Shown: positions 1 to 16,397 of the stretch, one piece after another
How the letters are laid out: the number at the start of each line of letters is the position of its first letter
How positions within the stretch are numbered: the stretch's first letter is position 1
IMG/VR virus record: IMGVR_UViG_2778261693_000004
Coordinates: 1 to 16,397 of that record
Source of the DNA: a virus
Lineage: Duplodnaviria > Heunggongvirae > Uroviricota > Caudoviricetes
DNA length: 16,397 bases
Strand: one strand, 5' to 3'
The notes under the pieces: generated by a model
Database searches by the model: none
The model's input: the letters and a program-made list of their open reading frames with translations, nothing else
What the model was told of the DNA's origin: nothing
Program-made: the position numbers and the translations under genes

Positions 1-1
1 G

Positions 2-166
2 GCATCCAACGCCATTCATGGCCATATCAATGATTTTCTGGTGCGTACCGGGTTGAGAAGCGGTGTAAGTGAACTGCAGTTGCCATGTTTTACGGCAGTG
101 AGAGCAGAGATAGCGCTGATGTCCGGCGGTGCTTTTGCCGTTACGCACCACCCCGTCAGTAGCTGA
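2..166 (+). CDS. 3' end of a plus-strand CDS running off the left edge; by P1 synteny possibly the C-terminus of the type III restriction subunit Res
   Basis: Frame 2 is open from the window edge to TGA at 164-166 (…[31 protein letters not shown]). It converges on the mat-position gene as res does in P1. I do not recognise the residues themselves. Confidence 0.3.
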
Positions 167-501
167 ACAGGAGGGACAGCTGATAGAAACAGAAGCCACT
201 GGAGCACCTCAAAAACACCATCATACACTAAATCAGTAAGTTGGCAGCATCACCAGCCTCATTTTGATGTCATTATTAGCAATTTAAAAAAGTTATGTCC
301 GAATATCATCGCTGAAGGCGTCGAAAACATTGATTGTCATAAGTTATCAAAAGGGATAGGGCTATGGGGCACTCAGGGATATTTTTTCCCATCAATTCCG
401 CTGACGGAGATTGAGTCCATAGATAGTAAGTGGCTATCAGATTTATGAGATGCAGAGAGTTAGGATATTGATATGAACATCTAAGCACCTCATTACTGTG
501 C

Positions 502-954
502 TTAAAAGATGTTATCCTTACCTGTTAATTTACCTTGAGGAACTTTAGTGAGCTCCATCCGATAAAATGCTTTTATCATATTTACAAATGGCTCATATGG
601 TGAATATTCGTTGTCTTGTTTAGTAACGGTGTCTGTCATTGTCCTGATGTAGTCTGCGCTTACCACGTTGTTGTTTGCTTCAATTAGTACCGGCCTGCCG
701 TTCATGAAGGGATCACGCAACCTTACACGCTGGCCAACTCGACCGGTAATAAAGCTGTTTTCCTCTTCCACCAGCACGATAAAACCCTTTTCCTCTTTTT
801 CTCGCAATTCGCGCAGCAGCTGGAGTTCCATATCGCGGCGGCGTTCAGGGTAGCTGGTCCGCTCAGCCATTATCAGCTCATTGTTGATCCATGCAGCAGT
901 CATTGACGCCGGTTTGCCGACGCTCATTGAAACAACGCATATTTTCTTATCCAT
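502..954 (-). CDS. Hypothetical protein at the position P1 gives to mat (between ref and res)
   Basis: ORF 502-981; I place the start at the internal ATG 952-954 (MDKKICVV…), which has an AGGGG Shine-Dalgarno 5 nt upstream. Assignment is by synteny only. Confidence 0.5.
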   Translation of the reverse strand: MDKKICVVSMSVGKPASMTAAWINNELIMAERTSYPERRRDMELQLLRELREKEEKGFIVLVEEENSFITGRVGQRVRLRDPFMNGRPVLIEANNNVVSADYIRTMTDTVTKQDNEYSPYEPFVNMIKAFYRMELTKVPQGKLTGKDNIF

Positions 955-1142
955 AGCGCCCCTACAAAAAAGAAAAGCCACCAGCGGCGGCTTAGCAATA
1001 CAACTGAAGGTAGCGCCCGGTACTCAGACTGTGCCGTCCATGGAATATTTGAAAGGGGATCCATCCGTACCGGGCATGTGATGATTCTGACTGAAGTCAC
1101 TTGTCAGTTGTCAATCATTTATCATTAAAAATAATATATTTA

Positions 1143-1703
1143 TTAGTGCATGATGTTTGCCATCTCATAGGCGTCAGCCAGTAACTCCATCTCTGACTTG
1201 TTCAGCAGGGTGAATTCTTTCTTGCCTCCAACCACACCATCGGCATGAACAGGGACCAGCCAGGGGTATTTTGCTCTTACTTCAGCCGGAGCTGCATGCT
1301 GGTGGTGCCATCTACAAAGAGGCAATTGCTTTTTATGACAACCCGGCGCGGTACGACCGGCGATATGGTGCAGAGACATCTCATTAGATATTACTCCATG
1401 CATATAGCAGGCAATGCAGGGGAGAGTGCCAAGAGCATTGGCGATGCGCCGTTCCTCCGCCGTTGGTGTTCTCCCCTTCAAGCCACGAGATTTTATTTTT
1501 ACCGCGCTTTTCCGCGTTTTGCTGGCTGGTAGGCGCTCTTTCTGTTTAGCGATACGGCGGTCGAGAGTATCCCGCATTTTCTGATATTGAGATTCTCGCC
1601 AGACCGGATCAGCCAACTTCTCCCGTTGCCGAGCGATCGCTCGTTCTCTGGCTGCCTTCTGCCACTTGCGGCACTGTTCAATTTTTTGTTCGATTGTTTT
1701 CAT
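1143..1703 (-). CDS. ref: Ref, HNH-family endonuclease that stimulates RecA-dependent recombination
   Basis: 186 aa, matching P1 Ref length. Cys/His HNH-like cluster (CIACYMHGV…HHIAGRTAPGCHKKQLPLCRWHH). C1 operator and TATAAT upstream; position after cra as in P1. Confidence 0.75.
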   Translation of the reverse strand: MKTIEQKIEQCRKWQKAARERAIARQREKLADPVWRESQYQKMRDTLDRRIAKQKERLPASKTRKSAVKIKSRGLKGRTPTAEERRIANALGTLPCIACYMHGVISNEMSLHHIAGRTAPGCHKKQLPLCRWHHQHAAPAEVRAKYPWLVPVHADGVVGGKKEFTLLNKSEMELLADAYEMANIMH

Positions 1704-1708
1704 ATGGC

Positions 1709-1736
1709 AAAAAAAAAAGGCGGCCTAATGGCCGCC
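1709..1736 (-). terminator. Intrinsic-terminator-like hairpin plus U10 on the minus strand, ending 5 nt before the ref ATG
   Basis: GGCGGCC-TAAT-GGCCGCC (1719-1736) with an A10 run at 1709-1718 on the plus strand, which is U10 after the hairpin on the minus-strand RNA. Confidence 0.5.
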
Positions 1737-1803
1737 AATGATGTCAAGGAGTGAAGTAATGGCAACGTCTTCGTAGTTGACAAAAACTGCGGCTCAATTA
1801 TAG

Positions 1804-1820
1804 CGATCTATTAGAGCAAT
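1804..1820 (-). promoter_or_regulatory. C1 repressor operator (Op2-like) in the ref promoter
   Basis: cgatctATTAGAGCAAT on the plus strand matches the reverse complement of ATTGCTCTAATAAATTT at 13/17. A perfect TATAAT lies on the minus strand at 1797-1802. Confidence 0.65.
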
Positions 1821-1926
1821 GATAGATATTTTGTTTATCGCTAATCACATTTTTTCACTTCAGTACCTGTGTGCTATACTCCTTCTTGATTGATTGGATG
1901 CGGAATACAAACCCGCTCTTTTGTGC

Positions 1927-1954
1927 AGCCTGGCTCCTTGCCAGGCTTTTTTTT
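1927..1954 (+). terminator. Plus-strand rho-independent terminator with no annotated plus-strand gene upstream
   Basis: AGCCTGGC-tcctt-GCCAGGCT hairpin followed by T8 (1947-1954). Candidate extended -10 (TGcTATACT, about 1873-1881) lies 50 nt upstream on the same strand. Confidence 0.45.
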
Positions 1955-2264
1955 ATTTCATCATGGAAGTTGTTAACGCTTTGGACCTTGCTGAACTGAT
2001 TGAGAGGGCTTTGTCAACGTGCCCCAAAAATTCGCCAAACTCAGACATCACTTTAGCAAAACCGCGCCGTGCTTCTTCCTCGGTGGCATTCATCACGAAA
2101 TGTTCAGCACCACGCATACTTTTGACAGGGAACGCAACGGATATTGAATCAATATCAGGCATTCTATCGCTCAGCTTTACAGTGACAATGACGGCTGGCG
2201 ACTGAATATTAGTGCTTACAGACAGCACTACATATTTTCCGTCGATGTTGAAATCCTTTCTCAT
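1953..2264 (-). CDS. cra: Cra (cre-associated) small protein
   Basis: 103-aa ORF with GGTGA Shine-Dalgarno 3 nt before the ATG. Its offset from cre/loxP matches where I recall P1 cra. The equal-length mirror ORF on the plus strand has no Shine-Dalgarno. Confidence 0.5.
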   Translation of the reverse strand: MRKDFNIDGKYVVLSVSTNIQSPAVIVTVKLSDRMPDIDSISVAFPVKSMRGAEHFVMNATEEEARRGFAKVMSEFGEFLGHVDKALSISSARSKALTTSMMK

Positions 2265-2280
2265 ATGTCACCATAAATAT

Positions 2281-2297
2281 CAAAGAATTAGAGCAAT
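2281..2297 (-). promoter_or_regulatory. C1 operator-like site between cre and cra
   Basis: caaagaATTAGAGCAAT, 13/17 to the reverse-complement consensus. Confidence 0.4.
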
Positions 2298-2314
2298 CAT
2301 TTACGCGTTAATGG

Positions 2315-3346
2315 CTAATCGCCATCTTCCAGAAGGCGCACCATTGCCCCTGTTTCACTATCCAGGTTACGGATATAGTTCATGACAATATTTACGTTGG
2401 TCCAGCCACCAGCTTGCATGATCTCCGGTATTGAAACTCCGGCACGGGCCATATCTCGCGCGGCTCCGACACGGGCACTGTGTCCAGACCAGGCCAGGTA
2501 CCTCTGGCCAGAGTCATCCTTAGCCCCGTAAATCAATCGGTGAGTTGCTTCAAAAATCCCTTCCAGGGCGCGAGTTGATAGCTGGCTGGTGGGTGATGGC
2601 GAGGCAACACCATTTTTTCTGACCCGGCAAAACAAGTAGTTATTCGGATCATCAGCCACACCAGAGACAGAAATCCATCGTTCGACCAGTTTAGTTACCC
2701 CCAGGCTAAGTGCCTTCTCTACACCCGCGGTACTAACCAGAGTTTTCGTTCTGCCAATATGGATTAGCATTCTCCCACCGTCTGTACGTGAGATATCTTT
2801 AACCCTGATCCTGGCAATTTCGGCTATACGTAACAGGGTGTTATAAGCGATCCCCAGAAATGCCAGATTACGTATATCCTGGCAGCGATCGCTATTTTCC
2901 ATGAGTGAACGAACCTGGTCGAAATCAGTGCGTTCGAACGCCAATGCCTGTTTTGCACGTTCACCGGCATCAACGTTTTCTTTTCGAATCCGCCGCATGA
3001 CCAGTGAAACAGCATTGCTGTCACTTGGTCGTGGCAGCCCGGACCGACGATGAAGCATGTTTAGCTGGCCCAAATGTTGCTGGATAGTTTTTACTGCCAG
3101 ACCGCGCGCCTGAAGATATAGAAGATAATCGCGAACATCTTCAGGTTCTGCGGGAAACCACTTCCGGTTATTCAACTTGCACCATGCCGCCCACGACCGG
3201 CAAACGGACAGAAGCATTTTCCAGGTATGCTCAGAAAACGCCTGGCGATCCCTGAACATGTCCATCAGGTTCTTGCGAACCTCATCACTCGTTGCATCGA
3301 CCGGTAATGCAGGCAAATTTTGGTGTACGGTCAGTAAATTGGACAT
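2315..3346 (-). CDS. cre: Cre site-specific tyrosine recombinase
   Basis: 343-aa translation (MSNLLTVHQNLPALPVDATSDEVRKNLMDMFRDRQAFSEHTWK…MVRLLEDGD) is recognisable along its full length as P1 Cre. loxP lies about 420 bp upstream. Confidence 0.97.
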   Translation of the reverse strand: MSNLLTVHQNLPALPVDATSDEVRKNLMDMFRDRQAFSEHTWKMLLSVCRSWAAWCKLNNRKWFPAEPEDVRDYLLYLQARGLAVKTIQQHLGQLNMLHRRSGLPRPSDSNAVSLVMRRIRKENVDAGERAKQALAFERTDFDQVRSLMENSDRCQDIRNLAFLGIAYNTLLRIAEIARIRVKDISRTDGGRMLIHIGRTKTLVSTAGVEKALSLGVTKLVERWISVSGVADDPNNYLFCRVRKNGVASPSPTSQLSTRALEGIFEATHRLIYGAKDDSGQRYLAWSGHSARVGAARDMARAGVSIPEIMQAGGWTNVNIVMNYIRNLDSETGAMVRLLEDGD

Positions 3347-3353
3347 TTAACAC

Positions 3354-3575
3354 TCAGACAATAGTTTTAAGTAAAGTGTACAGGATTGGCTCTGCCTTTA
3401 CCTGTTTATGGTTCTCGTCATAGAAACGCCAGCGACCGCGCGTGCGTTCTATTTTCTCTTCACCGCGCGATAATGACAGTTGGCAACTATCACGATCAAA
3501 CCCTTTTGCCCGCCAGTAACCACGGTTTTTCTCAAGCTCAAGATGAGTGGACACTTTAGCAGCTGAATATCCCAT
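3354..3575 (-). CDS. Small ORF (73 aa) immediately upstream of cre and translationally coupled to it
   Basis: ATG at 3573-3575 preceded by GAGGTG 4-5 nt upstream. Stop lies 7 nt before the cre ATG. Basic protein (MGYSAAKVSTHLELEKNRGYWRAKGFDRD…). Confidence 0.35.
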   Translation of the reverse strand: MGYSAAKVSTHLELEKNRGYWRAKGFDRDSCQLSLSRGEEKIERTRGRWRFYDENHKQVKAEPILYTLLKTIV

Positions 3576-3671
3576 TTTTCACCTCTGATTGATTGGTGGT
3601 GCTAAGTGCGCTACGCGAAATCTGGAGCACTAACACTGCCAACATTTCGCAGATTTTACGTAGCGCAACCT

Positions 3672-3693
3672 TGATCAAATGATCAAGTGATCA
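3672..3693. promoter_or_regulatory. Cluster of three TGATCA (Dam GATC) sites in the cre upstream region
   Basis: TGATCA at 3672-3677, 3680-3685 and 3688-3693, with a fourth at 3741-3746. Consistent with the reported Dam-sensitive cre promoter region. Confidence 0.5.
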
Positions 3694-3764
3694 CTATTTG
3701 ACCTGATAAGGTATTGAACTGTATGGATTTACAGGTAAATTGATCATGTTCAATAACCCTTAAG

Positions 3765-3798
3765 ATAACTTCGTATAATGTATGCTATACGAAGTTAT
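3765..3798 (+). other. loxP: loxP recombination site
   Basis: Exact ATAACTTCGTATA-ATGTATGC-TATACGAAGTTAT. Confidence 0.98.
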
Positions 3799-3841
3799 CA
3801 GGTCCGAAGAGGAGTTTACGTCCAGCTGCGCACAAAAATCA

Positions 3842-3858
3842 AGAATTATTAGAGCAAT
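3842..3858 (-). promoter_or_regulatory. C1 operator (Op99-like) upstream of coi
   Basis: agaattATTAGAGCAAT, 15/17 to the reverse-complement consensus. Confidence 0.7.
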
Positions 3859-3924
3859 AAATTTTGAGAGAAAAATCCCACTCCACCAGCTAAAAACTGG
3901 ATTGTTTTTCATAGTTGTTTGACA

Positions 3925-3941
3925 ATTGCTCTAATAAATTA
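3925..3941 (+). promoter_or_regulatory. C1 operator (Op99-like) upstream of coi, opposite orientation to the previous site
   Basis: ATTGCTCTAATAAATTa, 16/17 to consensus. Confidence 0.75.
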
Positions 3942-4179
3942 TAGTTTTGCCGCCGTTACGTAATACGACTTTGGATTCACTATTTAATGTGTCTTCAGCG
4001 TTGTAGAGCGGCTCAGAAGGAAATGAGCAAACAGGGAAACCTTATACAACGGCATTACAGCTATGCATTGCTCATCTTACACACAGCGCAATGTTGTTAG
4101 ATTACCCCAGCATGGATCATGGGTGAAACAGTAGGTCAGAGCTTCAGGCTCTGTGTTGTCAATACAGTGAGGCATAATT

Positions 4180-4389
4180 ATGGCTTTCATTCAACCAACC
4201 ATCGACGACGTTAGACATTGCTCTAACGCTTTATCTGTAGACCCTGCCGAAACCGACGCTGCCCGCACCATTGCTGAACACTACTCAAAGATATCCAATC
4301 AGGACTACCGCATCACCCAAGACGACCTGGATGACCTCACTGACACAATCGAATATCTCATGGCAACTAACCAGTTAGCCTCACAATAA
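4180..4389 (+). CDS. coi: Coi, C1 inactivator
   Basis: 69 aa, the length I recall for P1 Coi. Sits directly upstream of c1 with flanking C1 operators. GAGG Shine-Dalgarno. Confidence 0.75.
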   Translation: MAFIQPTIDDVRHCSNALSVDPAETDAARTIAEHYSKISNQDYRITQDDLDDLTDTIEYLMATNQLASQ

Positions 4390-4405
4390 ATGCACTAATA
4401 AATCT
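4389..4405 (+). promoter_or_regulatory. C1 operator-like site between coi and c1
   Basis: aATGCaCTAATAAATcT, 14/17 to consensus. Confidence 0.5.
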
Positions 4406-4499
4406 ATTATTTTTGTTTGATCCCTCTATAATATAGGTCAGTAATGACCGGTTTTCTCAGCCGGGCGTTATTGACCATGTCAATTCTGGAGGAGGATCA

Positions 4500-5351
4500 A
4501 TGATAAATTATGTCTACGGCGAACAACTGTACCAGGAGTTCGTCAGCTTCAGGGATCTCTTTCTAAAAAAAGCTGTTGCACGCGCCCAACACGTTGATGC
4601 CGCCAGCGACGGTCGTCCTGTTCGCCCGGTTGTCGTTCTGCCGTTCAAAGAAACGGACAGCATTCAGGCTGAAATTGATAAATGGACTTTAATGGCGCGG
4701 GAACTGGAACAGTACCCAGACCTCAATATCCCAAAGACTATTTTATATCCAGTGCCTAACATCCTTCGCGGTGTACGTAAGGTTACAACTTATCAGACAG
4801 AAGCTGTGAACAGCGTCAACATGACCGCTGGCCGCATTATTCATCTGATTGATAAGGATATTCGCATCCAAAAAAGCGCGGGGTTCAATGAGCACAGTGC
4901 GAAATACATAGAGAACCTGGAAGCAACAAAAGAGCTAATGAAGCAGTACCCGGAGGATGAAAAATTCCGTATGCGCGTACACGGCTTTAGCGAAACAATG
5001 CTGCGCGTCCACTACATTTCCAGTAGCCCTAACTACAATGATGGTAAATCAGTTAGTTACCATGTGCCACTGTGTGGCGTGTTTATCTGCGATGAAACCC
5101 TCCGTGATGGAATCATCATCAACGGTGAATTCGAGAAAGCAAAATTTAGCCTTTATGACTCCATAGAACCGATCATCTGCGACCGCTGGCCGCAGGCAAA
5201 AATATATCGCCTGGCAGATATTGAAAATGTAAAAAAACAAATTGCCATCACTCGCGAAGAGAAAAAGGTCAAATCAGCCGCATCAGTTACGCGCAGTCGT
5301 AAAACTAAGAAGGGGCAGCCAGTAAACGACAACCCCGAAAGCGCGCAATAA
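4500..5351 (+). CDS. c1: C1 prophage repressor
   Basis: 283 aa, the length I recall for P1 C1. GGAGGAGG Shine-Dalgarno. Follows coi, about 0.7 kb from loxP. Window carries nine copies of its operator motif. Confidence 0.85.
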   Translation: MINYVYGEQLYQEFVSFRDLFLKKAVARAQHVDAASDGRPVRPVVVLPFKETDSIQAEIDKWTLMARELEQYPDLNIPKTILYPVPNILRGVRKVTTYQTEAVNSVNMTAGRIIHLIDKDIRIQKSAGFNEHSAKYIENLEATKELMKQYPEDEKFRMRVHGFSETMLRVHYISSSPNYNDGKSVSYHVPLCGVFICDETLRDGIIINGEFEKAKFSLYDSIEPIICDRWPQAKIYRLADIENVKKQIAITREEKKVKSAASVTRSRKTKKGQPVNDNPESAQ

Positions 5352-5354
5352 ATT

Positions 5355-5376
5355 ATGCCCGGCATCAACCGGGCAT
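5355..5376. terminator. Hairpin between convergent c1 and antirepressor genes, possible bidirectional terminator
   Basis: ATGCCCGG-catcaa-CCGGGCAT, 8-bp stem, with A/T-rich flanks. Confidence 0.4.
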
Positions 5377-5383
5377 TCTTCCA

Positions 5384-6529
5384 TTATTCAGCCGCCACCG
5401 GTTTTAACAAGCCAGCATCGAGCAGTTTACGCGTCAACCACTGTTGTCCTTTCCCCGTTAATTGGGGCGTCAGCCGTATCTGGTAGCCATCTTCATCATC
5501 CAGCACCACTTCTTTCACTGTGAAATATCCGGCGTTTATGTACTGCTGGAACGGCACATTTTTACGCCCGCCGGACGCTATCAGAATGCCGTTCTCCCGT
5601 AACCAGGCAAACAGCGCGTTTTGCTTCAGCCCAACAACCTTTGCAAAATTACCAATCAGGATCCCCTTAGCCACTGATACACGGTCGGCAAAATCGACCT
5701 TGGGGGCTGCGGCCACCAGTTGTTGATTTAGCTGGTGGGCCTTCTGTTCCAGTAGCTGCTTTTGTTCAGCCAGCTCGGCAGCCAGGCGCAAGGCTTCAGG
5801 TAGTGTTTGGGGGATTGCGACCGGTTGCTGTTCTTTTTGCCGGAAGTAGCTGTCTTCCAGTTTTTCAAAGAATGCCCATGCTTCATCTGTGTTTACGATC
5901 TTAGACATGCGTGCCGCTCCGCGTTCGGCCCAAAGAATTACCTGGCTTGTATATTTGCTAACCAGGTGACTAGTAGTCACCAGCCTTTTAAATTCCTTTA
6001 ATTTTTAACCAGTTAAGAGATAGTAATGCTTACCTTCTTCAAAGCGATCGGAGTTGCGAGACAAATTTTTACGAATATTAGCTTCATCGGTTCCATACCC
6101 CTTAGCAAGAGTTTCGGTCGTTACTACACGCACTCCCAGCCATTCCAGAACGGGAATTTCATCAGACTGATTCTGAACAACCACCAGCTCTGATTCCTGA
6201 ACTGAAGTTGCATGAATTTTTTCTGATTTAACGTTAGTTGCTTTCATTCTGTGTGCCTCCTTGCGTGCTTCGGCTGCGACGGTTGCGTAATTCAGATGAC
6301 CCTGTTCGAGCAGGTATTCACGGATATCGGTCACAGCGATAGCCTTTAAGCGCAGATAAACATCGCGCTTATCGACATCCAGATGCGGGTATTCCTTTTC
6401 AAGAATTGCTGCGAGTTCTTTCGCTGATAGAAGAGATTTAGTGCGGATCATGTAATCCGCAATCTCGTACGATGTTATTCGTGAGTGATTTATTTCCATG
6501 AAGTGGCGTCCCTGCCAGTTAAGTAACAT
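5384..6529 (-). pseudogene. Antirepressor-like gene (ORF6N/Rha-type N-terminal domain plus KilA-C/ANT C-terminal domain) split by an in-frame TAA at 6005-6007
   Basis: ORFs 6005-6529 and 5384-5980 are in the same frame. The upstream ORF stops mid-domain (…SDRFEEGKHYYLLTG*) and the domain continues after the stop (KLKEFKRLVTTSHLV…TDEAWAFFEKLEDSYF). The downstream part carries a KilA-C-like motif (GNFAKVVGLKQNALFAWLRENGIL…PFQQYINAGYF) and begins only at a GTG. Confidence 0.6.
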
Positions 6530-6599
6530 CCTGTCACCTACTGATTAGCCCATGTCAACTAATCAACGTCGAATATAATACCATCGATTAAAGAAATAG

Positions 6600-6616
6600 C
6601 AATACATTAGAGCAAT
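6600..6616 (-). promoter_or_regulatory. C1 operator-like site upstream of the antirepressor-like gene
   Basis: caatacATTAGAGCAAT, 14/17 to the reverse-complement consensus, 71 bp upstream of the ATG at 6529. Confidence 0.55.
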
Positions 6617-6617
6617 T

Positions 6618-7664
6618 TTATCTAACGCTCGACGAATGACTTGTGATAGCGCCGACTCCAAGCGCGTAATCAAAGAACAATCGTTGATGCATCGCCAGCC
6701 TACCGTGCGTCTTCTCCCAATTATCGCGGTCACGCTCAATATCACGCTGGCATGACTGGCACAGAGGAATAGCATAAATGTCATGCGCGCATAATCGACT
6801 ATAACGAACGATATAAGGCGTAATGTGAGCGCCAGCTCCCGCCGCTCCACACCCACAGCATGGACGGGAAGCAACAAAGTCCATGTACTCAGGTAATTTT
6901 AGCGATTGCAGTTTTGGTATTTTGAAATGCGCCATACCTGGGTCGGAGTCAACATCCACAGGGCATACTTTTGCACGCATCGGCGCGGCGCGTTCTTCCA
7001 TCATCTGAACATATGCTGTAGCGCGATCGTCATACGGGCGAATATCCGCCTCTTTCAGTGGTCCGCTATCCTGCGGAGTAGCCTTCATCTTATTTATTAT
7101 TGATATGCGGCAGACTTCTTCCGGCATCAGGTGCATCATGTTGCGCATGAAAGCCCACCAGCACAGCTCCTGAATACTTAAATCATGGCTATTTGAAAGG
7201 CCCATTTCCTGACGGGCGACATCCAGTATCCAGTTAACGCGATTATTGTGCAGCGTTTCTTTCAGCTCATTAAAACCACGCATCCGGTAATGGTTATCGT
7301 GATGCCAGCACAACAACACCGCGCTATTGTCTCGTTCAGCGTGGACAATATGGTTGTCACACCAACTACGATCTGCGGCCTGGCATTGACCCTCTTTCCT
7401 ACGCAACCACGCCACCAGCGCGTCAATTCCACCAATACGGCGAAACAGTTCATCGCTGTTAAAAAACGGCTGCAACGCCTCATTTGTTGCCATGGTTTGC
7501 TCGGTAACAACGAGGCCGTCTTCCATGTGCTCGATTAACTCACGCGGCACCGGCTCCATAATAAATTTACGGCCAGCCTCCACCAGCTTTCTGACCTCCT
7601 GATCCACTTTGAACGTGGCGAGGCCAAGCTCTTTCTGTACAAAGGGAGTAATTACGGCTTTCAC
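6618..7664 (-). CDS. Hypothetical 348-aa protein with a C-terminal Cys/His cluster resembling the Ref HNH-like motif
   Basis: GTG start with AAGGTG Shine-Dalgarno 4 nt upstream. C-terminus …[42 protein letters not shown]. At the position I recall for P1 pdcB, but I do not recognise the sequence. Confidence 0.6.
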
Positions 7665-7691
7665 ATCACACCTTTAATCACTGATTGGGCT

Positions 7692-7871
7692 TTATCTGCT
7701 GCCCGACATTATCTGTTTAAGCACAACCATTTCCTGACGGCATAACACAGCAATAGCGGTCCTGGCACCAATTTGCTTACTAACCAGGTATTGCTTTATC
7801 TTGCGGCGACTCACGCCATCAAGAAGCATCTTTAACGCTTCACGGGACAATTTGTTGTATTTGCGTGCCAT
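7692..7871 (-). CDS. Small basic protein (59 aa) immediately downstream of doc
   Basis: ATG at 7869-7871, 4 nt after the doc stop (MARKYNKLSREALKMLLDGVSRRKIKQYL…). At the position I recall for P1 pdcA. Confidence 0.45.
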   Translation of the reverse strand: MARKYNKLSREALKMLLDGVSRRKIKQYLVSKQIGARTAIAVLCRQEMVVLKQIMSGSR

Positions 7872-7875
7872 TAAT

Positions 7876-8256
7876 CTACTCCGCAGAACCATACAATCTA
7901 CGTAACGTGGCGGCGACAGAAGATACAGATATCTCGCCAGTCGCAGCGCCTACAGTAAGGTCTGCCAGTTCAGGTGAATCAAATACCTGCACCCCATTAC
8001 GGCGTAGAAATAGCAGCGCACTGTTTAGCGCGGTACGCTTATTGGCATCATTGAATATATGCCCTCTCGCTGTAGCCACCAGGTAGGTGGCGGAGACTTC
8101 GAAAAGGTCGGTGATCTCTTCGTAGGCAACTCTGGCCTGAACTCTCCCGATAATGGCCTCTGCCCTACCCGGATCTGACATTCCCGGCAGGCCGCCGTAG
8201 CGGTTTATATTCGCATCATGAAGCGCAATAAGTTCTTCCGGTGATATATGCCTCAT
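7876..8256 (-). CDS. doc: Doc toxin (Fic-fold kinase) of the phd-doc addiction module
   Basis: 126 aa ([22 protein letters not shown]…[23 protein letters not shown]…), recognised as P1 Doc. Its start overlaps the phd stop. Confidence 0.95.
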
Positions 8257-8477
8257 TATCGGTTAACCAGTTCCTTGTTGGTGGAGTCCAGGGTGTCAAA
8301 CAGGGATGCAAATTCAGCATCCAGCGCCGCTTTTTTGTAGGCTTCGAAAGTAGCCTTGCTGACAATTACTGCTGGCTCACGGCCTCTGCGGGTGATTTCA
8401 ACCTCTTCCCCGGCTTCAACATTGTTGAGCACTTCAGAAAGGTTGCCGCGCGCGGTACGGAAGTTAATGGATTGCAT
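8256..8477 (-). CDS. phd: Phd antitoxin
   Basis: 73 aa from the ATG at 8475-8477 ([49 protein letters not shown]…), recognised as P1 Phd. GAGGTG Shine-Dalgarno. Confidence 0.93.
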
Positions 8478-8484
8478 AAACACC

Positions 8485-8510
8485 TCGTGTACTCGTTATG
8501 TGTACACAAT
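8485..8510. promoter_or_regulatory. Phd/Doc autoregulatory operator with palindromic GTGTACAC sites
   Basis: Perfect palindrome GTGTACAC at 8501-8508 and a one-mismatch copy at 8487-8494, between a -10-like TATAAT on the minus strand and the phd Shine-Dalgarno. Confidence 0.55.
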
Positions 8511-8549
8511 TATAAACTTCACAGGCATAAAGCACCAGCACTTTGCAGC

Positions 8550-8939
8550 TTAAATCACCGGACAATCATCAAATTCCCCACTTCGGGCATCATTAATGAC
8601 ATGAGTGATCACACCAAACACAGCATTACTCCCCGTGCATCCATCGTCATCCACTGGTAACGCCTCTTTCTTCCCGGTGCTTAAATCCTCCAGGTGCTGG
8701 CGCGGATACTTTCGGTATCTCTTTATGCGATATTCACCCTCCATAGCGCACACAAGCAGCGAACCATCAACTGGAGTAAGCGAAGAATCAACCACCAGCA
8801 AAGCACCCTGCAATATTCCCTCACGGTGATGGCTATCAGCTGCCCGCATGAAGTAGGTTGCTGATGGATGTCTAATTATCTGCTGATCAAGAGAAATTCG
8901 GCTTTCAACATAATCCGCCGCAGGAGAAGGGAAACCCAT
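8550..8939 (-). CDS. humD: HumD, UmuD'-like SOS mutagenesis protein
   Basis: 129 aa starting [30 protein letters not shown]…, which aligns with the processed form of E. coli UmuD ([30 protein letters not shown]…); C-terminal [12 protein letters not shown] matches FGVVIHVVKAMR. Confidence 0.9.
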   Translation of the reverse strand: [129 protein letters not shown]

Positions 8940-8958
8940 AGCGTTTTACCTCAAAAAT

Positions 8959-8974
8959 ACTGTTTATCTATACA
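8959..8974. promoter_or_regulatory. LexA box (CTGT-N8-ACAG) in the humD promoter
   Basis: taCTGTttatctatACAGca, about 20 bp upstream of the humD Shine-Dalgarno and ATG, overlapping a plausible TTGCAC/TAATGT promoter on the minus strand. Confidence 0.65.
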
Positions 8975-9113
8975 GCATACATTAAAGAAGCACCTTTGGT
9001 GCAAACGCGTTATGTACATCAACCACCGCTGATGATTTTTGTGCGCTTTGCTACTATTCATCACCGCGGGATCAGCGTAACCTCGTTGCCAATCAGTTAA
9101 TAAGGAATTAGCT

Positions 9114-9698
9114 ATGCCTAATCGCATTCCTCTCGATCCTGTATTGCCCAAAAATTTTGACTGCACTCCTAACGAGAAACGCTCTAAAGCTCAGCTGGAC
9201 GCCTAGTGGGACCATCCATATGGGGTTACACAACCTGACGGGAAAATTGTAGTTTATTGTCTGAATGGTGGGGCGTGGGACCGTCCATCCATGCTTTGTT
9301 TGGCAGATAACTATGATGAAGCCTGTGAACTTGCCGAAAGACAGCAGGCAAGCTGGGTAAAAACACGGTCTGAACCGACATTCATGTTTTCAAAAGAACC
9401 GCCATTTATACTGGCGAGGATGCCGCAGCGACCGGATCATCAACAAGAAATTGTTGCTGAATTTTCCTCAAGGGATGAGATGAATCTCTTCTCATTAAAG
9501 CAGGAAGAAAGGGATCGCGTCGAAGTGTCTCCAACTCTCGACCACAACCGGATGAACCTGGCCCAGCTCGCCTGGTACAGCAAAGAATTAGAGATGTCTA
9601 TTGCCCGGCTTGAAAACGAAAAAGCCGCTATCCAAGTCCAGCACGAAGTAGTTCTGAACCGGATTAGAGAAATGCAAAACGATAACAGGGGATTTTGA
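9114..9698 (+). CDS. Hypothetical protein; reading frame from a well-positioned ATG is interrupted by an in-frame TAG at 9204-9206 (uninterrupted ORF starts at 9291)
   Basis: AAGGAA Shine-Dalgarno 8 nt before the ATG at 9114. Frame is open for 30 codons, then TAG, then continuously to 9698. The ATGs at 9291 and 9314 have no Shine-Dalgarno. The stop abuts the next gene's ATG. Confidence 0.45.
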
Positions 9699-10055
9699 AT
9701 GGCTAAAATCGAGTACCATCGCGATCGCGGTAATTACCTGGAAATATACGATCATGAATCTCTTAACGATATCAACGATGCGTTATATGAATACTGTGAA
9801 AAAACGAGCATCACAGATGCACCTGATGCATTTGTCGAGCTGCCGGTATATCTCCGCGACATCTATGCAATACGAACACCGCCCGTATCGGTGATTCACA
9901 TTGGCTATGTCCGCCTGTCCATCGAAGAAGATGAAGATCGTTATATCGTGCGCCACTATACATTGGACAGAAAAGAACTTCCTAATGAATGGAACATGAG
10001 TAATTTCTACAACGGTGAATATGGCTTAAAATCCGCTAATAATTTACGGTCATAA
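9699..10055 (+). CDS. Hypothetical 118-aa protein, translationally coupled to the upstream gene
   Basis: ATG at 9699 directly follows TGA at 9696-9698. AGGGGA Shine-Dalgarno. Sequence not recognised. Confidence 0.55.
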   Translation: MAKIEYHRDRGNYLEIYDHESLNDINDALYEYCEKTSITDAPDAFVELPVYLRDIYAIRTPPVSVIHIGYVRLSIEEDEDRYIVRHYTLDRKELPNEWNMSNFYNGEYGLKSANNLRS

Positions 10056-10900
10056 TCTATACAGGCATGTATAACAACAACGAGCCTATTAGCTGTCAAC
10101 AACGTTATTTCCTCAAATAAGAAAAAGCAGAAAACAAATTGTTTAAGGTCACAAATTGTGGCCTTGATGGAGGAGGGAGGCTTATTGGCTATGGCTAAAA
10201 ATCAAATTAGACACTTCATGTTGCTGTAGCTCATCAAGATCCGAGGCCACAAAACCTTTTCCGAAAAACTTCACAAGTAACTCACTAGCCGCATCATTGT
10301 CACCTATTACACGAAAGTCATACGGCAACGTCGCAAGTTGACGATGTAATCCTGCTGAGAAAGTCGAATCTAACAGCGCCCAGAATTCCCACCGCAGGAT
10401 AATACTCGCCTCTTAATACTGTATATATGTTGTTACGATATGTTTTTCTGTCTCTAAAAAAAGATGTTTGAAGGGGATAAAAATATACAATTCCAACAAA
10501 CGTTATTTTTAACAATTTTTTTCTTTGCGTTGACTTTCCCGGACACCTTGTCTGACCTAAGGTGCGCGAAAGCCACTTTTTCCTTCCTGAGTTATCCACA
10601 AAGTTATGCACTTGCAAGAGGGCCATTTTCTACATATTGTGGTGGCTAACAGATGAAATGAATGTAGATTAATTGAAGATAAGGAGAAAATTTGAGATGC
10701 AATCATGACGTTAATAGATAGGGTCTGCATTACAGACCCCACCCGCATCAAGGAATTAGCCGTTCCCTGATGTTTTTCCGAAAACATGTGCCGTAAGCTC
10801 ACGTTAACGACTTTCATTCACCGAATCCAACTATATAGGGGTTGGGTTTCTACGTCAACGTGAGCAAGTGCACCTTTACATTTGACAAGGAACCACCTGA

Positions 10901-11038
10901 ATGAACGCTTTTTTTCAGTTCCTGAGTGCATTTTTAGATGCGCCTATTATTAGCCAGATTCTGGCTATTATCCTCATCATCGTTTTGATTTTGCTTTTAA
11001 GGTCAGTAAAAAATGGAATTATGCACTGGCTTACTTAA
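10901..11038 (+). CDS. Small hydrophobic peptide (45 aa), single predicted transmembrane helix
   Basis: MNAFFQFLSAFLDAPIISQILAIILIIVLILLLRSVKNGIMHWLT with AAGGAA 8 nt upstream. Sits in an otherwise ORF-poor AT-rich region. Confidence 0.3.
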   Translation: MNAFFQFLSAFLDAPIISQILAIILIIVLILLLRSVKNGIMHWLT

Positions 11039-11113
11039 TGTTTCAGTGAAACATTAAAATCTCCTTGATGTGGAAACAATCATTTTCTGTATGTGCTGGT
11101 GGGCACCTGTAGT

Positions 11114-11476
11114 TCAGCTTTCGTTGGCATTTAACTTCGTCTTTGCTTTCTCCACCAGCAACTTCCAGATGCCTATTTCATTAGCAGCCGCCTTGATGGC
11201 GGCATAAAAAGCATCTTGCTGATCGTAACGCTGGATCTGTTTTTTCAGTTTTGCCTCCACCAATTTAATTTCATTACGTGCTTTCTGAAGCCGCATCACC
11301 GCCCGGTTACGTCTGTTCTTGTATAGCGTGTTAATCTCTGACAATTGCTTTAATTTACCAGCCTGACTGCGGATTATCGCCTCCCTGGCTTCTGCCGTGC
11401 GTCTCATCTGATCTCTTAAGAGTTCACCGTTTTCGATAATTCTTTCAAGGTGTTTGATGTGATCTGCAACTCTCAT
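11114..11476 (-). CDS. Hypothetical 120-aa basic, probably coiled-coil protein; last gene of a five- or six-gene minus-strand operon
   Basis: Start overlaps the stop of the upstream 293-aa gene. Lys/Arg/Glu-rich heptad-like sequence. Confidence 0.6.
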   Translation of the reverse strand: MRVADHIKHLERIIENGELLRDQMRRTAEAREAIIRSQAGKLKQLSEINTLYKNRRNRAVMRLQKARNEIKLVEAKLKKQIQRYDQQDAFYAAIKAAANEIGIWKLLVEKAKTKLNANES

Positions 11477-12354
11477 ACTTCACCCTCGCTTGTATCACCA
11501 GCGTCCACCAACGACAATAAAGCCCTGGCCATCTTATGAACCAACAGTGCATCAATAATGCCAAGCGTATGCCCCGGCTTAATGTTTAATGCTGCCTCAA
11601 GATGACACCTTTCCAGACCGCTTTTCTCGGCTTGTTTATGATGATATGGCGTAATAACGTCGCCCAAAACACGGCTAATTCTTTCTCGTAATTGCTGGGT
11701 GCCAGCACACTTGATCGCTGTATCGTGGAGACGGTTAACCAGTTCGCGATAAACATGCGGCTTAATGCGGATACGTTCACCGGTGACGCCCTTTCCTGGC
11801 GTAGGCACCGAACTATCCGGAATATCCGGATAGTTGCCAGCCAGTCTACGCAAAACAGCCTTAATTGCATCAATACGGTCATCATCAACTTTTTCTACAA
11901 TATTGGAATTTAAATACTTCGAAGCCTTGCTATGCCAATCGCTGGTTTTAGGGTCTTGTCCATCCATCAAACGCCAAGCTTCAGCGATTAACTCATAGCC
12001 AGTAACAGTGGCTTCCTGCGCATCACCAATCAGTTGTGTGATCTCTCTTTCAAGCATGCTTAGAGCGTTAGGCATTGGTTTTTCTTCCGGTACTACTGGA
12101 ACGGGGGGAGCGGCGTAGACCTCAATAATTCCATTATCAATAGGCCATTCTCCATCCTTGAGGTAGTCACTTGTGCCGTCAACTTGCTGTTCTGCAATGT
12201 GGAATGCACCTATTGGTTTTGCTTCCAGTGATGCCAGAGCAATTCGTGCCAGTTCTTCCGCTTCTTCTGCTGGCAGTACAACGTTGCTACCAGGTCCGTA
12301 TGTTTCGCGCCACTGCTTGATTGTCAGTAGTCGCTCTTTGGTAATAGTGGTCAT
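11473..12354 (-). CDS. Hypothetical 293-aa protein
   Basis: Long ORF overlapping both neighbours by 4 nt (operon coupling). Sequence not recognised. Confidence 0.65.
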   Translation of the reverse strand: MTTITKERLLTIKQWRETYGPGSNVVLPAEEAEELARIALASLEAKPIGAFHIAEQQVDGTSDYLKDGEWPIDNGIIEVYAAPPVPVVPEEKPMPNALSMLEREITQLIGDAQEATVTGYELIAEAWRLMDGQDPKTSDWHSKASKYLNSNIVEKVDDDRIDAIKAVLRRLAGNYPDIPDSSVPTPGKGVTGERIRIKPHVYRELVNRLHDTAIKCAGTQQLRERISRVLGDVITPYHHKQAEKSGLERCHLEAALNIKPGHTLGIIDALLVHKMARALLSLVDAGDTSEGEV

Positions 12355-12866
12355 GCCGCGTTTCCTTCTTTCTTATTAACAATTACACCGTCATATATTT
12401 CATTAAGGTGCCCTCTCAACTCCATGCGCCTTAATGCAGATAACATGTAATCGCATTCAACCTGCTTATTTCCAGTAAATGGCTTATCGTCAGGATTACC
12501 CCAACAGCAATTACCCTTGGGCCACCCATGTACTTTCCGTACTCTTCCGTTAACAACGTGAAGTAATCCCCAGCCAGGTGGTAAATCCTCAATTGAAATA
12601 ATTCCCGGCTCACTAATAAAGAATCGCCAGTCGCCCATTCCAAGAGACGGATTTTTACGAAAACGCTTTTTTCTATCTGCCAACAAGTCAGCACGAGAAC
12701 ACTTCGCCTCTATCAGGCATGATGCTGAATTTCTGAATCCCATAGCATCTGGCTGTTCTCCGGTACTGGTTACAGCTATAAAGCGGTCATGAAAACAAAC
12801 CTTGAACCCGTTGCGCTTAAGGAACTTGTACGCAATCTGACAGAGTTCGCGGTGTGTTAACGCCAT
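12351..12866 (-). CDS. Putative PD-(D/E)xK-fold nuclease (MmcB-like)
   Basis: 171 aa with a D…E-x-K signature (…GEQPDAMGFRNSASCLIEAKCSRADLLAD…). ATG overlaps the stop of the upstream PP-loop ORF. Confidence 0.55.
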   Translation of the reverse strand: MALTHRELCQIAYKFLKRNGFKVCFHDRFIAVTSTGEQPDAMGFRNSASCLIEAKCSRADLLADRKKRFRKNPSLGMGDWRFFISEPGIISIEDLPPGWGLLHVVNGRVRKVHGWPKGNCCWGNPDDKPFTGNKQVECDYMLSALRRMELRGHLNEIYDGVIVNKKEGNAA

Positions 12867-12867
12867 A

Positions 12868-13234
12868 TCACTCTCCTTTGATGCGAATGCCAGCGTCAGA
12901 CATCATATGCAGATACTCAACTGCATCCTGAACCCATTGACCGCCAATCCCGTAATAGCGATGCGTAATGATGTCGATAGTTACTAACGGGTCTTGTTCG
13001 ATTAACTTCCGCAGAAACTCTTCCAGGTCACCAGTGCAGTGCTTGATGACAGGAGTTTTCCCAGGATGGCGAACAACAAGAAACTGATTTCCGACTTCAC
13101 GGACTTCGTTGCTTTCCAGTTCTGCTATCCATAAAAATGAAATGGACGCTAACGCCAGCTTTTCGCTGTGCTTCCATCAGATGAACGAGATAAGCCGATG
13201 TTCGTCCACCTGAAAAGCTGACGACTTGATGCAT
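12868..13234 (-). pseudogene. PP-loop (SGGxxS) ATP-pyrophosphatase-like gene, apparently frameshifted
   Basis: ATG at 13232-13234 gives MHQVVSFSGGRTSAYLVHLMEAQRKAGVSVHFIFMDSRTGKQRSP*. A second frame overlapping it by about 80 nt continues to 12868 (…NQFLVVRHPGKTPVIKHCTGDLEEFLRKLIEQDPLVTIDII…). The switch lies near a T5 run / GGAAAG around 13100-13135. Confidence 0.45.
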
Positions 13235-13243
13235 ACTCACGGT

Positions 13244-13822
13244 TTATTCCTGAATGCGCTTAAACTCGATTACCCATACCAACGGGTTAGATAGCCAGTT
13301 ATCCTGCCCGTAAATACTGCGCCAGATATCACCAAAACCAACGCGATAAACAGCTTCAGATGGCGTAATCTTGTACGTCGCCGGAGTTGCGCCTTCTGCT
13401 TTAGCATCTTCCTCGCTCATGTCATGCAGCCGTTCCACACGCACGTCGGTAATTTCCAAAAGAATGCGCGATGCCCAGCGCGGCATGTGAATTGATGGCG
13501 TCCACTTTTCTGATACTGGTTTATTACAAACCTCGACCGGAACCCGGTGCGTTTGTTCTGTCCAGGAGTTACGCACGCTTGCGCGATAAACCAGCGTTGC
13601 GACGTCCGTCGCTTTGCCATGTACCCGGTAGGTTTCGCGAACCCAAATACGATCGCCCGGTTGACCATATGGACAATGCTTGGCAAGCAACTCTGCGGCC
13701 ACTGCCCGTCCATAGAATTTTTCTTCAACAATCCTGCGAGTCTGTGTTTTATTCCCGCCAAGAATTGCCCGGACCATCTCATCGTTAAAAATCATGCCGC
13801 GCTCTTTCACTTCGCCTTTCAT
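13244..13822 (-). CDS. ASCH-domain-like protein
   Basis: 192 aa. N-terminal MIFNDEMVRAILGGNKTQTRR fits the ASCH G-x-K-x-x-T-x-R signature. GGGGG Shine-Dalgarno. Confidence 0.6.
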   Translation of the reverse strand: MKGEVKERGMIFNDEMVRAILGGNKTQTRRIVEEKFYGRAVAAELLAKHCPYGQPGDRIWVRETYRVHGKATDVATLVYRASVRNSWTEQTHRVPVEVCNKPVSEKWTPSIHMPRWASRILLEITDVRVERLHDMSEEDAKAEGATPATYKITPSEAVYRVGFGDIWRSIYGQDNWLSNPLVWVIEFKRIQE

Positions 13823-13831
13823 GCATCCCCC

Positions 13832-13918
13832 TTACCCATGTGCGACGATGCCGCCAAAAGTGATAGAGAACAGCCAGAAATAGATCGCGGCCATAATGAT
13901 TTTGAATGCCGTGTTCAT
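13832..13918 (-). CDS. Small hydrophobic peptide (28 aa), first ORF of the operon
   Basis: MNTAFKIIMAAIYFWLFSITFGGIVAHG with AGGAG 9 nt upstream. Its stop lies 9 nt before the ASCH gene's ATG. Confidence 0.3.
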   Translation of the reverse strand: MNTAFKIIMAAIYFWLFSITFGGIVAHG

Positions 13919-13945
13919 ATTTTCAGCTCCTGTGATTGATTGGAT

Positions 13946-13977
13946 ACATGCCGCGCCTTGCGGCATGTTTTTATTTT
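13946..13977 (+). terminator. Plus-strand rho-independent terminator in the leader of a minus-strand operon
   Basis: ACATGCCGC-gcctt-GCGGCATGT (9-bp GC-rich stem) followed by TTTTTATTTT. No plus-strand gene upstream. Confidence 0.45.
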
Positions 13978-13991
13978 CACTTTCTCTGTTT

Positions 13992-14008
13992 TAAAAATCA
14001 TTATTTAT
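13992..14008 (-). promoter_or_regulatory. C1 operator in front of the ASCH/PP-loop/nuclease operon
   Basis: ttATTTATTAGAGCAAT, 15/17 to the reverse-complement consensus. Confidence 0.7.
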
Positions 14009-14016
14009 TAGAGCAA

Positions 14017-14523
14017 TTATTGTTGATGGAGAAGCGCGTTTTCATACTCCCTGACCATTAACGTAAGCACGCCGTGCCTCCTGAAAACACGCGCCACTTC
14101 AATCTTATCTTCCAGCGCGAACGCAATTTTGCTTAGACCAATTTTCTTAAGGAGATCAATCTTTGCTGGACCGTCATTTCTGTCATCGGTGGCGGGACGC
14201 ATAGATAGCAAAGGCTCTGCCCCATTTGTTACGTGCTTACGCAACCAGGCTCGTGTTTTATCCCTGGCTATCTCACAGCGCCCGGTTACAAACCAGAGCG
14301 TGTAAATGCTGGACAACTGGCGCACCATATCAATAACTGGAGTGATGGAAGCATCAGTGTCACAGGCAAGGTTAAACTCGTTCCAGTGCTCTGTTAATGC
14401 ACCGTTGCCAGGCGGTGGAAGTAAATGCAGCCTGTCTTCCGTTGCCTCCGATATCGTTCCATCAATATCTACTATGACAATGTACGGACGTTCCTGGTGT
14501 GCGTGTTTATTGAAAATACTCAA
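14017..14523 (-). CDS. HAD-superfamily phosphatase (polynucleotide 3'-phosphatase-like DxDGT motif)
   Basis: 168 aa with motif I VIVDIDGTIS. TTG start with GAGGAGG Shine-Dalgarno 4 nt upstream. Confidence 0.7.
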   Translation of the reverse strand: MSIFNKHAHQERPYIVIVDIDGTISEATEDRLHLLPPPGNGALTEHWNEFNLACDTDASITPVIDMVRQLSSIYTLWFVTGRCEIARDKTRAWLRKHVTNGAEPLLSMRPATDDRNDGPAKIDLLKKIGLSKIAFALEDKIEVARVFRRHGVLTLMVREYENALLHQQ

Positions 14524-14542
14524 ATGCCCTCCTCATTGGACG

Positions 14543-14576
14543 AAAAAAATGCTGGTGGGCGCACTCCACCAGCATT
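14543..14576 (-). terminator. Minus-strand rho-independent terminator after the 420-aa gene
   Basis: AATGCTGGTGG-gcgcact-CCACCAGCATT (11-bp stem) with A7 on the plus strand 5' of it, i.e. a U-run after the hairpin on minus-strand RNA. Confidence 0.55.
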
Positions 14577-14595
14577 AAAAGTGACACTGTAACTA

Positions 14596-15858
14596 TCAGC
14601 GAACGTAAATAGTGCCGCCGTTCACTTTTTCCCATGCATCGCTAAGTGCATAGCAAACATCAAGAAGTCTTCTTGCCGCTGTTTCCTCTAAACCCAATTC
14701 GACAACCAACTGCTCATGACGGCGGGTAACCACATCAAACAGGGTATGCAGCCCTTTAGCTGCCAGATCATCAATAAATTCCGGTTCGAACGGCAGCTCT
14801 GCATCTGCCAACATAACCTCTTGCGCCCACTCAACTCGACGGACCAGTTCCGGGCGGCGGCTTTCCATCTCTTTACAGATCAATTCATGGAAGAACTCTA
14901 CCCAACCTTCCGGCTGGAACTCGCGGAAAATTGCCAACGGCTGGAAGTTTGGCATCAACCATTCGTTGATTCGGATATCAATGGCATAGCCCATGTCGCA
15001 GCAGAACTGATAAGCAAAGTCCAGCTTAGAAACGATATAAGGACGCTCGTTATTGAACTCTTTAGGCGATGAGATCCCATAAGCCAGGAGGCGCGGGAAG
15101 AATGAGATTTGCCCTAACGTCGGATGGAGTTTGCTTGCAGGAAAACGGCGCTCAGTAATGCCATACATTTCCTTCTTGAGCGTCGCAAATTTAGCATTTT
15201 CATTAACCAGCGCGGTAACCTCTGCTTTTTTATTAGCAAATGCCACGCGCGCTTCGCTTGCATCTTTAATAGTTTTTTTGAGCTGTTGGTTAAGATCGGC
15301 GACCTGCTTACGCAGTTCCTGTCGCTCGCTTTTAGCTTTGTTATAGCGTTTCTCAAGGTTAAAAGGATCAAGTTTCATGATCTCTTTATATTGAGATTTT
15401 AGCGTTGAAATCTGTGAGTTCCGCAGTTCAACCATCGCGGTCATTTCATTGAGTTTTGTTTCCAGCTCAATGCTTATACGTTCGGCATTATCAGCACGCT
15501 GGTTGGCGTCATGCGTCGCATCGTCGATCGCGTCCTGTTGCTGGCGTTTCAAATGTTCAATTTGCAGCTGAAGCTCTTCAATTTCTTTACCCTTCAGACC
15601 GAGATCCAACTGCATATTTTCAGCTGCATCTACCAGGGAGTTATGGCTATCAGCTTCTGCGTTATAAACATCAATAAGCTGTGCGTGAAGCATCTCCGCT
15701 GACTGAACCGCATTATCAAAAAAACGCGCTGTGAGGTCATCACAACTAACGCGGCGTTGCGCGGCCCGGATGTTCTGGATAATGGCCGGGATACCGGCAT
15801 TCAGGACGTCAGGGATAGATACATTTTCGATTGATTGGTTTTGTGCTGAAGTGCTCAT
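14596..15858 (-). CDS. Hypothetical 420-aa protein, N-terminal coiled-coil plus a C-terminal globular domain
   Basis: Long ORF; residues about 80-220 are heptad-rich (…EIEELQLQIEHLKRQQQDAIDD…). Sequence not recognised. Confidence 0.65.
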   Translation of the reverse strand: MSTSAQNQSIENVSIPDVLNAGIPAIIQNIRAAQRRVSCDDLTARFFDNAVQSAEMLHAQLIDVYNAEADSHNSLVDAAENMQLDLGLKGKEIEELQLQIEHLKRQQQDAIDDATHDANQRADNAERISIELETKLNEMTAMVELRNSQISTLKSQYKEIMKLDPFNLEKRYNKAKSERQELRKQVADLNQQLKKTIKDASEARVAFANKKAEVTALVNENAKFATLKKEMYGITERRFPASKLHPTLGQISFFPRLLAYGISSPKEFNNERPYIVSKLDFAYQFCCDMGYAIDIRINEWLMPNFQPLAIFREFQPEGWVEFFHELICKEMESRRPELVRRVEWAQEVMLADAELPFEPEFIDDLAAKGLHTLFDVVTRRHEQLVVELGLEETAARRLLDVCYALSDAWEKVNGGTIYVR

Positions 15859-15859
15859 T

Positions 15860-16078
15860 TCAAAGTTCCGTATTAGCTTGTGCTTCGGTCATTTTTCCTA
15901 AGTATGAAGGAGGAAGGACTACGCAATTTGTATCCAGTCCCTCACCTATGGCAGCCTGTAAAATTCTGGCTAAGGTGAGTCTCTTGTTGCGATACCTGGT
16001 GATGACATGCCTGATACCGCCGGTCGGCGTAACAAAGGCGATCAGCCAGTAGTGATATTTCCGTCGGAATGGCCACAT
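15860..16078 (-). CDS. Hypothetical 72-aa protein, first gene of the operon
   Basis: ATG with AAGGTG 5 nt upstream. Stop is 1 nt from the 420-aa gene's ATG. C1 operator pair immediately upstream. Confidence 0.5.
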   Translation of the reverse strand: MWPFRRKYHYWLIAFVTPTGGIRHVITRYRNKRLTLARILQAAIGEGLDTNCVVLPPSYLGKMTEAQANTEL

Positions 16079-16092
16079 AGTGCACCTTGTAG

Positions 16093-16109
16093 ATTGCTCT
16101 AATAAAAAA
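16093..16109 (+). promoter_or_regulatory. C1 operator, proximal site of an inverted pair
   Basis: ATTGCTCTAATAAAaaa, 14/17 to consensus. Confidence 0.6.
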
Positions 16110-16141
16110 CGTTATGAGTGTACATCACGTTTTAAAAATAT

Positions 16142-16158
16142 GGAATTATTAGAGCAAT
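16142..16158 (-). promoter_or_regulatory. C1 operator, distal site of the inverted pair
   Basis: ggaattATTAGAGCAAT, 14/17 to the reverse-complement consensus. Confidence 0.6.
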
Positions 16159-16270
16159 ATTATTCTGATTCTCGCTCAAAAAACGCGCTAATGAGAGGAA
16201 GCCAATCCTCTGACACTTCACGCGGTCGCGGTTTGCCATGGAAGAAGATTATTCGGCAGTCTTTTGGTAA

Positions 16271-16397
16271 TGATCTTACCCAGCAATAGTGGACACGCGG
16301 CTAAGTGAGTAAACTCTCAGTCAGAGGTGACTCACATGACAAAAACAGTATCAACCAGTAAAAAACCCCGTAAACAGCATTCGCCTGAATTTCGCAG
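16271..16397 (+). mobile_element. Left end of an IS3-family insertion sequence (IS3-like), running off the window
   Basis: Terminal TGATCTTACCCAGCAATAGTGGACACGCGG… followed by an orfA start, both of which I recognise as the IS3 left end. Confidence 0.75.
16336..16397 (+). CDS. IS3-family transposase OrfA, N-terminal fragment
   Basis: ATG at 16336 with GAGGTG Shine-Dalgarno; translation MTKTVSTSKKPRKQHSPEFR…. Confidence 0.75.
   Translation, partial: MTKTVSTSKKPRKQHSPEFR

Follow-up and report, generated by a model that had tools for sequence, protein, structure and literature searches.

Background

The Ref protein of bacteriophage P1 is a RecA-dependent nuclease that damages the host, reduces lysogenisation 40-fold and increases killing by ciprofloxacin (PMC4713147). 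When C1 was inactivated by heat in a P1 c1.100 lysogen, ref mRNA rose 73-fold, peaking at 30 min, lower and slightly later than the mRNAs of ssb, dmt and kilA; H-NS binds to a CGATAAA motif upstream of ref (PMC4713147). How tightly Ref is controlled matters for the biology of P1 and for the many P1-like plasmids present in clinical Enterobacteriaceae.

The closest described system is the control region of P1 ref itself: the paper of Windle, Laufer and Hays (1988, J Bacteriol 170:4881) names 'attenuator-antiterminator control' in its title, and GenBank entries M23246/M27041 are linked to this work. The P1 GenBank record (AF234172) marks the promoter P2ref ('promoter 2 for ref', from the older entry M23246), the C1 operator Oref and a predicted promoter P1ref, and marks no terminator. 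Our literature search, in which the 1988 paper is represented by its title, found no terminator discussed in connection with Ref.

Three further types of system are comparable. In classical attenuators (trp, his, pyrBI, bgl, T-boxes and riboswitches) promoter and start codon are separated by an intrinsic terminator, and the leader RNA can adopt mutually exclusive helices. In phage lambda (tR1 with N and nut, tR' with Q) a strong terminator lies close to a promoter that is controlled by the repressor or by the stage of infection, and a short RNA is the default product. A small RNA that arises by early termination of the late transcript is described for Shiga-toxin phages (PMC7547250).

The locus analysed here is that of the P1 ref attenuator, with the same arrangement of promoter, operator, leader and hairpin; it differs by a run of ten T residues, where P1 has eight. 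Like a classical attenuator it carries an apparent intrinsic terminator between promoter and start codon, and three mutually exclusive helices (an extended 5' hairpin, an antiterminator and the terminator) can be drawn in its predicted folds; unlike the classical examples, the ref leader has no conserved leader peptide, no conserved antiterminator and no Rfam sensor family. With lambda it shares the repressor-controlled phage promoter, the close strong terminator and a short RNA as probable default, but no nut- or qut-like element was found on the ref strand and read-through may be leakage. The terminated leader would resemble the short RNA of Shiga-toxin phages. An attenuator in the P1 ref leader was thus already described in 1988, and its detection here is a correct rediscovery from sequence alone. 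The additions over the known layout are modest: conservation across genera with compensatory changes in the stem, a T-run that ranges from T6 to T10, and retention of the module in plasmids that have no ref.

The ref locus of a P1-like element

The DNA examined is a stretch of 16,397 nucleotides from a tailed phage (IMG/VR record IMGVR_UViG_2778261693_000004), here called the window. Positions 1100-2320 are 97.8% identical to bacteriophage P1 (AF234172, positions 1462-2680 of the record, in the opposite orientation) and 92-96% identical to P7, RCS47, SJ46 and other P1-like phages. The whole window matches parts of E. coli plasmids with 100% identity, for example pMRE162, and is to all appearances a P1-like plasmid prophage. 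The ref open reading frame encodes a protein of 186 amino acids that matches both P1 Ref and the Pfam family RecA_dep_nuc (E = 1e-50); a search of NCBIfam with Ref gave no match. The features of the locus, in the direction of ref transcription, are:

2315..3346, minus strand: cre
1953..2264, minus strand: c8
1834..1840, minus strand: H-NS binding motif CGATAAA upstream of ref (sequence match; binding reported in PMC4713147)
1820..1825, minus strand: -35 hexamer CTATCA of P2ref (P1 GenBank annotation placed by alignment; 3 of 6 consensus positions match)
1804..1820, minus strand: C1 repressor operator Oref, ATTGCTCTAATAGATCG (consensus search; annotated as Oref in AF234172)
1797..1802, minus strand: -10 hexamer TATAAT of P2ref (sequence and P1 annotation; kept in relatives, including the ref-less L004 and L005)
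1737..1790, minus strand: ref leader up to the terminator (from the predicted fold; presumed start near G1790, 7 nt after the -10)
1760..1766, minus strand: candidate antiterminator strand GUUGCCA, predicted by folding to pair with UGGCGGC (1737..1731, the 5' arm of the terminator); the evidence is weak
1738..1765, minus strand: predicted second promoter P1ref, TTGCCA-16-TGaCATCAT (predicted in AF234172; scan match 9 of 12)
1736..1730, minus strand: 5' arm of the hairpin, GGCGGCC
1729..1726, minus strand: loop of the hairpin, ATTA (AUUA in the RNA)
1725..1719, minus strand: 3' arm of the hairpin, GGCCGCC
1709..1718, minus strand: U-tract of the terminator, T10 (U10) here; P1 and most relatives have T8
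1708..1704, minus strand: spacer GCCAT
1703..1701, minus strand: start codon ATG of ref, not preceded by a Shine-Dalgarno sequence
1143..1703, minus strand: coding sequence of ref, RecA-dependent HNH nuclease (open reading frame, Pfam, match to P1 Ref)

Promoter, operator, leader and hairpin are those of P1, save for a few operator bases and the length of the T-run. A search with the C1 operator consensus yielded eight matches in the window, with 0.1 expected. The original prediction, which had placed the hairpin between a C1-controlled promoter with TATAAT at 1797-1802 and the ref ATG, agrees with both the P1 annotation and this operator match. The leader is predicted to fold into a 5' hairpin (about 1787..1767) followed by an unpaired C/U-rich stretch, CUUCACUCCUUGACAUCAUU.

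A terminator-like hairpin in the ref leader

The hairpin in the leader has a perfect stem of seven G/C pairs and a loop of four nucleotides; folded alone it reaches -15.0 kcal/mol, and its pairs have probabilities of 0.93-1.0 in the ensemble of the leader. The T10 run abuts the stem on the minus strand, and there is no T-run on the other strand. A G/C-rich stem-loop of about 5-14 bp with a short loop, a U-tract of about 6-9 that directly adjoins it, and a structure that is maintained in evolution (here with all alignment cells paired) characterise intrinsic terminators, and all of these are found at this position. The element has every sequence feature that would be expected of a strong intrinsic (Rho-independent) terminator. 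It had been predicted as a 7-bp GC hairpin followed by U10 that ends five nucleotides before the ref ATG, and every coordinate and feature given for it is right.

Among 28 terminator-like sites in the 16.4-kb window, the leader terminator ranks first. With stricter criteria (a perfect stem of 6 bp or more with five or more G/C, then seven or more T), three sites remain in the window and none in 300 windows simulated with a Markov model. The hairpin pattern has no second copy in the window, and a repeated palindromic element was rejected for this reason.

Conservation within the P1 group

A search with a 26-nt pattern of the leader retrieved 81 viral contigs and two genome contigs, and a Ref-based search added 80 loci, all from close relatives; distant loci were fetched singly. 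In 72 distinct P1-like contexts the stem hardly varies: there is one G-U change, the stem end runs into the T-run in a few cases, and one ref-less plasmid has a mismatch. Loop (ATTA, ATCA or TAAA) and T-run do vary, and the spacer is GCCAT, GACCAT or ACCTT. The region of P2ref and the leader, 67-86% identical to diverged relatives, evolve faster than the flanking genes and the hairpin is kept; no segment of the region is less conserved than the leader (67-85% identity).

The T-run has eight residues in 59 of the 68 distinct ref-bearing contexts (165 loci), nine in five, seven in three and ten in one. The predicted U10 is thus present in the window but as a rare variant: P1 has T8, and U8 is usual. 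With the ref-less elements included, the T-run of P1-like elements extends from T6 (ref-less) over T7, T8 (the norm) and T9 to the T10 of the window. This length polymorphism could modulate termination, or could be due in part to errors of assembly.

Conservation beyond the P1 group

We fetched the genomic contexts of 12 more distant Ref homologues (49-68% identity) and read the regions upstream. Half of them share one order of elements: a C1-operator-like site with a -10 hexamer, a short leader, a hairpin followed by T5-7, and the ref start. The Ref proteins of these six hairpin-bearing elements are only 56-68% identical. The other six (up to 58% identity) lie in different surroundings, one example being a position immediately behind an ERF recombinase gene, and no terminator was found there. 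The hairpin-bearing elements are of two types:

Klebsiella (L171, L180) and Salmonella (L172): C1-operator-like site (e.g. ATTGCTCTAATAATTAT), TATAAT or TATTAT, leader of 36-45 nt
L171, L180 and L172, terminator: GACGGTC-(TACG/TTCG)-GACCGTC and T5-T7, then 13 nt to the start codon
Pantoea type (L173, L181, L182): operator-like site, leader of about 28 nt, GCCGCC-TCCG-GGCGGC and T7, then about 100 nt to the ATG

When the P1-type and Klebsiella/Salmonella hairpins are aligned, 100% of the cells are paired. Of the seven stem pairs, two differ in both partners (G-C to A-U and C-G to U-A) and a third has become U-G, in a set of hand-picked sequences in which the double changes probably go back to a single event in one lineage. 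These compensatory changes give modest but real support for selection on the terminator. Selection is suggested because the same order recurs with different stems and because two pairs have both partners replaced.

In the Klebsiella and Salmonella elements, the 13 nt between T-run and start codon leave no room for a promoter downstream of the terminator; ref would thus have to be transcribed either through the terminator or from a start that overlaps it. This spacing is the strongest argument here that attenuation, and not a bypass promoter, is the conserved design.

All three hairpin lineages have a C/U-rich motif (CUCCYUGAC/CCUGA) 0-9 nt before the hairpin, in a leader that has otherwise diverged. 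It reads CUCCUUGAC in the P1 type (window 1742-1753, minus strand), CUCCCUGAC in the Klebsiella and Salmonella elements, and GUCCUGAUC or GUCCUGACC in the Pantoea type.

Probable attenuation of ref and alternative explanations

We consider it likely that hairpin and U-tract form a working Rho-independent terminator in the 5' leader of ref, i.e. a transcriptional attenuator. From the C1-repressed promoter P2ref, RNA polymerase would transcribe a leader of about 55 nt and then the hairpin and the U-tract; most complexes would be released at the U-tract, giving an RNA of about 75-80 nt, and the minority that reads through would produce ref mRNA. The same hairpin would shield ref from read-through of the upstream genes cre and c8, which are expressed in the lysogen. 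The net effect would be that a nuclease which is harmful to the host and an obstacle to lysogeny is made late and in small amounts. From the features of the element and its place we infer that it terminates efficiently and insulates ref.

Attenuation is the best reading because the placement is conserved (in the window, L171-L173 and L180-L182 the terminator separates the promoter of the regulated gene from its start codon), because the stems show compensatory changes, and because of the title of the 1988 paper. The peak of ref mRNA, which is lower and later than that of other genes under C1 control, fits attenuation. On the same grounds, the original prediction of an attenuation that keeps the nuclease at a very low level holds in its main part; the control is not tight, given the 73-fold induction, and P1ref, itself a weak prediction, could bypass it. 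Since ref induction depends on C1, transcripts from P2ref do reach ref and the terminator must be leaky or be overcome. A very low dose of Ref would result from the combination of C1 repression, the reported binding of H-NS, the leader terminator and an AUG that has no ribosome-binding site.

It is possible, if clearly the weaker case, that the hairpin mainly ends the upstream unit, stopping both read-through from cre-c8 and the output of P2ref as an insulator at a module boundary, with any effect on P2ref-driven ref expression secondary; this partly overlaps with attenuation. Two observations point in this direction. Within window positions 1-4000, the only minus-strand terminators are the one in the leader and one after ref (993..975), and the hairpin after c8 (1947..1927) has its T-run on the plus strand only. 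The leader terminator is therefore the first minus-strand stop after cre and c8 and would be the place where cre/c8 read-through is stopped, as the stretch from cre to ref has no further terminator on the minus strand.

The second observation comes from plasmids that lack ref. L003 (NZ_CP122494.1), L004 (NZ_CP126933.1) and L005 (NZ_CP099881.1) have a convergent gene for a KilAC-domain antirepressor in place of ref, as does a further P1-like plasmid, NC_013370.1 of E. coli O111:H- 11128. The similarity of the first three to the window spans promoter, operator, leader and hairpin and ends inside the T-run, which is reduced to T6 and followed by AA and the stop codon of the KilAC gene. Of these three, L004 and L005 retain both operator and TATAAT; in L003 the -10 is gone and the stem has a mismatch. 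In a third type (L006, L007) similarity is lost before the hairpin. The ref-to-KilAC junction is found in at least 32 PLSDB plasmids. With the hairpin kept and the junction inside the T-run, as expected of a module end, the terminator appears to behave like the end of the upstream module, and since ref-less plasmids keep the hairpin, its role would not be tied to ref alone. An insulator would however do equally well upstream of P2ref, and three diverged lineages place the terminator after the C1-controlled promoter, an argument for selection on the damping of this very promoter.

That ref is transcribed mainly from P1ref, escaping the hairpin, while essentially all P2ref transcripts are terminated, is unlikely. 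P1ref is annotated as predicted in the P1 record, has the TG of an extended -10, and by its geometry would start at about 1730-1733, inside the 5' arm GGCGGCC. Against this, it matches the consensus at only 9 of 12 positions, a quality that occurs at chance level (23 matches found and 26.1 expected from shuffled sequence). It is not under the control of C1, yet ref mRNA is induced 73-fold by C1 inactivation. It also has no equivalent in the upstream regions of L171, L172 and L180, where the hairpin abuts the C/U-rich motif. P1ref was rejected as a conserved bypass promoter on account of its chance-level quality and its absence from these distant relatives.

Promoter, leader and terminator could also be a C1-controlled gene for a U-tailed small RNA of about 75-80 nt that has a 5' hairpin and an unpaired C/U-rich stretch resembling an anti-Shine-Dalgarno sequence, with ref as its read-through product, which we regard as quite unlikely. 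The layout is like that of Hfq-type small RNAs, with a promoter of its own and a U-tailed terminator that occur without a downstream gene: at least 32 ref-less plasmids still carry the unit, L004 and L005 among them with an undamaged operator and TATAAT, and each of the three hairpin lineages has the CUCCYUGAC/CCUGA motif closely 5' of its hairpin. A precedent is a phage transcript whose early termination gives rise to a small RNA (PMC7547250). The leader is on the other hand the least conserved part of the region (67-85%), and the loss of the -10 and the mismatched stem of the ref-less L003 suggest decay. A search of positions 1000-2600 against Rfam returned sub-threshold, terminator-driven matches only (suhB/mmgR, 24.5 bits with a threshold of 41; SorX, 22.6 with a threshold of 46.6), and a known RNA family for the leader was rejected since none reaches threshold. 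The more specific proposal, that the terminated leader RNA of about 75-80 nt with its unpaired CUCCUUGA and its U-tail is a putative functional small RNA of the lytic phase of P1-like phages, is made with much doubt; if true, it would explain both the retention of the module in ref-less plasmids and the recurrent C/U-rich motif.

A chance palindrome, or a protein-binding site at the level of the DNA with no role in transcription, is very improbable: the arms of an inverted repeat co-vary for any reason and compensatory changes alone are no proof of RNA function, but in all lineages the adjoining T-run lies on the transcribed strand only, and the hairpin ranks first in the window, never occurred in the 300 simulations and has no second copy.

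Possible antitermination and read-through

If the leader terminator attenuates ref, some transcripts have to pass it. Before the 3' arm exists, the 5' arm is predicted to be held by a helix with GUUGCCA, and the 5' hairpin of the leader can extend by three pairs into the same GUUGCCA, resulting in a topology of three elements as in classical attenuators. The antiterminator state has -14.9 kcal/mol and the terminator state -22.2 kcal/mol, so that the terminator is more stable by 7.3 kcal/mol. Pairing of the 5' arm is 0.85 in the window and about 0.6-0.67 when the upstream sequence is shuffled. The fraction of shuffles that reach the observed value is 0.06 (6%) for the window, 0.02 for Salmonella L172, 0.11 for Klebsiella, 0.34 for Pantoea and 0.65 for E. 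albertii; two of these five lineages exceed 95% of the shuffled controls or approach that level. A conserved antiterminator fold was rejected: it is predicted in the window and L172, and not in the leaders of E. albertii, Klebsiella and Pantoea. An RNA antiterminator in the ref leader is no more than a candidate. It is possible that read-through occurs by simple leakage, perhaps tuned by the length of the T-run, or by a phage factor; P1 is not known to encode an antiterminator protein.

As for a device by which the attenuator could sense a signal, we found no conserved leader peptide and no Rfam family at threshold; a protein that acts in trans may have this role. The window has an upstream open reading frame that begins with UUG at 1783 and runs through the hairpin to a UGA that overlaps the ref AUG (AUGA). 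This frame exists with the T10 run only; in the T8 frame of P1 and most relatives there is no start codon, and a leader peptide was rejected as an accident of the T10 run.

Start codon and translation of ref

The interpretation of the hairpin as a leader element depends on the ref start, and a start elsewhere had been named as an observation that would speak against it. The ATG at 1703 stands: upstream in frame there is a TAG at 1727..1725, in the hairpin loop, with no start codon between it and the ATG, and 15 Ref homologues (47-68% identity) align from their first residues, colinear from residue 1. The N-terminal block AIARQREKLADPxWR is conserved as protein among the homologues. An alternative start was rejected on these two grounds.

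As predicted, ref has no Shine-Dalgarno sequence: the 15 nt before the ATG contain no GGAG-like motif. A weak or absent Shine-Dalgarno sequence is common in the Ref homologues that were read. The AUG has the U10 tract upstream and an A-rich coding start downstream. On general grounds, initiation that is independent of a Shine-Dalgarno sequence and assisted by S1 on the U-tract is plausible, as originally proposed. With such an AUG five nucleotides after the U-tract, read-through ref mRNA would be translated poorly; we infer the manner of initiation from this arrangement.

In the read-through mRNA (window 1655-1714, minus strand), a helix is predicted between UUUUUUGCCAU (U-tract and GCCAU) and GUGGCAGAAGG (codons 13-17), which would enclose the AUG. 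The fold has -30 kcal/mol and z = -2.8, with the terminator included in the calculation. The register of the helix is not kept in E. albertii, and we give it little weight.

Neighbouring elements

After ref, positions 965-993 of the minus strand carry a further terminator, AAGCCGCCGCTGGTGGCTT followed by TTCTTTTTTG, which ends about 10 nt before the Shine-Dalgarno sequence and ATG of the next gene; it is a second instance of a terminator right before a start codon. The gene after ref encodes a hypothetical protein of 150-159 amino acids, in the place of P1 mat.

Upstream of the ref promoter, a candidate small RNA gene lies on the plus strand at 1852-1955, directed away from ref, with the RNA at 1887-1955. 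In it, a promoter-like site (TTTTCA-17-TGcTATACT, 1852..1880) is followed by a strong terminator (AGCCTGGC-TCCTT-GCCAGGCT and T8, 1927..1955), and its RNA is predicted to have 69 nt, -23.2 kcal/mol and z = -3.0. Positions 1870..1952 are 94-100% identical in six P1-like relatives, compared with 85% for the c8 coding sequence and 67-86% for the ref promoter and leader. The candidate is unannotated in the P1 record, and its Rfam match is sub-threshold only. Within it, at 1904-1916 of the plus strand and with the terminator hairpin downstream, lies CGCTCTTTTGTG, which we take to be boxA-like (CGCTCTTTA); the likeness is probably a coincidence.

More than 5000 plasmids match the window. Positions 1-254 are presumably the end of an IS1-type element, to judge by the terminal inverted repeat GGTGATGCTGCCAACTTACTGAT on the minus strand, and the best plasmid matches to the remaining sequence begin at position 255.

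Follow-up and report, generated by a model that had tools for sequence, protein, structure and literature searches.

The window analysed here, the whole stretch of 16,397 nucleotides, belongs to a P1-like phage-plasmid and is the reverse complement of the P1 reference, with 97% identity to AF234172 over positions 1650-2320. The genes ref, c8, cre and cra lie in its first part (Table 1), and their names need a comment. In the original prediction, the gene next to the feature described below was taken to be cra. Following the P1 reference annotation, this neighbour is c8, and the name cra belongs to the 73-aa ORF upstream of cre. In AF234172, c8 is described as 'establishment of lysogeny, putative'. 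At least one database record, that of phage JL22, also calls c8 'cra'.

The intergenic region 1761-1864 holds P2ref and a C1 operator, and Oref, the C1 operator nearest to the region of interest, lies at about 1804-1820. On inspection by eye, 1865-1955 was free of C1 operators, LexA boxes, IHF sites, GATC and lox-like repeats. The next minus-strand terminator after c8 is the attenuator in the ref leader (1736..1710). Since no minus-strand terminator lies between c8 and this attenuator, c8 transcripts should cross the region of interest. The AF234172 record annotates many promoters and operators, the C4 RNA and the start of the kilA antisense RNA, and it has nothing here on the strand of the feature we describe, which corresponds to complement(1828..1894) of the P1 reference (AF234172/NC_005856). 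No terminators are annotated in the 53.3 kb of AF234172 that were examined.

Table 1. Positions in the window of the genes, the predicted RNA with its signals, and the predicted target sites.
Feature	Position	Strand	Remarks
ref	1143-1703	-	
-35-like hexamer TTTTCA	1852..1857	+	weak, probably dispensable; 17-nt spacing to TATACT
Extended -10 promoter element TGCTATACT	1872..1880	+	consensus scan
Predicted non-coding RNA, ~67 nt	1888..1954	+	fold, z-score, low pi
Seed GAUUGAUUGG at predicted 5' end	1888..1897	+	complementary to CCAAUCAAUC boxes
Hairpin 1	1896..1919	+	sequence variable, shape conserved; base pairs with last 2-3 seed nucleotides
Intrinsic terminator	1927..1954	+	8-bp stem, 5-nt loop, U-tract; consensus scan
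c8, convergent gene	1953..2264	-	103 aa, 'lysogeny establishment protein'; stop codon 1953-1955
cre	2315-3346	-	
cra	3354-3575	-	73-aa ORF upstream of cre; P1 reference annotation
Predicted target box CCAAUCAAUC, cra leader	3587..3596	-	-21..-12 from ATG 3575
Small hydrophobic ORF, predicted target gene	13832..13918	-	28 aa (MNTAFKIIMAAIYFWLFSITFGGIVAHG); unannotated in AF234172
Predicted target box, 5' UTR of C1-controlled pmgT operon	13934..13943	-	-25..-16 from ATG of the 28-aa ORF
Predicted target box inside pmgS, codons 7-10	15829..15838	-	+21..+30

The original prediction placed an extended -10 element followed by a strong terminator on the plus strand opposite the 3' end of this neighbouring gene. 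A consensus scan confirmed both elements, and conservation lifts the pair above chance. The prediction also named a -35-like element, TTcAC. The scan does find a -35-like hexamer, TTTTCA, 17 nt from TATACT, but this element is not conserved, whereas the extended -10 is. The hexamer varies within P1-like elements and is absent from Cronobacter phage JK004 and from the Salmonella relatives described below. In two P1-like loci (L034 and L073), Tn3-family transposons have inserted at about 1864-1868, and their ends occupy its place. These two loci had raised the possibility of a module boundary at about 1864, which was rejected because they are transposon insertions. In contrast to the hexamer, TATACT is invariant among 58 distinct P1-like sequences. 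The TG of the extended -10 is changed to TA in a P1-like minority (the L029/L032 type), and JK004, L104, L105 and L158 all keep TGnTATACT with 7 nt between it and the seed. A P1 late (Lpa-dependent) promoter was also considered and rejected, because the similarity to LPmat is in the wrong register. The -22 box of LPmat, AAGTGACTT, is 9 bp long and lies 4 nt upstream of its -10; the RNA region has only the 8-mer ACTTCAGT in common with LPmat, and the 9 nt at its own -22 position are AGTACCTGT.

The terminator reads AGCCTGGC-TCCTT-GCCAGGCT (1927-1947) followed by T8 to 1954, the U-tract being given as 1948-1954. It is the only plus-strand terminator-like site in 1000-3800 with a T-run directly after the stem; in a second plus-strand match, at 2210-2230, the T-rich tail is scattered. 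The hairpin should terminate transcription in one direction only, because its minus-strand copy continues into UGCACAAAAG, with no U-tract. Each kind of match is common by chance: the consensus scan gave 7 promoter-like matches against 4.5 expected and 3 terminator-like matches against 2.9 expected. Therefore, the promoter-terminator pair alone is weak evidence, and the case rests on conservation.

The predicted transcript would begin at about 1888, 7-8 nt after the -10, although its 5' end might be 1-2 nt further upstream. A non-coding RNA of about 65 nt made from its own plus-strand unit, as originally proposed, is thus supported at the sequence level, with a predicted length of 67 nt. The RNA folds into two hairpins (-23.2 kcal/mol, z = -3.4), and nucleotides 1-8 of its seed are predicted to be single-stranded, with an unpaired probability of 0.66-0.99. 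Rfam 15 gave no match at gathering thresholds over the whole window. At permissive thresholds, the best matches of 1879-1955 were to SorX (22.6 bits; gathering threshold 46.6), Hrs12 (22; 70) and GadY (15.6; 45). All of these matches, that to GadY included, are driven by the terminator and are noise. The RNA is undescribed in Rfam 15, in GenBank features and in the searchable literature, an earlier mention of the terminator in subscription journals being possible. Searching full texts for the sequence of the seed or the box gave no relevant match. In two published P1 RNA-seq studies, quantification is at the level of annotated genes only; data sets for P1vir exist (PMC8201110; bioRxiv 10.64898/2025.12.28.696737).

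The same stretch could in principle encode a small plus-strand protein, and the sole ORF candidate runs from ATG 1898 to 1999. It would specify a hydrophobic peptide of 33 aa, and its stop codon lies near the end of the island of conservation described below. However, the ATG has no Shine-Dalgarno (SD) sequence, as stated in the original prediction, and the frame runs through the terminator and its T-run. The T-run is 5, 6, 7, 8 or 9 nt long in relatives, which shifts the frame and yields three different C-termini, one of them about 100 aa long. Moreover, neither the start codon nor the frame is conserved in JK004 or Salmonella. Because of the missing SD sequence and the T-run polymorphism, we exclude a plus-strand ORF, and a peptide gene is barely credible as an explanation of the locus.

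Nucleotide diversity (pi), computed over 79 distinct IMG/VR loci, is 0.0096 at 1887-1955 versus 0.0935 in the adjacent intergenic region 1761-1864, and in c8 it is 0.149 at codon position 3 and 0.019 at position 2. No other stretch of the locus is as conserved in P1-like elements as the RNA region. The same is seen among PLSDB plasmids. For the 84 nt that comprise the -10 and the RNA, identity reaches 99% or more in 481 of 697 plasmids and is never lower than 90%, whereas the neighbouring 84 nt reach 99% identity in only 14 of about 695 plasmids and are below 90% in 180. Within P1-like elements, the terminator stem is invariant, and changes are found only in the loop and in the length of the T-run (5-9). 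Hairpin 1 gives a mixed picture, with one compensatory change (G-C to A-U) and several outer pairs broken. The tenth base of the seed is altered in a few P1-like loci that were found independently of the seed-requiring pattern search described below. The island of conservation also reaches some 48 nt into c8 (up to about 2003), an extension for which the RNA model by itself does not account.

More distant relatives were looked for through c8. A k-mer-based protein search found no c8 homologues outside P1-like elements (the relatives were all at least 81% identical), a scan of genome contigs gave three loci, and tblastn against phage records identified a c8 homologue, 48% identical, in Cronobacter phage JK004. 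In JK004, the c8 homologue and one extra small ORF are followed, on the opposite strand, by ttgTGaTATACTcattcgcGATTGATTGGcttgtagcgaaactacagccatgtGTGCAGCCcGGCgaaaGCtGGGCTtctttctttt. A pattern search that required TGnTATACT, the 7-nt spacer and the seed GATTGATTGG then yielded 26 distinct sequences of three types: P1, JK004/L104 and Salmonella. The last type is represented by five plasmids of Salmonella enterica, 86-94 kb in size, two of them labelled serovar Newport. The three types have in common TGnTATACT, the 7-nt spacer, GATTGATTGG, the GTGC at the end of the linker and the terminator. The seed GAUUGAUUGG is invariant in all 26 distinct family members, as the search pattern required. Relaxed scans of metagenomic and viral contigs with GATTGATTGGB-N14-40-GTGCAGCC gave almost only chance matches, and no new family members passed the filters for the -10, the hairpin and the T-tail.

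Since hairpin 1 of the three types was not alignable with MAFFT and RNAalifold, each sequence was folded individually. Hairpin 1 has three unrelated sequences, each of which folds into a hairpin sequestering the last 2-3 nucleotides of the seed, and the z-score lies between -3.0 and -3.6 in all seven variants folded. In the terminator stem, one pair changes from U-A to C-G and one from G-C to G-U in 4 of 11 sequences. The covariation sought in the original prediction thus consists of one compensatory pair and one change to a wobble pair; its proposal to look at the hairpin in relatives is answered by a stem that shows no variation among about 700 P1-like plasmids and persists, with a compensatory change, in distant relatives. 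The G-U pair is specific to the plus strand, because a minus-strand RNA would have a C-A mismatch at the same place. This strand-specific pair, the U-tail and the promoter jointly assign the element to the plus strand. P1-type RNAs have an uninterrupted tail of U5-U9 (mostly 7-8) and the linker CUCUUUUGUGC; the tails of the JK004 and Salmonella types are interrupted (UUCUUUCUUUU and UUUUUCUUUU, respectively), and their linkers are not U-rich. As to a possible chaperone, the U-rich linker and U-tail of the P1 type appear Hfq-like. A ProQ/FinO-family protein is encoded by the JK004 and Salmonella lineages and is absent from P1.

These data bear on the possibility that the element is only a one-way transcriptional insulator, which would shield c8 and cre from antisense transcription coming from the ref/mat side and would yield a short RNA with no function. 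A strong, unidirectional terminator at the border between convergent modules is what such an insulator would look like, and two loci contain a Tn3-family transposase gene that is oriented toward the terminator. Nevertheless, an insulator leaves unexplained the conservation of 1881-1926 as well as the persistence in distant relatives of the extended -10, the seed and the shape of hairpin 1, and we consider it very improbable. We consider it very likely that the promoter and terminator delimit a genuine gene, as yet unannotated, whose product is a 67-nt regulatory RNA of P1 and its relatives.

Sites complementary to the seed are over-represented in these genomes. In the window, the 10-mer GATTGATTGG occurs four times on the plus strand and never on the minus strand, with 0.06 occurrences expected on both strands. 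Exact copies of CCAATCAATC were counted in each genome against a first-order Markov expectation for both strands, with Poisson P-values that exclude the RNA gene. There are 5 copies in P1 (0.35 expected, P = 5e-4), 6 in JK004 (0.25, P = 7e-6), 4 plus one 9/10 site in Salmonella pCVMN1543 (0.28, P = 3e-3) and 4 in the window (0.06, P = 4e-5). The genomes counted are roughly 90 kb each. The three genome P-values are not independent, because orthologous sites share ancestry. In the three genomes and the window, the box falls within roughly the highest 0.07-0.4% of all 10-mers, a group that also includes C1 operators and Chi. In JK004, in pCVMN1543 and in the window, each copy is located on the coding strand. 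Apart from the RNA gene's own copy, the boxes lie within 30 nt of a start codon, with the exception of one P1 site (OP279344, ~69788) that has no start codon nearby. At 8 of the 11 sites, 1-6 nt separate the end of the box from a downstream SD sequence. None of the nine single-mismatch sites in P1 passed a simple filter for a downstream SD-plus-start context.

The seed-box duplex has a predicted energy of -12.2 kcal/mol, and the boxes are predicted to be mostly unpaired (0.66-0.84). A 10-bp seed of about -12 kcal/mol would be a modest pairing. An RNAduplex scan of the 39 nt at the 5' end of the RNA against the P1 genome was flat, with long, loop-rich duplexes and no target singled out, and exact-seed counting replaced this energy-only approach. 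Two extensions of the pairing were tried and rejected because they are not conserved, namely base pairing beyond the 10-nt seed and an anti-SD sequence (CUCC) upstream of the seed. Because both the seed and the boxes are invariant, there is no covariation between them, and the support for pairing comes from enrichment, position and orthology.

Three sites, in the leader of the cra cluster, in the leader of the small ORF and in pmgS, are orthologous in the three lineages, while their flanks diverge. First, the cra leader reads CCAAUCAAUC-A-GAGGUG-AAAA-AUG, placing the box 1 nt upstream of the SD sequence GAGGUG, and JK004 and Salmonella pCVMN1543 each have an orthologous box in the leader of this cluster's first gene. 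Second, the pmgT-operon leader reads box-ACAGGAG-CUGAAAAU-AUG, where the start codon is that of the 28-aa ORF, the first cistron behind the C1-controlled promoter/operator P1pmgT/Op88. This box is exact in 85 of 89 P1-like contigs; it has an ortholog in JK004, and the Salmonella match covers 9 of 10 positions. The homologues of the ORF, 53 aa in JK004 and 46 aa in Salmonella, retain its hydrophobic N-terminal segment. Third, the pmgS box is exact in 113 of 120 P1-like contigs and occupies an identical position in the JK004 and Salmonella homologues, where the flanking codons differ. Conserved Q-S-I codons may contribute to its conservation, and at +21..+30 it falls outside the classical five-codon window. 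In the P1-like population, three of the four types of box variants at pmgS and the small ORF would still pair with the seed via G-U. JK004 carries boxes in the leader of the first gene of its cra-cre-c8 cluster, in pmgS (+21..+30) and at a small hydrophobic ORF after pap, and has further boxes at a second small membrane ORF and at ref. The ref box lies at -10..-1, directly after the leader attenuator.

Theoretically, the box might be read on the minus strand, with no functional RNA at all. Under this explanation, the CCAAUCAAUC box and the stem-loops in the c8 3' UTR would be recognized by a protein or a ribosome, the box acting for example as a C/A-rich translational enhancer, and the plus-strand promoter and terminator would be incidental. 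Enhancers rich in C and A are known to occur upstream of SD sequences, and at the P1 locus the box is indeed followed by an SD-like sequence, AAGAAGGAG, resembling true initiation regions. However, no ORF follows the box there. The U-tract is present on the plus strand only, the terminator G-U pair found in four sequences would be the C-A mismatch noted above, and TGnTATACT stays at its fixed 7-nt distance where the SD-like sequence is not conserved. A minus-strand element is therefore quite improbable.

A more serious alternative concerns the relationship between the RNA and c8. In the original prediction, the product was antisense both to the 3' end of the neighbouring gene and to read-through into the ref control region. 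The second part stands: the RNA is complementary to read-through RNA of the c8-ref intergenic region. The first does not, since the RNA overlaps c8 only at the stop codon (U-tract 1948-1954 versus 1953-1955), which leaves the intergenic read-through RNA as the antisense target. One may therefore propose a purely cis-acting antisense RNA, similar to lambda OOP or GadY, which would pair with the c8-ref read-through transcript only and, through RNase III processing, would alter the stability of c8/cre mRNA or read-through into ref. In all three lineages, c8 precedes the RNA gene, the two are convergent, and the RNA abuts the c8 stop codon. The lack of a minus-strand terminator before the ref attenuator and the extension of conservation into the 3' end of c8 are also consistent with this possibility. 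On the other hand, complementarity in cis maintains itself, so that it does not explain a near-invariant sequence, nor does it account for an invariant 10-nt 5' end in lineages whose hairpin 1 is unrelated, or for dispersed, strand-consistent boxes beside start codons. Moreover, the gene downstream of the RNA differs by lineage (ref, gene_57 or RS00120). An action in cis only is unlikely for these reasons. A secondary cis-antisense effect on the c8 3' UTR is possible, because the RNA is fully complementary to c8 read-through RNA. The trans role is more likely to be the main one, because a cis-only role leaves the invariant 10-nt 5' end and the boxes in three genomes unexplained.

The element appears to combine an independent transcription unit, an accessible and conserved seed, and enriched, conserved complementary sites, which are the features of seed-pairing sRNAs. 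We consider it reasonably probable that this gene, specific to P1-family phage-plasmids, encodes an RNA of about 67 nt acting mainly in trans, through its seed, on the C/A-rich boxes, and the RNA probably regulates the phage genes that carry them. Transcription would start from an extended -10 that is independent of a -35 element and overlapped by no C1 operator, and would end at the intrinsic terminator abutting the c8 stop. From 5' to 3', the product would consist of the single-stranded seed, a first hairpin whose sequence varies, and the terminator hairpin with its U-tail. The seed GAUUGAUUGG would pair with CCAAUCAAUC at most 30 nt from start codons and usually 1-6 nt upstream of the SD sequence. 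In P1-like elements, its targets would be the cra leader, the small hydrophobic ORF heading the pmgT operon, and pmgS, to which ref and another small membrane ORF would be added in JK004. Given this position of most boxes just before the SD sequence, pairing would interfere with binding of the 30S subunit or cover a C/A-rich enhancer. The RNA would act as a post-transcriptional brake: cra(-cre-c8), the leader ORF of the pmgT operon, pmgS and the ref gene of JK004 would be translated less, and their mRNAs might also be less stable. The chances of repression rather than activation are only slightly better than even.

A broader role for the trans-acting RNA can be imagined as a safeguard of the prophage state, in which a single seed would silence the first cistrons of several operons that need to remain quiet in lysogens. 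The sRNA would be constitutive and would silence small membrane peptides, in the manner of a type I antitoxin, together with the Ref nuclease of JK004 and the recombination/lysogeny cluster cra-cre-c8, in which the RNA gene itself lies. Work of 1988 reportedly inferred an 'antiterminator' upstream of ref; this, or the classical c8 locus, might partly reflect the RNA and not a protein. We regard such a safeguard role as unlikely.

Comparison with known systems may help to place the predicted RNA. Enterobacterial seed sRNAs such as RybB and OmrA/B, whose seeds are at the 5' end, and GcvB resemble it in size (about 70 nt), in being transcribed from a dedicated promoter, in having a conserved, single-stranded seed, a middle hairpin that varies and a Rho-independent terminator followed by a U-tail, and in the presence of several short complementary sites in initiation regions. 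GcvB in particular also uses a G/U-rich seed against C/A-rich elements just upstream of SD sequences. However, there is no sequence or Rfam relationship with these sRNAs, and the RNA described here is encoded by a phage-plasmid, its predicted targets being the phage's own genes. Lambda OOP, like the predicted P1 RNA, is a small phage transcript that has a promoter of its own and a strong terminator and faces the 3' end of a gene assigned to the establishment of lysogeny (cII in lambda, c8 here). OOP covers about 50 nt of the cII coding sequence and works in cis by way of RNase III. In contrast, the substantial overlap with a coding 3' end that typifies OOP is not found in the P1 RNA, which overlaps only the c8 stop codon, has a 5' seed and dispersed boxes, and shows no sequence similarity to OOP. 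GadY, a cis-antisense RNA directed against an intergenic 3' UTR within an operon, has the same geometry as the c8-ref or c8-gene_57 interval.

The counterpart within P1 is the phage-encoded C4 RNA (immI), about 77 nt long, which represses translation by pairing with short sites beside a ribosome-binding site; the C4 misc_RNA and its sites a2/b2 are annotated in AF234172. C4 is excised from the transcript of the c4-icd-ant operon, pairs through two internal loops and acts on its own operon only, whereas the new RNA would have its own promoter and terminator, would use its 5' end and is predicted to act on several unlinked operons. Temperate phages also supply the base-pairing prophage sRNAs DicF, IpeX, StxS and AsxR/AgvB, the latter two from Stx phages. 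These RNAs mostly target host mRNAs or host sRNAs, whereas the conserved predicted sites of the new RNA are in the phage genome. Finally, two of the predicted targets are small hydrophobic ORFs, as in type I antitoxin systems with limited complementarity (IstR-1/tisB, OhsC/shoB). In the present case, the RNA is not adjacent to its predicted small-ORF targets. The RNA falls outside all the families compared, with an architecture like that of enterobacterial seed sRNAs and a geometry like that of OOP or GadY.

P1 is among the most studied phages, being the source of Cre-lox and a standard tool of transduction. P1-like phage-plasmids are also common carriers of resistance genes in Enterobacteriaceae, and about 700 plasmids in PLSDB have the element. 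The known RNA regulators of P1 are C4 and the kilA antisense RNA, and the new sRNA would add a further regulatory layer. If the reading proposed here is true, the predicted regulon would comprise three to five phage genes, and the conserved CCAAUCAAUC boxes would gain a function. The finding would draw attention to unannotated small hydrophobic ORFs and offers a hypothesis for the poorly understood genes cra, c8 and pmgS and for the control of ref. Constructs of cre with native flanks, as well as P1 deletions placed between c8 and ref, may unknowingly add or remove this RNA.

The conservation island of the predicted small RNA gene does not end with the gene; it runs on into c8 and covers about 48 nt of the coding part (window 1955-2003, minus strand), the last 16 codons. 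In this part of c8 synonymous positions are conserved too, and diversity climbs sharply at about 2004. The extension is left unexplained by the 67-nt RNA model. Read-through products of the terminator or a recombination block are possible causes.

In two P1-like loci, L034 and L073, different Tn3-family transposons are inserted only a few bases apart, at the equivalent of window ~1864-1868. Both insertions lie inside the RNA promoter, in the spacer that separates its -35-like element from its -10. Homology is also broken at this position in two PLSDB plasmid matches (H79 and H80). The coincidence of the two transposons with the two breaks suggests that this region is an insertion hot spot.

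The ref leader carries a strong terminator of its own (Table), presumably the same element as the "attenuator" in Windle et al. 1988. An analogous hairpin followed by T8 is found in the ref leaders of the Cronobacter phage JK004 and the Salmonella lineage. No obvious Shine-Dalgarno sequence was seen for ref of P1 and JK004 downstream of the leader terminator. Beyond ref, in the place of the mat and res genes of P1, an IS1 end adjoins an ORF of 150-159 aa with no Pfam match (window 1-250 and 502-981). The element in the window therefore differs from P1 on that side.

Coordinates of the features discussed
Feature	Location	Strand	Remarks
Leader terminator GGCGGCCATTAGGCCGCC, then T10	window 1710-1736	-	between ref promoters and ref ATG (1703)
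TTCRCGTAGCGCA region, P1-like	window ~3597-3625	-	
TTCRCGTAGCGCA region, other lineages	JK004 ~47846-47870; Salmonella pCVMN1543 ~12575-12602		
CCAATCAATC copy not near a start codon	OP279344.1 ~69779-69788 = L087 29780-29789	-	antisense to dbn 3' end
Hydrophobic 28-aa ORF MNTAFKIIMAAIYFWLFSITFGGIVAHG, unannotated	window 13832-13918; AF234172 ~84399-84485	- (window)	good SD
Terminator-like hairpin and T-run	window 13946-13977	+	directly after plus-strand GATTGATTGG copy at 13934
ProQ/FinO-family RNA-binding protein, JK004 gene_111	L200 (JK004) 34956-35489		Pfam PF04352
ProQ/FinO-family RNA-binding protein, Salmonella phage-plasmid	NZ_CP009570.2 72985-73515		PF04352

The 13-mer TTCRCGTAGCGCA is kept in the cra-type cluster leader of all three lineages carrying the RNA gene. 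It precedes the box, the predicted seed-complementary target site, by about 10 nt, whereas the stretch between the 13-mer and the box varies among the lineages. Only one exact copy of CCAATCAATC in P1 lies away from any start codon.

The 28-aa ORF sits between promoter P1pmgT/operator Op88 and pmgT. It has homologues in JK004 (53 aa) and Salmonella pCVMN1543 (46 aa), with a conserved N-terminal segment. The neighboring plus-strand hairpin and T-run probably represent a stem-loop at the 5' end of the pmgT-operon mRNA, together with the AT-rich promoter of the operon, viewed from the opposite strand. Less probably, the hairpin may belong to an antisense RNA against the initiation region of this ORF; no plus-strand promoter was found.

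Finally, the JK004 and Salmonella phage-plasmids encode a ProQ/FinO-family protein (Pfam PF04352, E = 2e-12), which has no homologue in P1 or in the window. This protein is a possible chaperone of the RNA in the JK004 and Salmonella lineages.

Follow-up and report, generated by a model that had tools for sequence, protein, structure and literature searches.

A frequent natural Cre allele with two substitutions, most likely neutral, beside an unchanged loxP site on a P1-like phage-plasmid of Escherichia coli

The cre gene examined here (positions 2315..3346, minus strand) lies in a 16,397-nucleotide stretch of viral DNA, hereafter the window, and was found to encode a tyrosine recombinase of 343 amino acids that differs from wild-type P1 Cre by A249S and A252P only. 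We consider it very probable that this protein, named SPSP here after its residues 249-252, is a frequent natural Cre allele carried by a P1-like phage-plasmid of E. coli, that it is a canonical Cre, and that its two substitutions are most likely neutral or nearly so. Judging from established P1 biology, the enzyme would recombine the adjoining, unchanged loxP site and thereby serve in the resolution of plasmid dimers and in the cyclisation of incoming terminally redundant phage DNA. The stretch formed by residues 249-252 is naturally polymorphic, and the changes most likely represent standing variation that is shuffled by recombination among P1-like elements. Beyond the correct identification of the window as part of a wild P1-like phage-plasmid, the significance of the two substitutions is slight.

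The protein predicted from the open reading frame list was compared to wild-type Cre chains of known structure (PDB 1nzb, 1ouq, 2crx and 3mgv; 343 amino acids; E=1.8e-229). By this approach, 341 of the 343 residues were found to be shared, and A249S and A252P were the sole amino acid differences. The initial annotation had reported two residues different from P1 Cre; the reference sequence that it gave proved correct, as P1 carries alanine at both 249 and 252 (PDB Cre chains and the cre gene of AF234172), and the alignment stopped two residues short of identity to the reference. The location that it gave (2580-2625) overlaps the peptide KNGVASPSPTSQLS but is a few bases off, since codons 244-257, which encode this peptide, occupy 2576..2617 on the minus strand. 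Codon 249 (2600..2602, minus strand) is TCG for serine in the window and GCG for alanine in P1, P7 and Salmonella phage SJ46. Codon 252 (2591..2593, minus strand) is CCC for proline, compared to GCC for alanine in the same three phages and TCC for serine in other natural alleles. A third change lies between them at codon 251 (2594..2596, minus strand), where TCA is synonymous with the TCT of P1. The state of codon 251 was found to be linked to residue 252, with TCA in the APSS, SPSS and SPSP forms of residues 249-252 and TCT in the APSA form.

The cre genes of P1 (AF234172), P7 and SJ46 served as references for a codon-by-codon comparison. Between P1 and the window, 27 nucleotide differences were detected in 26 codons (97.4% DNA identity), 25 of them synonymous and 2 non-synonymous. 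By the Nei-Gojobori method, dS was 0.109 and dN was 0.0026 for this pair, and the resulting ratio of 0.023 points to strong purifying selection on cre. P7 Cre has the APSA form and also differs from the window protein at positions 178 and 280, whereas SJ46 Cre, likewise APSA, also differs at position 206. The APSS and SPSS forms were found on plasmids of E. coli, Salmonella and E. albertii. All of these alleles (P7, SJ46, APSS and SPSS) are equal in length to the window protein, at least 98% identical to it, and nearly all are accompanied by the same loxP.

The close spacing of three changes, all within 10 nucleotides, could suggest that the two amino acid differences arose by error during sequencing or assembly of the window; nothing more specific speaks for errors, and we regard this explanation as exceedingly unlikely. 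The spacing represents no excess of clustering given 27 differences in 1032 nucleotides (permutation, P=0.39). In addition, an identical copy of the entire cre DNA was found in 7 independent complete plasmids of PLSDB, a collection in which 701 plasmid records carried cre at 95% DNA identity or above. A 40-nucleotide probe across the three linked changes matched 80 plasmids exactly, and the P1 version of this probe matched 276-283. When a 30-amino-acid peptide around the site (confirmed beforehand to be unaffected by low-complexity masking) was used as query, 706 PLSDB records were recovered, of which 109 (15%) were identical, 152 had one difference and 440 had two. The identical full-length protein is catalogued under the name 'MULTISPECIES: site-specific integrase [Enterobacteriaceae]', has been encountered on at least 1000 contigs and belongs to a protein cluster at 90% identity that comprises 2403 distinct sequences. 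The existence of the intermediate alleles SPSS and APSS likewise speaks against error. An artefact of the window is thus refuted by these independent occurrences, and the SPSP protein is an already known, common natural Cre allele of P1-like plasmids. Among cre-bearing records deposited as phages, all 21 had two differences in the peptide and none (0/21) had the SPSP or SPSS form.

The window protein has the features of a canonical Cre of P1-like phages (Punavirus). The tyrosine recombinase / phage integrase family PF00589 matched residues 139-329 (E=6.4e-33; 114 bits compared to a cut-off of 27.1). Residues R173, E176, K201, H289, R292, W315 and Y324, which are the seven catalytic residues of Cre with Y324 as the nucleophile, were all retained. 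Twelve DNA-contact or helix J residues that govern loxP specificity (K43, K86, Q90, Q94, R241, K244, N245, T258, R259, E262, G263 and E266) were also unaltered, based on a list for helices B, D, J and the 241-245 interface that was taken from PMC5766204 and PMC7438526. In the structural study of Tre and Cre, base contacts are described at 241-245, helix J (259, 262 and 263) is given the contacts to the major groove, and no role is assigned to residues 249 and 252 (PMC5766204). By their numbering, these two residues would be placed between the loop that contacts the minor groove (241-245) and the recognition helix J (approximately 258-266). A proline at 252, just ahead of helix J, could alter the local conformation; a single-sequence AlphaFold2 model of Cre had a mean pLDDT of 47, with the entire C-terminal domain below 50. 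From the sequence comparisons, we infer that SPSP Cre has normal activity and specificity and that A249S and A252P are most likely neutral or close to it.

The DNA around cre was next considered. A site search revealed a 34/34 match to loxP, ATAACTTCGTATAGCATACATTATACGAAGTTAT, at 3765..3798 on the minus strand, with 0 matches expected by chance. The loxP site consists of 13-bp inverted repeats that flank an 8-bp spacer, GCATACAT. It starts 452 nucleotides upstream of the cre ATG, which is the modal spacing in related loci (shared by 51). Between the two lies cra, the Cre-associated open reading frame (3354..3575, minus strand; 73 amino acids; 2 amino acid and 4 nucleotide differences from P1 cra). 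On the other side of cre are a homologue of c8 (1953..2264, minus strand; 103 amino acids; 7 amino acid differences from P1 C8) and ref, for the recombination enhancement function (1143..1703, minus strand; 186 amino acids; 4 amino acid differences from P1 Ref). The c1 gene for the phage repressor (4500..5351, plus strand; 283 amino acids) was recognized by the annotation 'phage repressor protein C1' of plasmid pMRE162 (4764..5615 of locus L084). Thus, the P1 gene order ref–c8–cre–cra–loxP–c1 is kept in the window. When compared to the P1 system (PDB 1NZB, 2CRX and 3MGV; AF234172 and X03453), the catalytic and contact residues, the 34-bp loxP and the order loxP-cra-cre-c8-ref are all as in the window, and the divergence from P1 in cra, c8, ref and the intergenic DNA, at 1-5%, is similar to that of cre (each region being 95-99% identical).

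This context bears on whether the gene could have been derived from a laboratory construct or vector with an engineered Cre variant. Many GenBank phage records name cre 'GST-loxP-cre recombinase fusion protein', a label that might appear to favor such an origin, to which we assign next to no probability. Two amino acid changes would by themselves be insufficient to exclude an engineered cre, and the exclusion therefore rests on the remaining evidence. At the DNA level, 25 synonymous changes separate the window gene from the P1 cre that vectors carry. Its native neighbors and loxP are in place, cra directly precedes cre with no GST or vector sequence adjoining, and collinearity with natural P1-like plasmids and phages extends over the 16-kb window. 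A vector origin is refuted by this genomic context. The name itself was seen on natural P1-like phage records (e.g., KU760857, ON018986 and MH422554), which apparently acquired that of a synthetic construct by automated annotation.

The window was also compared at full length to P1-like phages and to complete plasmids and genomes. SJ46, P7 and P1 were collinear with it and covered 81%, 65% and 53% of its length, respectively, at about 97% identity, with synteny over the immC / cre / ref / phd-doc / pac region. The closest relative was pMRE162 of E. coli MRE162 (NZ_CP119403.1), which was 99.96% identical over 14.5 kb; by local alignment, window positions 255..12859 and 14452..16397 were 99.97% and 99.95% identical to this plasmid. 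The cre DNA of pMRE162 is 100% identical to that of the window, its product is WP_029393497.1 ('site-specific integrase'), and the annotated neighbors include the C1 repressor, Ref, Phd/Doc and a DUF968 protein. On these results, the window belongs to a wild P1-like phage-plasmid of E. coli that is close to pMRE162; it is neither a vector nor any of P1, P7 and SJ46, all three of which have A249 and A252. The main grounds are the native gene context and the synonymous differences, and less the two amino acid changes by themselves. The view taken in the initial annotation, that of a natural P1 relative as opposed to reference P1 or a cloning-vector cre, is upheld by the same evidence together with the near-identity to pMRE162. 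The plasmid is 76.8 kb compared to 94.8 kb for P1 and, with a nearest complete relative of only this size, the element in the window may be defective as a phage.

Two differences from pMRE162 were observed. The plasmid (FRA record) is without 1592 bases of the window, 12860..14451, and appears to have a deletion that corresponds to this segment. Within the segment lies a pap phosphatase region homologous to that of P1/P7, with matches to the pap region in P7, SJ46, RCS47 and JL22; an open reading frame with a PNKP-type phosphatase domain (PF25109, E=3.5e-11) was located at 14017..14523 on the minus strand. The first 254 bases of the window also differ. They did not align to pMRE162, which holds a gene for an EAL-domain protein at the counterpart position, and a few other plasmids and phage phi456 match the window from base 1. 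The edge at 1..254 has the appearance of a mosaic boundary. Among the complete E. coli genomes of the collection, none contained the entire window at 100% identity, pMRE162 being the closest. All 5,426 complete E. coli genomes matched some part of the window, mostly on the chromosome (77,306 places), which indicates that the window includes segments common to ubiquitous prophage or other DNA of the chromosome. Matches to lambdoid and Stx phages were detected around window positions 12055..12894.

To place the SPSP form among its relatives, 80 cre loci were fetched from IMG/VR, and 83 genes were analyzed that comprised 79 of these loci together with the window, P1, P7 and SJ46. Residues 249-252 were APSA in 45 genes, APSS in 17, SPSS in 12, SPSP in 8 and APTS in 1, and the same forms were found among members of the 90% identity protein cluster. 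The four main forms are encoded by GCG CCA TCT GCC (APSA), GCG CCA TCA TCC (APSS), TCG CCA TCA TCC (SPSS) and TCG CCA TCA CCC (SPSP). Among the 83 genes, common amino acid polymorphism of Cre was confined to positions 178, 206, 249 and 252. The textbook Cre is therefore one of several common natural alleles that differ at 249 and 252, with loxP constant. In a neighbor-joining tree constructed without codons 249-252 and rooted at the midpoint, the SPSP alleles formed one clade nested among SPSS alleles. This topology fits a final step of S252P (TCC>CCC) on an SPSS background, as read from a midpoint-rooted tree of a gene that recombines.

Recombination was evident by two approaches. The changes required by parsimony on the cre tree were 5 at position 249 and 4 at position 252, and many synonymous third positions equaled or exceeded these counts with up to 9 changes. 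As homoplasy at many synonymous sites is equal or greater, the pattern points to pervasive recombination among cre alleles and not to recurrent selection. The one IMG/VR locus (L007) that was left out of the 83-gene set by the filter, owing to an extra L11F, also encodes SPSP. Its cre gene differs from that of the window at 18 nucleotides, of which 17 lie within nucleotides 33-666 and 1 lies at nucleotide 1014. This confinement of 17 of the 18 differences to the first two thirds of the gene indicates recombination inside cre.

These data also bear on the possibility that the substitutions are adaptive, in that 249-252 would be a functional hotspot under diversifying selection; the benefit would then lie in an adjusted activity, DNA-binding kinetics or site selectivity of Cre, or in escape from a host or competitor factor. 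We consider this very improbable. In its favor, only four residues of Cre are commonly polymorphic and 249 and 252 are among them, three residues (A, S or P) occur at position 252, and 5 and 4 changes are needed at the two positions. Further, RecHTLV, which was evolved from Cre as a designer recombinase, has A248V, A249V and P250S, and directed evolution of Cre to new targets has repeatedly fixed changes adjoining the variant residues (PMC10362392); the stretch 249-252 is therefore not necessarily inert and can influence activity or selectivity. However, the homoplasy at many synonymous sites is as high or higher and is attributable to recombination, and the L007 cre is a visible recombinant. 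The chance probability that two of four common sites fall within four codons is about 0.1 by rough estimate, and another common polymorphism, at T206, falls in a flexible loop (198-208), as would fit a relaxed constraint on loops. Moreover, loxP is identical across SPSP, SPSS and most other loci: the canonical site was present in 8/8 SPSP loci (the window and 7 IMG/VR loci) and in 12/12 SPSS loci of the sample. We saw no change of loxP that co-varied with the Cre allele, and with all 8 SPSP and 12 SPSS loci canonical there is no sign of co-evolution of enzyme and site.

A more specific proposal is that 249-252 forms a naturally tuned element, with the stepwise series APSA, APSS, SPSS and SPSP altering binding kinetics, synapsis or tolerance of lox variants such that SPSP Cre would be measurably unlike the laboratory enzyme. 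We doubt this strongly. If true, recombinase engineers would gain a natural variant at positions also hit by directed evolution (A248V, A249V and P250S). Literature searches on A249S, A252P, A249 and A252 of Cre recovered RecHTLV only and no paper on natural variants; neither a functional assay of the SPSP allele nor a deep mutational scan of Cre was found, and nothing useful emerged on split-Cre sites around residues 251/252. Differences in activity between the alleles, if any, would be of interest to recombinase engineers, and nothing here suggests them. Selectively neutral or nearly neutral variation thus remains our preferred account of the two residues.

Variation at the site itself was noted elsewhere in the IMG/VR sample. 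In three cre-positive P1-like loci (L026, L032 and L047), the 34-bp loxP and 1-2 further nucleotides were cleanly missing about 450 nucleotides upstream of cre, with collinear flanks; the window reads GGACCTG, loxP and then CTTAAGGG, compared to AGACCCTTAAGGG across the junction in L026. The IMG genome identifiers of the three loci are near-consecutive, and a project or lineage is possibly common to all of them. A probe for this junction gave 0 matches among 72,556 complete plasmids. The absence reflects a rare lineage or, alternatively, an artefact of assembly at the palindrome. Three divergent loci of APSS type (L073, L080 and L081) have about 400 bp extra between cra and cre, with an open reading frame that starts ATGTTTAAT; owing to this insertion, their loxP lies beyond the 700-nucleotide flank that was fetched. 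Natural lox variants were also detected, each in one IMG/VR locus, with the spacers GCGAACAT, GCGTTCAT and GCATGCAT in place of the canonical spacer or with the left arms ATAGCTTCGTATA and ATAATTTCGTATA. All of these variants adjoin APSA or APSS alleles of Cre and 0 adjoin SPSP or SPSS. For the variant spacers, incompatibility with canonical loxP would be expected.

Follow-up and report, generated by a model that had tools for sequence, protein, structure and literature searches.

The DNA analyzed here is a stretch of 16,397 nucleotides of a tailed-phage record (the whole of it is called the window below), and it belongs to a phage-plasmid of the P1/P7/SJ46 type, in the orientation opposite to that of the P1 reference. 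A lox site, the small gene cra and the recombinase gene cre follow each other on one strand in the order lox-cra-cre, with cra ending just before cre, and this layout matches that of the P1 record AF234172. The features of the locus are the following.

3764..3797, no strand assigned: loxP, from the sequence and an inverted-repeat search.
3673..3692, no strand assigned: three GATC (Dam) sites over the -35 element of pR1, at 3673, 3681 and 3689, from the sequence; two of them are Dam sites 2 and 3 in AF234172.
3653..3678, minus strand: promoter pR1 (P3cre), -35 TTGATC, which contains a GATC, and -10 TAAAAT; AF234172 104..129, hexamers read in the window.
3607..3667, no strand assigned: 18-bp inverted repeat with arms at 3607-3624 and 3650-3667 that are 89% complementary, from an inverted-repeat search.
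3587..3596, minus strand: CCAATCAATC, a conserved motif of the leader immediately preceding the cra Shine-Dalgarno (SD) sequence, one of four exact copies in the window.
3580..3585, minus strand: GAGGTG, the SD sequence of cra, with 4 nt between it and the ATG; predicted anti-SD duplex -7.1 kcal/mol.
3354..3575, minus strand: cra coding sequence, 73 aa, stop included, with the ATG at 3573..3575 and the TGA at 3354..3356; from the ORF listing, P1 homology and PHROG 804.
3470..3499, minus strand: promoter pR2 (P2cre), inside cra, -35 TTGATC (GATC at 3494..3497) and -10 CATTAT; AF234172 283..312.
3358..3382, minus strand: promoter pR3 (P1cre), in the last cra codons, -10 TATTGT over the T-I-V codons; AF234172 400..424, X03453 449..473.
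3347..3353, minus strand: cra-cre intercistronic spacer GTGTTAA, 7 nt, from the sequence.
2315..3346, minus strand: cre, a tyrosine recombinase of 343 aa, ATG at 3344..3346, no usable SD sequence; from the ORF listing, best anti-SD duplex -2.5 kcal/mol.

The promoters were mapped from the AF234172 annotation (window coordinate = 3782 minus the P1 coordinate), and their coordinates rest on that annotation because a consensus promoter and terminator scan of 3250..3850 called nothing, pR1 included. According to the P1 annotation, cra would be transcribed only from pR1, which bears Dam sites and lies next to loxP, and cre would additionally be transcribed from pR2 and pR3 within the cra coding sequence, with pR3 expected to give an almost leaderless cre mRNA. 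A fourth GATC upstream of cra is found at 3742. At 3689-3692 the window reads GTGATCAC where P1 reads GTGACCAC (GACC in P1), which makes the third GATC of the cluster and gives one extra potential Dam site.

The initial annotation, made from the sequence alone, had described an unrecognized ATG-initiated ORF of 73 codons with a GAGGTG ribosome-binding site, a 7-nt gap to the cre ATG and a small basic product, lying between the Dam-site region and cre and co-expressed with the latter. Every described element was correct when compared with the sequence and the ORF listing: the ribosome-binding site lies four bases before the ATG, GTGTTAA separates the cra TGA from the cre ATG, the product has 15 K/R against 10 D/E (pI 9.6), the GATC cluster and loxP are upstream with cre downstream, and both genes are in the same transcription unit. 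The accompanying statement that no gene is annotated here in P1 was wrong. The ORF is, very probably, the gene cra, which opens the cra-cre transcription unit of P1. Megablast with 3200..3800 returned 20 phage records at ≥80% query coverage and 97-99.7% identity, and the DNA of the region was 97.6-99.7% identical to that of P1, P7 and SJ46-type phages (97.6% to P1). The protein was 97% identical to P1 Cra (AAQ13977 / YP_006471), with two nonsynonymous differences from AF234172, A5T and V73I, and the PHROG 804 profile matched it over its full length (E = 1.3e-34, residues 3-72 against profile positions 1-71 of 72). The label at this ORF is “cra: Cra” in the P1 records AF234172, AF234173 and NC_005856, “Cre-associated protein” in RCS47, phiW39 and SJ46, “Upf0.2” in P7, and “pot. 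ORF1 (aa 1-73)” in X03453, the cre sequence of 1986 (Sternberg et al. 1986). AF234172, like NC_005856, has it at 207..428, and AF234172 notes a “putative cre associated function”. The ORF that separates loxP from cre is also called cra in a figure legend of PMC2409434, and in a genome-wide CRISPRi study that cited the 1986 paper, knockdown of cra gave an EOP of 0.66 and the gene was scored non-essential for plaque formation (PMC10695390). So cra is not novel, having been known as ORF1 since 1986 and annotated for decades, and the finding of the ORF adds nothing new because cra was annotated in 1986 and 2004.

Homologues of 71 aa that are 58-63% identical to Cra were found in Salmonella, Klebsiella, Enterobacteriaceae and Cronobacter phage-plasmids (loci L003-L011, and gene_61 of Cronobacter phage JK004). 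They are like the window in that cra lies 7 nt upstream of a cre whose product is about 80% identical, and in having a leader with GATC sites, the inverted repeat and CCAATCAATC. The lox sites of these relatives were also compared. The Salmonella loci L003-L005 have a lox at 1467-1500 with the spacer ACACACAT instead of GCATACAT, the loxP spacer is kept in L006-L008, and the lox arms are identical to those of loxP throughout L003-L008; a search of L009-L011 for the loxP-arm pattern gave no match. By alignment, the pR2 hexamers were not conserved in the L003 lineage, and L003 has TATAAT at the -10 position of pR3. The relatives differ from the window in the genes that precede cra.

1934-3004 in L003-L011 and L014, strand not given: orf356 (PHROG 7674), in the relatives.
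1688-1894 in L003-L005 and about 1697-1904 in L006-L008, strand not given: orf68 (PHROG 19934), in the relatives.

The 356-aa gene stands before cra and its stop overlaps the cra start (ATGA); the 68-aa gene stands upstream of the 356-aa gene in L003-L008 and is absent from L009-L011 and JK004. Both orf68 and orf356 are missing from P1, P7 and the window, and neither had a recognizable family beyond PHROGs 19934 and 7674, respectively. The leader from lox to CCAATCAATC is common to the window, P1 and the relatives, and the cra SD sequence follows CCAATCAATC directly in P1; in the relatives, orf68 and/or orf356 lie after the motif. This arrangement suggests that P1 lost orf68/orf356, or that the relatives gained them, at the point marked by CCAATCAATC.

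The check proposed with the initial annotation was conservation and Ka/Ks across P1-like genomes, and cra passed it, as the frame was kept and pN was far below pS. By the Nei-Gojobori method (NG86), comparison of the window with L003, L006 and L009 gave a pS of 0.68-0.78, which is saturated, and a pN of 0.22-0.28, and dN/dS among the relatives was 0.07-0.27. Differences at codon positions 1/2/3 numbered 18/13/41, 22/15/43 and 19/15/40 in the three lineage comparisons, and no frame but that of cra was open throughout the four lineages compared. The P1 clade was sampled as 82 loci from IMG/VR and GTDB genomes. The intact 73-aa ORF was present in 82 of 82, with a gap to cre of exactly 7 nt in 82 of 82. 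There were 26 distinct cra alleles in the clade (27 sequences with the window's own), with 16 synonymous and 13 nonsynonymous changes, which gave per-site rates of about 0.33 synonymous versus 0.076 nonsynonymous and a ratio of about 0.23; the same measure for cre was about 0.08 (115 synonymous, 29 nonsynonymous). Judged by these substitutions, cra is a genuine protein-coding gene and is under purifying selection, somewhat more relaxed than that on cre. In two of the 82 loci (among L021-L102) cre was truncated to 38 and 204 codons and cra was intact. The cra-cre junction was present in 693 of 5426 complete E. coli genomes (~13%).

These data also bear on whether the ORF could be an untranslated open frame that arose by chance across the promoter region of cre. 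The two annotated promoters inside cra could conserve the DNA without any protein being made, and a dispensable role in plaque formation would agree with that. But the divergence was biased to third positions with pN far below pS, the length and start were conserved across lineages with saturated synonymous sites, and the pR2 hexamers were not conserved, yet the Cra protein was. We give the chance frame practically no credence; the substitution pattern rules it out and we regard it as effectively refuted.

The initiation regions of the two genes were compared by their predicted anti-SD pairing. The pairing of cra was -6.4 to -12 kcal/mol in every lineage, versus +0.7 to -2.5 kcal/mol for cre in four of five lineages, with the exception of L015, which has a usable AAGGA before cre (-5.9 kcal/mol). 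The cra-cre gap in the diverged lineages was 7, 7, 7 and 8 nt, and the spacers differ by lineage (GTGTTAA, GCAGACA, CTAACTT and GGATCCCC). The 7-nt gap and the gene order are kept in the Salmonella, Klebsiella, Enterobacteriaceae and Cronobacter elements, and the 8-nt gap occurs in a metagenomic contig with 39% identity in Cra and 64% in Cre. On this comparison, the position of cra 7-8 nt ahead of cre predates the divergence of Cre to 64% identity, and the cra-cre linkage is old and conserved.

The strong cra SD sequence, the near absence of a cre SD sequence and the conserved spacing mean that the layout fits coupling by termination and reinitiation, and two characters of coupled gene pairs were found, namely a very short, conserved stop-start distance and, in four of five lineages, a second gene without an effective ribosome-binding site. 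Translational coupling of cre to cra, as the initial annotation had proposed, is thus plausible on sequence grounds, with the caveat that 7-nt gaps are common in operons and are weak evidence alone. With slightly better than even confidence we would expect that, on pR1 transcripts, ribosomes ending at the cra stop re-initiate at the SD-less cre ATG. Were that so, it would be the strong initiation region of cra that fixes the low level of Cre made from the pR1 transcript. Coupling would explain only part of Cre synthesis, because transcripts from pR2 and pR3 bypass the translation of cra. A literature search found no experimental proof of cra-cre coupling or of Cra production.

If coupling operates, the act of translating cra could be all that matters, so that cra would serve as a leader cistron bringing ribosomes to cre, with a peptide that has no function of its own. 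Such a role would draw on the same contrast between a cre without SD sequence and a strong cra SD sequence, and on the conserved spacing. It would not account for purifying selection on the amino-acid sequence of Cra, for the segments GYWRAKGF and LYTLLKTII, which remain invariant or nearly so at saturated synonymous divergence, or for homologues that end their operon and have no following gene with which they could be coupled. We consider a functionless peptide highly improbable, and the amino-acid conservation together with the homologues that have no downstream gene rules it out.

The leader of cra contains two elements besides the ribosome-binding site. The 18-bp inverted repeat sits between pR1 and the ribosome-binding site, and its arm at 3650-3667 overlaps the pR1 -10 element (TAAAAT). 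The arms are conserved in P1, L003, L006, L009 and L014 and the 25-nt loop varies, and only 1 of 19 pairs of the whole predicted leader structure was compensatory. Such constancy of the arm sequences, with hardly any compensatory pair, would suit a protein-binding DNA site (operator) better than an RNA hairpin. No Rfam match was obtained for the whole window. One protein that might bind there is Cra itself, which would then be an autoregulator that binds the repeat over the pR1 -10 element and limits cra-cre transcription. Conservation of the arms across lineages in which the loop and flanks have diverged would be in keeping with this, as would the single compensatory pair and the fact that the arm at 3650-3667 holds the pR1 -10 element, which means that the pR1 transcript would lack that arm. 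We nevertheless rate autoregulation as improbable.

The second element is CCAATCAATC, which occurs exactly in the window at 1888-1897, 3587-3596, 13934-13943 and 15829-15838, all on the minus strand, when 0.07 copies would be expected. It was also found in L003 (1668, 1907 and 4864) and in L009 (1908 and 4863), where it precedes orf68, orf356 and one other gene. Copies of the motif are usually found after a hairpin or inverted repeat, at a distance of 10-30 nt from the start codon that follows (that of cra, of a 28-aa ORF, and of orf68/orf356). It has no annotation in the P1 record, and may be a leader, processing or regulatory element. The 28-aa ORF, MNTAFKIIMAAIYFWLFSITFGGIVAHG, is hydrophobic, lies at 13832-13918 on the minus strand with an AGGAG SD sequence, and is preceded, at 15 nt, by a GC-rich hairpin and a copy of CCAATCAATC; its product may be a small membrane peptide.

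The Cra family is very small: an exhaustive HMMER profile scan of 1.84 billion representative proteins gave 16 hits. The full-length members were 65-79 aa, and the other hits were shorter fragments and one spurious ankyrin-repeat protein; a profile scan of genome contigs gave 3 loci. PHROG 804 was matched by 21 of 21 aligned members. The invariant or nearly invariant residues are E13, K16, G19, W21, R22, A23, K24, G25, F26, R37, I42, W49 and L65, and the Cra of the window has all the family motifs, which are E-x-x-K-x-x-G-[YF]-W-R-A-K-G-F, R37 and W49 (alignments A1, A2 and A3). Many homologues (clusters P0002, P0005, P0006, P0024, P0030 and others, and RefSeq plasmids such as NZ_CP022733.1) carry the name “creatininase” at NCBI. 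This identity was rejected, as Cra has only 73 aa and no Pfam or NCBIfam match, and the name seems to be a mistaken annotation that may have spread from the gene symbol.

Members away from cre are found in SSU5-like phage-plasmids (SSU5_068, CYRAN_62 of Cyrano, and several Klebsiella elements). They match PHROG 804, are 70 aa long and about 38% identical to Cra, share GYWRAKGF and the C-terminal LLKK, and are annotated “Putative Cre-associated protein”, and their host elements are phage-plasmids as well. They differ in that no recombinase adjoins them; instead, each closes an operon of small ORFs and is followed directly by an iteron field of CCACTGTAGTGAGTA-like repeats and then by a convergent repA or helicase gene. 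In L012 (Salmonella phage SSU5), the field directly after the Cra homologue spans approximately 4210-4830 and holds some twelve CCACTGTAGTGAGTA-like repeats, some in one orientation and some in the other, which are presumably plasmid iterons. Other family members lie beside umuDC-like genes or in unrelated phage regions. On these contexts, “Cre-associated” is a description of the P1 group and not of the whole family.

Searches for the function of the protein gave little. Pfam returned only a sub-threshold CENP-H match (E = 0.13), with none at E ≤ 0.1 for any of the 21 members, NCBIfam and PADLOC had no match to Cra, and the best hit of a sequence profile search of the PDB was spurious (E = 0.087). 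The predicted fold is alpha2-beta5-alpha, and Foldseek comparison of this prediction with viral structures found only other small uncharacterized phage proteins and no convincing structural relative. Since the SSU5-like homologues adjoin iterons without a recombinase, and since cra is dispensable for plaques, we tentatively read Cra as an accessory of the plasmid-prophage state, small and with a regulatory or nucleic-acid-binding role, and not as a catalytic partner of Cre, although we attach a low probability to this reading. A more specific and more speculative model, in which our confidence is lower still, is that Cra is the founding member of a small enterobacterial phage-plasmid family and has plasmid-maintenance DNA as its target. 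In P1, this would mean binding to the inverted repeat at pR1 and tuning of cra-cre expression, and hence of dimer resolution after replication; in SSU5-like elements, the target would be the replication iterons or DNA close to them.

Cre-lox is among the most used tools of genetics, and the small gene cra has long travelled with cre. The value of the present analysis lies in clean selection evidence for cra, in the SD-less start of cre and in the family members found away from cre. The initial annotation was half right: there is a real, co-expressed, plausibly coupled gene for a small basic protein, but the gene was already known.

Among known systems, a parallel in gene arrangement is that of lambda Xis and other recombination directionality factors (RDFs), which likewise are small basic proteins whose genes stand directly before that of a tyrosine recombinase and are expressed together with it. 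Cra could by analogy be an Xis-like directionality factor or accessory that modulates Cre at lox, given that it is small and basic, is encoded immediately upstream of cre and co-transcribed with it in an old and conserved linkage, and that other tyrosine recombinases are modulated by small basic proteins encoded just ahead of them. On the other side, no excisionase or HTH family was matched by any of the 21 members in Pfam or NCBIfam, the predicted fold is not a winged helix, and some homologues have no recombinase gene in their vicinity. Cre needs no other protein to recombine loxP, whether in vitro or in heterologous cells. An Xis-like role is disfavoured because the family is not tied to cre and Cre is self-sufficient, and we consider it quite unlikely; membership of the Xis/RDF family itself was ruled out by the missing family match and the different predicted fold. 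The nearest known counterpart is P1 Cra, which is the same gene. It differs by a few substitutions, and the pR1 region of the window has one more GATC than that of P1; the length of 73 aa, the position between loxP and cre, the SD sequence, the 7-nt gap and, by alignment, the internal promoters are all as in the window.

Follow-up and report, generated by a model that had tools for sequence, protein, structure and literature searches.

The window, by which we mean the whole 16,397-nucleotide stretch of DNA analysed here, holds a P1-derived block bordered by the ends of two insertion sequences and oriented in reverse to the P1 reference (NC_005856) (Table 1). By megablast it is about 97% identical to P1, P7 and SJ46 over most of its length, and likewise to many Escherichia coli plasmids. 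The C1 repressor and its operators (8 operator matches in the window vs 0.1 expected), the cre-loxP system and the phd-doc pair are all present, with c1, coi, cre, loxP, phd and doc intact, and the products of pdcA, doc and phd, the addiction module, match their P1 counterparts over their full lengths at 93-100% identity. The intact loxP shows that the plasmid-maintenance part of P1 has been preserved.

Table 1. Features of the window, with positions counted from its first letter.
Feature	Position	Strand	Remarks
IS1 end	1-254		one border of the P1-derived block
cre	2315-3346	-	
cra	3354-3575	-	
loxP	3765-3798	-	intact, exact 34/34 match; 0 expected by chance
coi	4180-4389	+	
c1, primary P1 repressor	4500-5351	+	283 aa, intact; 96-99% identical to P1 c1
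Terminator-like hairpin	5355-5376		GC-rich, 9 pairs (6 G-C), between the convergent c1 and ant frames
ant-derived part	5384-6328	-	ant codons 57-370; ORF6N and KilAC domains
198-aa ORF	5384-5980	-	KilAC antirepressor domain (Pfam)
Premature TAA	6005-6007	-	TCA->TAA at chimera codon 175; splits the frame into 174-aa and 198-aa ORFs
174-aa ORF	6005-6529	-	BPP1_LPA, then first half of ORF6N (Pfam)
Deletion junction	6329-6333		GGTCA in the window; AGACA in both the ant and lpa parents
lpa remnant	6334-6529	-	first 66 codons, joined in frame to ant sequence
Plpa promoter and C1 operator Olpa	6575-6616	-	retained ahead of the chimera; correspond to P1-annotated Plpa/Olpa
pdcB	6618-7664	-	348 aa, intact; Pfam DUF968, E=1e-48; full-length, 98% identical to P1 PdcB
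pdcA	7692-7892	-	intact (ORF list)
doc	7876-8256	-	intact (ORF list)
phd	8256-8483	-	intact (ORF list)
IS3 end	16271-16397		other border of the P1-derived block

Between c1 and pdcB the window departs from P1. Read in the orientation of the window, the P1 reference carries c1(+), pacB(-), pacA(-), lpa(-), pdcB(-), pdcA(-), doc(-) and phd(-), the gene order given in the preliminary description of this DNA (doc-pdcA-pdcB-lpa-pacA-pacB-c1), and its annotation places pac inside pacA and also marks LPpac, Plpa and Olpa. The c1-pdcB gap is 3,328 bp in P1 vs 1,266 bp in the window (5352-6617); the 2.3-kb interval given earlier (5352-7664) included pdcB itself. In blastn comparisons, positions 3782-5350 align to P1 as far as the c1 stop codon and positions 6332-9681 align from a point within lpa onward, such that 981 bp of the window (5351-6331) occupy the place of 3,043 bp in P1. 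The earlier statement that this interval holds no ORF for a terminase subunit is borne out by tblastn searches with P1 PacA and PacB, neither of which has a match anywhere in the window at E<1e-3. The same is true of its remark on the packaging site: there are no TGATC[AG] hexamers in 5352-7664, as opposed to 7 within 154 bp in the P1 pac site inside pacA, and the densest cluster in the window comprises 4 (3672-3741), adjoining loxP/cre. Lpa is likewise not present at full length in the window, where only residues 1-66 remain. Conversely, P1, P7 and SJ46 have no ant gene beside c1. The P1 order given earlier is correct, and the reference does not carry the same antirepressor gene at this site.

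The gap is filled by the remains of a single composite gene. Its ant-derived part (Pfam ANT/KilAC, E=1e-31, plus ORF6N) matches the ant gene beside c1 in plasmid NZ_CP055201 at 95% DNA identity, and its lpa part matches P1 lpa at 98% DNA identity from position 6332 on. The 174-aa ORF matches positions 1-60 of the 131-position BPP1_LPA family at residues 15-74, and in tblastn the P1 Lpa protein matches the window over residues 1-77, reaching 11 residues past the junction. The 174-aa and 198-aa ORFs share one reading frame, and the TAA that separates them falls in, and splits, the ORF6N domain. In the plasmid pMTY9803_untypable1 (CP135674) the same 1,146 bp form one 381-codon ORF, annotated 'phage antirepressor Ant', whose sole difference from the window is TCA vs TAA; the unbroken protein consists of Lpa 1-66, one junction residue and Ant 57-370. 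PGAP labels the copy in a second plasmid, pMRE162, a pseudogene that has an internal stop and lacks its N-terminus. The 174-aa and 198-aa ORFs are pseudogene pieces of one lpa'-'ant chimera, and annotating them as two genes is inadvisable. The preliminary description was correct that antirepressor sequence lies here, but what it took for the sole gene of the interval is a chimera broken by a stop codon. Upstream, an Olpa operator match (6600-6616) overlaps a promoter-like site (6602-6575), and downstream the predicted hairpin is probably a bidirectional terminator common to c1 and the chimera. Absent from the window are an ant start codon of its own, the upstream icd gene and the C4 RNA control found in immI, and no RNA family was found when the window was searched against Rfam with gathering thresholds.

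The origin of this composite becomes apparent from relatives in which nothing is missing. An arrangement of c1, ant-icd-C4, pacB, pacA, lpa and pdcB is common among P1-like plasmids, and its full form was confirmed in phage RCS47 (FO818745), NZ_CP055201 and NZ_CP027590. In NZ_CP055201, Rfam places two RNAs upstream of icd, a C4 antisense RNA and one resembling isrK, so that this segment amounts to a second immunity-I-like module. The window equals the NZ_CP055201 arrangement minus locus positions 7130-10872 (3,743 bp), and of the two possibilities raised earlier, module replacement or deletion, it is the deletion that fits. Plasmids and phages of the RCS47/NZ_CP055201/NZ_CP027590 type are our best model of the ancestor, and the 370-aa Ant (P0004) that is the likely parent of the chimera is encoded on 108 contigs. 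We placed the junction by three-way alignments of the window with ant and lpa of RCS47, NZ_CP055201, NZ_CP027590 and P1. As read from these, it is microhomology-mediated over 5 bp, with the pentamer in the window differing at two bases from both model parents.

We consider it about 90% probable that positions 5352-6617 are what a single deletion of about 3.7 kb, made by illegitimate recombination, left behind in a P1-like plasmid prophage. In the sequence of events that we infer, the ancestor would have carried, in order, c1, the C4 RNA-icd-ant module, pacB, pacA (including pac and LPpac), lpa and pdcB. A single deletion of 3,743 bp, reaching from codon 56 of ant to codon 67 of lpa, would have taken out the C4 RNA and icd, codons 1-56 of ant, pacB, pacA together with pac and LPpac, and the 84 C-terminal codons of lpa (67-150). 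It would have left lpa(1-66) fused in frame with ant(57-370) under the C1-repressed Plpa, and the change from TCA to TAA that truncated the chimera in the lineage of the window would have come afterward. A one-step replacement, in which a foreign antirepressor cassette displaced lpa'-pacA-pacB in a P1-type ancestor with no ant at this site, would account for the apparent substitution seen when the window is set against P1 alone, and for the lack of ant beside c1 in P1, P7 and SJ46. We regard such an exchange as very improbable: a query running from the 3' end of c1 into ant is matched over more than 80% of its length by at least 121 PLSDB plasmids and by the phages RCS47 and JL22; in RCS47, NZ_CP055201 and NZ_CP027590, ant is followed by undamaged pacB, pacA and lpa genes; and the window copy of ant is without codons 1-56, icd and the C4 RNA, which is what deletion from a pre-existing module predicts. 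The converse route, by which the ant-pacB arrangement would have arisen from the window type by insertion, is also unlikely because in P1, P7, SJ46 and over 550 further plasmids the c1-lpa site is occupied by pacAB.

The junction is a real and stably inherited allele. NCBI assemblies and sequencing runs contain the 174-aa truncated chimera, with both junction and nonsense codon, on 35 contigs (44 data blocks in all), and pMRE162 carries it as well. The junction is also found in four complete long-read plasmids, which together with the 35 independent contigs rules out an assembly artefact. Strain MRE162 was isolated in 1949 (PMC10652920), and because its plasmid carries both the deletion and the stop codon, these are at least as old as that year. 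Decay elsewhere on the element went on after the deletion, since some contigs with the nonsense allele keep a full-length 2,255-aa DarB and pMRE162 has a truncated one. The genome announcement for MRE162 contains neither 'phage' nor 'prophage' in its text, and pMRE162 is therefore not described there as P1-derived (PMC10652920).

These allele counts bear on whether the chimera might be a gene in its own right. The in-frame fusion of lpa(1-66) to ant(57-370), the retention of Plpa and Olpa ahead of it, and the survival of an intact 381-aa version (P0006) in CP135674 and on 4 other contigs would all be expected if selection had produced a new antirepressor under direct C1 control, acting as a feedback switch, instead of a neutral scar. 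Yet the nonsense allele is about nine times commoner than the intact one (35 contigs vs 4), an in-frame outcome has a chance of 1/3, and five other deletions of the region yield no such fusion. Nor does the Lpa N-terminus bear detectable similarity to the Ant N-terminus that it replaced. Homology between these two ends was considered as a cause of the in-frame fusion and rejected: Pfam finds no BPP1_LPA domain in full-length Ant, and in blastp of Lpa against three Ant proteins the best match is out of register with E=0.39. We therefore hold a selected new gene to be most unlikely and continue to favor a neutral deletion scar.

What became of the rest of the phage is best judged from the closest complete relatives, pMRE162 (CP119405, 76.9 kb) and pMTY9803_untypable1 (61 kb). 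In megablast searches of PLSDB and the RefSeq complete E. coli genomes no entry matches the window over its full length, and pMRE162 is the best match, at 99.96% identity and 88-89% coverage. This identity extends over window positions 255-12862, with the same junction and the same stop codon; pMRE162 differs by lacking positions 12863-14451 (a 1.6-kb indel) and by having IS1 at another position. The junction in pMTY9803_untypable1 is identical, its chimera being free of the stop codon. Searched over their whole lengths by tblastn, neither plasmid encodes PacA or PacB, and both have only the N-terminal half of Lpa; the largest hexamer cluster in pMRE162, as in the window, numbers 4 vs 7 in P1. 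When 79 P1 proteins were searched for, 22 had full-length counterparts in pMRE162 and 51 had no match there at 60% or greater identity; 51 of the 79 are absent from both plasmids. Among the missing functions are the portal, protease, lysozyme, holins, tail fibers, baseplate, tube, darA operon, repL, ban and dmt. In their stead, IS elements, an autotransporter and a cellulose synthase operon are found on both plasmids, with metabolic genes in addition on pMRE162. A RepB-family initiator and ParA/ParB, encoded in a region beyond the window, are annotated on pMRE162, pMTY9803_untypable1 and a further plasmid, pPSJ-07_1, and the initiator and partition proteins of the sister plasmids differ in type from those of P1.

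In P1, the PacA and PacB proteins together cut at pac to start headful packaging, and Lpa is the activator of all late promoters. With PacA, PacB and Lpa all gone, an element of this kind would, on the basis of P1 biology, have no late transcription and no specific packaging: DNA cutting, packaging and the switching on of late genes would each fail. The element would persist as a plasmid only, by way of c1/coi immunity, cre-loxP dimer resolution and phd-doc addiction, all of them functions necessary or useful to a plasmid. The preliminary description had proposed that packaging is lost unless the terminase lies elsewhere, a view supported by the two complete plasmids with the same junction. 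It had been right that pacAB and pac are gone but understated the damage, which extends to the destruction of lpa and, in the sister plasmids, to many other phage genes.

A working phage could still be imagined, its pacA, pacB, lpa and pac having been relocated on the replicon or being provided from the chromosome or by another P1-like element in the same cell, given that the window shows no more than 16.4 kb of the source replicon and that P1-like genomes are mosaic. For the sister plasmids this is largely refuted by the absences just listed, which take in not only terminase and most of Lpa but also structural, lysis and replication genes (portal to dmt). A helper phage, moreover, would be unable to recognize the plasmid because there is no pac site, and pacAB is missing altogether from about 100 of the 702 PLSDB plasmids that carry this c1. 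For the element in the window we accordingly assign functional phage status a very small probability. As judged from the two sister plasmids with its junction, the element is a grounded P1 remnant and not a phage with a relocated terminase, and its gene content points to the loss of phage function. It should not be called a phage, nor should transduction by it be expected. The presence of the same junction in a 1949 strain and in recent sequencing runs indicates that remnants with c1, cre-lox and phd-doc can persist for decades.

The lineage of the window is one of several to have lost its terminase at this site. Among the 702 c1-carrying plasmids in PLSDB, 601 have some pacAB match, and in 81 PLSDB plasmids c1 and pdcB-phd lie within about 2.2 kb of each other. 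Six different breakpoint pairs were mapped, and at least five other P1-like plasmids have lost pacAB by deletions unlike that of the window. Given as NZ_CP055201 locus positions, the deleted segments are 7130-10872 in the window lineage, 7219-10692 in pSF10EC-2, 7502-10887 in pHI1B-o111, 6483-8577 and 8652-10909 in pPSJ-07_1, 8220-11063 in pTetA_020022 and 6329-10930 in pEF-3. All right-hand ends fall within the 453-bp lpa gene (10618-11070), all left-hand ends lie between the c1 stop codon and the pacB 3' end, and c1 and pdcB-doc-phd are untouched by all six deletions. Some of these could be nested secondary events. Plasmids with a 643-bp gap (the pPSJ-07_1 type) were considered as secondary derivatives of the window deletion and rejected as such, since they keep a 74-bp island of pacB that is absent in the window and lack ant sequence that the window keeps; pPSJ-07_1 has the same decayed backbone as pMRE162 with an independent junction. 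The shared termination in lpa suggests that joint removal of Lpa and the terminase was favored. Whether this amounts to selection to kill Lpa-dependent, lethal late expression while immunity and addiction were kept, as opposed to random decay, is a tentative proposal to which we give somewhat less than even odds. Independent deletions ending in lpa nonetheless provide a small hint as to which losses are favored when a phage-plasmid changes into a plasmid.

Compared with Punavirus P1 (NC_005856), the window keeps the gene order, with cra, cre, loxP, coi and c1, as well as pdcB, pdcA, doc, phd and humD, 96-99% identical, but lacks pacB, pacA, the pac site, LPpac and lpa codons 67-150 and has a truncated ant paralogue adjoining c1. 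That paralogue resembles P1 Ant1/Ant2 of immI in its ORF6N plus KilAC architecture, with 51% protein identity to Ant1 and, across the KilAC part, a DNA identity of about 85%; unlike them it adjoins immC instead of lying in immI, lacks a start, icd and C4 control, and is joined to an Lpa fragment and broken by a stop codon. Phage RCS47, NZ_CP055201 and NZ_CP027590 share its c1-ant junction and ant allele family at 87-95% DNA identity, whereas the C4 RNA, icd, full-length ant, pacB, pacA and lpa that they keep all fall within or across the 3,743 bp missing from the window. In the defective P1-derived plasmids pMRE162 and pMTY9803_untypable1, the functions of plasmid life and immunity survive, and most genes for the virion, lysis and lytic replication are gone. 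P1-like phage-plasmids are known to become plasmids through gene loss (Pfeifer and Rocha 2024, PMC10879196). With its close P1 homologues and missing key phage functions, the window is another P1-derived plasmid of this gene-loss kind, and the event recorded in it is ordinary phage-plasmid decay, a conversion already described in that work (PMC10879196).

At the lpa-ant deletion junction, window positions 6329-6333 read GGTCA, while both model parents (ant and lpa of the intact relatives) carry AGACA. The two substitutions are located precisely at the junction microhomology, and they convert a Ser codon common to both parents into Thr. The GGTCA sequence may have originated from another parent allele or from error-prone joining. 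Elsewhere among P1-like plasmids of PLSDB, the independent pacAB deletions that were mapped relative to the intact comparator L009 (those of L006, L024, L025, L026 and L027) all have an endpoint in the lpa interior and leave c1 and pdcB untouched; across the database, these two genes almost adjoin in 81 of the ~702 c1-carrying plasmids. Many P1-like plasmids also possess two mutually inverted C4 RNA-icd-ant modules that are 84-93% identical and, as in L009 and a further locus, L010, flank the c8-cre-loxP-coi-c1 segment, an arrangement of inverted repeats that could permit inversion or exchange of the immC/cre block. The four-site TGATC[AG] cluster near loxP does not represent a pac site.

Features of the window and of the intact comparator
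Feature	Sequence	Coordinates	Remark
IS1 end	window	1-254	left boundary of P1-derived block
TGATC[AG] cluster, 4 sites	window	3672-3741	between cra and loxP; densest in window
1.6-kb segment with pap and adjacent ORFs	window	12863-14451	compared with pMRE162 and pMTY9803_untypable1
IS3 end	window	16271-16397	right boundary of P1-derived block
C4 RNA-icd-ant modules	L009 (NZ_CP055201)	926-2513 and 6185-7760	inverted pair; pair also in L010

The 1.6-kb pap segment is retained in the window and in pMTY9803_untypable1 but deleted from pMRE162, and the source of the window is therefore a sister of pMRE162 rather than pMRE162 itself. An EAL-domain gene is intact in pMRE162, whereas in the window, as judged from the coordinate offset between the two, its 5' end appears to have been removed by the IS1. 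Cargo common to the P1-derived plasmids pMRE162, pMTY9803_untypable1 and pPSJ-07_1 comprises the genes bcsA, bcsB and bcsC of a cellulose synthase operon, together with a large autotransporter and a toxin-antitoxin pair (RelE/Phd); hokD is present in both pMRE162 and pPSJ-07_1, and the latter has additionally acquired a multi-resistance region (qnrB19, sul2, aadA5, dfrA17, tet(A), floR).

Two window segments, 9682-10492 and 11843-13730, do not align to P1, which carries in their place, respectively, a 306-bp stretch containing hot and a 608-bp stretch that we take to lie within pmgT/pmgU. SJ46 aligns across the first of these segments but only partially across the second, and both look like ordinary mosaic variation.

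What the first reader, a model, noticed from the sequence alone, without database searches (positions are those of the whole stretch)
5384..6616. Antirepressor-like gene split by a single in-frame ochre codon, fronted by its own C1 operator
The ORF6N/Rha-type domain is cut mid-domain by TAA at 6005-6007 and resumes in the same frame with a recognisable continuation, followed by a KilA-C domain; the downstream ORF begins only at GTG. An inactivated antirepressor would lock the element into the repressed state. It could instead be a sequencing error or a naturally two-part protein.
Basis: seen in the sequence. Interest (0 to 1): 0.6.

Follow-up and report, generated by a model that had tools for sequence, protein, structure and literature searches.

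The report
Decayed lpa–antirepressor fusion pseudogene
The "split antirepressor" is a real but ordinary pseudogene in a decayed phage-P1-derived E. coli plasmid: a 3.8-kb deletion fused the start of the late-gene activator lpa, with its C1-controlled promoter, to a truncated antirepressor gene, and a later point mutation added a stop codon.

Summary
On the minus strand, a TAA at 6007..6005 interrupts an ORF6N domain at profile position 48 of 86. The same frame continues into the rest of ORF6N and a KilAC/ANT domain.

The gene is not a simple antirepressor with its own operator. Codons 1-66 (6529..6332) are the 5' end of P1 lpa. The operator at 6600-6616 and the promoter are P1's Olpa/Plpa, base for base.

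A deletion of about 3.76 kb joined lpa codon 66 in frame to codon 56 of an Ant1/Ant2-type gene. In intact relatives that gene lies between pacB and c1. The deletion removed the lpa 3' end, pacA, pacB, isrK/C4 RNAs, an icd-like gene and the ant 5' end.

A sister plasmid (TUM9803) has the same junction with an intact 381-aa chimera and TCA (Ser) at the stop position. Fourteen intact homologues carry a sense codon there. So the order is deletion first, then TCA>TAA.

The stop is not a sequencing error. It occurs in three MRE162 clone assemblies and at least ten other samples. RefSeq already annotates it as a pseudogene ("internal stop; missing N-terminus").

The host plasmid has lost lpa and its packaging genes, and no tail, kilA or repL gene is annotated, so ant inactivation does not "lock" it. 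Low interest.

The parts
6600..6616 (-). C1 operator Olpa (formerly Op94), ATTGCTCTAATGTATTG
   Evidence: 17 of 17 identical to the annotated Olpa of P1 AF234172. It is one of 8 operator-like sites in the window against 0.10 expected.
6575..6602 (-). Sigma-70 promoter Plpa (-35 TTGCTA at 6602..6597, -10 TATTAT at 6580..6575), overlapped by Olpa
   Evidence: Both hexamers are identical to the annotated P1 Plpa. The consensus scan also finds it.
6332..6529 (-). lpa codons 1-66, the 5' remnant of the late promoter activator gene
   Evidence: 98-100% nucleotide identity to lpa of P1, P7, SJ46, RCS47 and JL22. Pfam BPP1_LPA positions 1-60 of 131. The protein is identical to P1 Lpa through V66.
6331..6332 (-). 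Deletion junction: last lpa base is 6332, first ant base is 6331. In frame and at a codon boundary.
   Evidence: Three-way DNA comparison of the window with P1 lpa and with JL22/RCS47/L008 ant. BLAST breakpoints. The missing DNA is RCS47 locus L001 5033..8795, 3763 bp.
6008..6331 (-). ant codons 56-163: the tail of the Ant1-specific region, the Ant2-like start, and the first half of ORF6N
   Evidence: 90-97% nucleotide identity to the ant/roi gene next to c1 in JL22, RCS47 and pBS15R-A_1. ORF6N positions 4-48 of 86. Protein alignments A2 and A3.
6245..6262 (-). Internal Ant2-like translation start: ATG at 6247..6245 preceded by AAGGAGG at 6262..6256
   Evidence: Read directly from the sequence. 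The 'KEAHRM' motif and its position are conserved in P1 Ant1. That Ant2 starts here is inferred from P1's overlapping in-frame ant1/ant2 genes (PMC6906374).
6005..6007 (-). Premature TAA, replacing Ser164 (TCA) of the 370-aa Ant. On the + strand, position 6006 is T where relatives have G.
   Evidence: The sister plasmid TUM9803 and pBS15R-A_1 have TCA, JL22 has TTA, RCS47 has GAT. The same TAA is in pMRE162 and in at least 10 other samples.
5384..6004 (-). Remaining ant codons 165-370 plus the natural stop: second half of ORF6N, linker, KilAC/ANT domain. Gene callers start it at GTG 5980 or ATG 5908.
   Evidence: PF03374 ANT, E 1e-31. In-frame homology to intact Ant runs straight across the stop. 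Both alternative calls, 198 aa and 174 aa, appear in public assemblies.
5355..5376 (-). Terminator-like hairpin between the convergent ant and c1 genes
   Evidence: 9-bp stem with 6 G-C pairs. Conserved in JL22 and RCS47.
4500..5351 (+). c1 repressor gene, intact and convergent with the ant remnant
   Evidence: 283 aa, 282 of 283 residues identical to P1 C1.100. Annotated as C1 in pMRE162.

Best explanation
The region is a two-hit pseudogene in a P1-derived plasmid that has stopped being a phage.

Ancestral state (shown in relatives). The order was pdcB - lpa - pacA - pacB - isrK - C4 RNA - icd-like - ant(370 aa), convergent with c1. That is a second, immI-like antirepressor module next to c1.

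Hit 1 (shown). An illegitimate deletion of about 3.76 kb, with no microhomology at the join, linked lpa codon 66 to ant codon 56 in frame. It removed the lpa 3' end, the pac late promoter, pacA with the pac site, pacB, isrK/C4, icd-like and the first 55 ant codons. The result is a 381-aa Lpa(1-66)::Ant(56-370) chimera transcribed from the C1-repressed Plpa/Olpa. The chimera is still intact in plasmid pMTY9803_untypable1 and on 168 public contigs.

Hit 2 (shown). In a sub-lineage that includes this window and pMRE162, a single C>A change turned Ser164 (TCA) into TAA inside the ORF6N domain.

Consequences (inferred):
- When C1 repression lifts, the locus can make only a 174-aa Lpa'-Ant' stub and an 80-aa Ant2-like stub.
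- At best it also makes a little of a KilAC-only fragment, by reinitiation at GTG 5980 or ATG 5908.
- No full-length antirepressor and no functional Lpa is made.
- The stop most likely reflects relaxed selection on a gene that is useless in an element lacking late-gene activation and packaging. Mild selection against an antirepressor that lost its C4 antisense brake is also possible.
For: Identity of the parts:
- Pfam gives BPP1_LPA + ORF6N + ANT.
- megablast splits the region into an ant/c1 block (window 5300-6331) and an lpa/pdcB block (6332-6700).
- The DNA alignment shows the switch at GCTGTG|ACCGAT.

Ancestral arrangement:
- Annotated in RCS47, JL22 and pBS15R-A_1.
- Rfam finds C4 and isrK in intact relatives and none in the window.
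- P1 immI has the same C4-icd-ant1 layout, and its Ant1 shares the N- and C-terminal regions.

Order of events:
- TUM9803 has the identical junction and differs at only 2 of 1401 bases. One of the two is G instead of T at window position 6006, giving TCA.
- The intact chimera is on 168 contigs and the truncated product on 35.

Reality of the stop:
- 100% identity in three independently held MRE162 clones, assembled from Illumina plus ONT reads.
- Present in at least 10 other assemblies or sequencing runs with differing flanks.

Decay context:
- PGAP flags the same stretch of pMRE162 as a pseudogene: 'internal stop; incomplete; missing N-terminus'.
- pMRE162 is rich in IS elements and carries bcs, dcuC and autotransporter cargo. 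It has no annotated terminase, tail, kilA or repL, and no second lpa or ant copy.
- Conversion of P1-like phage-plasmids into plasmids by gene loss is documented (PMC10879196).
Against: - The intact chimera is about five times as common as the TAA allele. So the chimera is neither strongly harmful nor obviously dead before the stop; it could be functional.
- No expression or protein data exist. I could not test whether the KilAC-only fragment is made or retains any activity.
- The window's plasmid is not identical to pMRE162. It keeps about 1.6 kb that pMRE162 lacks, so its full gene content is inferred from relatives, not seen.
Confidence: 0.88

Rival explanations
1. Adaptive inactivation. 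After the deletion removed the C4 antisense RNA and icd leader that normally hold ant in check, ant was controlled only by C1, the very protein it inactivates. That is a self-reinforcing loop. Any lapse of repression would then derepress the remaining C1 regulon, so nonsense alleles of ant were positively selected.
For: - Three different nonsense mutations hit this ant gene in three different pacAB-deletion lineages that also lack an intact C4. They are S164* here, about Q207* in the p20170604CC-1 class (whose deletion cuts C4), and Y42* in pSF10EC-2.
- A further lineage (pWL164-2) deleted ant codons 1 to about 100.
Against: - The intact chimera is commoner than the TAA allele, 168 against 35 contigs.
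- pHI1B-o111 lost C4 yet keeps a full-length ant behind Plpa.
- The examples were found with a query that favours such deletions, so no rate comparison with intact phage-plasmids was made.
- Neutral decay predicts the same pattern.
Confidence: 0.15
2. A naturally two-part, or still functional, antirepressor. The downstream 198- or 174-aa KilAC protein is translated from its own start and works alone, or together with the upstream fragment.
For: - The downstream frame is still open over 206 codons with an intact ANT domain.
- ATG 5908 has a GGAG 8 nt upstream.
- Gene callers predict it as a gene.
Against: - All 14 intact homologues are single ORFs with a sense codon at this position.
- The stop cuts ORF6N at position 48 of 86 rather than between domains.
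- GTG 5980 has only a weak, badly spaced AAGG upstream.
- The stop is a 1-nt difference from a sister plasmid that is otherwise nearly identical, so it is a recent mutation and not a conserved architecture.
Confidence: 0.05
3. A sequencing or assembly error at 6005-6007, or programmed readthrough of the TAA.
For: None was found. It is only the general prior that a single-base stop can be an error.
Against: - The same TAA is in three hybrid-assembled, polished MRE162 clone genomes with 37-126x Illumina coverage.
- It is also in four other NCBI assemblies and six SRA-derived assemblies.
- The exact truncated product is on record on 35 contigs.
- No recoding signal is evident, and a UAA stop codon is not known to be read through efficiently in E. 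coli (established knowledge).
Confidence: 0.02

Closest known systems
Antirepressor module inserted between pacB and c1 in P1-like phage-plasmids (ant of RCS47, roi of JL22; noted for pTZ20_1P in PMC6906374)
   Same: - 90-97% nucleotide identity over ant codons 56-370.
- The same position, convergent with c1, and the same terminator hairpin.
- The same ORF6N + KilAC domains.
   Different: - The window lacks the first 55 codons and the upstream icd-like gene, C4 and isrK RNAs.
- It is fused to lpa instead, and it carries TAA at Ser164.
P1 immI antirepressor Ant1/Ant2 (c4-icd-ant1/2; X17512, AF234172)
   Same: - Homologous Ant1-specific N-terminal region, with the conserved 'KEAHRM' and a Shine-Dalgarno sequence at the presumed Ant2 start.
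- About 85% nucleotide identity in the KilAC C-terminal part.
- In intact relatives, the same C4 RNA - icd - ant layout.
   Different: - The middle domain differs: ORF6N here, an unrelated segment in P1 Ant.
- The location is next to c1, not at immI.
- In the window the C4/icd control is gone, and the gene is truncated and interrupted.
P1 lpa (gene 10) with Plpa/Olpa (Op94)
   Same: The operator, -35, -10 and codons 1-66 are essentially identical to P1.
   Different: Only 66 of 150 codons remain, which is Pfam profile positions 1-60 of 131. The rest was deleted, so this cannot be a functional late-promoter activator.
[quoted passage not shown]
   Same: - The P1 plasmid backbone and immunity genes are kept: repA/parAB, cre, c1, coi, phd/doc.
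- Phage late and packaging genes are lost, and IS elements and cargo are gained.
   Different: This particular lpa'::'ant junction and the TAA allele are not described in the papers I could search. The identical pseudogene is, however, flagged by PGAP in RefSeq.

Membership tests
Ant1/Ant2-type P1 antirepressor (c4-icd-ant module) | C-terminal KilAC/ANT domain | tested here: met
   PF03374, E 1e-31, profile positions 2-106 of 108 in the downstream ORF. About 85% nucleotide identity to the P1 ant 3' part.
Ant1/Ant2-type P1 antirepressor (c4-icd-ant module) | Complete Ant1 N-terminal region homologous to P1 Ant1 | tested here: not met
   Codons 1-55 are deleted and replaced by Lpa 1-66. There is no BLASTP similarity between the Lpa and Ant1 N-termini.
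Ant1/Ant2-type P1 antirepressor (c4-icd-ant module) | In-frame internal (Ant2) start with its own ribosome-binding site | tested here: met
   ATG at 6247 with AAGGAGG at 6262..6256. The position is conserved with P1's 'KEAHRM'. That this is the Ant2 start is an inference.
Ant1/Ant2-type P1 antirepressor (c4-icd-ant module) | Upstream C4 antisense RNA and icd leader gene controlling ant | tested here: not met
   Rfam finds C4 (RF01695) in the intact relatives L008 and L006 and in P1 immI, but none in the window. The icd-like gene is absent.
Ant1/Ant2-type P1 antirepressor (c4-icd-ant module) | Uninterrupted reading frame | tested here: not met
   TAA at 6007..6005, where 14 intact homologues have Ser, Leu or Asp.
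Ant1/Ant2-type P1 antirepressor (c4-icd-ant module) | Binds and inactivates the C1 repressor | not testable with these tools
   This is a biochemical property. It is known for P1 Ant1/Ant2 (cited in PMC5786510) and has not been tested for this ORF6N-type paralogue.
ORF6N domain (PF10543) | Full-length match to the domain profile in one polypeptide | tested here: not met
   Positions 4-48 of 86 lie before the stop. Positions 4-86 match only if the stop is read as a sense codon.
Lpa late promoter activator (PF25716) | Full-length Lpa domain (about 131 profile positions, 150 aa) | tested here: not met
   Only profile positions 1-60 are present. P1 Lpa matches positions 1-130.
C1-controlled operator/promoter (Olpa/Plpa of P1) | 17-nt asymmetric operator overlapping the -35 of a sigma-70 promoter, matching ATTGCTCTAATAAATTT | tested here: met
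   17 of 17 identical to the annotated P1 Olpa, with identical -35 and -10 hexamers. Operator-like sites are enriched in the window, 8 against 0.10 expected. C1 binding itself was not tested.
Pseudogene (nonsense plus truncation) | Premature stop and missing terminus relative to intact orthologues, reproducible in independent assemblies | tested here: met

The most novel reading that the evidence does not exclude
The in-frame Lpa(1-66)::Ant(56-370) chimera is a functional, rewired antirepressor. It would be placed directly under C1 control, giving a C1-Ant double-negative switch with no C4 RNA brake. The recurrent, independent nonsense or truncating lesions of this ant in pacAB-deleted P1-derived plasmids (S164* here, about Q207*, Y42*, and the deletion of codons 1 to about 100) would then be selected steps that stabilise the phage-to-plasmid transition.
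Probability: 0.15. Interest if true: 0.4.

Novelty: already known. Interest (0 to 1): 0.15.

Why it matters
It matters little on its own. It is one more decayed gene in a phage-plasmid that has become a plain plasmid, a process already described for P1-like elements.

Three things are useful:
- A corrected annotation. The 174-aa 'ORF6N domain-containing protein' (WP_244565656.1) and the 381-aa 'phage antirepressor Ant' (WP_001653129.1) are Lpa'-'Ant deletion chimeras, not native proteins.
- A caution. An operator in front of an ORF may have been brought there by a deletion.
- A modest lead. The lpa-pacAB segment is lost repeatedly through different junctions, often together with lesions in the neighbouring ant. 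This could be used to test whether losing the antirepressor is selected when phage-plasmids are domesticated.

Tried and rejected
1. **Homologous domain swap.** I asked whether the Lpa and Ant1 N-termini are homologous, which would make the fusion a like-for-like exchange. BLASTP found no alignment even at E <= 100, so I rejected the idea. The residues MAFFT lined up are not significant.
2. **Microhomology at the junction.** The bases flanking GTG|ACC do not match between the parents. A nearby 'CTG' is shared, but the join is essentially blunt illegitimate recombination.
3. **Genomic contexts of the intact chimera.** The spread of the intact chimera therefore rests on the cluster count and on the one complete plasmid, TUM9803.
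4. **Failed literature searches.** Two searches failed on term format and were re-run.
5. I did not run structure prediction, fold search or the large protein searches. Domain and near-identical DNA matches already settled the identity.
6. **Stop-codon readthrough or a suppressor.** I considered this, but nothing in the sequence supports it and it cannot be tested here.

Full report
**What is in the sequence**

All relevant genes lie on the minus strand.
- An ORF runs from ATG 6529 to a TAA at 6007..6005 (174 aa).
- Eight codons later a GTG at 5980 opens a 198-aa ORF that ends at 5384.
- Both ORFs are in one frame, since 6529-5384+1 = 1146 nt.

- The upstream product carries ORF6N profile positions 4-48 of 86.
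- The downstream product carries a KilAC/ANT domain (E 1e-31).
- With the stop read as a sense codon, ORF6N becomes complete (positions 4-86, E 1.6e-16).

Residues 15-74 of the upstream ORF match the Lpa family (PF25716, profile positions 1-60 of 131). megablast against phage genomes splits the region into two blocks.
- Window 5300-6331 matches the c1 end plus an 'ant/roi' gene of the P1-like phages JL22 and RCS47.
- Window 6332-6700 matches lpa and the end of pdcB of P1, P7 and SJ46 at 98-100%.

In P1 the order is pdcB-lpa-pacA-pacB, convergent with c1. In RCS47, JL22 and pBS15R-A_1 an extra module sits between pacB and c1. Rfam shows that this module consists of isrK, C4 antisense RNA, an icd-like gene and a 370-aa ant.

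That layout matches P1's immI region, which is C4-icd-ant1/2. The 370-aa Ant shares P1 Ant1's N-terminal region, the conserved 'KEAHRM' at the presumed Ant2 start, and the KilAC C-terminus. Its middle domain differs: it is ORF6N. The presence of an ant between pacB and c1 in some P1-like plasmids is already noted in the literature (PMC6906374).

**The junction**

Side-by-side DNA shows the window following P1 lpa through ...GCTATCGCTGTG and then switching to ant at ACCGATATCCGTG....
- The last lpa base is 6332, the end of codon 66.
- The first ant base is 6331, the start of codon 56.
- The fusion is exactly in frame, with no microhomology at the join.
- The missing DNA corresponds to RCS47 locus L001 5033..8795, 3763 bp. 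In JL22 it is 3760 bp.

The deletion removed lpa codons 67-150, the pac late promoter, pacA with the pac site, pacB, isrK, C4, the icd-like gene and ant codons 1-55. No C4 or isrK is detectable in the window.

**The operator**

The site at 6600-6616 (ATTGCTCTAATGTATTG) is 17 of 17 identical to the annotated P1 operator Olpa (Op94). The -35 (TTGCTA) and -10 (TATTAT) hexamers are identical to P1's Plpa. Operator-like sites are strongly enriched in the window, 8 against 0.10 expected. The operator is therefore real, but it belongs to lpa. It fronts the ant remnant only because of the deletion.

**The stop codon**

Plasmid pMTY9803_untypable1 of strain TUM9803 has the identical junction. It differs from the window at two of 1401 bases, and one of these is window position 6006 (G instead of T). 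This gives TCA (Ser) instead of TAA and an intact 381-aa CDS, WP_001653129.1.

Fourteen intact homologues carry a sense codon at this position: Ser in 11, Leu in 2, Asp in 1. The frame downstream of the stop stays homologous residue by residue. P1 Ant1, aligned alongside them, also reads through this region, but its middle domain is too different for that column to be informative.

The order of events is therefore deletion first, then a single C>A transversion at Ser164.

The stop is not an artefact.
- It is present at 100% identity in the plasmids of three separately maintained clones of E. coli MRE162. That strain was isolated in 1949, and the genomes are Illumina plus ONT hybrid assemblies.
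- It is present in at least ten other assemblies or sequencing runs with differing flanks.
- Exact-sequence look-up finds the truncated product on 35 contigs and the intact chimera on 168.

NCBI's pipeline already annotates the identical stretch of pMRE162 as a pseudogene: 'phage antirepressor KilAC domain-containing protein; internal stop; incomplete; missing N-terminus'.

**Context**

The window is 99.97% identical to pMRE162 over 12.6 kb. pMRE162 is 76.9 kb.
- It keeps P1 plasmid and immunity functions: repA, parAB, cre, ref, coi, c1, phd/doc, humD, pdcAB.
- It is full of IS elements and cargo: cellulose synthase, dcuC, malic enzyme, a porin, an autotransporter.
- It has no annotated terminase, tail, kilA or repL gene, and no second copy of lpa or ant.

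This is the 'phage-plasmid becomes plasmid by gene loss' trajectory described for P1-like elements (PMC10879196). In the window, coi and c1 are intact.

**How it most likely works**

Shown: Plpa/Olpa, lpa codons 1-66, ant codons 56-163, TAA, then the rest of ant in frame.

Inferred:
- Transcription is C1-repressed.
- If transcription occurs, translation yields a 174-aa Lpa'-Ant' stub and, from the strong internal start (AAGGAGG-N8-ATG at 6247), an 80-aa Ant2-like stub.
- A KilAC-only fragment could arise by reinitiation at GTG 5980, which has a poor ribosome-binding site, or at ATG 5908 (GGAG-N8).
- There is no functional Lpa, because only 60 of 131 profile positions remain, and no full antirepressor.
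- The same deletion already abolished late-gene activation and packaging. The stop therefore does not 'lock' anything. It is best read as further decay.

**Rivals**

- A sequencing error is excluded, as shown above.
- A natural two-gene architecture is contradicted by the single-ORF homologues, by the mid-domain position of the stop, and by the 1-nt difference from a sister plasmid.
- Adaptive loss of ant after loss of its C4 brake cannot be excluded. I found independent lesions of this ant in other pacAB-deletion lineages: about Q207* in the p20170604CC-1 class (whose deletion cuts C4), Y42* in pSF10EC-2, and deletion of codons 1 to about 100 in pWL164-2.
- Against adaptive loss, the intact chimera outnumbers the TAA allele, and pHI1B-o111 lost C4 yet keeps ant intact. 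My sample is also biased by the query I used.

**Verdict**

The feature is real and correctly located, but it is ordinary. It is a chimeric, nonsense-mutated antirepressor remnant in a domesticated P1-derived plasmid, and it is already flagged as a pseudogene in RefSeq. Interest is low.

Noticed in passing
Loci L005, L006, L022, L023, L024, L025 compared with RCS47 locus L001 (window equivalent 6331/6332): At least seven different deletions remove pacB and all or most of pacA. Each has its own junction and only 0-4 nt of overlap. They join pdcB/lpa/pacA to the isrK-C4-icd-ant module in different E. coli plasmids. In RCS47 coordinates the deleted spans are 5033-8795 (this window), 5405-8810, 6143-8986, 5122-8891, 5517-8926, 5122-8615 and 4900-7794. 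My query favoured finding such cases, so the true frequency is unknown.
   Followed up: partly
L023 385-1503 (p20170604CC-1 class, about 13 records) and L024 385-1395 (pSF10EC-2): The same c1-proximal ant gene carries independent internal stops at other codons (about Q207* and Y42*) in other pacAB-deleted lineages. This could be relaxed selection or selection against an ant that lost C4 control.
   Followed up: partly
L022 385-1443 (pPK8568-122kb): This is a second, independent in-frame Lpa'::'Ant chimera, Lpa 1-34 joined to Ant 28-370. PGAP annotates it as an intact 352-aa 'antirepressor' starting at Lpa Met27.
   Followed up: partly
L008 3870-3957 and 4002-4080; L006 4473-4560 and 4605-4683: In intact relatives the ant module next to c1 carries both a C4 antisense RNA (RF01695) and an isrK-like RNA (RF01394). 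Protein annotation calls the C4 stretch an 'ash family protein'. These phage-plasmids therefore appear to have two immI-type modules.
   Followed up: partly
window 12860-14451: About 1.6 kb is present in the window but absent from pMRE162. It includes a 192-aa ORF (13244..13822, minus strand) and a C1-operator-like site at 14001-14017. Neighbouring ORFs that are pseudogenes in pMRE162 (window 11473..12354 and 12351..12866) are intact here. The window therefore comes from a less decayed sister plasmid.
   Followed up: no
window 1-255: An IS1 fragment (99.6% identical to the IS1 of RCS47) abuts the P1-like backbone. It truncates the EAL-domain gene that is complete in pMRE162.
   Followed up: no
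window 1804-1820, 3842-3858, 3925-3941, 4389-4405, 14001-14017, 16093-16109, 16142-16158: Seven further C1-operator-like sites with 3 or fewer mismatches to ATTGCTCTAATAAATTT (0.10 expected by chance). They include a facing pair at 16093-16158 and the sites around cre/coi/c1. The C1 regulon architecture survives in this decayed plasmid.
   Followed up: no
RefSeq proteins WP_244565656.1 (174 aa) and WP_001653129.1 (381 aa): Both are catalogued as ordinary proteins, 'ORF6N domain-containing protein' and 'phage antirepressor Ant'. They are in fact products of the lpa'::'ant deletion chimera, so the database names are misleading.
   Followed up: yes

Follow-up and report, generated by a model that had tools for sequence, protein, structure and literature searches.

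The open reading frame considered here lies on the minus strand of the window (the whole stretch of 16,397 nucleotides that was analysed) and encodes 348 amino acids, as the first-pass annotation had described it. The gene order in the open reading frame list, namely ref, cre and further genes on the minus strand, coi and c1 on the plus strand, and an Ant-like gene, the target frame, a 66-aa frame, doc, phd and humD again on the minus strand, together with the Pfam and PHROG assignments, identifies the window as part of a P1-like phage-plasmid and the target frame as its pdcB. It is the ortholog of phage P1 pdcB (AAQ14077; 98.4% nucleotide identity) and is 98.5-98.7% identical to the copies of P7 and SJ46; by pairwise DNA alignment it differs from the P1 gene by one extra codon (Ile189, a 3-nt insertion) and a handful of substitutions. 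The stretch surrounding pdcB is present at 100% identity in three 76.8-kb E. coli plasmids, where PGAP names the product 'DUF968 domain-containing protein'. In its original annotation the P1 gene is described as 'unknown protein function; 25 pct identical to E. coli P76162', while the product name of P1 PdcB in RefSeq NC_005856 is now 'HNH endonuclease'. The features that are referred to below are the following:

1143-1703, minus strand: coding sequence of P1 Ref, a RecA-dependent HNH nuclease (PF16786; PDB 3PLW)
6575-6616, minus strand: C1 operator Olpa with promoter Plpa, transferred from the P1 annotation by alignment
6618-7664, minus strand: pdcB coding sequence, 348 aa, GTG start, TAG stop (open reading frame list)
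6645-6899, minus strand: C-terminal Ref/YbcO-like His-Me finger module of PdcB (residues 256-340)
6729-6860, minus strand: Cys/His motif of the first-pass annotation (residues 269-312), placed by column counts and the ortholog alignment
7140-7493, minus strand: predicted central zinc-type beta-beta-alpha module of PdcB (residues 58-175), from AF2 and family conservation
7669-7674, minus strand: Shine-Dalgarno-like AAGGTG, 4 nt upstream of the pdcB GTG, read from the sequence and identical in P1
7692-7892, minus strand: pdcA, 66 aa (open reading frame list and P1 annotation; phrog_3345, E 6e-40)

The neighbours pdcA, doc, phd and humD are common to P1 and the window, and so is the conserved downstream junction, in which Olpa and Plpa, with a promoter-like TTGCTA-16-TATTAT at 6602-6575, directly follow the pdcB stop codon. 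However, in place of the lpa-pacA-pacB genes of P1 the window contains a single 381-codon Ant-type antirepressor gene (5384-6529, minus strand), whose first ~70 residues are Lpa-like (Pfam BPP1_LPA) and are followed by ORF6N and KilAC/ANT. An in-frame TAA at codon 175 (6005-6007) splits this gene here into frames of 174 and 198 aa, and the gene is unbroken in the 99.8%-identical plasmid NZ_CP135674. As Olpa/Plpa is retained before the Lpa-N::Ant hybrid, this antirepressor-like gene would be driven from it and stand under C1 control. Since the element contains neither a full-length Lpa nor the pac terminase genes, it probably represents a P1 derivative that is defective and exists as a plasmid only (its size in NZ_CP119405 is 76.8 kb). 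An alternative-frame ORF of 104 aa (6563-6877, minus strand) lies inside the 3' end of pdcB; in the frameshifted pdcB variants P0005 and P0006 (10 member sequences, 365 aa), translation shifts into the frame of this ORF immediately behind CCGCGAA, so that the whole C-terminal module is lost.

The first-pass annotation had proposed a Ref-like, HNH-type Cys/His motif at the C-terminus of the protein, and the strings it quoted are present in the translation: CCGCG at residues 269-273, AH at 279-280 and an 18-residue string at 291-308, which together span window positions 6741-6860. The proposal was borne out at the level of the family. Pfam DUF968 (PF06147, gathering cutoff of 27.8 bits) covers residues 161-338 of PdcB over the profile positions 1-171 (E 1.2e-48, 165.9 bits), and the last 110 aa alone are matched with E 1e-28. 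Among the phage families, phrog_96 ('HNH endonuclease') gives a full-length match to PdcB (E 4e-128), and phrog_1588 matches both Ref (1.9e-17) and PdcB residues 259-322 (5.8e-4). DUF968 and DUF1364/YbcO form group 7 of the His-Me finger superfamily, with Ref placed in groups 26 and 31 (Jablonska et al. 2017, PMC5714182). Thus, the membership of DUF968 in the HNH superfamily is already known from Pfam, PHROGs, RefSeq and the above classification.

The DUF968 family was opened up by an exhaustive HMMER search of 1.84 billion representatives, which yielded 149 PdcB relatives; hardly any distant ones were gained from two additional word-indexed searches for homologs with alignments. A 51-sequence profile of the C-domain, built from the HMMER relatives, was aligned by hhalign to residues 86-146 of Ref (E 6.3e-5, probability 65%), with the pre-knuckle helix, PCxxC, HH and PLCRxxH all in register, and its best PDB sequence match was YbcO (3g27, E 0.11). 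The hhalign comparison of the shallow ortholog profile with Ref (E 0.12) was uninformative, and the sole PDB match of this profile, L15, was spurious. No match to PDB was obtained with the full-length DUF968 family profile or, by phmmer, with PdcB at full length or as its last 110 aa. The Pfam Ref model PF16786, to which the Ref of the window scores 170 bits, did not match PdcB, again at full length or as the last 110 aa, at E up to 10, and the NCBIfam and PADLOC models were likewise without a match to the protein. Since direct BLASTP of PdcB against the Ref of the window also gave no match, the resemblance of the two proteins, which is more than chance, is visible at the profile and fold level only.

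The first AF2 run, on 14 close orthologs, left the C-terminus of PdcB unfolded (pLDDT <50), and Foldseek on that model was meaningless. The second model, computed from a 41-sequence family alignment, has a mean pLDDT of 88.1 and consists of a small N-terminal beta/alpha part (residues 1-55), the central module, a helical linker and the C-terminal module; the N-terminus of the protein is predicted as folded (pLDDT 79-97). In the C-module the model has a helix at 258-266, the zinc knuckle, beta strands at 281-285 and 298-302, and helices at 303-311, 313-320 and 323-337, that is, a beta-hairpin and helix core with a zinc knuckle, as in the His-Me/HNH fold, and a globular HNH core resembling 3PLW. 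Foldseek hits of this model were HNH-enriched, not significantly. By the predicted fold, Ref, which is encoded 5 kb away in the same element, is the nearest solved structure to the C-module. A bare zinc ribbon, which the first-pass annotation had named as the outcome that would speak against its proposal, was not what the prediction gave: the beta-beta-alpha core is full and has flanking helices. The C-terminal ~85 residues of PdcB make up a Ref/YbcO-type finger of the His-Me (HNH) superfamily, stabilised by zinc.

The same topology of helices, knuckle, beta, beta and helix is repeated in the central module, which both AF2 models predict with pLDDT 83-97 (helices 62-90, knuckle C94...C102, beta 106-111, beta 114-119, helices 120-129, 132-153 and 164-173). 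Its family-wide motif reads C94 ... (C/H)102 ... C119-W-H-(H/C)122-D-N, with C94, C119, W120 and D123 conserved across DUF968, and it likely forms a second Cys/His zinc site, with C94, C/H102, C119 and H/C122 as the putative ligands. The hhalign comparison of the central module with the C-module is weak (E 0.0018, probability 15%), in register, and the central module may have arisen long ago by duplication of the C-terminal His-Me finger fold and have diverged since. A Pfam search with PdcB residues 1-175 found no family, and the module had no PDB sequence match.

Among the closest known relatives of the protein are DUF968 proteins of lambdoid prophages, such as E. coli YdfU of Qin, which have the same two-module architecture and a length of ~320-370 aa, and which share with PdcB the zinc scaffold CxxC...PLCxxC and the central CWH[HC]DN module. 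However, YdfU-type proteins keep DPHH...KAHD...CxxCHxLH, while P1-type PdcB is without the equivalents of HH, H306 and H310 and has C292 in place of K. Their genes also differ in location, since the YdfU-type ones are found in the nin region, between the replication genes and Q (PMC5714182), and pdcB adjoins lpa. YbcO/DUF1364 of the DLP12 prophage (PDB 3G27) is a single 96-aa module that retains AH...CSACHDEID, whereas PdcB has Q in place of the YbcO His and ~255 extra N-terminal residues. Ref and PdcB share only 9% identity. Ref keeps HH112-113, H133-134 and H153 and carries a 76-aa basic disordered tail at its N-terminus (PMC4330346), whereas in PdcB no equivalents of the Ref histidines, H153 among them, were found and folded N-terminal modules stand in the place of the tail. 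Apart from these relatives, identical YdfU-type N-modules (key-column string CHSENTRH...CWHCDNQ) were seen in P0057, P0089, P0091, P0037 and P0071, joined at varying breakpoints to fragments of tail-tip J, tail-collar, portal and capsid proteins; real fusions were rejected, as these sequences look most likely like chimeras of assembly or prophage recombination and are uninformative as to function.

The active-site columns were compared in an alignment of 84 C-modules, with 65 representatives from outside the P1-type clade and 17 P1-type PdcB sequences, which are 65-99% identical to the window protein. The other DUF968 members follow the pattern C-x2-C ... D-P-H-H ... K-A-H-D ... P-L-C-x2-(C/H)-H-x-L-H, with His at the equivalents of positions 284, 285, 306 and 310 in 61, 65, 63 and 62 of the 65, respectively. 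In the P1-type PdcB these positions are occupied by Y/F284, L/I/M285, Q306 (in all 17) and E/A/S/V/R310, and Cys292 stands where the others have Lys. The presumed Cys4 zinc site, C269, C272, C302 and C305, is invariant in the clade (17/17) and predominant in DUF968, and the clade keeps H294-D295 and P300-L301 as well. A His at position 280 is confined to the P1/P7 lineage, the other orthologs having R, Q, N or a deletion there, and the substitution H280R occurs already in the 97%-identical variant P0003 (114 member sequences).

The placement of the family HH depends on the alignment. The first-pass annotation had set the AH of PdcB against the HH of Ref, and this holds in an almost gapless alignment and in hmmalign, where the family HH falls on A279-H280, but not in MAFFT and hhalign, which put the HH of Ref and the family on Y284-I285. 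An '11-residue omega-loop deletion' in PdcB, suggested by the MAFFT alignment, was rejected as an artefact of gap placement, because C272 and D295 are 22 residues apart in PdcB against 23 in the DUF968 family. In His-Me fingers, the catalytic His is found at the end of the first strand (PMC5714182). Since the predicted strand 281-285 ends at I285, at the position of the catalytic His, the model favours the Y284-I285 alignment over that with A279-H280. With either alignment, the aligned sequences indicate no conserved His at the position of the general base and the loss of the helix His: the C-terminal end of beta-1 is Y284-I285, H280 is not conserved, and at the start of the core helix, where a metal-binding His or Asn would be expected, the invariant Q306 replaces the His of 63 of the 65 family members. 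Canonical DUF968 members, which are presumed nucleases, give a weak match to Pfam HNHc_6, and PdcB, at full length or as the last 110 aa, matches none of the Pfam HNH-type models, which is consistent with degeneration of the PdcB site.

The module bearing these replacements is not decaying. Among the pdcB orthologs, pN is 0.07-0.24 against pS of 0.43-0.88, and dN/dS, where computable, is 0.05-0.14 in all parts of the gene and 0.05-0.11 for residues 256-340, with the synonymous sites near saturation, so that the C-module is under strong purifying selection. Thus, it is very improbable that the C-terminal motif is a decaying remnant, i.e., a pseudogene-like tail or a plain functionless zinc ribbon. 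For such a remnant speak the loss of the catalytic residues and the frameshift of P0005 and P0006 right after CCGCG; however, besides the low dN/dS, neither the length nor Cys4 varies among the 17 sequences, the most distant of which is 65% identical, and the predicted fold is a full beta-beta-alpha with flanking helices. An active HNH/His-Me endonuclease acting via the C-module, perhaps on recombination intermediates like Ref, is the more serious rival, although still an unlikely one. It can claim the presence of the His-Me fold with Ref as the best structural match, the label 'HNH endonuclease' of phrog_96 and RefSeq, and the H280, H294 and D295 of the window sequence, with which Q306 and E310 might make up a non-canonical site; HNH variants are known in which N or another residue takes the last metal position. 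Against the active nuclease that the first-pass annotation had in mind stand the replacement, in every P1-type PdcB, of all four His that the family conserves at 94-100%, the substitution or absence of H280 in orthologs otherwise conserving the module under strong purifying selection, the lack of an acidic or His residue for the metal directly before H280, and the missing match to any Pfam HNH-type model. The catalytic centre, if there is one, might alternatively lie in the central module (residues 58-175), whose LCWHHDNH resembles the LCRWHHQH of Ref, as a divergent Ref-like centre with the C-module assisting. This is less probable still, as the end of the first central strand has no conserved His, with the columns 108-111 varying (H/Y/K/R/F), and the hhalign comparison of the module with Ref gave only E 0.36 and a probability of 0.2%, in addition to the absence of Pfam and PDB sequence matches.

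The first-pass annotation had further considered a nuclease function tied to the phd-doc addiction module, and in the window the arrangement is suggestive: the first 17 nt of pdcA (7876-7892) lie within the end of doc, pdcA ends 27 nt before pdcB, all are on one strand, and no terminator-like site was found between doc, pdcA and pdcB in the window and P1. The 17-nt overlap suggests translational coupling or co-transcription of pdcA and doc in the P1 lineage and, along with the 27-nt gap, the AAGGTG and the lack of a terminator, makes co-transcription of pdcB with phd-doc plausible in the window and the P1 lineage. PdcB, with PdcA, could then be a functional extension of phd-doc, acting, for instance, as a regulator or nuclease effector that is expressed along with Doc. 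However, phd-doc is already a complete two-gene type II toxin-antitoxin system, no PADLOC model covers PdcB, and the association does not extend across the relatives. In four P1-like lineages with pdcB orthologs at 65-71% identity (E. coli, Klebsiella and Salmonella; contigs of 50-94 kb), the genes downstream of pdcB are always lpa, pacA, pacB and c1, whereas the upstream genes differ and are mutually unrelated, and tblastn for phd, doc and pdcA found none of them within 4-5 kb of the pdcB orthologs (loci L002-L009). Thus, these comparisons lend no support to the tie to phd-doc, the adjacency appearing to be accidental and limited to the P1/P7 lineage, and an extension of the addiction module is hardly to be expected. 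The upstream variable region that replaces humD-phd-doc-pdcA in the divergent P1-like plasmids includes a Macro-domain gene, in L002 only, and DUF6884 genes in L002, L005 and L009 (coordinates of the Macro-domain and DUF6884 genes: L002 1017-1664 and 3518-3961, L005 2984-3745, L009 1881-2945). A distant relative of pdcB (29% identity) belongs to a lambdoid prophage and has the replication gene P and DNA methylases on one side and the antiterminator Q on the other, which corresponds to the nin-region location reported for DUF968 (PMC5714182). As for the gene itself, pdcB is among the most conserved genes of P1-like phage-plasmids (PMC9603915), proved dispensable for the lytic growth of P1 in a CRISPRi screen and a deletion survey (PMC10695390), and is still listed as 'unknown' by the makers of pdcB::kan (PMC10067587).

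From the replacement of the family His on a zinc scaffold under purifying selection, the most probable reading of the PdcB C-module is a His-Me finger that is under selection but nuclease-dead, or non-canonical at the least. With moderate confidence, we hold that it has ceased to work as an HNH nuclease of the canonical kind and serves as a binding module held together by zinc. It would descend from the putative nuclease module of the lambdoid-prophage DUF968 proteins of the YdfU type, encoded in the nin region. The P1-type clade would have kept the four zinc Cys and H294-D295, with the general-base His and the two catalytic-metal helix His replaced by Y/F-L/I/M, Gln306 and the variable residue 310. 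The resulting pseudo-nuclease could bind DNA or protein non-catalytically and would work jointly with the zinc beta-beta-alpha module that is conserved in the centre of the protein, and not as a metal-dependent endonuclease; pdcB is a non-essential accessory gene with a conserved position directly upstream of lpa-pacAB. Against the nuclease-dead reading, the window PdcB does have H280, which in the near-gapless alignment falls on the invariant catalytic His of the family, H294 and D295 are invariant, and a metal might in principle be held by Q306, D308 and E310. A more specific proposal, to be taken as speculative and with low probability, is that P1-type phage-plasmids keep an active Ref along with PdcB as its catalytically dead structural relative. 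PdcB may in such a case bind Ref-like substrates (RecA filaments, D-loops, branched DNA) without cutting. By doing so it may have a protective role, or it may compete with nucleases (Ref or host enzymes, for example) or regulate them, either while the plasmid is being maintained or when late gene expression and packaging begin.

In terms of family classification, the finding is an ordinary one that was known before, and it does not suggest that the phd-doc addiction system has a nuclease arm; the degenerate active site of the P1-type clade is one small new point. Its main value is that of a correction, as the databases propagate 'HNH endonuclease' for P1 PdcB though the family-conserved catalytic His of the clade are gone, and copies of the protein are found in P1-like plasmids of E. 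coli, Salmonella and Klebsiella, with 4,062 sequences in one 90% cluster. If PdcB is nuclease-dead and yet strongly selected, it would offer a clean case of a His-Me pseudo-enzyme in nature and also a handle on the function of the DUF968 family.

Follow-up and report, generated by a model that had tools for sequence, protein, structure and literature searches.

The first gene of the cassette at 9114-10055 is very probably a natural loss-of-function allele of lxr, W31am, in an lxr-upf93.6 pair of the P1/P7 type, and it has most likely arisen by ordinary pseudogenisation and not by recoding. The window, i.e. the whole stretch of DNA that was analysed (16,397 nucleotides), is to judge from its sequence a P1/P7-like phage-plasmid almost identical to pMRE162 of Escherichia coli, since it differs from this 76.8-kb plasmid of strain MRE162 by 5 SNPs and one 1.6-kb indel. 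The window carries a pseudogene allele of a P1/P7 gene that is non-essential and had been annotated before; features of this kind are already known, and the cassette matters little as a lead for recoding or novelty. The elements discussed below are the following.

8958-8977, no strand assigned: LexA box (TACTGTTTATCTATACAGCA), a match to CTGT-N8-ACAG, annotated as a LexA site in the P1 and P7 records
9102-9106, plus strand: Shine-Dalgarno sequence AAGGA of lxr, 7 nt 5' of the ATG at 9114, with an anti-Shine-Dalgarno duplex of -6.2 kcal/mol
9114-9206, plus strand: 5' remnant of lxr/upf94.2, 30 codons (MPNRIPLDPVLPKNFDCTPNEKRSKAQLDA) and the premature TAG, from translation
9204-9206, plus strand: premature amber codon TAG, Trp31 TGG changed to TAG by G-to-A at 9205, from alignment with P7, P1 and MH422554
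9207-9698, plus strand: remaining lxr frame, codons 32-194 and TGA (9696-9698), now 3' of the stop, from translation
9291-9293, plus strand: in-frame ATG at codon 60, GTG in the other TAG-lineage copies examined, start of the RefSeq 135-aa CDS
9699-10055, plus strand: upf93.6 homologue of 118 aa, ATG at 9699-9701, TAA at 10053-10055, with its own Shine-Dalgarno sequence AGGGGA

The layout given in the original prediction was confirmed on the sequence: a frame with a good Shine-Dalgarno sequence and an ATG at 9114 is interrupted by the TAG at 9204-9206 and is open again to 9698, over 164 codons up to the TGA at 9696-9698. Anti-Shine-Dalgarno pairing reaches -6.2 kcal/mol at 9114 and -6.5 kcal/mol at 9699, which places both starts in about the top 5% of window positions. 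The first in-frame ATG past the TAG, at 9291, pairs only weakly (-3.9 kcal/mol), and the statement that the internal ATGs lack ribosome-binding sites holds as well. The TGA at 9696-9698 directly abuts the ATG at 9699, so the second gene is stop-start coupled as described. Relative to humD-phd-doc, which runs from 8939 down to 7876, the cassette is on the other strand, again as described. Neither protein had been recognised at that stage; both turn out to be annotated P1/P7 genes, lxr/upf94.2 and upf93.6.

Sequence comparison indicates that gene 1 is homologous to P7 Upf94.2 and to P1 Lxr, annotated as "LexA regulated function", and gene 2 to P7 Upf93.6. The cassette region shows 98.7% DNA identity to phage P7 and to Salmonella phage SJ46, and about 95% identity to phage P1 across its first half. 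In P7 the same two genes, encoding Upf94.2 (AAQ07574.1, 194 aa; gene of 585 nt) and Upf93.6 (AAQ07573.1), occupy the same place, and as in the window they diverge from humD and the LexA box is present. Three changes alone separate the Lxr frame of the window from P7 Upf94.2, namely W31*, V60M and K186E, of which V60M and K186E fall after codon 31; the two Upf93.6 proteins differ by one residue (M48L). Unlike the window, P7 has TGG at codon 31, GTG at codon 60 and an IS903 about 260 bp downstream. P1 Lxr (AAQ14072.1, 190 aa) is the orthologue, with about 93% protein identity to P7 Upf94.2 and with the same start, Shine-Dalgarno sequence and LexA box as the window. The P1 gene is intact; its 3' end diverges from about window position 9648, and its downstream neighbour is hot, on the opposite strand, where the window has upf93.6. 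The P7 and P1 proteins both match PHROG 6164 (E = 3.5e-135 and 5.9e-130, respectively), and Upf93.6 matches phrog_5797 over residues 1-118 (E = 3.8e-77); both PHROGs are families of unknown function. Homology and synteny, with divergence from humD-phd-doc and a common intergenic region holding the LexA box, thus identify lxr, and what this copy lacks is an uninterrupted frame of about 190-194 codons. Upf93.6 is identified by full-length homology and by its position directly after lxr, and its relatives are confined to enterobacterial P1-like elements.

It was proposed earlier to ask in homologues whether the 30 N-terminal codons are conserved and the TAG is replaced by a sense codon, and both are the case. 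These codons are identical in P7 and P1, with N3A as the single change in MH422554, and the sense codon TGG (Trp31) stands in place of TAG in P1 Lxr, P7 Upf94.2 and most relatives. The long open frame past the TAG is therefore not due to chance, because it is the rest of the homologous intact gene. The opposite case, homologues that start at the equivalent of 9291 with an unconserved frame upstream, was not encountered: RefSeq CDSs starting there occur only in copies with the same TAG, and in these the upstream frame is fully conserved. The TAG reads as a single G-to-A nonsense mutation, W31am, a one-step change because p28Eco12, P7, P1 and MH422554 all have TGG. Among the intact alleles examined, that of p28Eco12 is the nearest; across the CDS, just two positions set it apart from the window, 9205 (TGG/TAG) and 9291.

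W31am is a natural allele, neither an error nor a laboratory artefact. A 37-mer carrying the TAG was found in 24 of 5426 complete E. coli genomes, every copy being on a plasmid, in isolates from human, poultry, pig, mink, deer, fish, crayfish, soil and wastewater; the TGG version is present in at least 169 complete E. coli genomes. In a collection of 15 billion proteins, 310 and 375 contigs have gene calls for the two 135-aa remnant proteins, and 534 have one for the 30-aa peptide. An error of sequencing or assembly would account for a single-base difference from intact alleles, as would an amber mutant made in the laboratory, but both are barely credible for a base shared by 24 independent complete genomes and hundreds of contigs (NCBI, ENA, Logan), and a conditional-lethal amber screen would presumably not have recovered a mutation in lxr, which is non-essential. 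Origin of the allele as a laboratory amber mutant, or by chemical mutagenesis of this plasmid, was considered separately and rejected, as the 5 SNPs relative to pMRE162 are of mixed types.

The amber codon itself is thus present and supported by homologues, as originally proposed, but it is an inactivating mutation and not a signal that calls for a suppressor. In a sister sub-lineage, to which p20170403CC-1, Salmonella pT2-4-4-ndm and others belong, the same TAG is accompanied by V38I, E131K and a TGA at codon 55; these extra changes are all G-to-A and none is synonymous. Since an amber suppressor is unable to read this TGA, read-through is not being maintained, and the frame past the stop has not been kept readable in the stop-bearing lineage. 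Full-length Lxr could still be made in the window if the amber were read through, by a suppressor tRNA of the host or plasmid or in a programmed manner, and the frame is indeed perfectly kept on either side of the TAG. This is very improbable and largely refuted: besides the TGA of the sister sub-lineage, the stop is not conserved among homologues (TAG in 24 genomes against TGG in P1, P7 and at least 169 genomes), no tRNA gene was found within the window, and the allele occurs in many unrelated natural isolates. As a side observation, the five derived lxr substitutions in the TAG lineage, at 9205, 9225, 9278, 9291 and 9504 (W31*, V38I, W55*, V60M and E131K), are all G-to-A on the coding strand and none is synonymous, a noticeable strand bias, although in counts too small for a test. 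Those at 9225, 9278, 9291 and 9504 were scored relative to the sister copies L007/L008 and to pMRE162.

The TAG removes the core of Lxr. Residues 1-125 are 50-65% identical to stand-alone proteins of about 133 aa in Proteobacteria, found on plasmids of Salmonella, Klebsiella, Pseudomonas, Xanthomonas, Burkholderia, Bradyrhizobium and Mesorhizobium. Among 20 representatives of the family Trp31 never varies, and among 53 its conservation is at least 90%; most of the invariant positions of the family precede residue 60, among them the WWDHP stretch and C49-L50-N51-G52-G53, D56 and R57 (CLNGG..DR). In the AlphaFold2 model of Lxr (mean pLDDT 88.6), residues 25-31 form a helix and residues 36-39, 45-49 and 59-64 form strands of an alpha/beta domain, after which comes a long C-terminal helix spanning 149-192. 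On this model, a product starting at residue 60 would be without helix 25-31 and two of the strands. Half of the conserved domain would be missing from it.

A profile search of 1.84 billion representatives retrieved 475 clusters (at 50% identity) for the family of the Lxr N-domain. The stand-alone members, named "DNA-binding protein" (e.g. P0138 of Pseudomonas/Xanthomonas, P0117 of Klebsiella and P0160 of Bradyrhizobium), are without the C-terminal coiled coil of Lxr and, unlike lxr, without LexA boxes upstream (loci L010-L017 and L027 were checked). Their genetic context varies: a small ORF-lxr-like-resolvase operon on Pseudomonas plasmids, a place beside a HEPN/Toprim gene in a Klebsiella phage-plasmid, one between repABC and traI-trb in Bradyrhizobium and one near a Y-family polymerase gene in Salmonella. 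No partner gene common to these neighbourhoods of distant homologues was found. Scans of Lxr, the remnant and Upf93.6 with Pfam, NCBIfam and PADLOC gave nothing significant, a sequence-profile search of the PDB found no relative, and a BFVD fold search gave nothing at E <= 0.001. The longer family members contain no significant known fused domain, and no Pfam or NCBIfam model was found behind the NCBI name "DNA-binding protein". The structure model of Upf93.6 is moderately confident (pLDDT 67.7) and had no meaningful fold match. Several distant members (P0197, P0204, P0208, P0213 and P0226) have a conserved N-terminal extension of about 60 residues (PTATLLARLKREAK...H..ALE..A...GY.SWHEL); it is present in many distant members of the N-domain family and bears a weak likeness, below threshold, to the start of Pfam Glyoxalase_8. 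The family comprises 475 clusters and has no Pfam model, no close solved fold and no assigned function, and natural lxr knock-outs are ready material for asking what it does.

The 135-aa "hypothetical proteins" WP_001354543.1 and WP_223656859.1 correspond exactly to the open reading frame 9291-9698, but with a GTG start where the window has ATG. WP_001354543.1 is the PGAP CDS annotated in pEC21Z048-103K, pMRE162 and E2 p1, and a K131 variant of the remnant is annotated in p20170403CC-1 and pT2-4-4-ndm. Both accessions are gene-caller products of the nonsense allele and not an independent family. The "hypothetical protein" and the 30-aa peptide are two pieces of one nonsense-mutated lxr, which should be flagged as a pseudogene.

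Could the TAG lineage nevertheless make a functional truncated Lxr from the GTG or ATG at 9291, comprising residues 60-194 (half of the N-domain and the C-terminal coiled coil), the change from GTG to ATG in the window being then a compensatory improvement of that start? We consider this quite improbable. It would fit the remnant frame that stays open in hundreds of contigs, the 135-aa CDS annotated by PGAP, and the fact that the A at 9291, which creates the ATG, is the only difference between the window and nine other TAG-lineage copies over about 1 kb (9000-10100, approximately), all nine reading GTG. But such a protein would be deprived of the most conserved part of its family, including W31/W32, C49-L50-N51-G52-G53, D56 and R57, and would begin inside the predicted beta-strand 59-64. 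The conserved start and ribosome-binding site expected of an internal-start isoform were not found at 9291, where the Shine-Dalgarno pairing is weak (-3.9 against -6.2 and -6.5 kcal/mol at the two true starts). The ATG lies 85 nt past the stop, a distance that is far for re-initiation. In addition, the remnant in relatives has gained E131K and, in P0094, an internal 7-aa deletion. Residue 60 is variable across the family (V/M/F/A/L/S/H/W), Met60 occurs in the full-length members P0070 and P0096, and the same ATG is found at the equivalent of 9291 in 4 PLSDB plasmids whose gene is annotated over the site as a DNA-binding protein. The ATG of the window thus looks like an ordinary V60M polymorphism that has landed in a pseudogene remnant, and a selected improvement of a restart codon has little support. 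Recombination as a necessary source of this ATG was also considered and rejected, since there are no differences in the flanking sequence; conversion over a very short tract is possible.

Ribosomes that initiate at 9114 run into a stop after 30 codons, and the mutation takes away the invariant Trp and all that follows it. If lxr is a loss-of-function allele, as we favour, the frame 9207-9698 is most likely untranslated or weakly translated; it would be a decaying pseudogene remnant, and the 135-aa CDS from codon 60 a fallback of gene callers and not a conserved product. For upf93.6, the stop-start coupling would be lost and translation would still be possible from its own Shine-Dalgarno sequence. 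With about 490 nt of untranslated mRNA ahead of it, expression of this gene is probably reduced and not abolished, and Rho polarity may play a part. The allele has spread on successful plasmid lineages, and it would persist because lxr is dispensable. Indeed, lxr was non-essential in a genome-wide CRISPRi screen of P1 (PMC10695390), and hot-lxr-humD is counted by reviews among the parts of P1-like plasmids that vary (PMC9603915, PMC6906374).

The gene is often lost. The protein collection contains independent lxr disruptions of several kinds: N-terminal peptides of 41, 42 and 49 aa that result from frameshifts, stops at codons 32 and 40, an internal deletion lying between the repeats WWDHP and AWDRP, and C-terminally truncated forms of 153 and 158 aa. 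One point speaks against the pseudogene reading, namely that the 135-codon remnant is intact in nearly all TAG-lineage copies seen, so that some residual function is possible; this lineage shows only 0-4 substitutions, too few for a dN/dS test in so young a lineage. W31am is carried by about 12% of lxr-bearing complete E. coli genomes. Repeated silencing is what would be seen if loss of lxr had been selected, intact Lxr being costly; in a variant of this proposal the remnant from 9291 is functional and the change from GTG to ATG adaptive. We regard selected loss as unlikely. If it were true, expression of intact Lxr would be costly, and Lxr would represent P1 in a plasmid and phage-plasmid family that is widespread, strongly conserved and uncharacterised.

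The LexA box lies in the 174-bp divergent intergenic region between humD and lxr, 19 nt from the start of humD and 137 nt from that of lxr, and the P1 record annotates an intergenic LexA site as common to both genes. For lxr, no sigma-70 promoter came out of a simple scan of 8978-9113. Regulation of lxr by LexA is implied by the gene name, and the box abuts humD. At window position 8976 we observed a minor variation: the box ends CAGCA in the window and in the other E-type TAG copies, and CAGTA, which we take to be the LexA consensus, in the W55* sub-lineage and in the nearest intact alleles (p28Eco12, pPEC403_2). A second perfect CTGT-N8-ACAG motif is located at 3719-3734, between cra/cre and the coi-c1 region, and fits the LexA site reported to overlap the coi promoter of P1 (PMC4713147).

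A further feature was found inside lxr.

9356-9387, plus strand: protospacer in lxr codons 81-92, a 32/32 match to an E. coli type I-E spacer, with CTG at the PAM position 9353-9355

Complete E. coli genomes match 9355-9387 exactly at 1018 places on their chromosomes; among 11 chromosomal matches sampled, all lie at query positions 356-388 and 10 fall under a 'CRISPR' feature. The matched spacer is the last (trailer-end) one of the cas2-iap type I-E array, matched together with the final G of the repeat (array read in NZ_CP024821.1). According to PMC6568314, AAG and ATG are the consensus PAMs; CTG was tested there for priming. All P7-type copies have the 32/32 protospacer with CTG, and not a consensus sequence, at the PAM position, while P1 has the consensus ATG (codon 80 being AGA for Arg versus AGC for Ser) but 4 mismatches in the protospacer. 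The CTG of the P7-type copies and the mismatches of P1 could be escape signatures on both sides. Among known phages, P1, RCS47 and SJ46 are reported to be those that E. coli spacers target most often (PMC10910852).

Elsewhere in the window, about 3.7 kb are missing relative to the intact relative pEC21Z048-103K (window 5352-6617, with the junction at about 6332-6341). The loss takes in pacA, pacB, the icd-like gene, ash and the 3' part of lpa, whose first 66 or so codons now run, across a 10-nt overlap, into the interior of a KilAC antirepressor gene. The same deletion structure is present in pMRE162, where no CDS is listed at this place. With this structure, the element is probably a defective prophage-plasmid, unable to package DNA or to activate late genes. 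The 1.6-kb segment that distinguishes the window from pMRE162 spans 12860-14451 and is missing from the latter. In relatives, IS elements have inserted repeatedly 200-260 bp downstream of upf93.6 (window 10248-10330; L001 4420; L004 10258-11586): the region is occupied by IS903 in P7 and by ISVsa5 (IS10-like) in pEC21Z048-103K and is empty in the window; the ISVsa5 insertion shows a 9-bp overlap (10248-10256) resembling a target duplication. Finally, a query with the whole window matches at least 5000 records of the plasmid collection, which would agree with an IS1 origin of its first bases: window positions 1-250, approximately, look like the terminal part of a reversed IS1 copy.

What the first reader, a model, noticed from the sequence alone, without database searches (positions are those of the whole stretch)
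10056..11113. AT-rich, ORF-poor kilobase with palindromes, a strong orphan Shine-Dalgarno and a degenerate LexA-type site
This stretch lacks convincing long ORFs but contains a GGGTCTG-catta-CAGACCC palindrome (10721-10739), an ATGTTTT-N4-AAAACAT palindrome (10770-10787), a GGAGGAGGGAGG run (10170-10181) ahead of a 12-codon ORF, and TACTGTATATATGTTGTTAC (10417-10436), which has a perfect LexA left half but a mutated right half. It looks like a decayed or regulatory region, possibly where the LexA-regulated lxr/hot genes of P1 would lie.
Basis: partly seen in the sequence, partly recalled or inferred. Interest (0 to 1): 0.45.

Follow-up and report, generated by a model that had tools for sequence, protein, structure and literature searches.

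The report
Gene fossils plus hidden small-peptide cassette
This "empty" kilobase of a P1/P7-type phage-plasmid is half wreckage of older genes (including a broken LexA operator) and half a conserved, mostly unannotated unit: a copy of the host's ribonucleotide-reductase promoter with its DnaA sites, aimed at a 45-residue membrane peptide gene that is probably controlled by an antisense RNA.

Summary
The window is a P7-type member of the P1 phage-plasmid family. The region has two parts.

Left part, 10056-10501, is decay. It holds the last 66 codons of a primase/Toprim-like gene that is intact in phage PhiR41_1. It also holds an orphaned humD-type control region. The "degenerate LexA site" is a real operator fossil: phage Cyrano has a perfect LexA box there, and an 11-bp deletion removed the right half here. 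The "orphan SD + 12-codon ORF" is the antisense of the dead gene's end.

Right part, 10502-11104, is conserved and probably functional. It starts with a ~135-bp copy of the E. coli nrdAB promoter. The DnaA boxes and -35 are invariant in all lineages, and the NrdR operator is absent. The promoter points at a leader and an intact 45-aa hydrophobic ORF (10901-11038). An invariant near-consensus promoter on the opposite strand would make a strongly folding antisense RNA ending at the 10721-39 hairpin, which shows a compensatory change.

The reference "upfM/N/O" ORFs are broken or inconsistent in relatives. My best reading is a type I toxin-antitoxin-like cassette wired to host DnaA status. No transcription or toxicity data exist.

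The parts
10129..10184 (-). 3' flank of the dead primase-like gene.
   Evidence: Homologous to the sequence downstream of the intact gene in PhiR41_1. The hairpin is conserved there and the G-run is degenerate (GGAGAGGGGATG).
10185..10382 (-). Pseudogene: the C-terminal 66 codons (aa 109-174) of a 174-aa primase/Toprim-like gene. The frame stays open up to 10412 but has no ATG/GTG/TTG start.
   Evidence: tblastn gives 88% identity, E = 3.6e-34. The intact homologue matches phrog_849 'DNA primase' at 9.5e-54. P7 carries IS903 inside it at 10310-10318, with target duplication CACGAAAGT.
10394..10501 (-). Fossil of a humD/umuD-type control region. It contains the 5'UTR with SD (10399-10416), the LexA left half-site within 10417-10436, and promoter-region remains. 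The start codon is lost and 11 bp of the operator are deleted. This window has a further private 17-bp deletion near 10471.
   Evidence: Alignment to Cyrano, where the same sequence directly precedes the umuD-like ATG and holds the perfect box TACTGTATACACATACAGTA. The 17-bp deletion is seen against P7, MH422554 and SJ46.
10502..10641 (+). Copy of the host nrdAB promoter. DnaA boxes are TTATCCACA (10592-10600) and TTATGCACT (10604-10612). The -35 is TTGCAA (10612-10617) and the -10 is TATTGT (10635-10640). The predicted TSS is near 10647.
   Evidence: 95% identity to the K-12 nrdA upstream region over 130 bp. 10570-10630 is 98-100% identical in all 5,426 E. coli chromosomes. The core is 27-28/28 conserved in P1 and lineage 3, while the upstream flank is 53-56/90. 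The K-12 sequence identity is confirmed by oligonucleotides in PMC12176259.
10647..10900 (+). Predicted 5' leader of the peptide mRNA. It has an invariant SD AAGGAG (10681-10686), a 9-codon TTG ORF (10692-10721) and a 21-codon ORF (10705-10770).
   Evidence: 10678-10864 is 92-100% identical between lineages whose flanks are about 60-75% identical. Both mini-ORFs stay open. No transcript data exist.
10830..10858 (-). Near-consensus sigma-70 promoter TTGACG-17-TATAGT, annotated in P1 as the predicted 'PupfN'. The predicted TSS is near 10822.
   Evidence: 10/12 match to consensus. Both hexamers are invariant in all 102 copies examined.
10712..10823 (-). Predicted cis-antisense RNA of about 110 nt with three hairpins, at 10783-10805, 10746-10772 and 10716-44.
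   Evidence: MFE is -44.2 kcal/mol (z = -4.4) on the minus strand against -29.6 (z = -2.7) on the plus strand. One compensatory pair changes U-A to C-G, and nine G.U pairs are valid only on the minus strand. Only the two fully paired hairpin variants exist among the 108 copies scanned; one further plasmid, pUTME-7-2, has a single change at the terminal pair. Substitution rate is 7/26 in unpaired against 7/70 in paired columns, P = 0.051.
10901..11038 (+). 45-aa hydrophobic single-helix peptide gene, MNAFFQFLSAFLDAPIISQILAIILIIVLILLLRSVKNGIMHWLT, with SD AAGGA at 10887-10891.
   Evidence: The ORF is intact, with the same start, stop and length, in all 108 copies and 3 lineages despite 33/138 nt differences. 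Only 12% of random substitution sets keep it open, and 0.5% keep it open and as hydrophobic. SD is AAGGA in P7/P1 types and GAGGA in lineage 3. PGAP calls it WP_000123562.1 'hypothetical protein' in some plasmids.
11037..11055 (.). Palindrome AATGTTTCA-G-TGAAACATT overlapping the peptide stop codon. Its role is unknown.
   Evidence: Found. It is only partly maintained in lineage 3, and the minimum-energy fold there differs.

Best explanation
The kilobase is a recombination scar joined to a small autonomous cassette.

Shown by sequence comparison:
- 10129-10501 is non-functional debris left by mosaic recombination in a known variable hotspot of P1-like phage-plasmids. It comprises the 3' third of a primase/Toprim-like gene and an orphaned humD-type operator/promoter. 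The LexA box of that operator lost its right half through an 11-bp deletion.
- 10502-10641 is a copy of the host nrdAB promoter. It keeps both DnaA boxes, the -35 and a -10 at the native spacing. It ends before the NrdR operator.

Inferred:
- This promoter fires rightward from about 10647. It makes an mRNA with a ~250-nt structured leader and the 45-aa membrane-peptide ORF (10901-11038).
- Expression would follow host DnaA-ATP and replication status, as nrdAB does, but without dNTP-sensing NrdR repression.
- A strong constitutive promoter on the other strand (10858-10830) makes a ~110-nt three-hairpin RNA that is perfectly complementary to the leader (about 10712-10823).
- That RNA would hold the peptide off by blocking leader translation or standby ribosome loading, or by triggering duplex cleavage.
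- Together this gives the architecture of a type I toxin-antitoxin or antisense-controlled small membrane protein module. It sits in an island of replication/SOS-related genes (humD, lxr, and hot in P1).

The reference minus-strand ORFs upfM, upfN and upfO (upf91.x in P7) are most likely annotation artefacts.
For: Identity and mosaic structure.

Primase-like remnant.

Operator fossil. Cyrano's UmuD-like protein is 94% identical to the window's real HumD, so the fossil is a second, orphaned humD-type control region.

nrdAB promoter copy:
- The match is present in 5,426 of 5,426 E. coli chromosomes, under 'ypaB' directly upstream of nrdA and in the same orientation.
- Per-segment identity and Fisher P = 5e-6 (lineage 3) and 3e-4 (P1) for selective conservation of the DnaA-box/-35 core.
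- The core is invariant in 99 of the 102 copies scanned; the pattern was not found in the other 3.
- The NrdR operator lies downstream of the -10 in K-12 and is not included in the phage copy (PMC12176259).
- DnaA-ATP regulation of nrdAB is described in PMC11853086.

Peptide ORF.

Antisense promoter and RNA.

Annotated minus-strand ORFs:
- upfM and upfN are broken by stops and frameshifts in lineage 3, and a 1-bp indel separates the P1 and P7 frames.
- The upfO/ypaB-type ORF varies between 14 and 102 aa. Its conserved N-terminus is just the antisense reading of the DnaA boxes.

Cassette autonomy:
- It is retained as a unit next to different neighbours: pmgV, hsdM or hypothetical genes.
- It recombines inside the invariant block (pUTME-7-2).
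- The region is dispensable for lytic growth in P1 (PMC10695390), as expected for an accessory module.
Against: - No transcript, TSS, translation or toxicity data were found for this segment.
- Only three sequence lineages exist, so covariation rests on one compensatory pair. The loop-versus-stem substitution bias is borderline (P = 0.051).
- pN/pS = 0.50 in the ORF frame is no better than in two other frames.
- The peptide has no detectable homology to any known toxin or protein family, and no Rfam family matches.
- The hairpin proposed as the antisense terminator has only a weak, interrupted U-tract. The simple terminator scan did not report it.
- The plus-strand promoter hexamers are weak (8/12), like native nrdAB, and lie about 250 nt from the ORF.
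- In P1 and lineage 3 the minus-strand promoter also points toward hot, so its transcript may be a hot mRNA leader and not an antitoxin.
- The stop-codon palindrome and the 10770-87 palindrome are not well conserved.
Confidence: 0.55

Rival explanations
1. The right half is mainly a regulatory region for the minus strand. The conserved TTGACG-17-TATAGT promoter would produce a long structured leader that reads through the DnaA boxes into hot (in P1 and lineage 3). DnaA bound at the boxes would act as a roadblock or attenuator for the theta-subunit homologue. In the P7-type window this is a leftover, because hot has been replaced.
For: hot lies downstream on the minus strand in P1, pRHB27-C04_2 and SWHEFF_67. 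P1's annotation places sigma-70 'PupfN' and the late promoter LPhot on this strand. The minus-strand RNA is the better-folding strand. The DnaA boxes are invariant.
Against: It does not explain the intact, SD-preceded 45-aa plus-strand ORF. It also does not explain why the boxes sit in exactly the native nrdAB geometry next to a plus-strand -35/-10. The cassette is fully retained in P7-type and pUTME-7-2 plasmids that lack hot. This reading is compatible with the best explanation as an additional role.
Confidence: 0.2
2. The whole kilobase is non-functional decayed DNA. Under this reading its conservation only reflects the recent common ancestry of P1-like plasmids, and the 45-codon ORF and hairpins are chance features of AT-rich sequence.
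For: The region lies in 'highly variable region 8' of P1-like phage-plasmids, which is low in GC (PMC9603915). It is dispensable for lytic growth. P7 tolerates an IS903 here. The left half is demonstrably debris. pN/pS is not discriminating.
Against: Conservation is strongly non-uniform. The DnaA/-35 core is 28/28 identical against 53/90 for the adjacent flank (P = 5e-6), and 10690-10869 is 89% identical (160 of 181 aligned positions) against flanks with multiple indels. ORF survival with retained hydrophobicity has probability about 0.005. There is a compensatory hairpin change. Palindromes exceed chance (P = 0.004).
Confidence: 0.12
3. The reference annotation is right. The region would then encode several small minus-strand proteins (UpfM/Upf91.3, UpfN/Upf91.4, UpfO, Upf91.6, Upf91.7) co-transcribed with pmgV.
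For: These ORFs are annotated in P1 and P7. upfM matches a PHROG family, phrog_31823, which is built from such annotations.
Against: In lineage 3, upfM and upfN carry in-frame stops and frameshifts. P1 and P7-type differ by a 1-bp indel inside upfN. The upfO-type ORF has six different lengths and C-termini. Upf91.7 in P7 results from the IS903 and 17-bp indel context. None of them has a family match beyond self-annotations.
Confidence: 0.05

Closest known systems
E. coli nrdAB (class Ia ribonucleotide reductase) promoter
   Same: About 130 bp are 95% identical. The two DnaA boxes, the -35 TTGCAA, the 17-bp spacer and the -10 position are all retained. The orientation relative to downstream cargo is the same.
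   Different: Homology stops at the -10. NrdR boxes 1 and 2, the nrdA leader and the nrdA gene are absent. The cargo is a phage leader and a 45-aa ORF. In Cyrano the same cassette faces a short terminator-ended transcript.
Type I toxin-antitoxin systems with 5'UTR-directed antisense RNAs (ldr/rdl, hok/sok, tisB/istR-1, dinQ/agrB, zorO/orzO)
   Same: It has a small hydrophobic single-helix peptide and a long structured leader with an upstream SD and mini-ORFs. A weak, regulated toxin-side promoter opposes a strong promoter for a ~100-nt structured RNA complementary to the leader. It is carried on a plasmid/prophage and sits next to SOS genes, as tisB and dinQ are SOS-linked.
   Different: There is no sequence or profile similarity to any known toxin or antitoxin family. 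The toxin-side control would be DnaA instead of LexA. Toxicity and RNA-RNA regulation are untested.
P1 hot-upfO-upfN-upfM segment (Lobocka et al. annotation, AF234172) and P7 upf91.x segment (AF503408)
   Same: It is orthologous DNA: 96-100% identical from 10562 rightward to P1, and 98.9% identical over the 2-kb query 9600-11600 to P7 apart from P7's IS903. The P1 record already notes the 56-bp E. coli-like segment with two DnaA boxes.
   Different: The window lacks hot and LPhot. In their place it carries upf93.6 plus the gene fossils. My reading places the real gene on the opposite strand from the annotated Upf ORFs.
SOS (LexA) operator of humD/umuD
   Same: The fossil at 10399-10436 is collinear with Cyrano's umuD-like 5'UTR and LexA box, and its left half-site TACTGTAT is identical.
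   Different: The right half-site and the gene's start codon are deleted. The functional humD/lxr operator of this genome is at 8958-8977.

Membership tests
LexA operator (SOS box) | Palindromic CTGT-N8-ACAG (CTG-N10-CAG) core | tested here: not met
   10417-10436 has only the left half and 7 mismatches to the 20-bp consensus. Alignment to Cyrano shows an 11-bp deletion of the right half.
LexA operator (SOS box) | Position over the promoter or 5' end of an SOS gene | tested here: not met
   The downstream start codon is lost, and the frame runs into a truncated primase-like remnant.
nrdAB promoter | Two DnaA boxes abutting a TTGCAA -35, with a -10 seventeen bp downstream | tested here: met
   10592-10640 aligns to K-12 nrdA upstream with 28/28 identity in the core. 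The K-12 promoter sequence was cross-checked with PMC12176259 oligonucleotides.
nrdAB promoter | NrdR operator (boxes 1 and 2) downstream of the -10 | tested here: not met
   Homology to K-12 ends within the -10 region. No CCCCCTATATATAGTGTT-like box follows.
nrdAB promoter | DnaA-ATP-dependent regulation of transcription | not testable with these tools
   This is inferred only from box conservation and from the literature on nrdAB.
Type I toxin-antitoxin system | Toxin of 60 aa or fewer, hydrophobic, with a predicted transmembrane helix | tested here: met
   The peptide is 45 aa with GRAVY 1.56, and 19-residue hydrophobicity windows reach 2.95. Substitutions are conservative in lineage 3.
Type I toxin-antitoxin system | Separately transcribed small RNA complementary to the toxin mRNA | tested here: inconclusive
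   An invariant 10/12 promoter lies on the opposite strand inside the leader. The predicted RNA folds with z = -4.4 and has one compensatory pair. No transcript evidence is available.
Type I toxin-antitoxin system | Peptide toxic when over-produced, and RNA neutralises it post-transcriptionally | not testable with these tools
   This needs expression experiments.
Type I toxin-antitoxin system | Homology to a described family (Hok, Ldr, Fst, TisB, Ibs, ShoB, DinQ, ZorO; Sok, Rdl, IstR, Sib, OhsC, AgrB, OrzO) | tested here: not met
   There are no Pfam, NCBIfam, PADLOC or PDB hits. Against Ldr, BLASTP finds nothing and hhalign gives 2.4% probability. There are no Rfam hits, even at E up to 10.
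DnaG-type primase / Toprim protein | Complete ORF containing the Toprim region | tested here: not met
   Only aa 109-174 of 174 survive and there is no start codon. The intact relative matches phrog_849 but no Pfam model.
P1 hot (DNA polymerase III theta homologue) | Presence of a Hot/HolE-like ORF | tested here: not met
   tblastn of P1 Hot against the whole window gives a best E of 0.22. P1 homology is interrupted between 9648 and 10562.

The most novel reading that the evidence does not exclude
P1-family phage-plasmids may carry a previously unrecognised type I toxin-antitoxin family. Its membrane-peptide gene would be driven by a pirated host nrdAB promoter that kept its DnaA boxes but shed the NrdR operator. 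The element would then read the host's DnaA-ATP and replication-stress state directly, independently of LexA, to decide when to release a membrane-active peptide. The three 'Upf' genes of the P1 reference annotation would be wrong-strand artefacts.
Probability: 0.3. Interest if true: 0.65.

Novelty: new member of a known kind. Interest (0 to 1): 0.45.

Why it matters
P1 is a classic model phage and a widespread vehicle of resistance genes; this cassette is in about 4% of complete E. coli genomes. If the reading is right, four things follow:

1. A segment of the reference annotation (upfM, upfN, upfO and upf91.x) should be replaced by one plus-strand small-protein gene and an antisense RNA.
2. 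It would be a clear case of a mobile element capturing a host cell-cycle promoter to couple its own gene to DnaA status.
3. It would add a DnaA-controlled member to the SOS-controlled small membrane toxins such as TisB and DinQ.
4. The operator fossil and gene stump give a datable record of how the lxr/hot hotspot was assembled by recombination between different phage-plasmid lineages.

If the cassette proves inert, the result is still a clean explanation of an odd-looking region as recombination debris.

Tried and rejected
- **Rfam.** Gathering thresholds on the whole window and E up to 10 on the region found nothing meaningful. There are no tRNAs.
- **Peptide homology.** The word-indexed search, the exhaustive phmmer search, Pfam, PHROGs, NCBIfam, PADLOC and PDB found only P1-family copies, some with frameshifted C-termini.
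- **Ldr/Fst resemblance.** The 'APIxxxI' motif that I recalled was tested against real K-12 Ldr sequences and rejected.
- **More distant copies.** The genome-contig scans found nothing. The viral-contig scans returned the same 53 P1-type contigs in three lineages.
- **pN/pS.** It is not discriminating between frames.
- **Palindrome 10770-10787.** It is mismatched in P1 and altered in lineage 3. In the predicted RNA these bases pair differently. It is probably not a unit in itself.
- **Stop-codon palindrome 11037-55.** It is only partly maintained in lineage 3 and its role is unresolved.
- **GGAGG run plus 12-codon ORF.** It is the antisense of the dead gene's C-terminus and 3' flank.
- **pUTME-7-2 as the ancestral layout.** It is a deletion derivative lacking window 9135-9757.
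- **P1 genome paper.** It was not in the library under the PMC id I recalled, so I relied on the GenBank feature notes.
- **Literature searches.** Searches for transcript maps, sRNAs or type I modules in this P1 segment found nothing.
Full report
**Identity and context.** The 2-kb stretch around the finding is 98.9% identical to phage P7, Salmonella phage SJ46 and several 'Punavirus P1' records. Only its right half matches P1 itself.

From P7 and P1 annotations mapped by BLAST, the local gene order in the window is:
- humD (8550-8939, minus strand)
- the humD/lxr LexA box (8958-8977)
- lxr (9114-9698, plus strand)
- upf93.6 (9699-10055, plus strand)
- the finding (10056-11113)
- the pmgV homologue (11114-11476, minus strand)

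In P1, the hot gene and its late promoter occupy the slot taken here by upf93.6 and the left half of the finding. tblastn finds no hot in the window. P7 differs from the window by an IS903 inserted at 10310-10318, with a 9-bp duplication CACGAAAGT. The window is therefore the uninterrupted form. A published comparison places pmgT-humD among eight hypervariable, low-GC regions of P1-like phage-plasmids (PMC9603915). P1 genes in this stretch are non-essential for lytic growth (PMC10695390).

**Observation check.** All four motifs are present, with the G-run one base off. GC is 39.4% against 46.3% for the window. Perfect short inverted repeats occur at 4 loci against 0.59 expected (P = 0.004).

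**Left half: fossils.**
- The minus-strand frame at 10182-10412 is open but has no start codon.
- It is 88% identical (E = 4e-34) to residues 109-174 of a 174-aa protein that is intact in phage PhiR41_1.
- That protein matches phage 'DNA primase' families (phrog_849, 9.5e-54). One of them, phrog_17952, covers only the C-terminal 68 aa, the same piece that survives in the window.
- DNA homology to PhiR41_1 covers 10129-10393, including the gene's 3' flank.
The 12-codon ORF is simply the antisense of the C-terminal coding sequence.
- From 10399 the window becomes collinear with phage Cyrano, exactly where Cyrano's umuD-like gene starts.
- Cyrano reads CAT-AATACTCGCCTCTTAA-TACTGTATACACATACAGTA, which is start codon, SD-containing 5'UTR and a perfect LexA box.
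- The window keeps the 5'UTR and TACTGTA. It lacks 11 bp (the right half-site) and the start codon.
- This isolate has lost a further 17 bp near 10471 that all other P7-type sequences and Cyrano retain.
- Cyrano's UmuD-like protein is 94% identical to the window's real HumD. The fossil is therefore a second, orphaned humD-type control region.

So the 'degenerate LexA site' is a genuine but dead operator.

**The host promoter copy.**
- Window 10570-10630 matches every one of 5,426 complete E. coli chromosomes at 98-100%, under the annotation 'ypaB'.
- In K-12 this lies directly upstream of nrdA, in the same orientation.
- The alignment runs from about 10502 to the -10 region at 95% identity over 130 bp.
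- Oligonucleotides published for the nrdAB promoter (PMC12176259) confirm the K-12 sequence. They also show that the functional NrdR operator (boxes 1 and 2) lies downstream of the -10, beyond the end of the phage homology.
- Coordinates are: DnaA boxes 10592-10600 and 10604-10612, -35 TTGCAA 10612-10617, -10 TATTGT 10635-10640.
- P1, a third plasmid lineage (pRHB27-C04_2, SWHEFF_67, pFG92-1) and Cyrano all carry the same ~120-bp region.
- Their upstream 90 bp has drifted to 53-56/90 identity with K-12 in P1 and lineage 3 (76/90 in Cyrano). The 28-bp DnaA-box/-35 core is 26-28/28. Fisher P is 5e-6 for lineage 3 and 3e-4 for P1.
- The core is invariant in 99 of the 102 copies examined; the pattern was not found in the other 3.
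- The P1 GenBank record already notes a 56-bp E. coli-like segment with two DnaA boxes, so this part is not new.
- Not in that note (as far as its truncated text shows) are the homology across the whole promoter, the plus-strand orientation, the loss of NrdR control and the selective conservation.
- The near-identity of the P7-type copy to E. coli suggests recent gene conversion against the host chromosome. This is an inference.

**The conserved cassette.** Between lineages whose flanks are about 60-75% identical and full of indels, 10690-10869 is 89% identical (160 of 181 aligned positions; alignment). Three elements stand out.

1. *The 45-aa ORF at 10901-11038 on the plus strand.*
 - It keeps its start, stop and length in all 108 copies despite 33 of 138 nucleotide differences.
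 - Its replacements are conservative and hydrophobic, and an SD is kept (AAGGA or GAGGA).
 - Random placement of the same substitutions keeps the ORF open in 12% of trials, and open and as hydrophobic in 0.5%.
 - pN/pS is 0.50 and not discriminating.
 - PGAP annotates it as a hypothetical protein in some plasmids. The P1 and P7 reference records do not.
2. *A minus-strand promoter, TTGACG-17-TATAGT (10858-10830).* It matches consensus at 10 of 12 positions, and both hexamers are invariant in all copies.
3. *The RNA that promoter would make.*
 - It folds into three hairpins with MFE -44.2 kcal/mol (z = -4.4). The same interval on the plus strand gives -29.6 (z = -2.7).
 - Nine G.U pairs would be A.C mismatches on the other strand.
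It occurs only as GGGTCTG/CAGACCC or GGGCCTG/CAGGCCC in the 108 copies scanned; one recombinant plasmid, pUTME-7-2, carries a single change at the terminal pair.
 - Substitutions are 2.7 times denser in unpaired columns (P = 0.051).

The annotated minus-strand ORFs fail the comparative test. upfM and upfN acquire stops and frameshifts in lineage 3. The upfO/ypaB-type ORF has six different lengths, and its conserved N-terminus is the antisense reading of the DnaA boxes.

The cassette is found next to different right-hand neighbours. It occurs in 216 of 5,426 E. coli genomes, with 222 of 223 copies on plasmids. It is found only in P1-family elements.

**Mechanism proposed (inferred).** The nrdAB-type promoter would start a plus-strand mRNA near 10647. 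Its long leader carries an invariant AAGGAG (10681-86) and two small ORFs. The opposing promoter would make a ~110-nt RNA complementary to 10712-10823, which limits peptide synthesis. The peptide would be released when promoter activity rises with changes in DnaA-ATP or replication stress, as described for nrdAB (PMC11853086), but without NrdR repression. This is the layout of a type I toxin-antitoxin or antisense-controlled small membrane protein. Membership of any described family was tested and not met. Toxicity is untested.

The main rival is that the minus-strand transcript is a leader for hot in P1-type genomes, with DnaA acting as a roadblock. That could coexist with the proposal above.

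**Verdict.** Its interpretation is partly right: the left half is decayed, the LexA site is a fossil, and the region occupies the hot slot. It missed the conserved cassette and the host promoter. Novelty is moderate. The DnaA boxes were already annotated and the ORF is called by PGAP. The cassette reading, the re-assignment of strand, the promoter-capture details and the operator fossil appear to be unreported in the literature I could search.

Noticed in passing
window 9204-9206 (within lxr, 9114-9698 +): lxr carries a premature amber codon (TGG to TAG at codon 31; G to A at 9205). It is absent from P7, MH422554 and P1, so this isolate's lxr is probably inactive.
   Followed up: yes
L005 (phage Cyrano) 2626-2766: The same nrdA-like DnaA-box promoter is followed, about 55-85 nt after the predicted start, by a textbook bidirectional intrinsic terminator (AAAAAGCCCAG...CTGGGCTTTTT). 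This suggests a short DnaA-regulated transcript. The fold has z = -3.5.
   Followed up: partly
L005 (phage Cyrano) 2729-2810, minus strand: A sub-threshold Rfam hit to AgrB, the antitoxin sRNA of the SOS-regulated dinQ type I system (27.6 bits against a gathering score of 40, E = 0.023). It lies next to a umuD-like gene, and a 31-aa hydrophobic ORF lies at 3051-3146.
   Followed up: no
window ~10471: A private 17-bp deletion (TAATAGAATGCTAACCA) relative to P7, SJ46, MH422554 and Cyrano. It is shared only with one IMG/VR contig (L032) among those examined.
   Followed up: partly
L117 (pUTME-7-2, NZ_CP169031.1): A recombinant cassette: P7-type leader and antisense region joined to a lineage-3 peptide allele, with the crossover inside the invariant antisense-promoter block. 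It also has a deletion equivalent to window 9135-9757 that removes lxr and the 5' part of upf93.6.
   Followed up: yes
proteins P0001-P0004 (database copies of the 45-aa peptide): Several database variants have frameshifted or truncated C-termini after residue ~31-37. One possible cause is slippage in the A6 run at about 11008-11013. These could be inactivated alleles or assembly errors.
   Followed up: no
window 9699-10055 (+): upf93.6 (118 aa) is a well-conserved phage protein of unknown function (phrog_5797, 3.8e-77). It has a weak DUF7588 hit. In pRHB27-C04_2 a homologue sits between lxr and hot.
   Followed up: no
window 10951-10967: A perfect 8-bp-arm palindrome, TAGCCAGA-T-TCTGGCTA, lies inside the 45-aa ORF (codons 17-22). 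It is only partly kept in lineage 3.
   Followed up: no

Follow-up and report, generated by a model that had tools for sequence, protein, structure and literature searches.

Variable region 8, one of the eight known hyper-variable regions of P1-like phage-plasmids (PMC9603915), is where the locus described here lies. At the same position of the genome map, P1 carries the hot locus (upfO-LPhot-hot), which converges on lxr. Intact relatives of the two parts of our locus are found in other elements: a LexA-controlled humD gene in the SSU5-like SP15_P2 and the P1-like plasmid NZ_CP149562.1, and a 174-aa Toprim-domain gene in p28Eco12 (NZ_CP038506.1), an IncY P1-like plasmid. The window, i.e. the whole stretch of DNA analyzed (16,397 nt), was 98.3% identical to P7, Salmonella phage SJ46 and MH422554 across the region, identifying it as a P7-type P1-like element.

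The minus-strand frame and its LexA half-site

At the site, the minus strand reads ...CATATATACAGTATTAAGAGGCGAGTATTATCCTGCGGTGGGAATTCTGGGCGCTG..., in which AAGAGG (10414-10409) is followed by the 5 nt CGAGT and then by ATT (10403-10401). From this ATT, 73 codons (IILRWEFWALLDSTFSAGLHRQLATLPYDFRVIGDNDAASELLVKFFGKGFVASDLDELQQHEVSNLIFSHSQ) are free of stops up to a TAA at 10184-10182. Direct reading thus confirmed all the elements on which the original prediction of a small gene with a damaged start codon had been built. AAGAGG is overlapped by an in-frame stop, TAA at 10415-10413, and the frame therefore opens just 4 codons ahead of ATT. No canonical start precedes TTG at 10328, which gives the 48-aa ORF at 10182..10328 in the ORF list. 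With 120 listed ORFs of at least 40 aa in the 16.4 kb, an open stretch of 73 codons is unremarkable by itself. We attribute its openness, together with the presence of a Shine-Dalgarno sequence and a LexA half-site, to descent from two real genes and not to chance.

The LexA half-site ATATACAGTA is located at 10426-10417 (minus strand), and CTGT is absent eight bases upstream. A pattern search for CTGT-N8-ACAG in the whole window detected only 8960-8975 and 3719-3734, and no complete box at 10417-10426. The complete LexA-type box at 3719-3734, CTGTATGGATTTACAG, is intergenic and lies between 73-aa and 343-aa ORFs on the minus strand and 69-aa and 283-aa ORFs on the plus strand, sizes that would match P1 cra/cre and coi/c1.

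The original prediction had suggested a small LexA-regulon protein to be compared with P1 Lxr. A BLASTP comparison with Lxr gave E = 33 and no meaningful alignment, and the lxr homologue of the window is a separate gene at 9114-9698. This lxr-like gene (plus strand), a homologue of P7 upf94.2, has a premature stop in place of the Trp of P7 at codon 31 (9204-9206). Judging from the reading frame, this element thus appears to have lost a working copy of the LexA-regulated lxr homologue.

The Toprim-derived part and its substitutions

The frame belongs to the 3' third of a 174-aa Toprim-domain gene that was never tied to the AAGAGG ribosome-binding site, and it is not a small gene of the LexA regulon. 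In BLASTP, window residues 8-73 matched residues 109-174 of WP_000159954.1, annotated in p28Eco12 as a 174-aa "toprim domain-containing protein" (58/66 identical, E 4e-40). Window positions 6332-10393 are colinear with p28Eco12 at 97.8% identity; the blastn alignment ends at 10393, and the homology stops in the middle of this gene. The gene is intact in p28Eco12 and occupies the same locus as the window frame, converging on the upf93.6/lxr pair. PhiR41_1 and CMS-2020a matched only window 10101/10129-10393 (~90%), and the matched stretch in PhiR41_1 is the 3' end of an annotated 174-aa ORF. Based on BLASTP, tblastn, colinearity and PHROG matches, we assigned 10185..10382 (minus strand) as the remnant of a Toprim (primase-like) gene, codons 109-174, ending at the original stop TAA (10182..10184), which is the same stop in PhiR41_1, CMS-2020a and P7-type copies. 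The junction-proximal bases at 10383..10393 (GGTGGGAATTC, compared with GGCGGCAATTCG in the intact gene) are also Toprim-derived, and according to the alignments they differ from that gene by two substitutions and by the loss of 1 nt, which puts the ancestral frame out of phase. A tblastn search of the whole window matched only residues 109-174, with no trace of residues 1-108. At the locus with the intact Toprim gene, the ATG sits 324 nt further upstream and not at the position of ATT.

The remnant matched phrog_17952 and phrog_849, both labelled "DNA primase", and the intact 174-aa protein matched phrog_849 with an E of 9.5e-54. Along its entire length, the intact protein shares 49% identity with a 171-aa Kagunavirus "DNA primase". 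It had no Pfam, NCBIfam or PDB sequence match, and neither it nor the 76-aa translation of the frame had a match in Pfam, NCBIfam or PADLOC. The family was identified only by PHROGs and by Pfam on the 49%-identical Kagunavirus homologue, whose Toprim_2 match (23.1 bits, with a gathering cut-off of 22.1) spans the break and is the basis of the Toprim identity of the family. Specifically, the remnant keeps the DxD motif GDNDAA (D136/D138 of GDNDAAG), with the conserved G141 replaced by S, and the glutamate motif ITES (E93) is upstream of the breakpoint and missing from the alignment row of the window. Small stand-alone Toprim/primase-like proteins have a full length of about 170-175 aa including an N-terminal half, which the remnant lacks.

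Pieces of this family are also seen elsewhere. phrog_17952 (68 positions, "DNA primase") covers the C-terminal piece alone and phrog_14043 (92 positions) the N-terminal part alone, indicating that split or truncated versions of the Toprim gene are annotated as genes in some phage genomes. Likewise, the Toprim match comes in two pieces in Klebsiella jumbo phages. In Kagunavirus vB_EcoS_XY1 (L011 56-1992), the 171-aa Toprim gene lies directly downstream of a 474-aa SNF2-type helicase gene with a 4-nt overlap, which by analogy hints that an SNF2-type helicase may be a partner of the intact plasmid Toprim protein.

Purifying selection, expected of a Toprim coding sequence, was found in the intact copies and not in the lineage of the remnant. 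The dN/dS values of diverged pairs of intact copies were 0.03-0.06, and the Toprim genes of p28Eco12 and PhiR41_1 differ by 27 synonymous and 3 non-synonymous changes. At 11 sites, four intact copies agree and the window differs, with 7 non-synonymous and 4 synonymous changes. The ratio of non-synonymous to synonymous changes thus differs between the remnant (7:4) and the intact genes (3:27; Fisher p 0.0013), and neutrality fits the remnant (binomial p 0.28). Three of the replacements, G113D, R121H and G141S, affect residues conserved in the 49%-identical Kagunavirus protein. Within the P7-type lineage, A110V, A110S, D130V and H172Y (non-synonymous) and V133V (synonymous) were found.

Several copies of the remnant are further disrupted. 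IS903 is annotated at P7 L001 3620-4676, splitting the remnant; in blastn, window 6699-10318 corresponded to L001 3-3619 and window 10310-11842 to L001 4677-6226. The nine bases at 10310..10318 lie on both sides of IS903 in P7 and are a candidate target-site duplication. P7 is a named phage with a complete deposited genome despite this insertion. Additionally, a 1-nt frameshift breaks the remnant in pQ502, and a sub-lineage of several copies has AAGAGG changed to AAGCGG in the Shine-Dalgarno sequence and ACAGTA changed to ACAGTG in the half-site. Of 32 further copies with the same junction, 30 keep the frame open, but the copies are so nearly identical that this count carries little weight in either direction. 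P7, SJ46 and the listed P7-type RefSeq/PLSDB records all lack an annotated feature at the remnant. A hairpin after the remnant (AAGGCCACA-ATT-TGTGACCTT) was considered as a terminator and rejected, being no better than shuffled sequence (z -0.71) and unflagged by the scan.

The humD-derived part and the junction

The sequence upstream of the remnant is derived from humD. Window 10399-10616 aligned to the region directly upstream of annotated HumD genes in SP15_P2 and NZ_CP149562.1. The humD 5' leader is located at 10399..10416 (minus strand) and reads TT-AAGAGG-CGAGTATT-AT, with the Shine-Dalgarno sequence at 10414-10409; these 18 nt are identical to the sequence directly ahead of the annotated HumD/S24 peptidase genes of both relatives, and the leader TTAAGAGGCGAGTATTAT is likewise identical in all three elements. 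In SP15_P2, a promoter-like site, a full LexA box, AAGAGG and CGAGTATT precede the ATG (TTCAAA-17 nt-TATACTGTATGCATATACAGTATTAAGAGGCGAGTATT ATG GGC TTC CCT TCT CCT GCG GCG GAT...), and the gene behind this leader encodes a 129-aa HumD/UmuD'-like protein, for which Pfam Peptidase_S24 was confirmed. The same arrangement of promoter and leader feeds straight into humD-phd-doc in NZ_CP149562.1. AAGAGG was thus borne out as a genuine ribosome-binding site that has lost its start codon.

The ATT at 10403-10401 belongs to the leader, and it is also ATT in the intact relatives (...AAGAGGCGAGTATT ATG GGC...), so it is not an ATG altered by a single C-to-A change as had been proposed. What remains of the humD ATG is the AT at 10400-10399 (minus strand). 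The real ATG aligns with the window codon ATC, which consists of this AT and the C of CCT, and its loss is due to a 13-bp deletion or to the junction itself rather than to a point change. The expectation of an ATG at the equivalent position in orthologous loci did not hold either: nine of nine P7-type copies picked by similarity read ATT ATC CTG, as did all copies examined. Following the leader, 10389..10398 (minus strand) represents the remains of humD codons 6-9 (CCTGCGGTGG compared with CCT GCG GCG G, 9/10 matching), a match with a chance probability of ~3e-5 per offset and ~1e-3 over 40 offsets.

Deletions were called from an alignment of the window, a second P7-type copy and the two intact relatives, which read TACTGTATGCATATACAGTA-TTAAGAGGCGAGTATT-ATG GGC TTC CCT TCT CCT GCG GCG and as intact outgroups polarised the deletions in the decayed humD promoter region (10427..10470, minus strand). 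A 5-bp deletion between 10448 and 10447 lies within the -35 hexamer TTCAAA. An 11-bp deletion between 10427 and 10426 took the left LexA half and the -10 hexamer TATACT, leaving the right half ATATACAGTA at 10417..10426 (minus strand) of a box that reads TACTGTATG(C/T)ATATACAGTA in the intact relatives. The half-site beside the frame is therefore real, as the half of a genuine LexA box. The 13-bp deletion removed the stretch from the G of ATG through humD codon 5. A promoter scan found TTCAAA-17-TATACT in the intact relative and no promoter-like match at the window site. Of the features of a LexA-regulated humD/umuD'-type gene, the locus retains an ATG cut to AT and ~10 nt of coding sequence, and it has neither a full LexA box nor an S24 domain. 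The original prediction is in this way upheld for the ribosome-binding site with its lost start and for the halved LexA box, and falls for the origin of ATT and the identity of the gene.

The three deletions (5, 11 and 13 bp) are common to P7-type copies. A further 17-bp deletion (ATGGTTAGCATTCTATT), between 10469 and 10468 (minus strand) and between CA and AACATC, occurred in the sub-lineage of the window and is common, by identity, to a handful of plasmids, e.g. NZ_CP119403.1 and NZ_CP104510.1; other P7-type copies and both intact humD relatives keep the 17 bp. The working humD gene of the window is located at 8550-8939 with its own LexA box at 8958-8977, and its leader (TTTTTGAGGTAAAACGCT) differs from the fossil leader allele (TTAAGAGGCGAGTATT).

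Upstream of the humD promoter, a conserved block (10471..10616, minus strand) is common to intact-humD elements and P1 (nrdA/ypaB-like). Window matches to P1 run from 10493 leftwards, and those to the intact-humD elements span 10399-10616. The window segment at ~10490-10620 is also ~89% identical to the E. coli chromosomal ypaB/nrdA upstream region, with matches in 5,423 of 5,426 genomes. A DnaA box (TGTGGATAA) is present at 10592-10600, and the P1 record annotates this segment as an nrdA-like promoter with DnaA boxes. An LPhot-like late promoter was also considered, and the -22 box AAGTTACTT of the annotated P1 late promoter was not matched in the conserved AAAATAACGTTTGTTGGAATTGTATAT block. 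In addition, a direct repeat, AAATAACGTT, occurs at 10499-10508 and 10101-10110 (minus strand; 0.04 expected by chance) and extends to AAATAACGTT(T)GTTG. Its two copies flank the fossil promoter and the Toprim remnant, and the repeat may represent a common regulatory box or a landmark of recombination.

The humD-derived sequence extends down to ~10389 and the Toprim-derived sequence up to ~10393. In the overlap (10389-10393), the window reads GGTGG and both parents read GGCGG (humD CCTGC-GGCGG-ATT; Toprim CGCG-GGCGG-CAATTCG). This GGCGG overlap is, on the aligned sequences, a putative microhomology signature of illegitimate crossover. The exact junction is present in at least 78 complete E. 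coli genomes (of 5,426 surveyed), as well as in 92 PLSDB plasmids and 24 IMG/VR contigs.

A reconstructed undeleted junction of 369 nt was used as the query in a survey of the 5,426 complete E. coli genomes. An undeleted fused junction retaining humD codons 1-5 would read CCCTTCTCCTGCGG[CT]GG[CG]AATTC, and translation of the reconstruction (MGFPSPAAAIRGRC*) shows that such a fusion would be out of frame. The survey returned 78 full-coverage records, all in the 80-90% identity band. Among the matches listed, every full-length one spans 340 and not 369 nt, the difference of 29 nt being equal to 5 + 11 + 13. Matches to the right part start at query position 158/164 and are annotated toprim (intact Toprim genes), and matches to the left part end at query position 159/162 and are annotated HumD or S24 peptidase (intact humD). 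No undeleted intermediate, i.e. a fused junction with ATG and a full LexA box, was found in the 5,426 E. coli genomes, IMG/VR or JGI metagenomes. Because of this, fusion followed by deletion is an order that we infer and did not observe.

Origin of the locus and rival readings

The locus is very likely a non-functional chimeric fossil produced by mosaic recombination between phage-plasmids. One parent would have carried [nrdA-like region]-[LexA-controlled promoter]-humD-phd-doc, an arrangement that persists in NZ_CP149562.1 and SSU5-like plasmids, and the other [174-aa Toprim gene], upf93.6 and lxr on the opposite strand, and [LexA box]-humD-phd-doc, as persists in p28Eco12. An illegitimate crossover at GGCGG may have joined codon ~8 of humD in the former to codon ~104-108 of the Toprim gene in the latter, with a homologous crossover elsewhere completing the exchange. 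The recombinant would then have obtained an entire humD from the incoming side, which has another leader allele and is served by a LexA box of its own (8958-8977), and would also have kept the orphan humD promoter, ribosome-binding site and start, out of frame with the last third of the Toprim gene. This orphan SOS promoter would have been aimed at the Toprim stump and, beyond it, antisense into upf93.6/lxr. Subsequently, small deletions presumably disabled the orphan promoter, either by neutral decay or by selection against antisense transcription or LexA titration. The decay itself is evident from the 5-bp (-35), 11-bp (-10 and left LexA half) and 13-bp (G of ATG to codon 5) deletions and the 1-bp deletion at the junction. 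Since these deletions combine to bring the Toprim frame into phase with the bases after the old Shine-Dalgarno sequence, the locus looks like a 73-codon gene starting with ATT. The true humD-side donor is unsampled, because the nearest intact upstream relatives are only ~88% identical to the fossil outside the deletions. We infer that nothing functional is encoded, because the product would be missing the N-terminal 60% of the Toprim protein, its glutamate included, and the promoter hexamers and the start codon are gone.

A rival history would lead to an identical end product. The same fossil might have arisen by intramolecular deletion in an ancestor with a second humD upstream of the Toprim gene on the same strand, with no exchange between elements; the duplicated humD 5' ends (8940-8987 and 10399-10446) do place two humD starts in one molecule. 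However, a same-strand humD-toprim order was not seen in any element: toprim comes before humD in PhiR41_1 and, by DNA match, in CMS-2020a, and in p28Eco12 the opposite-strand genes lxr and upf93.6 stand between toprim and humD. The fossil and resident leaders (TTAAGAGGCGAGTATT and TTTTTGAGGTAAAACGCT) moreover point to two parental alleles, and we consider intramolecular deletion unlikely. A real LexA-regulon gene encoding 73 aa, in which a single plus-strand change of C to A turned ATG into ATT, would account for AAGAGG, the 5-nt spacing, the open frame and a LexA half-site 14 nt upstream, but we give this reading practically no credence: the same ATT precedes the true humD ATG in the elements with the intact gene; the frame encodes the C-terminal third of a 174-aa protein that, where its locus is intact, starts at an ATG 324 nt upstream; the product does not resemble Lxr; and all copies examined have ATT ATC CTG.

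A functional small protein translated from AUU (or AUC/CUG), in which a C-terminal Toprim fragment was recruited after the fusion, is very improbable on the sequence evidence. The E. coli genes infC and pcnB start at AUU, so such starts exist, and AUU with a good Shine-Dalgarno sequence at 5-nt spacing initiates weakly; by analogy, trace translation may occur here. The Shine-Dalgarno sequence is strong in the window and P7, the frame is open in 30 of the 32 further copies, and a 68-position PHROG matches the C-terminal piece alone, such a piece having been called a gene by some annotators. Against this, both promoter hexamers are deleted, the substitutions are neutral-like and unlike those of the intact gene, with the conserved G113, R121 and G141 replaced, and the half with the Toprim glutamate is missing. 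Furthermore, IS903 interrupts the frame in P7, a frameshift does so in pQ502, AAGCGG has replaced the original Shine-Dalgarno sequence in a sub-lineage, and no listed annotation covers the frame in any P7-type record examined. A variant to which we assign even less probability is low-level translation from AUU, AUC or CUG on read-through transcripts from upfM/N/O, yielding a 73-aa DxD half-Toprim peptide with a new role. If this were true, the peptide could interfere with a primase/helicase partner of the host or of rival phages, which would be a de novo recruitment of a recombination scar.

We therefore retain the chimeric fossil as the preferred reading and suggest that the frame be labelled a pseudogene or gene remnant (humD'-'toprim chimera) in annotations, with the half-site not treated as an SOS operator and ATT not proposed as a start codon. 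The locus would provide a base-resolved example of cassette exchange between P1-like and SSU5-like phage-plasmids in the hot/lxr/humD variable region, in which one illegitimate crossover at a 5-nt microhomology was presumably followed by small deletions that have since eroded the orphan SOS promoter. The exact junction sequence is also a handy lineage marker for P7-type elements.

Comparison with known systems

Chimeric pseudogenes and recombination scars are a well-known kind of object, and this particular example appears previously undescribed. Its closest intact counterpart on the Toprim side, the gene of WP_000159954.1 in p28Eco12 (also in CP027590, PhiR41_1 and CMS-2020a), shares the locus, the stop and the downstream sequence, with 88% protein and ~94% DNA identity to codons 109-174 in the window. 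Unlike this gene, the window copy has neither codons 1-108 nor the native start and the region upstream of it, and it shows 7 lineage-specific replacements and the 1-nt deletion at the break. On the humD side, the promoters of SP15_P2 and NZ_CP149562.1 have the same leader (TTAAGAGGCGAGTATTAT), right LexA half-site and upstream block as the window, whereas the window is without the -35, the -10 with the left LexA half, and the stretch from ATG through codon 5.

The likeness to infC and pcnB is limited to a Shine-Dalgarno sequence followed by AUU at a plausible spacing. In those genes, AUU heads a conserved full-length reading frame, whereas the ATT of the window is part of another gene's leader in all intact relatives, and the frame behind it is a fragment of yet another gene. 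Phage P7 (AF503408 / NC_050152) has a junction and deletions identical to those of the window, with the remnant unannotated; unlike the window, it carries IS903 at the equivalent of 10310-10318 and retains the 17 bp. In P1, the upstream upfM/N/O and nrdA-like region is homologous to the window (94% from 10493 leftwards). Beyond this shared region, P1 has hot, a theta-subunit homologue, behind a late promoter, whereas the window has a fossil humD promoter and a Toprim remnant.

Follow-up and report, generated by a model that had tools for sequence, protein, structure and literature searches.

Do two short hydrophobic open reading frames (ORFs) in a P1-like phage-plasmid encode real membrane peptides, and might one of them be part of a toxin module controlled by an RNA? 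P1 has long served as a model phage, and it typifies a large group of phage-plasmids that are now spreading resistance genes. The window examined here, by which we mean the whole 16,397-nucleotide stretch of DNA analysed, derives from a phage-plasmid of the P1/P7 type, and its positions 10300–14600 are 97.8% identical to phage P7 and ~96% identical to P1. A preliminary description of this DNA had pointed to two small ORFs, each with a plausible Shine-Dalgarno sequence and a single predicted membrane helix. Both ORFs were confirmed at the positions given below, as were their ribosome-binding sites, one of moderate quality (ORF-A) and one strong (ORF-B). The strand of ORF-B, which that description did not mention, is the minus strand.

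10901–11038, plus strand: ORF-A, 45 amino acids, hydrophobic with a single membrane pass, either a candidate toxin or another small membrane protein; ATG at 10901, TAA at 11036–11038
10887–10892, plus strand: Shine-Dalgarno-like AAGGAA, 9 nucleotides 5' of the ORF-A ATG
11035–11057, no strand assigned: AT-rich hairpin overlapping the ORF-A stop codon
13832–13918, minus strand: ORF-B, 28 amino acids, hydrophobic; ATG at 13918–13916, TAA at 13834–13832; first cistron of a C1-repressed operon
13931–13927, minus strand: Shine-Dalgarno AGGAG of ORF-B, 8 nucleotides 5' of the ATG, conserved in the alignment

We propose, with a probability of roughly 0.4, that both ORFs are real single-pass membrane-peptide genes placed in different regulatory settings, and that ORF-A is subject to control by an RNA. 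Translation on its own we regard as likely for ORF-A, and likely to the same degree for ORF-B.

Hydropathy agrees with the earlier prediction of one hydrophobic helix in each peptide. The Kyte-Doolittle maximum over 19 residues is 3.10 for ORF-A (MNAFFQFLSAFLDAPIISQILAIILIIVLILLLRSVKNGIMHWLT; residues 15–33, with a basic C-terminal tail) and 2.10 for ORF-B (MNTAFKIIMAAIYFWLFSITFGGIVAHG), and these values rank first and second among 119 ATG-initiated ORFs of 25–70 amino acids in the six frames. ORF-A stands clearly apart in this ranking, whereas ORF-B is closely followed by values of 2.08 and 2.06 and is no outlier. The length of such ORFs is by itself not beyond chance in AT-rich DNA. It can also be observed that a T-rich strand readily yields hydrophobic ORFs.

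A single hydrophobic helix in each peptide, together with the basic tail of ORF-A, would be compatible with one or both of them being holins or antiholins, a label that had been suggested from the outset. However, neither ORF lies within a lysis cassette. No endolysin or spanin gene adjoins them, their neighbours being pmgV, the pmgT-like gene, pap and lxr; neither peptide matches a holin family, and ORF-B sits behind an early C1-controlled promoter rather than a late one. We consider a holin function scarcely credible.

The surroundings of ORF-A set it apart from the rest of the locus. In the P7 and P1 records the gene order, all on the minus strand, is pmgS, pap, the C1 operator Op88/Op(hea), pmgT-like genes, pmgV and upfM/upfN; phd/doc, humD and lxr lie further left in the window, and hot is missing from it. 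ORF-A is located between pmgV and the upfM/upfN region, antisense to the annotated upfM, and its cassette is oriented opposite to all of its neighbours. A DnaA-box segment at 10575–10619 is found alone in ~88 other plasmids, and homology to a diverged clade of related elements stops near 11104. These two boundaries define an ORF-A cassette of ~485 bp at ~10620–11104. The window carries eight C1-operator-like sites, compared with 0.1 expected, and none of these eight falls within 10560–11110, the region of the ORF-A module. Lacking a C1 operator, the cassette should be active in a lysogen. The cassette falls within variable accessory region 8 of P1-like plasmids (PMC9603915), and the region is not required for lytic growth, although the CRISPRi screen conducted there left out upfM itself (PMC10695390). 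We found no paper on ORF-A or ORF-B, and a transcriptome study of P1vir (PMC8201110) is silent on their region.

The case for ORF-A as a coding sequence relies on comparison among its alleles. ORF-A was found in 52 IMG/VR contigs, 19 metagenome contigs, 229 PLSDB records and 216 of 5,426 E. coli genomes, in the last of these nearly always on plasmids. Only three alleles occur across those sets, namely a P7-type, a P1-type and one from a clade that is ~79% identical in DNA. Consistent with conservation of the reading frame in related elements, ORF-A is open in all three, and no other ORF here has both a start codon and a frame that is open at an unchanged position in every clade. Relative to the diverged allele, 33 of 135 positions are substituted (24%), without any indel and with an unchanged stop; at the protein level 26 of 45 residues agree, most exchanges being among I, V, L and F. 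The start codon and the Shine-Dalgarno sequence are likewise retained, the latter as GAGGA with an 8-nucleotide spacer amid sequence that is otherwise 35% diverged. The hairpin that overlaps the stop codon is also retained in this clade, with one compensatory T-A to C-G change, and is followed by no U-tract on either strand.

These comparisons must be weighed against the idea that ORF-A is untranslated, with its frame being a by-product of a T-rich spacer between a non-coding element and the end of the pmgT-pmgV operon. In that event, function would reside in the minus-strand RNA and promoter described below, or else in a site on the DNA, for example the imperfect 13-bp palindrome at 10797–10809/10854–10866. 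Several observations are in keeping with this idea. ORF-A is as diverged as its non-coding flanks (24% versus 23–35%), no plus-strand promoter was found, and the substitutions are spread over the three codon positions as 12/8/13, which implies that purifying selection on ORF-A is weak at best. When substitutions were shuffled in simulations, 30% of the random sets left the frame open, 13% reached the observed BLOSUM62 similarity, and 5% did both. The dN/dS ratio relative to the diverged clade is 0.41 (Nei-Gojobori), and since only one deep comparison exists, the support for purifying selection is weak to moderate. Disrupted alleles exist as well: two IS1 insertions (L162 and P0024), two frameshifts (L006/P0025 and P0001) and one other insertion (P0002).

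Indels argue in the opposite direction. The flanks have accumulated ~5 indel events in 162 nucleotides, or about 1 per 30 nucleotides, whereas ORF-A has none in 138 nucleotides. At the flank rate ~4 events would be expected in ORF-A, and the probability of observing none is ~0.01–0.09 depending on which flanks are counted. An untranslated spacer also does not account for the retention of start, Shine-Dalgarno sequence and stop within variable sequence, for the conservative nature of the amino acid replacements, or for the intact state of ORF-A in 69 of 71 contigs. In addition, the annotation pipeline PGAP calls ORF-A in some plasmids (WP_000123562.1, and WP_162883679.1 in a diverged plasmid), and the SJ46 and JL22 phage records list a hypothetical protein at this position. 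Given both sides, we find it unlikely that ORF-A is merely a spacer frame.

The reference annotation of P1 and P7 places a different gene over the start of ORF-A.

10818–10931, minus strand: upfM/Upf91.3 as annotated in P1/P7; lacks a start codon in the diverged clade

upfM is antisense to the first 31 nucleotides of ORF-A, and upfN overlaps the minus-strand RNA predicted below; upfM, upfN and upfO of P1 and Upf91.3 of P7 occupy the same DNA as the ORF-A cassette. If this annotation were right, with upfM (minus strand, 10818–10931) and upfN as real genes, ORF-A would be their antisense shadow. Beyond the annotation in both phages, this possibility can draw on PHROG 31823, which matches upfM, although that family was itself built from the same annotations. 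In the diverged clade, however, upfM is without a start codon and the upfN frame is broken by a 1-nucleotide indel, whereas the ORF-A frame is kept. Moreover, the conserved C-terminal part of upfM coincides with invariant promoter DNA. It is therefore very improbable that ORF-A is only a shadow; upfM and upfN are probably annotation artefacts, and the reference annotation probably has the wrong strand at ORF-A.

The best-conserved part of the ORF-A locus is not the ORF but the block upstream of it at 10681–10865, which is 9% diverged compared with 24% for ORF-A and 23–35% for the flanks. The following elements were recognised in this block.

10858–10830, minus strand: sigma-70-like promoter TTGACG-17-TATAGT, 10/12 matches, with 1 substitution in 29 nucleotides
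10710–10823, minus strand: predicted structured RNA of ~110 nucleotides with three stem-loops, the last terminator-like (stem 10721–10727/10733–10739)
10680–10770, plus strand: TAAGGAG followed by a mini-ORF from ATG 10697, overlapping the ATG at 10705 of a 21-amino-acid ORF; nucleotides highly conserved

The minus-strand promoter is the only promoter-like site found at the same position in all three clades, and it is identical to PupfN as predicted in the P1 record. Leftward of it lies the RNA candidate, whose ends (with a start near 10823) are inferred and not mapped. It has a predicted folding energy of -43.2 kcal/mol and z = -5.5 against shuffled sequences, versus z = -3.0 for the plus-strand copy; the gain on the minus strand comes from G-U pairs that are A-C mismatches on the other strand. 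The fold is retained in five distinct sequences that include one compensatory pair (T10724/A10736 to C/G) and variable loops, along with two GU-to-AU changes that are meaningful on the minus strand only. This covariation signal is suggestive, but statistically thin. The terminator-like hairpin has a poor U-tract and gave no call in a terminator scan, and the region of the RNA candidate matches no Rfam family. The ORF-A frame, the promoter motif and the fold are thus all present and conserved. Counting against a toxin role of ORF-A, the same promoter could instead start a longer leftward mRNA (PupfN in the P1 record).

The RNA candidate sits 78–190 nucleotides upstream of the ORF-A ATG and could serve as an antisense or antitoxin RNA. 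Its complementarity to the ribosome-binding region of ORF-A is only at chance level (7 nucleotides). No convincing plus-strand promoter for ORF-A was found; the best is TTGCAA-17-TATTGT at 10612, with 8/12 matches and a weaker form in clade 3, the diverged clade. For this reason any overlap of an ORF-A mRNA with the minus-strand RNA is hypothetical.

Other candidate control elements near ORF-A were considered and set aside. Between clades, the 21-amino-acid ORF at 10705–10770 differs by six amino-acid changes and one synonymous change, which makes a coding function improbable; it was rejected as a mok-like leader both on this count and because it ends 130 nucleotides before ORF-A. A hairpin that would sequester the Shine-Dalgarno sequence (AGGAAC/GUUCCU) is present in the window but lost in clade 3. 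An 8-nucleotide complementarity between leader positions 10812–10819 and the start-codon region is missing in the P1-type and clade 3 alleles. The sole LexA box-like site, at 10637–10652, has a mismatch and is not retained in other clades. Judged by eye, the region upstream of ORF-A also has no -22/-10 arrangement resembling that of the P1 late promoter LPhot.

Several well-known type I toxin-antitoxin loci encode a small RNA within the toxin leader or antisense to it, including hok/sok of plasmid R1 and ldr/rdl, tisB/istR-1 and zorO/orzO of E. coli. The ORF-A cassette resembles these loci in multiple respects. Its peptide falls under ~60 amino acids and has a single hydrophobic helix, as is expected of a type I toxin. 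The cassette stands alone in an intergenic slot of a plasmid/prophage, it lies outside prophage repressor control, and it has a candidate structured RNA on the opposite strand, upstream of the ORF, with its own sigma-70-like promoter. In contrast to type I loci, ORF-A matches no Hok, Ldr, Fst, TisB, Ibs or other toxin family, a promoter for the toxin mRNA was not found, and the terminator of the RNA lacks a canonical U-tract.

We hypothesize that ORF-A supplies the coding sequence of a self-contained mosaic cassette, ~485 bp long and free of C1 control. The minus-strand sigma-70-like promoter would drive a tightly folded RNA of ~110 nucleotides across the region upstream of ORF-A, and this RNA might restrain ORF-A expression in the manner of a type I toxin-antitoxin pair. 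The peptide would lie in the inner membrane, its basic C-terminus facing the cytoplasm. The scheme supposes that either strand is transcribed, that the two RNAs overlap, and that ORF-A is translated and toxic. A type I toxin-antitoxin-like pairing of ORF-A with the minus-strand RNA is accordingly offered as a tentative reading, one that we would sooner doubt than assert. The type I toxin-like label in the preliminary description therefore remains plausible for ORF-A on the layout of the locus alone, and it does not extend to ORF-B, which is part of a C1-repressed operon and has no detectable antisense promoter.

Database searches assign ORF-A to no known toxin family. There is no Pfam or NCBIfam match at E ≤ 1 apart from an irrelevant one at 0.25, and for neither ORF-A nor ORF-B do Pfam, NCBIfam and PHROGs return anything significant. 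An exhaustive phmmer search of 1.84 billion representatives recovered only ORF-A's own alleles, as did a word-indexed search and a tblastn search against plasmids and phages. GTDB representative genomes contain no copy according to a back-translated scan and a 21-mer scan. More broadly, homologues of either ORF outside P1-like elements are absent among 5.8 billion clusters or 1.84 billion representatives, and scans of IMG/VR with other conserved anchors gave no new clade. Two apparent further relatives (L142 and L144) proved to be chance 18-mer matches. A resemblance of ORF-A to Ldr/Fst through a 'D-AP-I' motif was supported neither by BLASTP nor by Pfam, and BLASTP gave no alignment with LdrA.

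The lack of similarity to any toxin family favours another explanation, in which the two peptides are genuine but have no toxin function. ORF-A would then be an accessory ('moron') membrane peptide expressed in the lysogen, for example modulating a host membrane protein or excluding other phages, and ORF-B would be an early lytic membrane peptide. The conserved block upstream of ORF-A would be an ordinary regulatory region of this ORF or an unrelated small RNA. This explanation rests on the same coding evidence as our proposal, and it fits with the location of the cassette in variable accessory region 8 (PMC9603915), with the dispensability of the region for lytic growth (PMC10695390), and with the presence of ORF-A in ~40% of the plasmids that carry ORF-B (229 versus 570 records). 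It leaves unexplained why conservation within the cassette peaks at the structured minus-strand RNA and its promoter, and why the cassette travels as one unit. We regard this non-toxic alternative as doubtful, but deserving of serious weight.

If the ORF-A cassette is instead an RNA-controlled toxin module, P1 would possess a second device for maintenance or abortive infection beside phd/doc. The latter is a type II addiction system in the same element, ~2.5 kb away (window ~7870–8480), that is expressed in the lysogen for plasmid maintenance; it has a protein antitoxin, and its sequence and mechanism are unrelated to those of the ORF-A cassette. The broader suggestion is that the P1 family carries a second, hitherto unrecognised module of the addiction/defence type, comprising a new type I toxin family under the control of a ~110-nucleotide minus-strand RNA and hidden beneath upfM/upfN. 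We hold this to be somewhat more doubtful than the toxin-antitoxin-like pairing itself. Were it true, it would matter for how stably P1-like resistance plasmids are maintained, and toxins of a new family would have come to light.

ORF-B occupies a different regulatory setting, as shown by the elements that surround it.

14001–14017, minus strand: C1 repressor operator (P1 Op88/P7 Op(hea)), differing from the consensus at 2 positions; both the P1 and the P7 record annotate it
13946–13978, plus strand: GC-rich 10-bp hairpin (the hairpin proper at 13946–13968) plus T-run; a textbook intrinsic terminator when read on the plus strand, and in the minus-strand operon mRNA a stem-loop within the 5' leader
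13244–13822, minus strand: downstream gene, a homologue of the PmgT N-terminus with a weak ASCH match, beginning 9 nucleotides after the ORF-B stop

As the first cistron of the C1-repressed Op88/Op(hea) operon, ORF-B would be made on induction or infection, and its strong Shine-Dalgarno sequence would direct its translation. The downstream protein is 43% identical to the first 239 amino acids of P1 PmgT. Its earlier designation as ASCH is weak, with a Pfam match at E = 0.011 and 16.9 bits versus a cut-off of 21.2. ORF-B had also been called stop-start coupled to this gene, which is only approximately correct: the spacing is close, but 9 nucleotides (GGGGGATGC) intervene between the stop of ORF-B and the ATG that follows at 13822. 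With its stop 9 nucleotides before the next gene, translation of ORF-B probably feeds ribosomes to the cargo gene that follows.

This arrangement raises the possibility that ORF-B is simply an upstream ORF whose translation, and not its peptide, matters, by loading ribosomes and opening the mRNA for the downstream cargo gene. The 9-nucleotide gap is in accord with such a role, as is the Shine-Dalgarno sequence of the next gene, which abuts the ORF-B stop. Furthermore, a mosaic breakpoint lies 4 nucleotides past the stop, with three different downstream contexts, a position that also favours ORF-B as a gene. Because this breakpoint comes right after the stop, a conserved unit consisting of promoter, leader, ORF-B and TAAGGGG is provided to different cargo genes.

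Polymorphism in the peptide is harder to reconcile with a mere upstream ORF. Among 58–74 contigs, 6 of 87 sites vary in ORF-B versus 18 of 99 in the 5' leader, although polymorphic sites are very few and the neighbourhood is also conserved at the nucleotide level. The three non-singleton variable sites are all synonymous third positions (codon 13, codon 23, and codon 25, the last of which has three alleles), and the five non-synonymous variants are all singletons, giving a synonymous excess among common polymorphisms. Of 74 contigs, 67 encode the identical peptide, and the adjacent pap gene displays the expected third-position periodicity. These patterns suggest that the peptide sequence of ORF-B is itself under selection. 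In addition, ORF-B is kept in plasmids with a convergent hsdR downstream, where there is nothing to couple. We judge it quite unlikely that the peptide is irrelevant.

Two further roles proposed for ORF-B were evaluated. A leader peptide is suggested by its position only, and no attenuator was found between ORF-B and the next gene: the leader has no minus-strand terminator, just 9 nucleotides precede the next ATG, and the fold is ordinary (z = -1.7). The search for antisense RNAs that had been recommended for both ORFs, which at ORF-A yields the conserved minus-strand promoter and the structured RNA candidate upstream, produces no plus-strand (antisense) promoter within 13600–14100. Hence a type I toxin reading of ORF-B is not supported. 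Searches for ORF-B homologues retrieve near-identical copies only.

The start of ORF-B is best placed at the 28-amino-acid form. PGAP sometimes selects a 44-amino-acid form from ATG 13966, which we rejected since it has no Shine-Dalgarno sequence and its start lies inside the GC hairpin. The extension carries a common non-synonymous variant and, in one contig, a stop. The presence of a Shine-Dalgarno sequence and the lack of conservation of the extension thus make the shorter form better supported. A second hydrophobic ORF of 45 amino acids in this area (13270–13407) is spurious, being out of frame within the pmgT-like gene.

In its size (<30 amino acids) and single helix, ORF-B resembles AcrZ, MgtS and the small membrane peptides or first-cistron upstream ORFs of phage early operons. 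A strong Shine-Dalgarno sequence, first place in a repressor-controlled early operon and close coupling to the next gene add to this likeness. ORF-B has no homology to these peptides, and the likeness is a functional analogy only. On sequence grounds, the most fitting view of ORF-B is that of a small membrane peptide, early and repressed by C1, at the head of a cargo hotspot.

Taken as genes, ORF-A and ORF-B would join a known class of small phage and plasmid membrane peptides, with an RNA-controlled toxin cassette as a possibility. Both are probably real small membrane-peptide genes missing from the P1 and P7 reference annotations, which, if so, need correcting by the addition of two peptides. 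This agrees with the earlier remark that such genes fall below the usual annotation cut-off: the P1 and P7 records have upfM antisense to ORF-A and leave the place of ORF-B empty. Sporadic annotations of both ORFs come from PGAP and from the SJ46 record, which calls ORF-B a 'membrane protein'. The significance of the two ORFs for annotation, plasmid maintenance and cargo acquisition is that which we infer from the arrangement of this DNA.

For cargo, ORF-B marks the fixed head of a hotspot in which varied gene sets, including a type I restriction system, join 4 nucleotides past its stop. What lies beyond the breakpoint is either a pmgT-type gene or a convergent hsdR, and this position aids in reading the mosaic structure of P1-like elements. 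ORF-B is present in 570 plasmid records, and many IncF plasmids carry an 84-bp relic of it, cut by IS1, beside hsdR.

The region upstream of ORF-A, the 45-aa hydrophobic peptide ORF on the + strand, carries several conserved sequence features, which are as follows (window coordinates).

10592-10600: perfect DnaA box, TTATCCACA, inside the segment 10575-10619
10680-10708: strong Shine-Dalgarno sequence, TAAGGAG, followed after 10 nt by the 3-codon mini-ORF ATG CAA TCA TGA
10797-10866: 13-nt imperfect inverted repeat, GCTCACGTTAACG / CGTCAACGTGAGC, flanking the minus-strand promoter on both sides
within 10797-10866: inner repeat, AATCCAAC / GTTGGGTT, accompanying the 13-nt imperfect inverted repeat

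The segment bearing the DnaA box is retained in all clades (the three ORF-A alleles), and it is also found without the ORF-A cassette in approximately 88 further plasmids, each roughly 110 kb long. The mini-ORF overlaps the ATG of a 21-aa ORF, and the nucleotides from 10680 to 10708 are nearly invariant; in the diverged clade, the three codons are replaced by a bare start-stop (ATG TAA). The 13-nt inverted repeat is invariant, and for this reason offers no sequence variation from which covariation could be read. These repeated sequences, which lie on either side of the sigma-70-like minus-strand promoter, could serve as a binding site for a regulator. Alternatively, they could form a hairpin in a plus-strand leader.

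ORF-A itself has been disrupted independently at least five times (record L162; proteins P0001, P0002, P0024 and P0025; record L006). Two of the lesions are IS1 insertions close to the 3' end of ORF-A, each in a different clade; two more are frameshifts in homopolymers, and there is one further insertion. These disruptions are compatible with a dispensable ORF-A or, alternatively, with a peptide that is harmful and selected against.

A further element is linked to ORF-B, the 28-aa hydrophobic peptide ORF on the - strand that forms the first cistron behind a C1-repressed promoter.

13946-13978, + strand: strong intrinsic terminator (10-bp stem with six GC pairs, T-run)

This + strand terminator is embedded in a block where all annotated genes are on the - strand. 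It could halt convergent transcription, such as that of hsdR on related plasmids; the stem-loop could also lie at the 5' end of the early operon mRNA and stabilise it. An 84-bp relic of ORF-B, 98.8% identical to window positions 13828-13911, is present at 2501-2584 of the IncF plasmid pDA33137-178 (L007), where it is downstream of hsdR and cut by IS1; similar relics occur in many records. This relic is a trace of earlier exchange between P1-like and IncF plasmids.

Matching the C1 operator consensus with at most three mismatches gave eight sites between window positions 1804 and 16158 (0.1 expected by chance), and these mark the C1-controlled promoters of this interval. At the position of hot in P1 (9699-10055 and 10060-10560), an ORF and unrelated sequence are found instead, and an upfO-like frame is reduced there to its first 44 codons (59% identity).

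within 9699-10055 / 10060-10560, + strand: 118-aa ORF, PHROG 5797

The element lacks pacA, pacB and most of lpa, and DNA packaging may be beyond its ability. Approximately 1 kb at 5351-6529 stands in place of 3.0 kb present in a related P1-like plasmid, and encodes a 70-aa Lpa N-terminus joined to Ant-like anti-repressor sequence.

6005-6529 and 5384-5980, both - strand: Lpa N-terminus/Ant-like fusion, split over two ORFs

Follow-up and report, generated by a model that had tools for sequence, protein, structure and literature searches.

The minus-strand gene block analysed here is very probably the accessory operon found after pap in P1/P7-like phage-plasmids and repressed by C1, in the form of a mosaic cassette that carries two dead gene fragments and whose other genes are intact. 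It is the pmgT-pmgU-pmgV operon in P1 naming and the hea operon in P7 naming. The window, the whole 16,397-nt stretch of IMG/VR record IMGVR_UViG_2778261693_000004, contains co-oriented minus-strand ORFs at 12351-13918, where the original prediction had placed them. By synteny with P1, P7, SJ46 and JL22, the operon immediately follows pap in the same orientation and precedes the upfM-hot-lxr region. Its first gene encodes a homologue of PmgT/Upf86.8, of the ASCH family, and its last gene encodes PmgV; together with the promoter-operator-leader block these are the fixed parts of the operon. The genes between them form a cassette that is exchanged among P1-like elements and lambdoid prophages, and the gene sets of this interval differ among P1, P7, SJ46, JL22 and several plasmids. 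The intact genes of the window are the ASCH gene, the 171-aa PD-(D/E)xK gene, the 293-aa gene and pmgV. The original prediction had allowed that the block could simply correspond to the pmg/upf genes of P1, and in this it was right: the 120-aa product is PmgV, the ASCH protein is homologous to PmgT, and the remaining proteins are related to P7 Upf89.0 and Upf89.5. The locus is already known as a hypervariable, dispensable region, and RefSeq already contains its exact sequence, in which both fragments are annotated as pseudogenes. It has been described as variable region 8 in P1-like phage-plasmids (PMC9603915).

Features of the post-pap operon, in window coordinates
Feature	Position	Strand	Remarks
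120-aa PmgV (P7 Upf90.8), coiled-coil-like, last gene of the block	11114..11476	-	phrog_4403, E 6e-78
293-aa mosaic protein, EaA- and Upf89.5-related	11473..12354	-	start overlaps the upstream stop (ATGA)
Intact 171-aa PD-(D/E)xK-fold protein, equivalent to P7 Upf89.0	12351..12866	-	own AAGGAG ribosome-binding site
ead/Ea22-like 3' remnant	12868..13128	-	last 86 codons and stop (261 nt)
Deletion/recombination junction	13126..13128	.	3-bp TAT microhomology
PAPS-reductase/PP-loop stump (pseudogene)	13097..13240	-	36 authentic codons, 9 out-of-frame codons, stop
Intact 192-aa ASCH-fold protein, PmgT/Upf86.8 family	13244..13822	-	YqfB-type GxKxxTxR motif
28-aa hydrophobic small ORF, MNTAFKIIMAAIYFWLFSITFGGIVAHG	13832..13918	-	AGGAG Shine-Dalgarno sequence
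GC-rich stable hairpin in the operon leader	13946..13968	-	folding energy -22.2 kcal/mol, z -3.7
Predicted sigma-70 promoters P1pmgT and P2pmgT	13973..14016	-	coordinates transferred from NC_005856.1 by alignment
C1 repressor operator, ATTGCTCTAATAAATAA	14001..14017	-	15/17 consensus matches, 2 mismatches

The C1 site proposed for this block lies just outside the 12351-13918 interval. It is homologous to Op88 of P1, and is the positional counterpart of the annotated OpmgT/Op88 of P1 and Op(hea) of P7; it abuts the pap stop codon and overlaps the promoter. The window contains eight matches to the C1 operator, compared with 0.1 expected by chance. P1, P7 and SJ46 share 99% identity over the operator region, and the operator, promoter, leader and small ORF of the window are 99% identical to those of the P1 and P7 operons, which occupy the same position after pap. 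Both P1pmgT and P2pmgT overlap the operator, and a promoter scan of the window itself returned a weak match nearby. From the homology to P1 Op88 we infer, at the level of sequence, that C1 controls the operon. Inactivation of C1 would then lead to early transcription from the promoters overlapped by Op88. The leader hairpin is invariant in P1, P7 and SJ46, and its plus-strand reading resembles an intrinsic terminator; a search against Rfam returned no RNA family across the whole window. In SJ46 and JL22 the small ORF is annotated at 44 aa and called a 'membrane protein'; its sequence is conserved without annotation in P1, and a family search with it gave no match.

The middle of the cassette differs from the P1 and P7 operons in that a PAPS-reductase stump is joined to the 3' end of an ea22-like gene. 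The stump, listed as a 47-codon ORF with a GTG start, carries a genuine SGGxDS-type PP-loop motif, SFSGGRTS (residues 8-15 of the 47-aa ORF, or 6-13 if numbering starts at the ATG). It belongs with the phage PAPS-reductase-like proteins (phrog_424; PF01507) related to SspD and DndC, and its first 36 residues are 97% identical (35/36) to the intact 290-aa protein encoded by P1-like plasmids. However, only 109 of the 873 nt of the intact 290-aa gene of NZ_CP134391.1 are retained. The match to phrog_424 (E 1e-8) covers residues 2-38 only, and that to PF01507 (13.6 bits) is below the 22.5 cut-off; with 36 of 290 codons left, the full nucleotide-binding domain and the C-terminal region of PF01507 are absent. 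Since the other 254 residues have been deleted, the stump is expected to have no enzymatic function. The 230-nt untranslated gap that it creates may lower the expression of the downstream genes. P7 upf87.6 was considered as a possible PP-loop homologue and rejected, as BLASTP showed it to be unrelated to the PAPS-reductase protein.

The ea22-like remnant at 12868-13128 had been overlooked in the first reading of the sequence. It is 100% identical to the 3' end of the ea22-like gene of pJIE250_3 and 96.5% identical to that of lambda ea22, which, with the lambdoid early-left accessory region, is among the closest known systems. Unlike the lambda gene, it has no start codon; it is also promoterless, and its frame differs from that of the stump. 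The junction was placed by a three-way alignment of the window with L005 and L009, and the two megablast arms meet at 13126-13128, where codon 36 of the PAPS-reductase-family gene runs, out of frame, into the final 86 codons of the ea22-like gene. More than 25 P1-like plasmids carry the 290-aa PAPS-reductase gene intact, and the undeleted order, with the ASCH gene followed by the PAPS-reductase gene and, further on, by ea22 and the 171-aa gene, is found in L032 and L034. Illegitimate recombination at the 3-bp microhomology thus removed about 3.5-3.9 kb and left two dead fragments. An exact undeleted ancestor, combining the PAPS-reductase left arm with an ea22 gene of the pJIE250_3 type, was not found, so the event could have been a recombination between elements rather than a simple deletion.

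We considered whether the junction could be an assembly or sequencing artefact, the real element having an intact PAPS-reductase gene. The junction is indeed rare, being found in one of 72,556 plasmids and one of 5,426 complete E. coli genomes. However, a 100% identical junction is present in the independently deposited complete plasmid NZ_CP135674.1, in which, unlike in the window, ISVsa5 has inserted into the 171-aa gene. On this identical sequence PGAP annotates two pseudogenes, the stump as 'incomplete; missing C-terminus' and the ea22 remnant as 'incomplete; missing N-terminus'. Moreover, the element bears other deletions, pacA and pacB being absent, and its closest relatives measure 61-77 kb against 94 kb for P1. 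An artefact is therefore highly improbable. There is a practically negligible chance that a translational frameshift yields a single working chimera of the stump and the ea22 remnant. Both frames are open over 13097-13176, but reading from one into the other would take a +1 or -2 shift, and the sequence shows no canonical slippery site; the chimera would consist of one beta-alpha-beta unit of a Rossmann-like fold and a C-terminal fragment. The occurrence of the junction in a single lineage gives no sign of selection on such a fusion, and it is on these grounds, the lack of a slippery site and the single lineage, that we reject it.

The functional reading first given to the block was an intact module of ASCH, PP-loop ATPase and PD-(D/E)xK nuclease genes acting in nucleic-acid modification or anti-restriction early in lytic growth. 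The ASCH and PD-(D/E)xK assignments were upheld by fold comparison, whereas the supposed PP-loop gene, with its 36 remaining codons followed by a frameshift and a stop, is the deletion stump. The three-enzyme pairing is absent from the window because its PP-loop member is a deletion stump, and the module is already refuted here by this truncation. In some relatives the ASCH gene and the full PAPS-reductase gene do lie side by side, the intact reductase-family protein resembles the sulfurtransferases SspD and DndC, and prophage ASCH-family genes are often located near C5-methyltransferases. However, a PAPS reductase was nearby in only 6 of 80 diverse ASCH-family loci and the 171-aa family in none of the 80. 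The usual partner of the 171-aa gene is ea22 (59/80 loci), and the pair formed by ea22 and the 171-aa gene is the commonest prophage arrangement. A survey of 80 viral plus 80 genomic loci thus led us to reject a conserved association of ASCH, PAPS reductase and nuclease; nothing specific was found in the literature on ASCH together with PAPS reductase in phages. Nor did the defence-protein models of PADLOC match the 192-, 171- or 120-aa proteins; the 293-aa protein gave a marginal PglZ match only (E 0.001). Taken as a whole, the module reading has very little chance of being correct, and the 'PP-loop ATPase' of this sequence is not to be counted as a gene or as evidence for it.

The 171-aa gene is 99.4% identical in DNA sequence to P7 upf89.0. 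PDB sequence searches were empty for the 192-aa protein (phmmer and profile searches) and returned non-significant matches only for the 171-aa protein, so that a fold search was needed for both. The fold comparison revealed in the 171-aa protein a restriction-endonuclease-like alpha-beta-beta-beta-alpha-beta core; among solved structures the nearest to it is the DUF1052/MmcB-like SPO1766 (PDB 3dnx). All 31 homologues compared keep D40, E53 and K55, which align with the D...E-C-K of 3dnx. No match to PF06319 was obtained in Pfam at E <= 0.1 and the profile-to-3dnx comparison gave E 0.25; the protein is thus a structural relative rather than a Pfam member. It would be a putative metal-dependent nuclease of the DUF1052/MmcB-like branch. 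The DUF1052/MmcB-like proteins (PF06319, COG5321) are mostly alphaproteobacterial and chromosomal, whereas the family of the window is found in Enterobacterales prophages beside ea22. The start codon of the 293-aa gene overlaps the stop codon of the 171-aa gene (ATGA), which indicates translational coupling. Both ends of the 293-aa protein match P7 Upf89.5, but its centre is different and shorter; pJIE250_3 has an annotated protein of equal length (293 aa). Compared with the hea operon of P7, the window lacks upf87.4, upf87.6 and the full ea22-like upf88.3. The pmgV gene is 96.6% identical to that of P1 and 99.6% to that of P7. NCBIfam gave nothing useful for any of the intact proteins.

The 192-aa protein is 43% identical to PmgT (E 3e-50) and 84% identical to Upf86.8, and fold comparison showed a PUA-like beta-barrel of the ASCH type. 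Its match to Pfam ASCH (PF04266) reaches 16.9 bits (E 0.011), below the 21.2 cut-off; 11 of 50 family members match PF04266 at E <= 0.01. By inspection, the N-terminal octapeptide G23-N-K25-T-Q-T28-R-R30 agrees with the ASCH motif GxKxx(E/T)xR. Among 50 diverse homologues K25, T28, R29 and R30 never vary, and at least 90% have G23. E143 is also invariant and aligns with E74 of YqfB, in an alignment of 30 columns and of low probability. Compared with the N4-acetylcytidine amidohydrolases of the YqfB/ASCH type (PDB 1te7/9kyf; PF04266), the window protein has insertions and an extra C-terminal helical part, being about twice as long as the 103-aa YqfB of E. coli. It further differs from YqfB in being phage-encoded, repressor-controlled and sub-threshold in Pfam.

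It is very unlikely that the block encodes morphogenetic or virion proteins, as the historic 'pmg' names and the 'minor tail protein' and 'DNA primase' labels of RefSeq would have it. The reading draws on how the P1 and P7 records name the genes and label their products; nothing else was found that points to such roles. The folds are of the enzyme type, an ASCH barrel and a PD-(D/E)xK nuclease core. No late promoter is annotated for the pmgT operon in the P1 record, and a C1 operator as the control element speaks for early expression. JL22 still lysogenises although its pmgT has been replaced by this cluster. Finally, pmgT, pmgU and pmgV of P1 were scored as non-essential (PMC10695390), and the operon would be dispensable for plaque formation. 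The name 'putative morphogenetic' for PmgT and the RefSeq names of the P7 orthologues, 'DNA primase' and 'minor tail protein', thus look wrong.

As it stands, the identification of this block as a C1-repressed accessory operon with two dead fragments is largely ordinary and matters little. The PmgT-family ASCH proteins form a very large prophage family (43,091 clusters at 50% identity) found in the early regions of many prophages. Mutagenesis of YqfB has been reported (PMC6972931), and all 19 ASCH proteins tested in another study had deacetylase activity (bioRxiv 10.64898/2026.02.27.708502). The YqfB-type catalytic motif suggests that the 192-aa protein is an N4-acylcytidine amidohydrolase; it would use a Lys-Thr-Glu arrangement of the YqfB type on N4-acylated cytidine, free or in tRNA or RNA. 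That it is an active enzyme removing N4-acyl groups from cytidines early in infection, with the MmcB-like nuclease as an independent early effector, is an unlikely though tangible prospect. In this case the targets could be ac4C34 of the host elongator tRNA-Met or a defence-relevant N4-modified cytosine. The conserved YqfB-type residues provide a hypothesis that is cheap to test for a protein family very abundant in prophages and, if it is true, erasure of ac4C would be a widespread phage activity in host takeover or counter-defence.

The window is 95–99% identical to P7, P1, SJ46 and JL22 (megablast) and thus derives from a P1/P7-like phage-plasmid of the genus Punavirus. Every ORF of interest is encoded on the minus strand, and in the annotated P1 and P7 records the region is the operon that follows pap. 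In the P1 record, the operator preceding pmgT-pmgU-pmgV is named 'monovalent C1-controlled operator OpmgT; former Op88'; in the P7 record, the one preceding upf86.8 to upf90.8 is 'Op(hea); predicted to regulate expression of hea operon'. pmgT, pmgU and pmgV of P1 are non-essential by CRISPRi and by earlier data cited with it (PMC10695390). In P1-like phage-plasmids, the interval from pmgT to humD constitutes 'highly variable region 8'; JL22 has, instead of pmgT, a cluster in which the 171-aa gene is accompanied by ea22 and a methyltransferase, among others, and its lysogeny is unaffected (PMC9603915). The locus is a deletion-scarred copy of this known, dispensable, mosaic accessory operon. The original prediction, an operon of ASCH, PP-loop ATPase-like and PD-(D/E)xK nuclease-like genes under C1 control, was partly confirmed as an observation and partly supported in its interpretation.

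Features of the operon and its flanks (window coordinates)
Feature	Position	Strand	Remarks
168-aa ORF, HAD phosphatase	14017-14523	-	upstream; PF25109, E 3.5e-11
Leader hairpin	13946-13968	-	-22.2 kcal/mol, z -3.7; within the 99%-identical block
Small hydrophobic ORF	13832-13918	-	28 aa from the originally predicted ATG; 44 aa from an upstream ATG
192-aa ORF	13244-13822	-	ASCH-family gene
47-codon ORF with SFSGGRTS	13097-13240	-	PAPS-reductase stump
171-aa ORF	12351-12866	-	PD-(D/E)xK-fold gene
293-aa ORF	11473-12354	-	downstream; 4-nt ATGA start/stop overlap
120-aa ORF	11114-11476	-	downstream; 4-nt ATGA start/stop overlap

The C1 consensus ATTGCTCTAATAAATTT is matched with two mismatches at 14001-14017 (minus strand), immediately 3′ of the pap stop codon. 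The 216 bases from this operator to the first large gene start are 99% identical among the window, P1, P7 and SJ46. This block contains the leader hairpin and the 28-aa ORF. The predicted C1 control of the operon is thus supported by homology to an annotated operator, and the site is located outside the interval 12351-13918 first assigned to the operon. In total, eight C1-operator matches with three mismatches or fewer occur in the window, for 0.1 expected. The seven other operator-like sites (1804-1820, 3842-3858, 3925-3941, 4389-4405, 6600-6616, 16093-16109 and 16142-16158) appear by position to correspond to the P1 c1/coi/cre immunity region, Olpa (Op94) and the pmgR operators Op86a/Op86b. 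The leader hairpin (9-10 bp, GC-rich) is invariant in P1, P7 and SJ46. It is followed by a T-run on the plus strand, as in a terminator, and carries no U-tail on the transcribed minus strand; it may be a leader stabiliser or a stop for antisense transcription. The 28-aa ORF, preceded by a good Shine-Dalgarno sequence, follows the operator and precedes the ASCH gene. P1 keeps it with one synonymous change, and the P1 and P7 records leave it unannotated; the SJ46 and JL22 records annotate the 44-aa version.

The PP-loop gene of the original prediction is a deletion stump. A 651-base query spanning the junction (12800-13450) was searched against 72,556 plasmids and 5,426 complete E. coli genomes, and broke into two arms across 473 plasmids. 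The right arm (13126-13450) is 95–99% identical to plasmids, such as NZ_CP134391.1, where the gene after ASCH encodes a 290-aa product labelled 'phosphoadenosine phosphosulfate reductase family protein'. The left arm (12800-13128) matches the 3′ terminus of the ead/Ea22-like gene of pJIE250_3 at 100% identity and that of lambda ea22 at 96.5%. The two arms share TAT at 13126-13128. Only 109 of the 873 nt of the PAPS-reductase gene are left, coding MHQVVSFSGGRTSAYLVHLMEAQRKAGVSVHFIFMD; the ORF then continues into ea22 in the wrong frame, reading nine codons before its stop at 13097. ea22 itself retains 261 of 681 nt, without a start codon. The junction was found in a single plasmid and a single complete E. 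coli genome of those searched, both being NZ_CP135674.1, where PGAP marks the PAPS-reductase piece 'incomplete; missing C-terminus' and the ea22 piece 'incomplete; missing N-terminus'. ISVsa5 interrupts the 171-aa gene in NZ_CP135674.1, which is therefore a relative of the window rather than an identical copy. Two P1-like viral contigs (L032 and L034) show the undeleted order: ASCH, PAPS reductase, several genes, ea22-like gene and 171-aa gene. The 260-nt interval of the window corresponds to 3.7-4.1 kb in these contigs, and thus about 3.5-3.9 kb is missing. No record joining exactly the two arm types of the window was found among those compared; a simple internal deletion and a recombination of two cassette types are equally likely origins.

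The ASCH, PP-loop and nuclease trio is not a module. Two samples were compared: 80 viral contigs carrying a near-identical 171-aa gene, and 80 ASCH-family loci from different species. In the viral contigs, an ea22-like gene lies directly upstream of the 171-aa gene in 59 cases, an ASCH-family gene is present in 19 and a PAPS reductase in 7. Among the ASCH-family loci, a PAPS reductase lies within 4 kb of the ASCH gene in 6 of 80 and the 171-aa family in none. Genes of the ASCH family repeatedly lie near those for tyrosine integrases, C5 DNA methyltransferase, RecT, RdgC and a DUF5131-like protein, the surroundings being the accessory early region of temperate phages. Members of the ASCH/PmgT family are found in the early regions of prophages from many phyla (loci L092-L171, from diverse bacterial genomes). 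No PADLOC model matches the intact proteins of the window. The intact 290-aa PAPS reductase of relatives (5237-6109 of the NZ_CP134391.1 locus, L032 and L034) is nearest to SspD (PADLOC E 1.5e-13) and DndC, both phosphorothioation sulfurtransferases, and its gene adjoins the ASCH gene on the 3′ side in related plasmids. This pair, absent from the window, may merit separate study.

The PD-(D/E)xK fold was correctly assigned to the 171-aa protein. The protein has no Pfam or NCBIfam match, and the Pfam search did not place it in DUF1052/PF06319, the family now named MmcB-like. In PHROGs it matches families without assigned function and, weakly, a 'DNA repair protein' (E 0.003). Its homologues occur only in Enterobacterales prophages and plasmids, every one named hypothetical. 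D40, E53 and K55 are invariant in 31 homologues, and the segment D..IE-x-K-x-SR-x-DF-x-AD aligns to 3dnx, the structure of DUF1052/PF06319/COG5321, in PD-(D/E)XK superfamily group 92 (PMC3424549). The P7 RefSeq names for Upf89.0 ('minor tail protein') and Upf86.8 ('DNA primase'), at 3269-3784 and 5350-5931 of the P7 locus (NC_050152.1), conflict with the PD-(D/E)xK and ASCH folds and look like mis-transferred annotation.

The 293-aa ORF is a mosaic whose ends match P7 Upf89.5 (432 aa), with a different, shorter centre (11843-12213); in NZ_CP135674.1, the partial gene that PGAP annotates here covers just the 113 codons at its N-terminus. The element is degraded elsewhere as well. Between c1 and pdcB, the window has no counterpart of P1 pacA and pacB (terminase) or of the 3′ two-thirds of lpa, which is truncated. 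Their place (5351-6531) is taken by a pair of neighbouring ORFs: 6005-6529 matches the first half of an Ant/KilAC anti-repressor profile (phrog_63, positions 1-168) and 5384-5980 the second (positions 178-367). The pair looks like a single gene that has been split, its N-terminus being Lpa-like. A defective P1-like plasmid is the probable nature of the element. The PmgV-PmgS interval of pMRE162 (NZ_CP119403.1) is about 1.5 kb, versus about 3.1 kb in the window. The two closest plasmids, NZ_CP135674.1 and pMRE162, each carry another, different operon lesion, which suggests that the locus is still decaying in this lineage.

Finally, the ASCH call on the 192-aa protein was confirmed by fold, with a Pfam score below the cut-off (16.9 bits for a threshold of 21.2); 11 of 50 homologues match ASCH at E ≤ 0.01. 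The protein shares 84% identity with P7 Upf86.8 and 43% with residues 1-240 of P1 PmgT (E 3e-50), and therefore PmgT is also an ASCH protein. The ASCH/PmgT family comprises 43,091 clusters (50% identity, E ≤ 0.001). The threonine-type ASCH octapeptide reads G23-x-K25-x-x-T28-x-R30; K25, T28, R29, R30 and E143 are invariant in 50 diverse homologues, and hhalign aligns E143 to E74 of YqfB (sequence equal to 1te7 at 103 of 103 residues). The substitutions K21A, T24A and R26A abolish YqfB activity, and E74A slows the enzyme 100- to 1000-fold (PMC6972931). In a 2026 preprint, all 19 ASCH proteins tested, none of them from phages, are reported to remove ac4C from tRNA (bioRxiv 10.64898/2026.02.27.708502). 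From these YqfB-type active-site residues, we infer that the 192-aa protein may be an amidohydrolase. The sole forward-looking point to emerge from this locus is that the PmgT family has an active site of the YqfB type.
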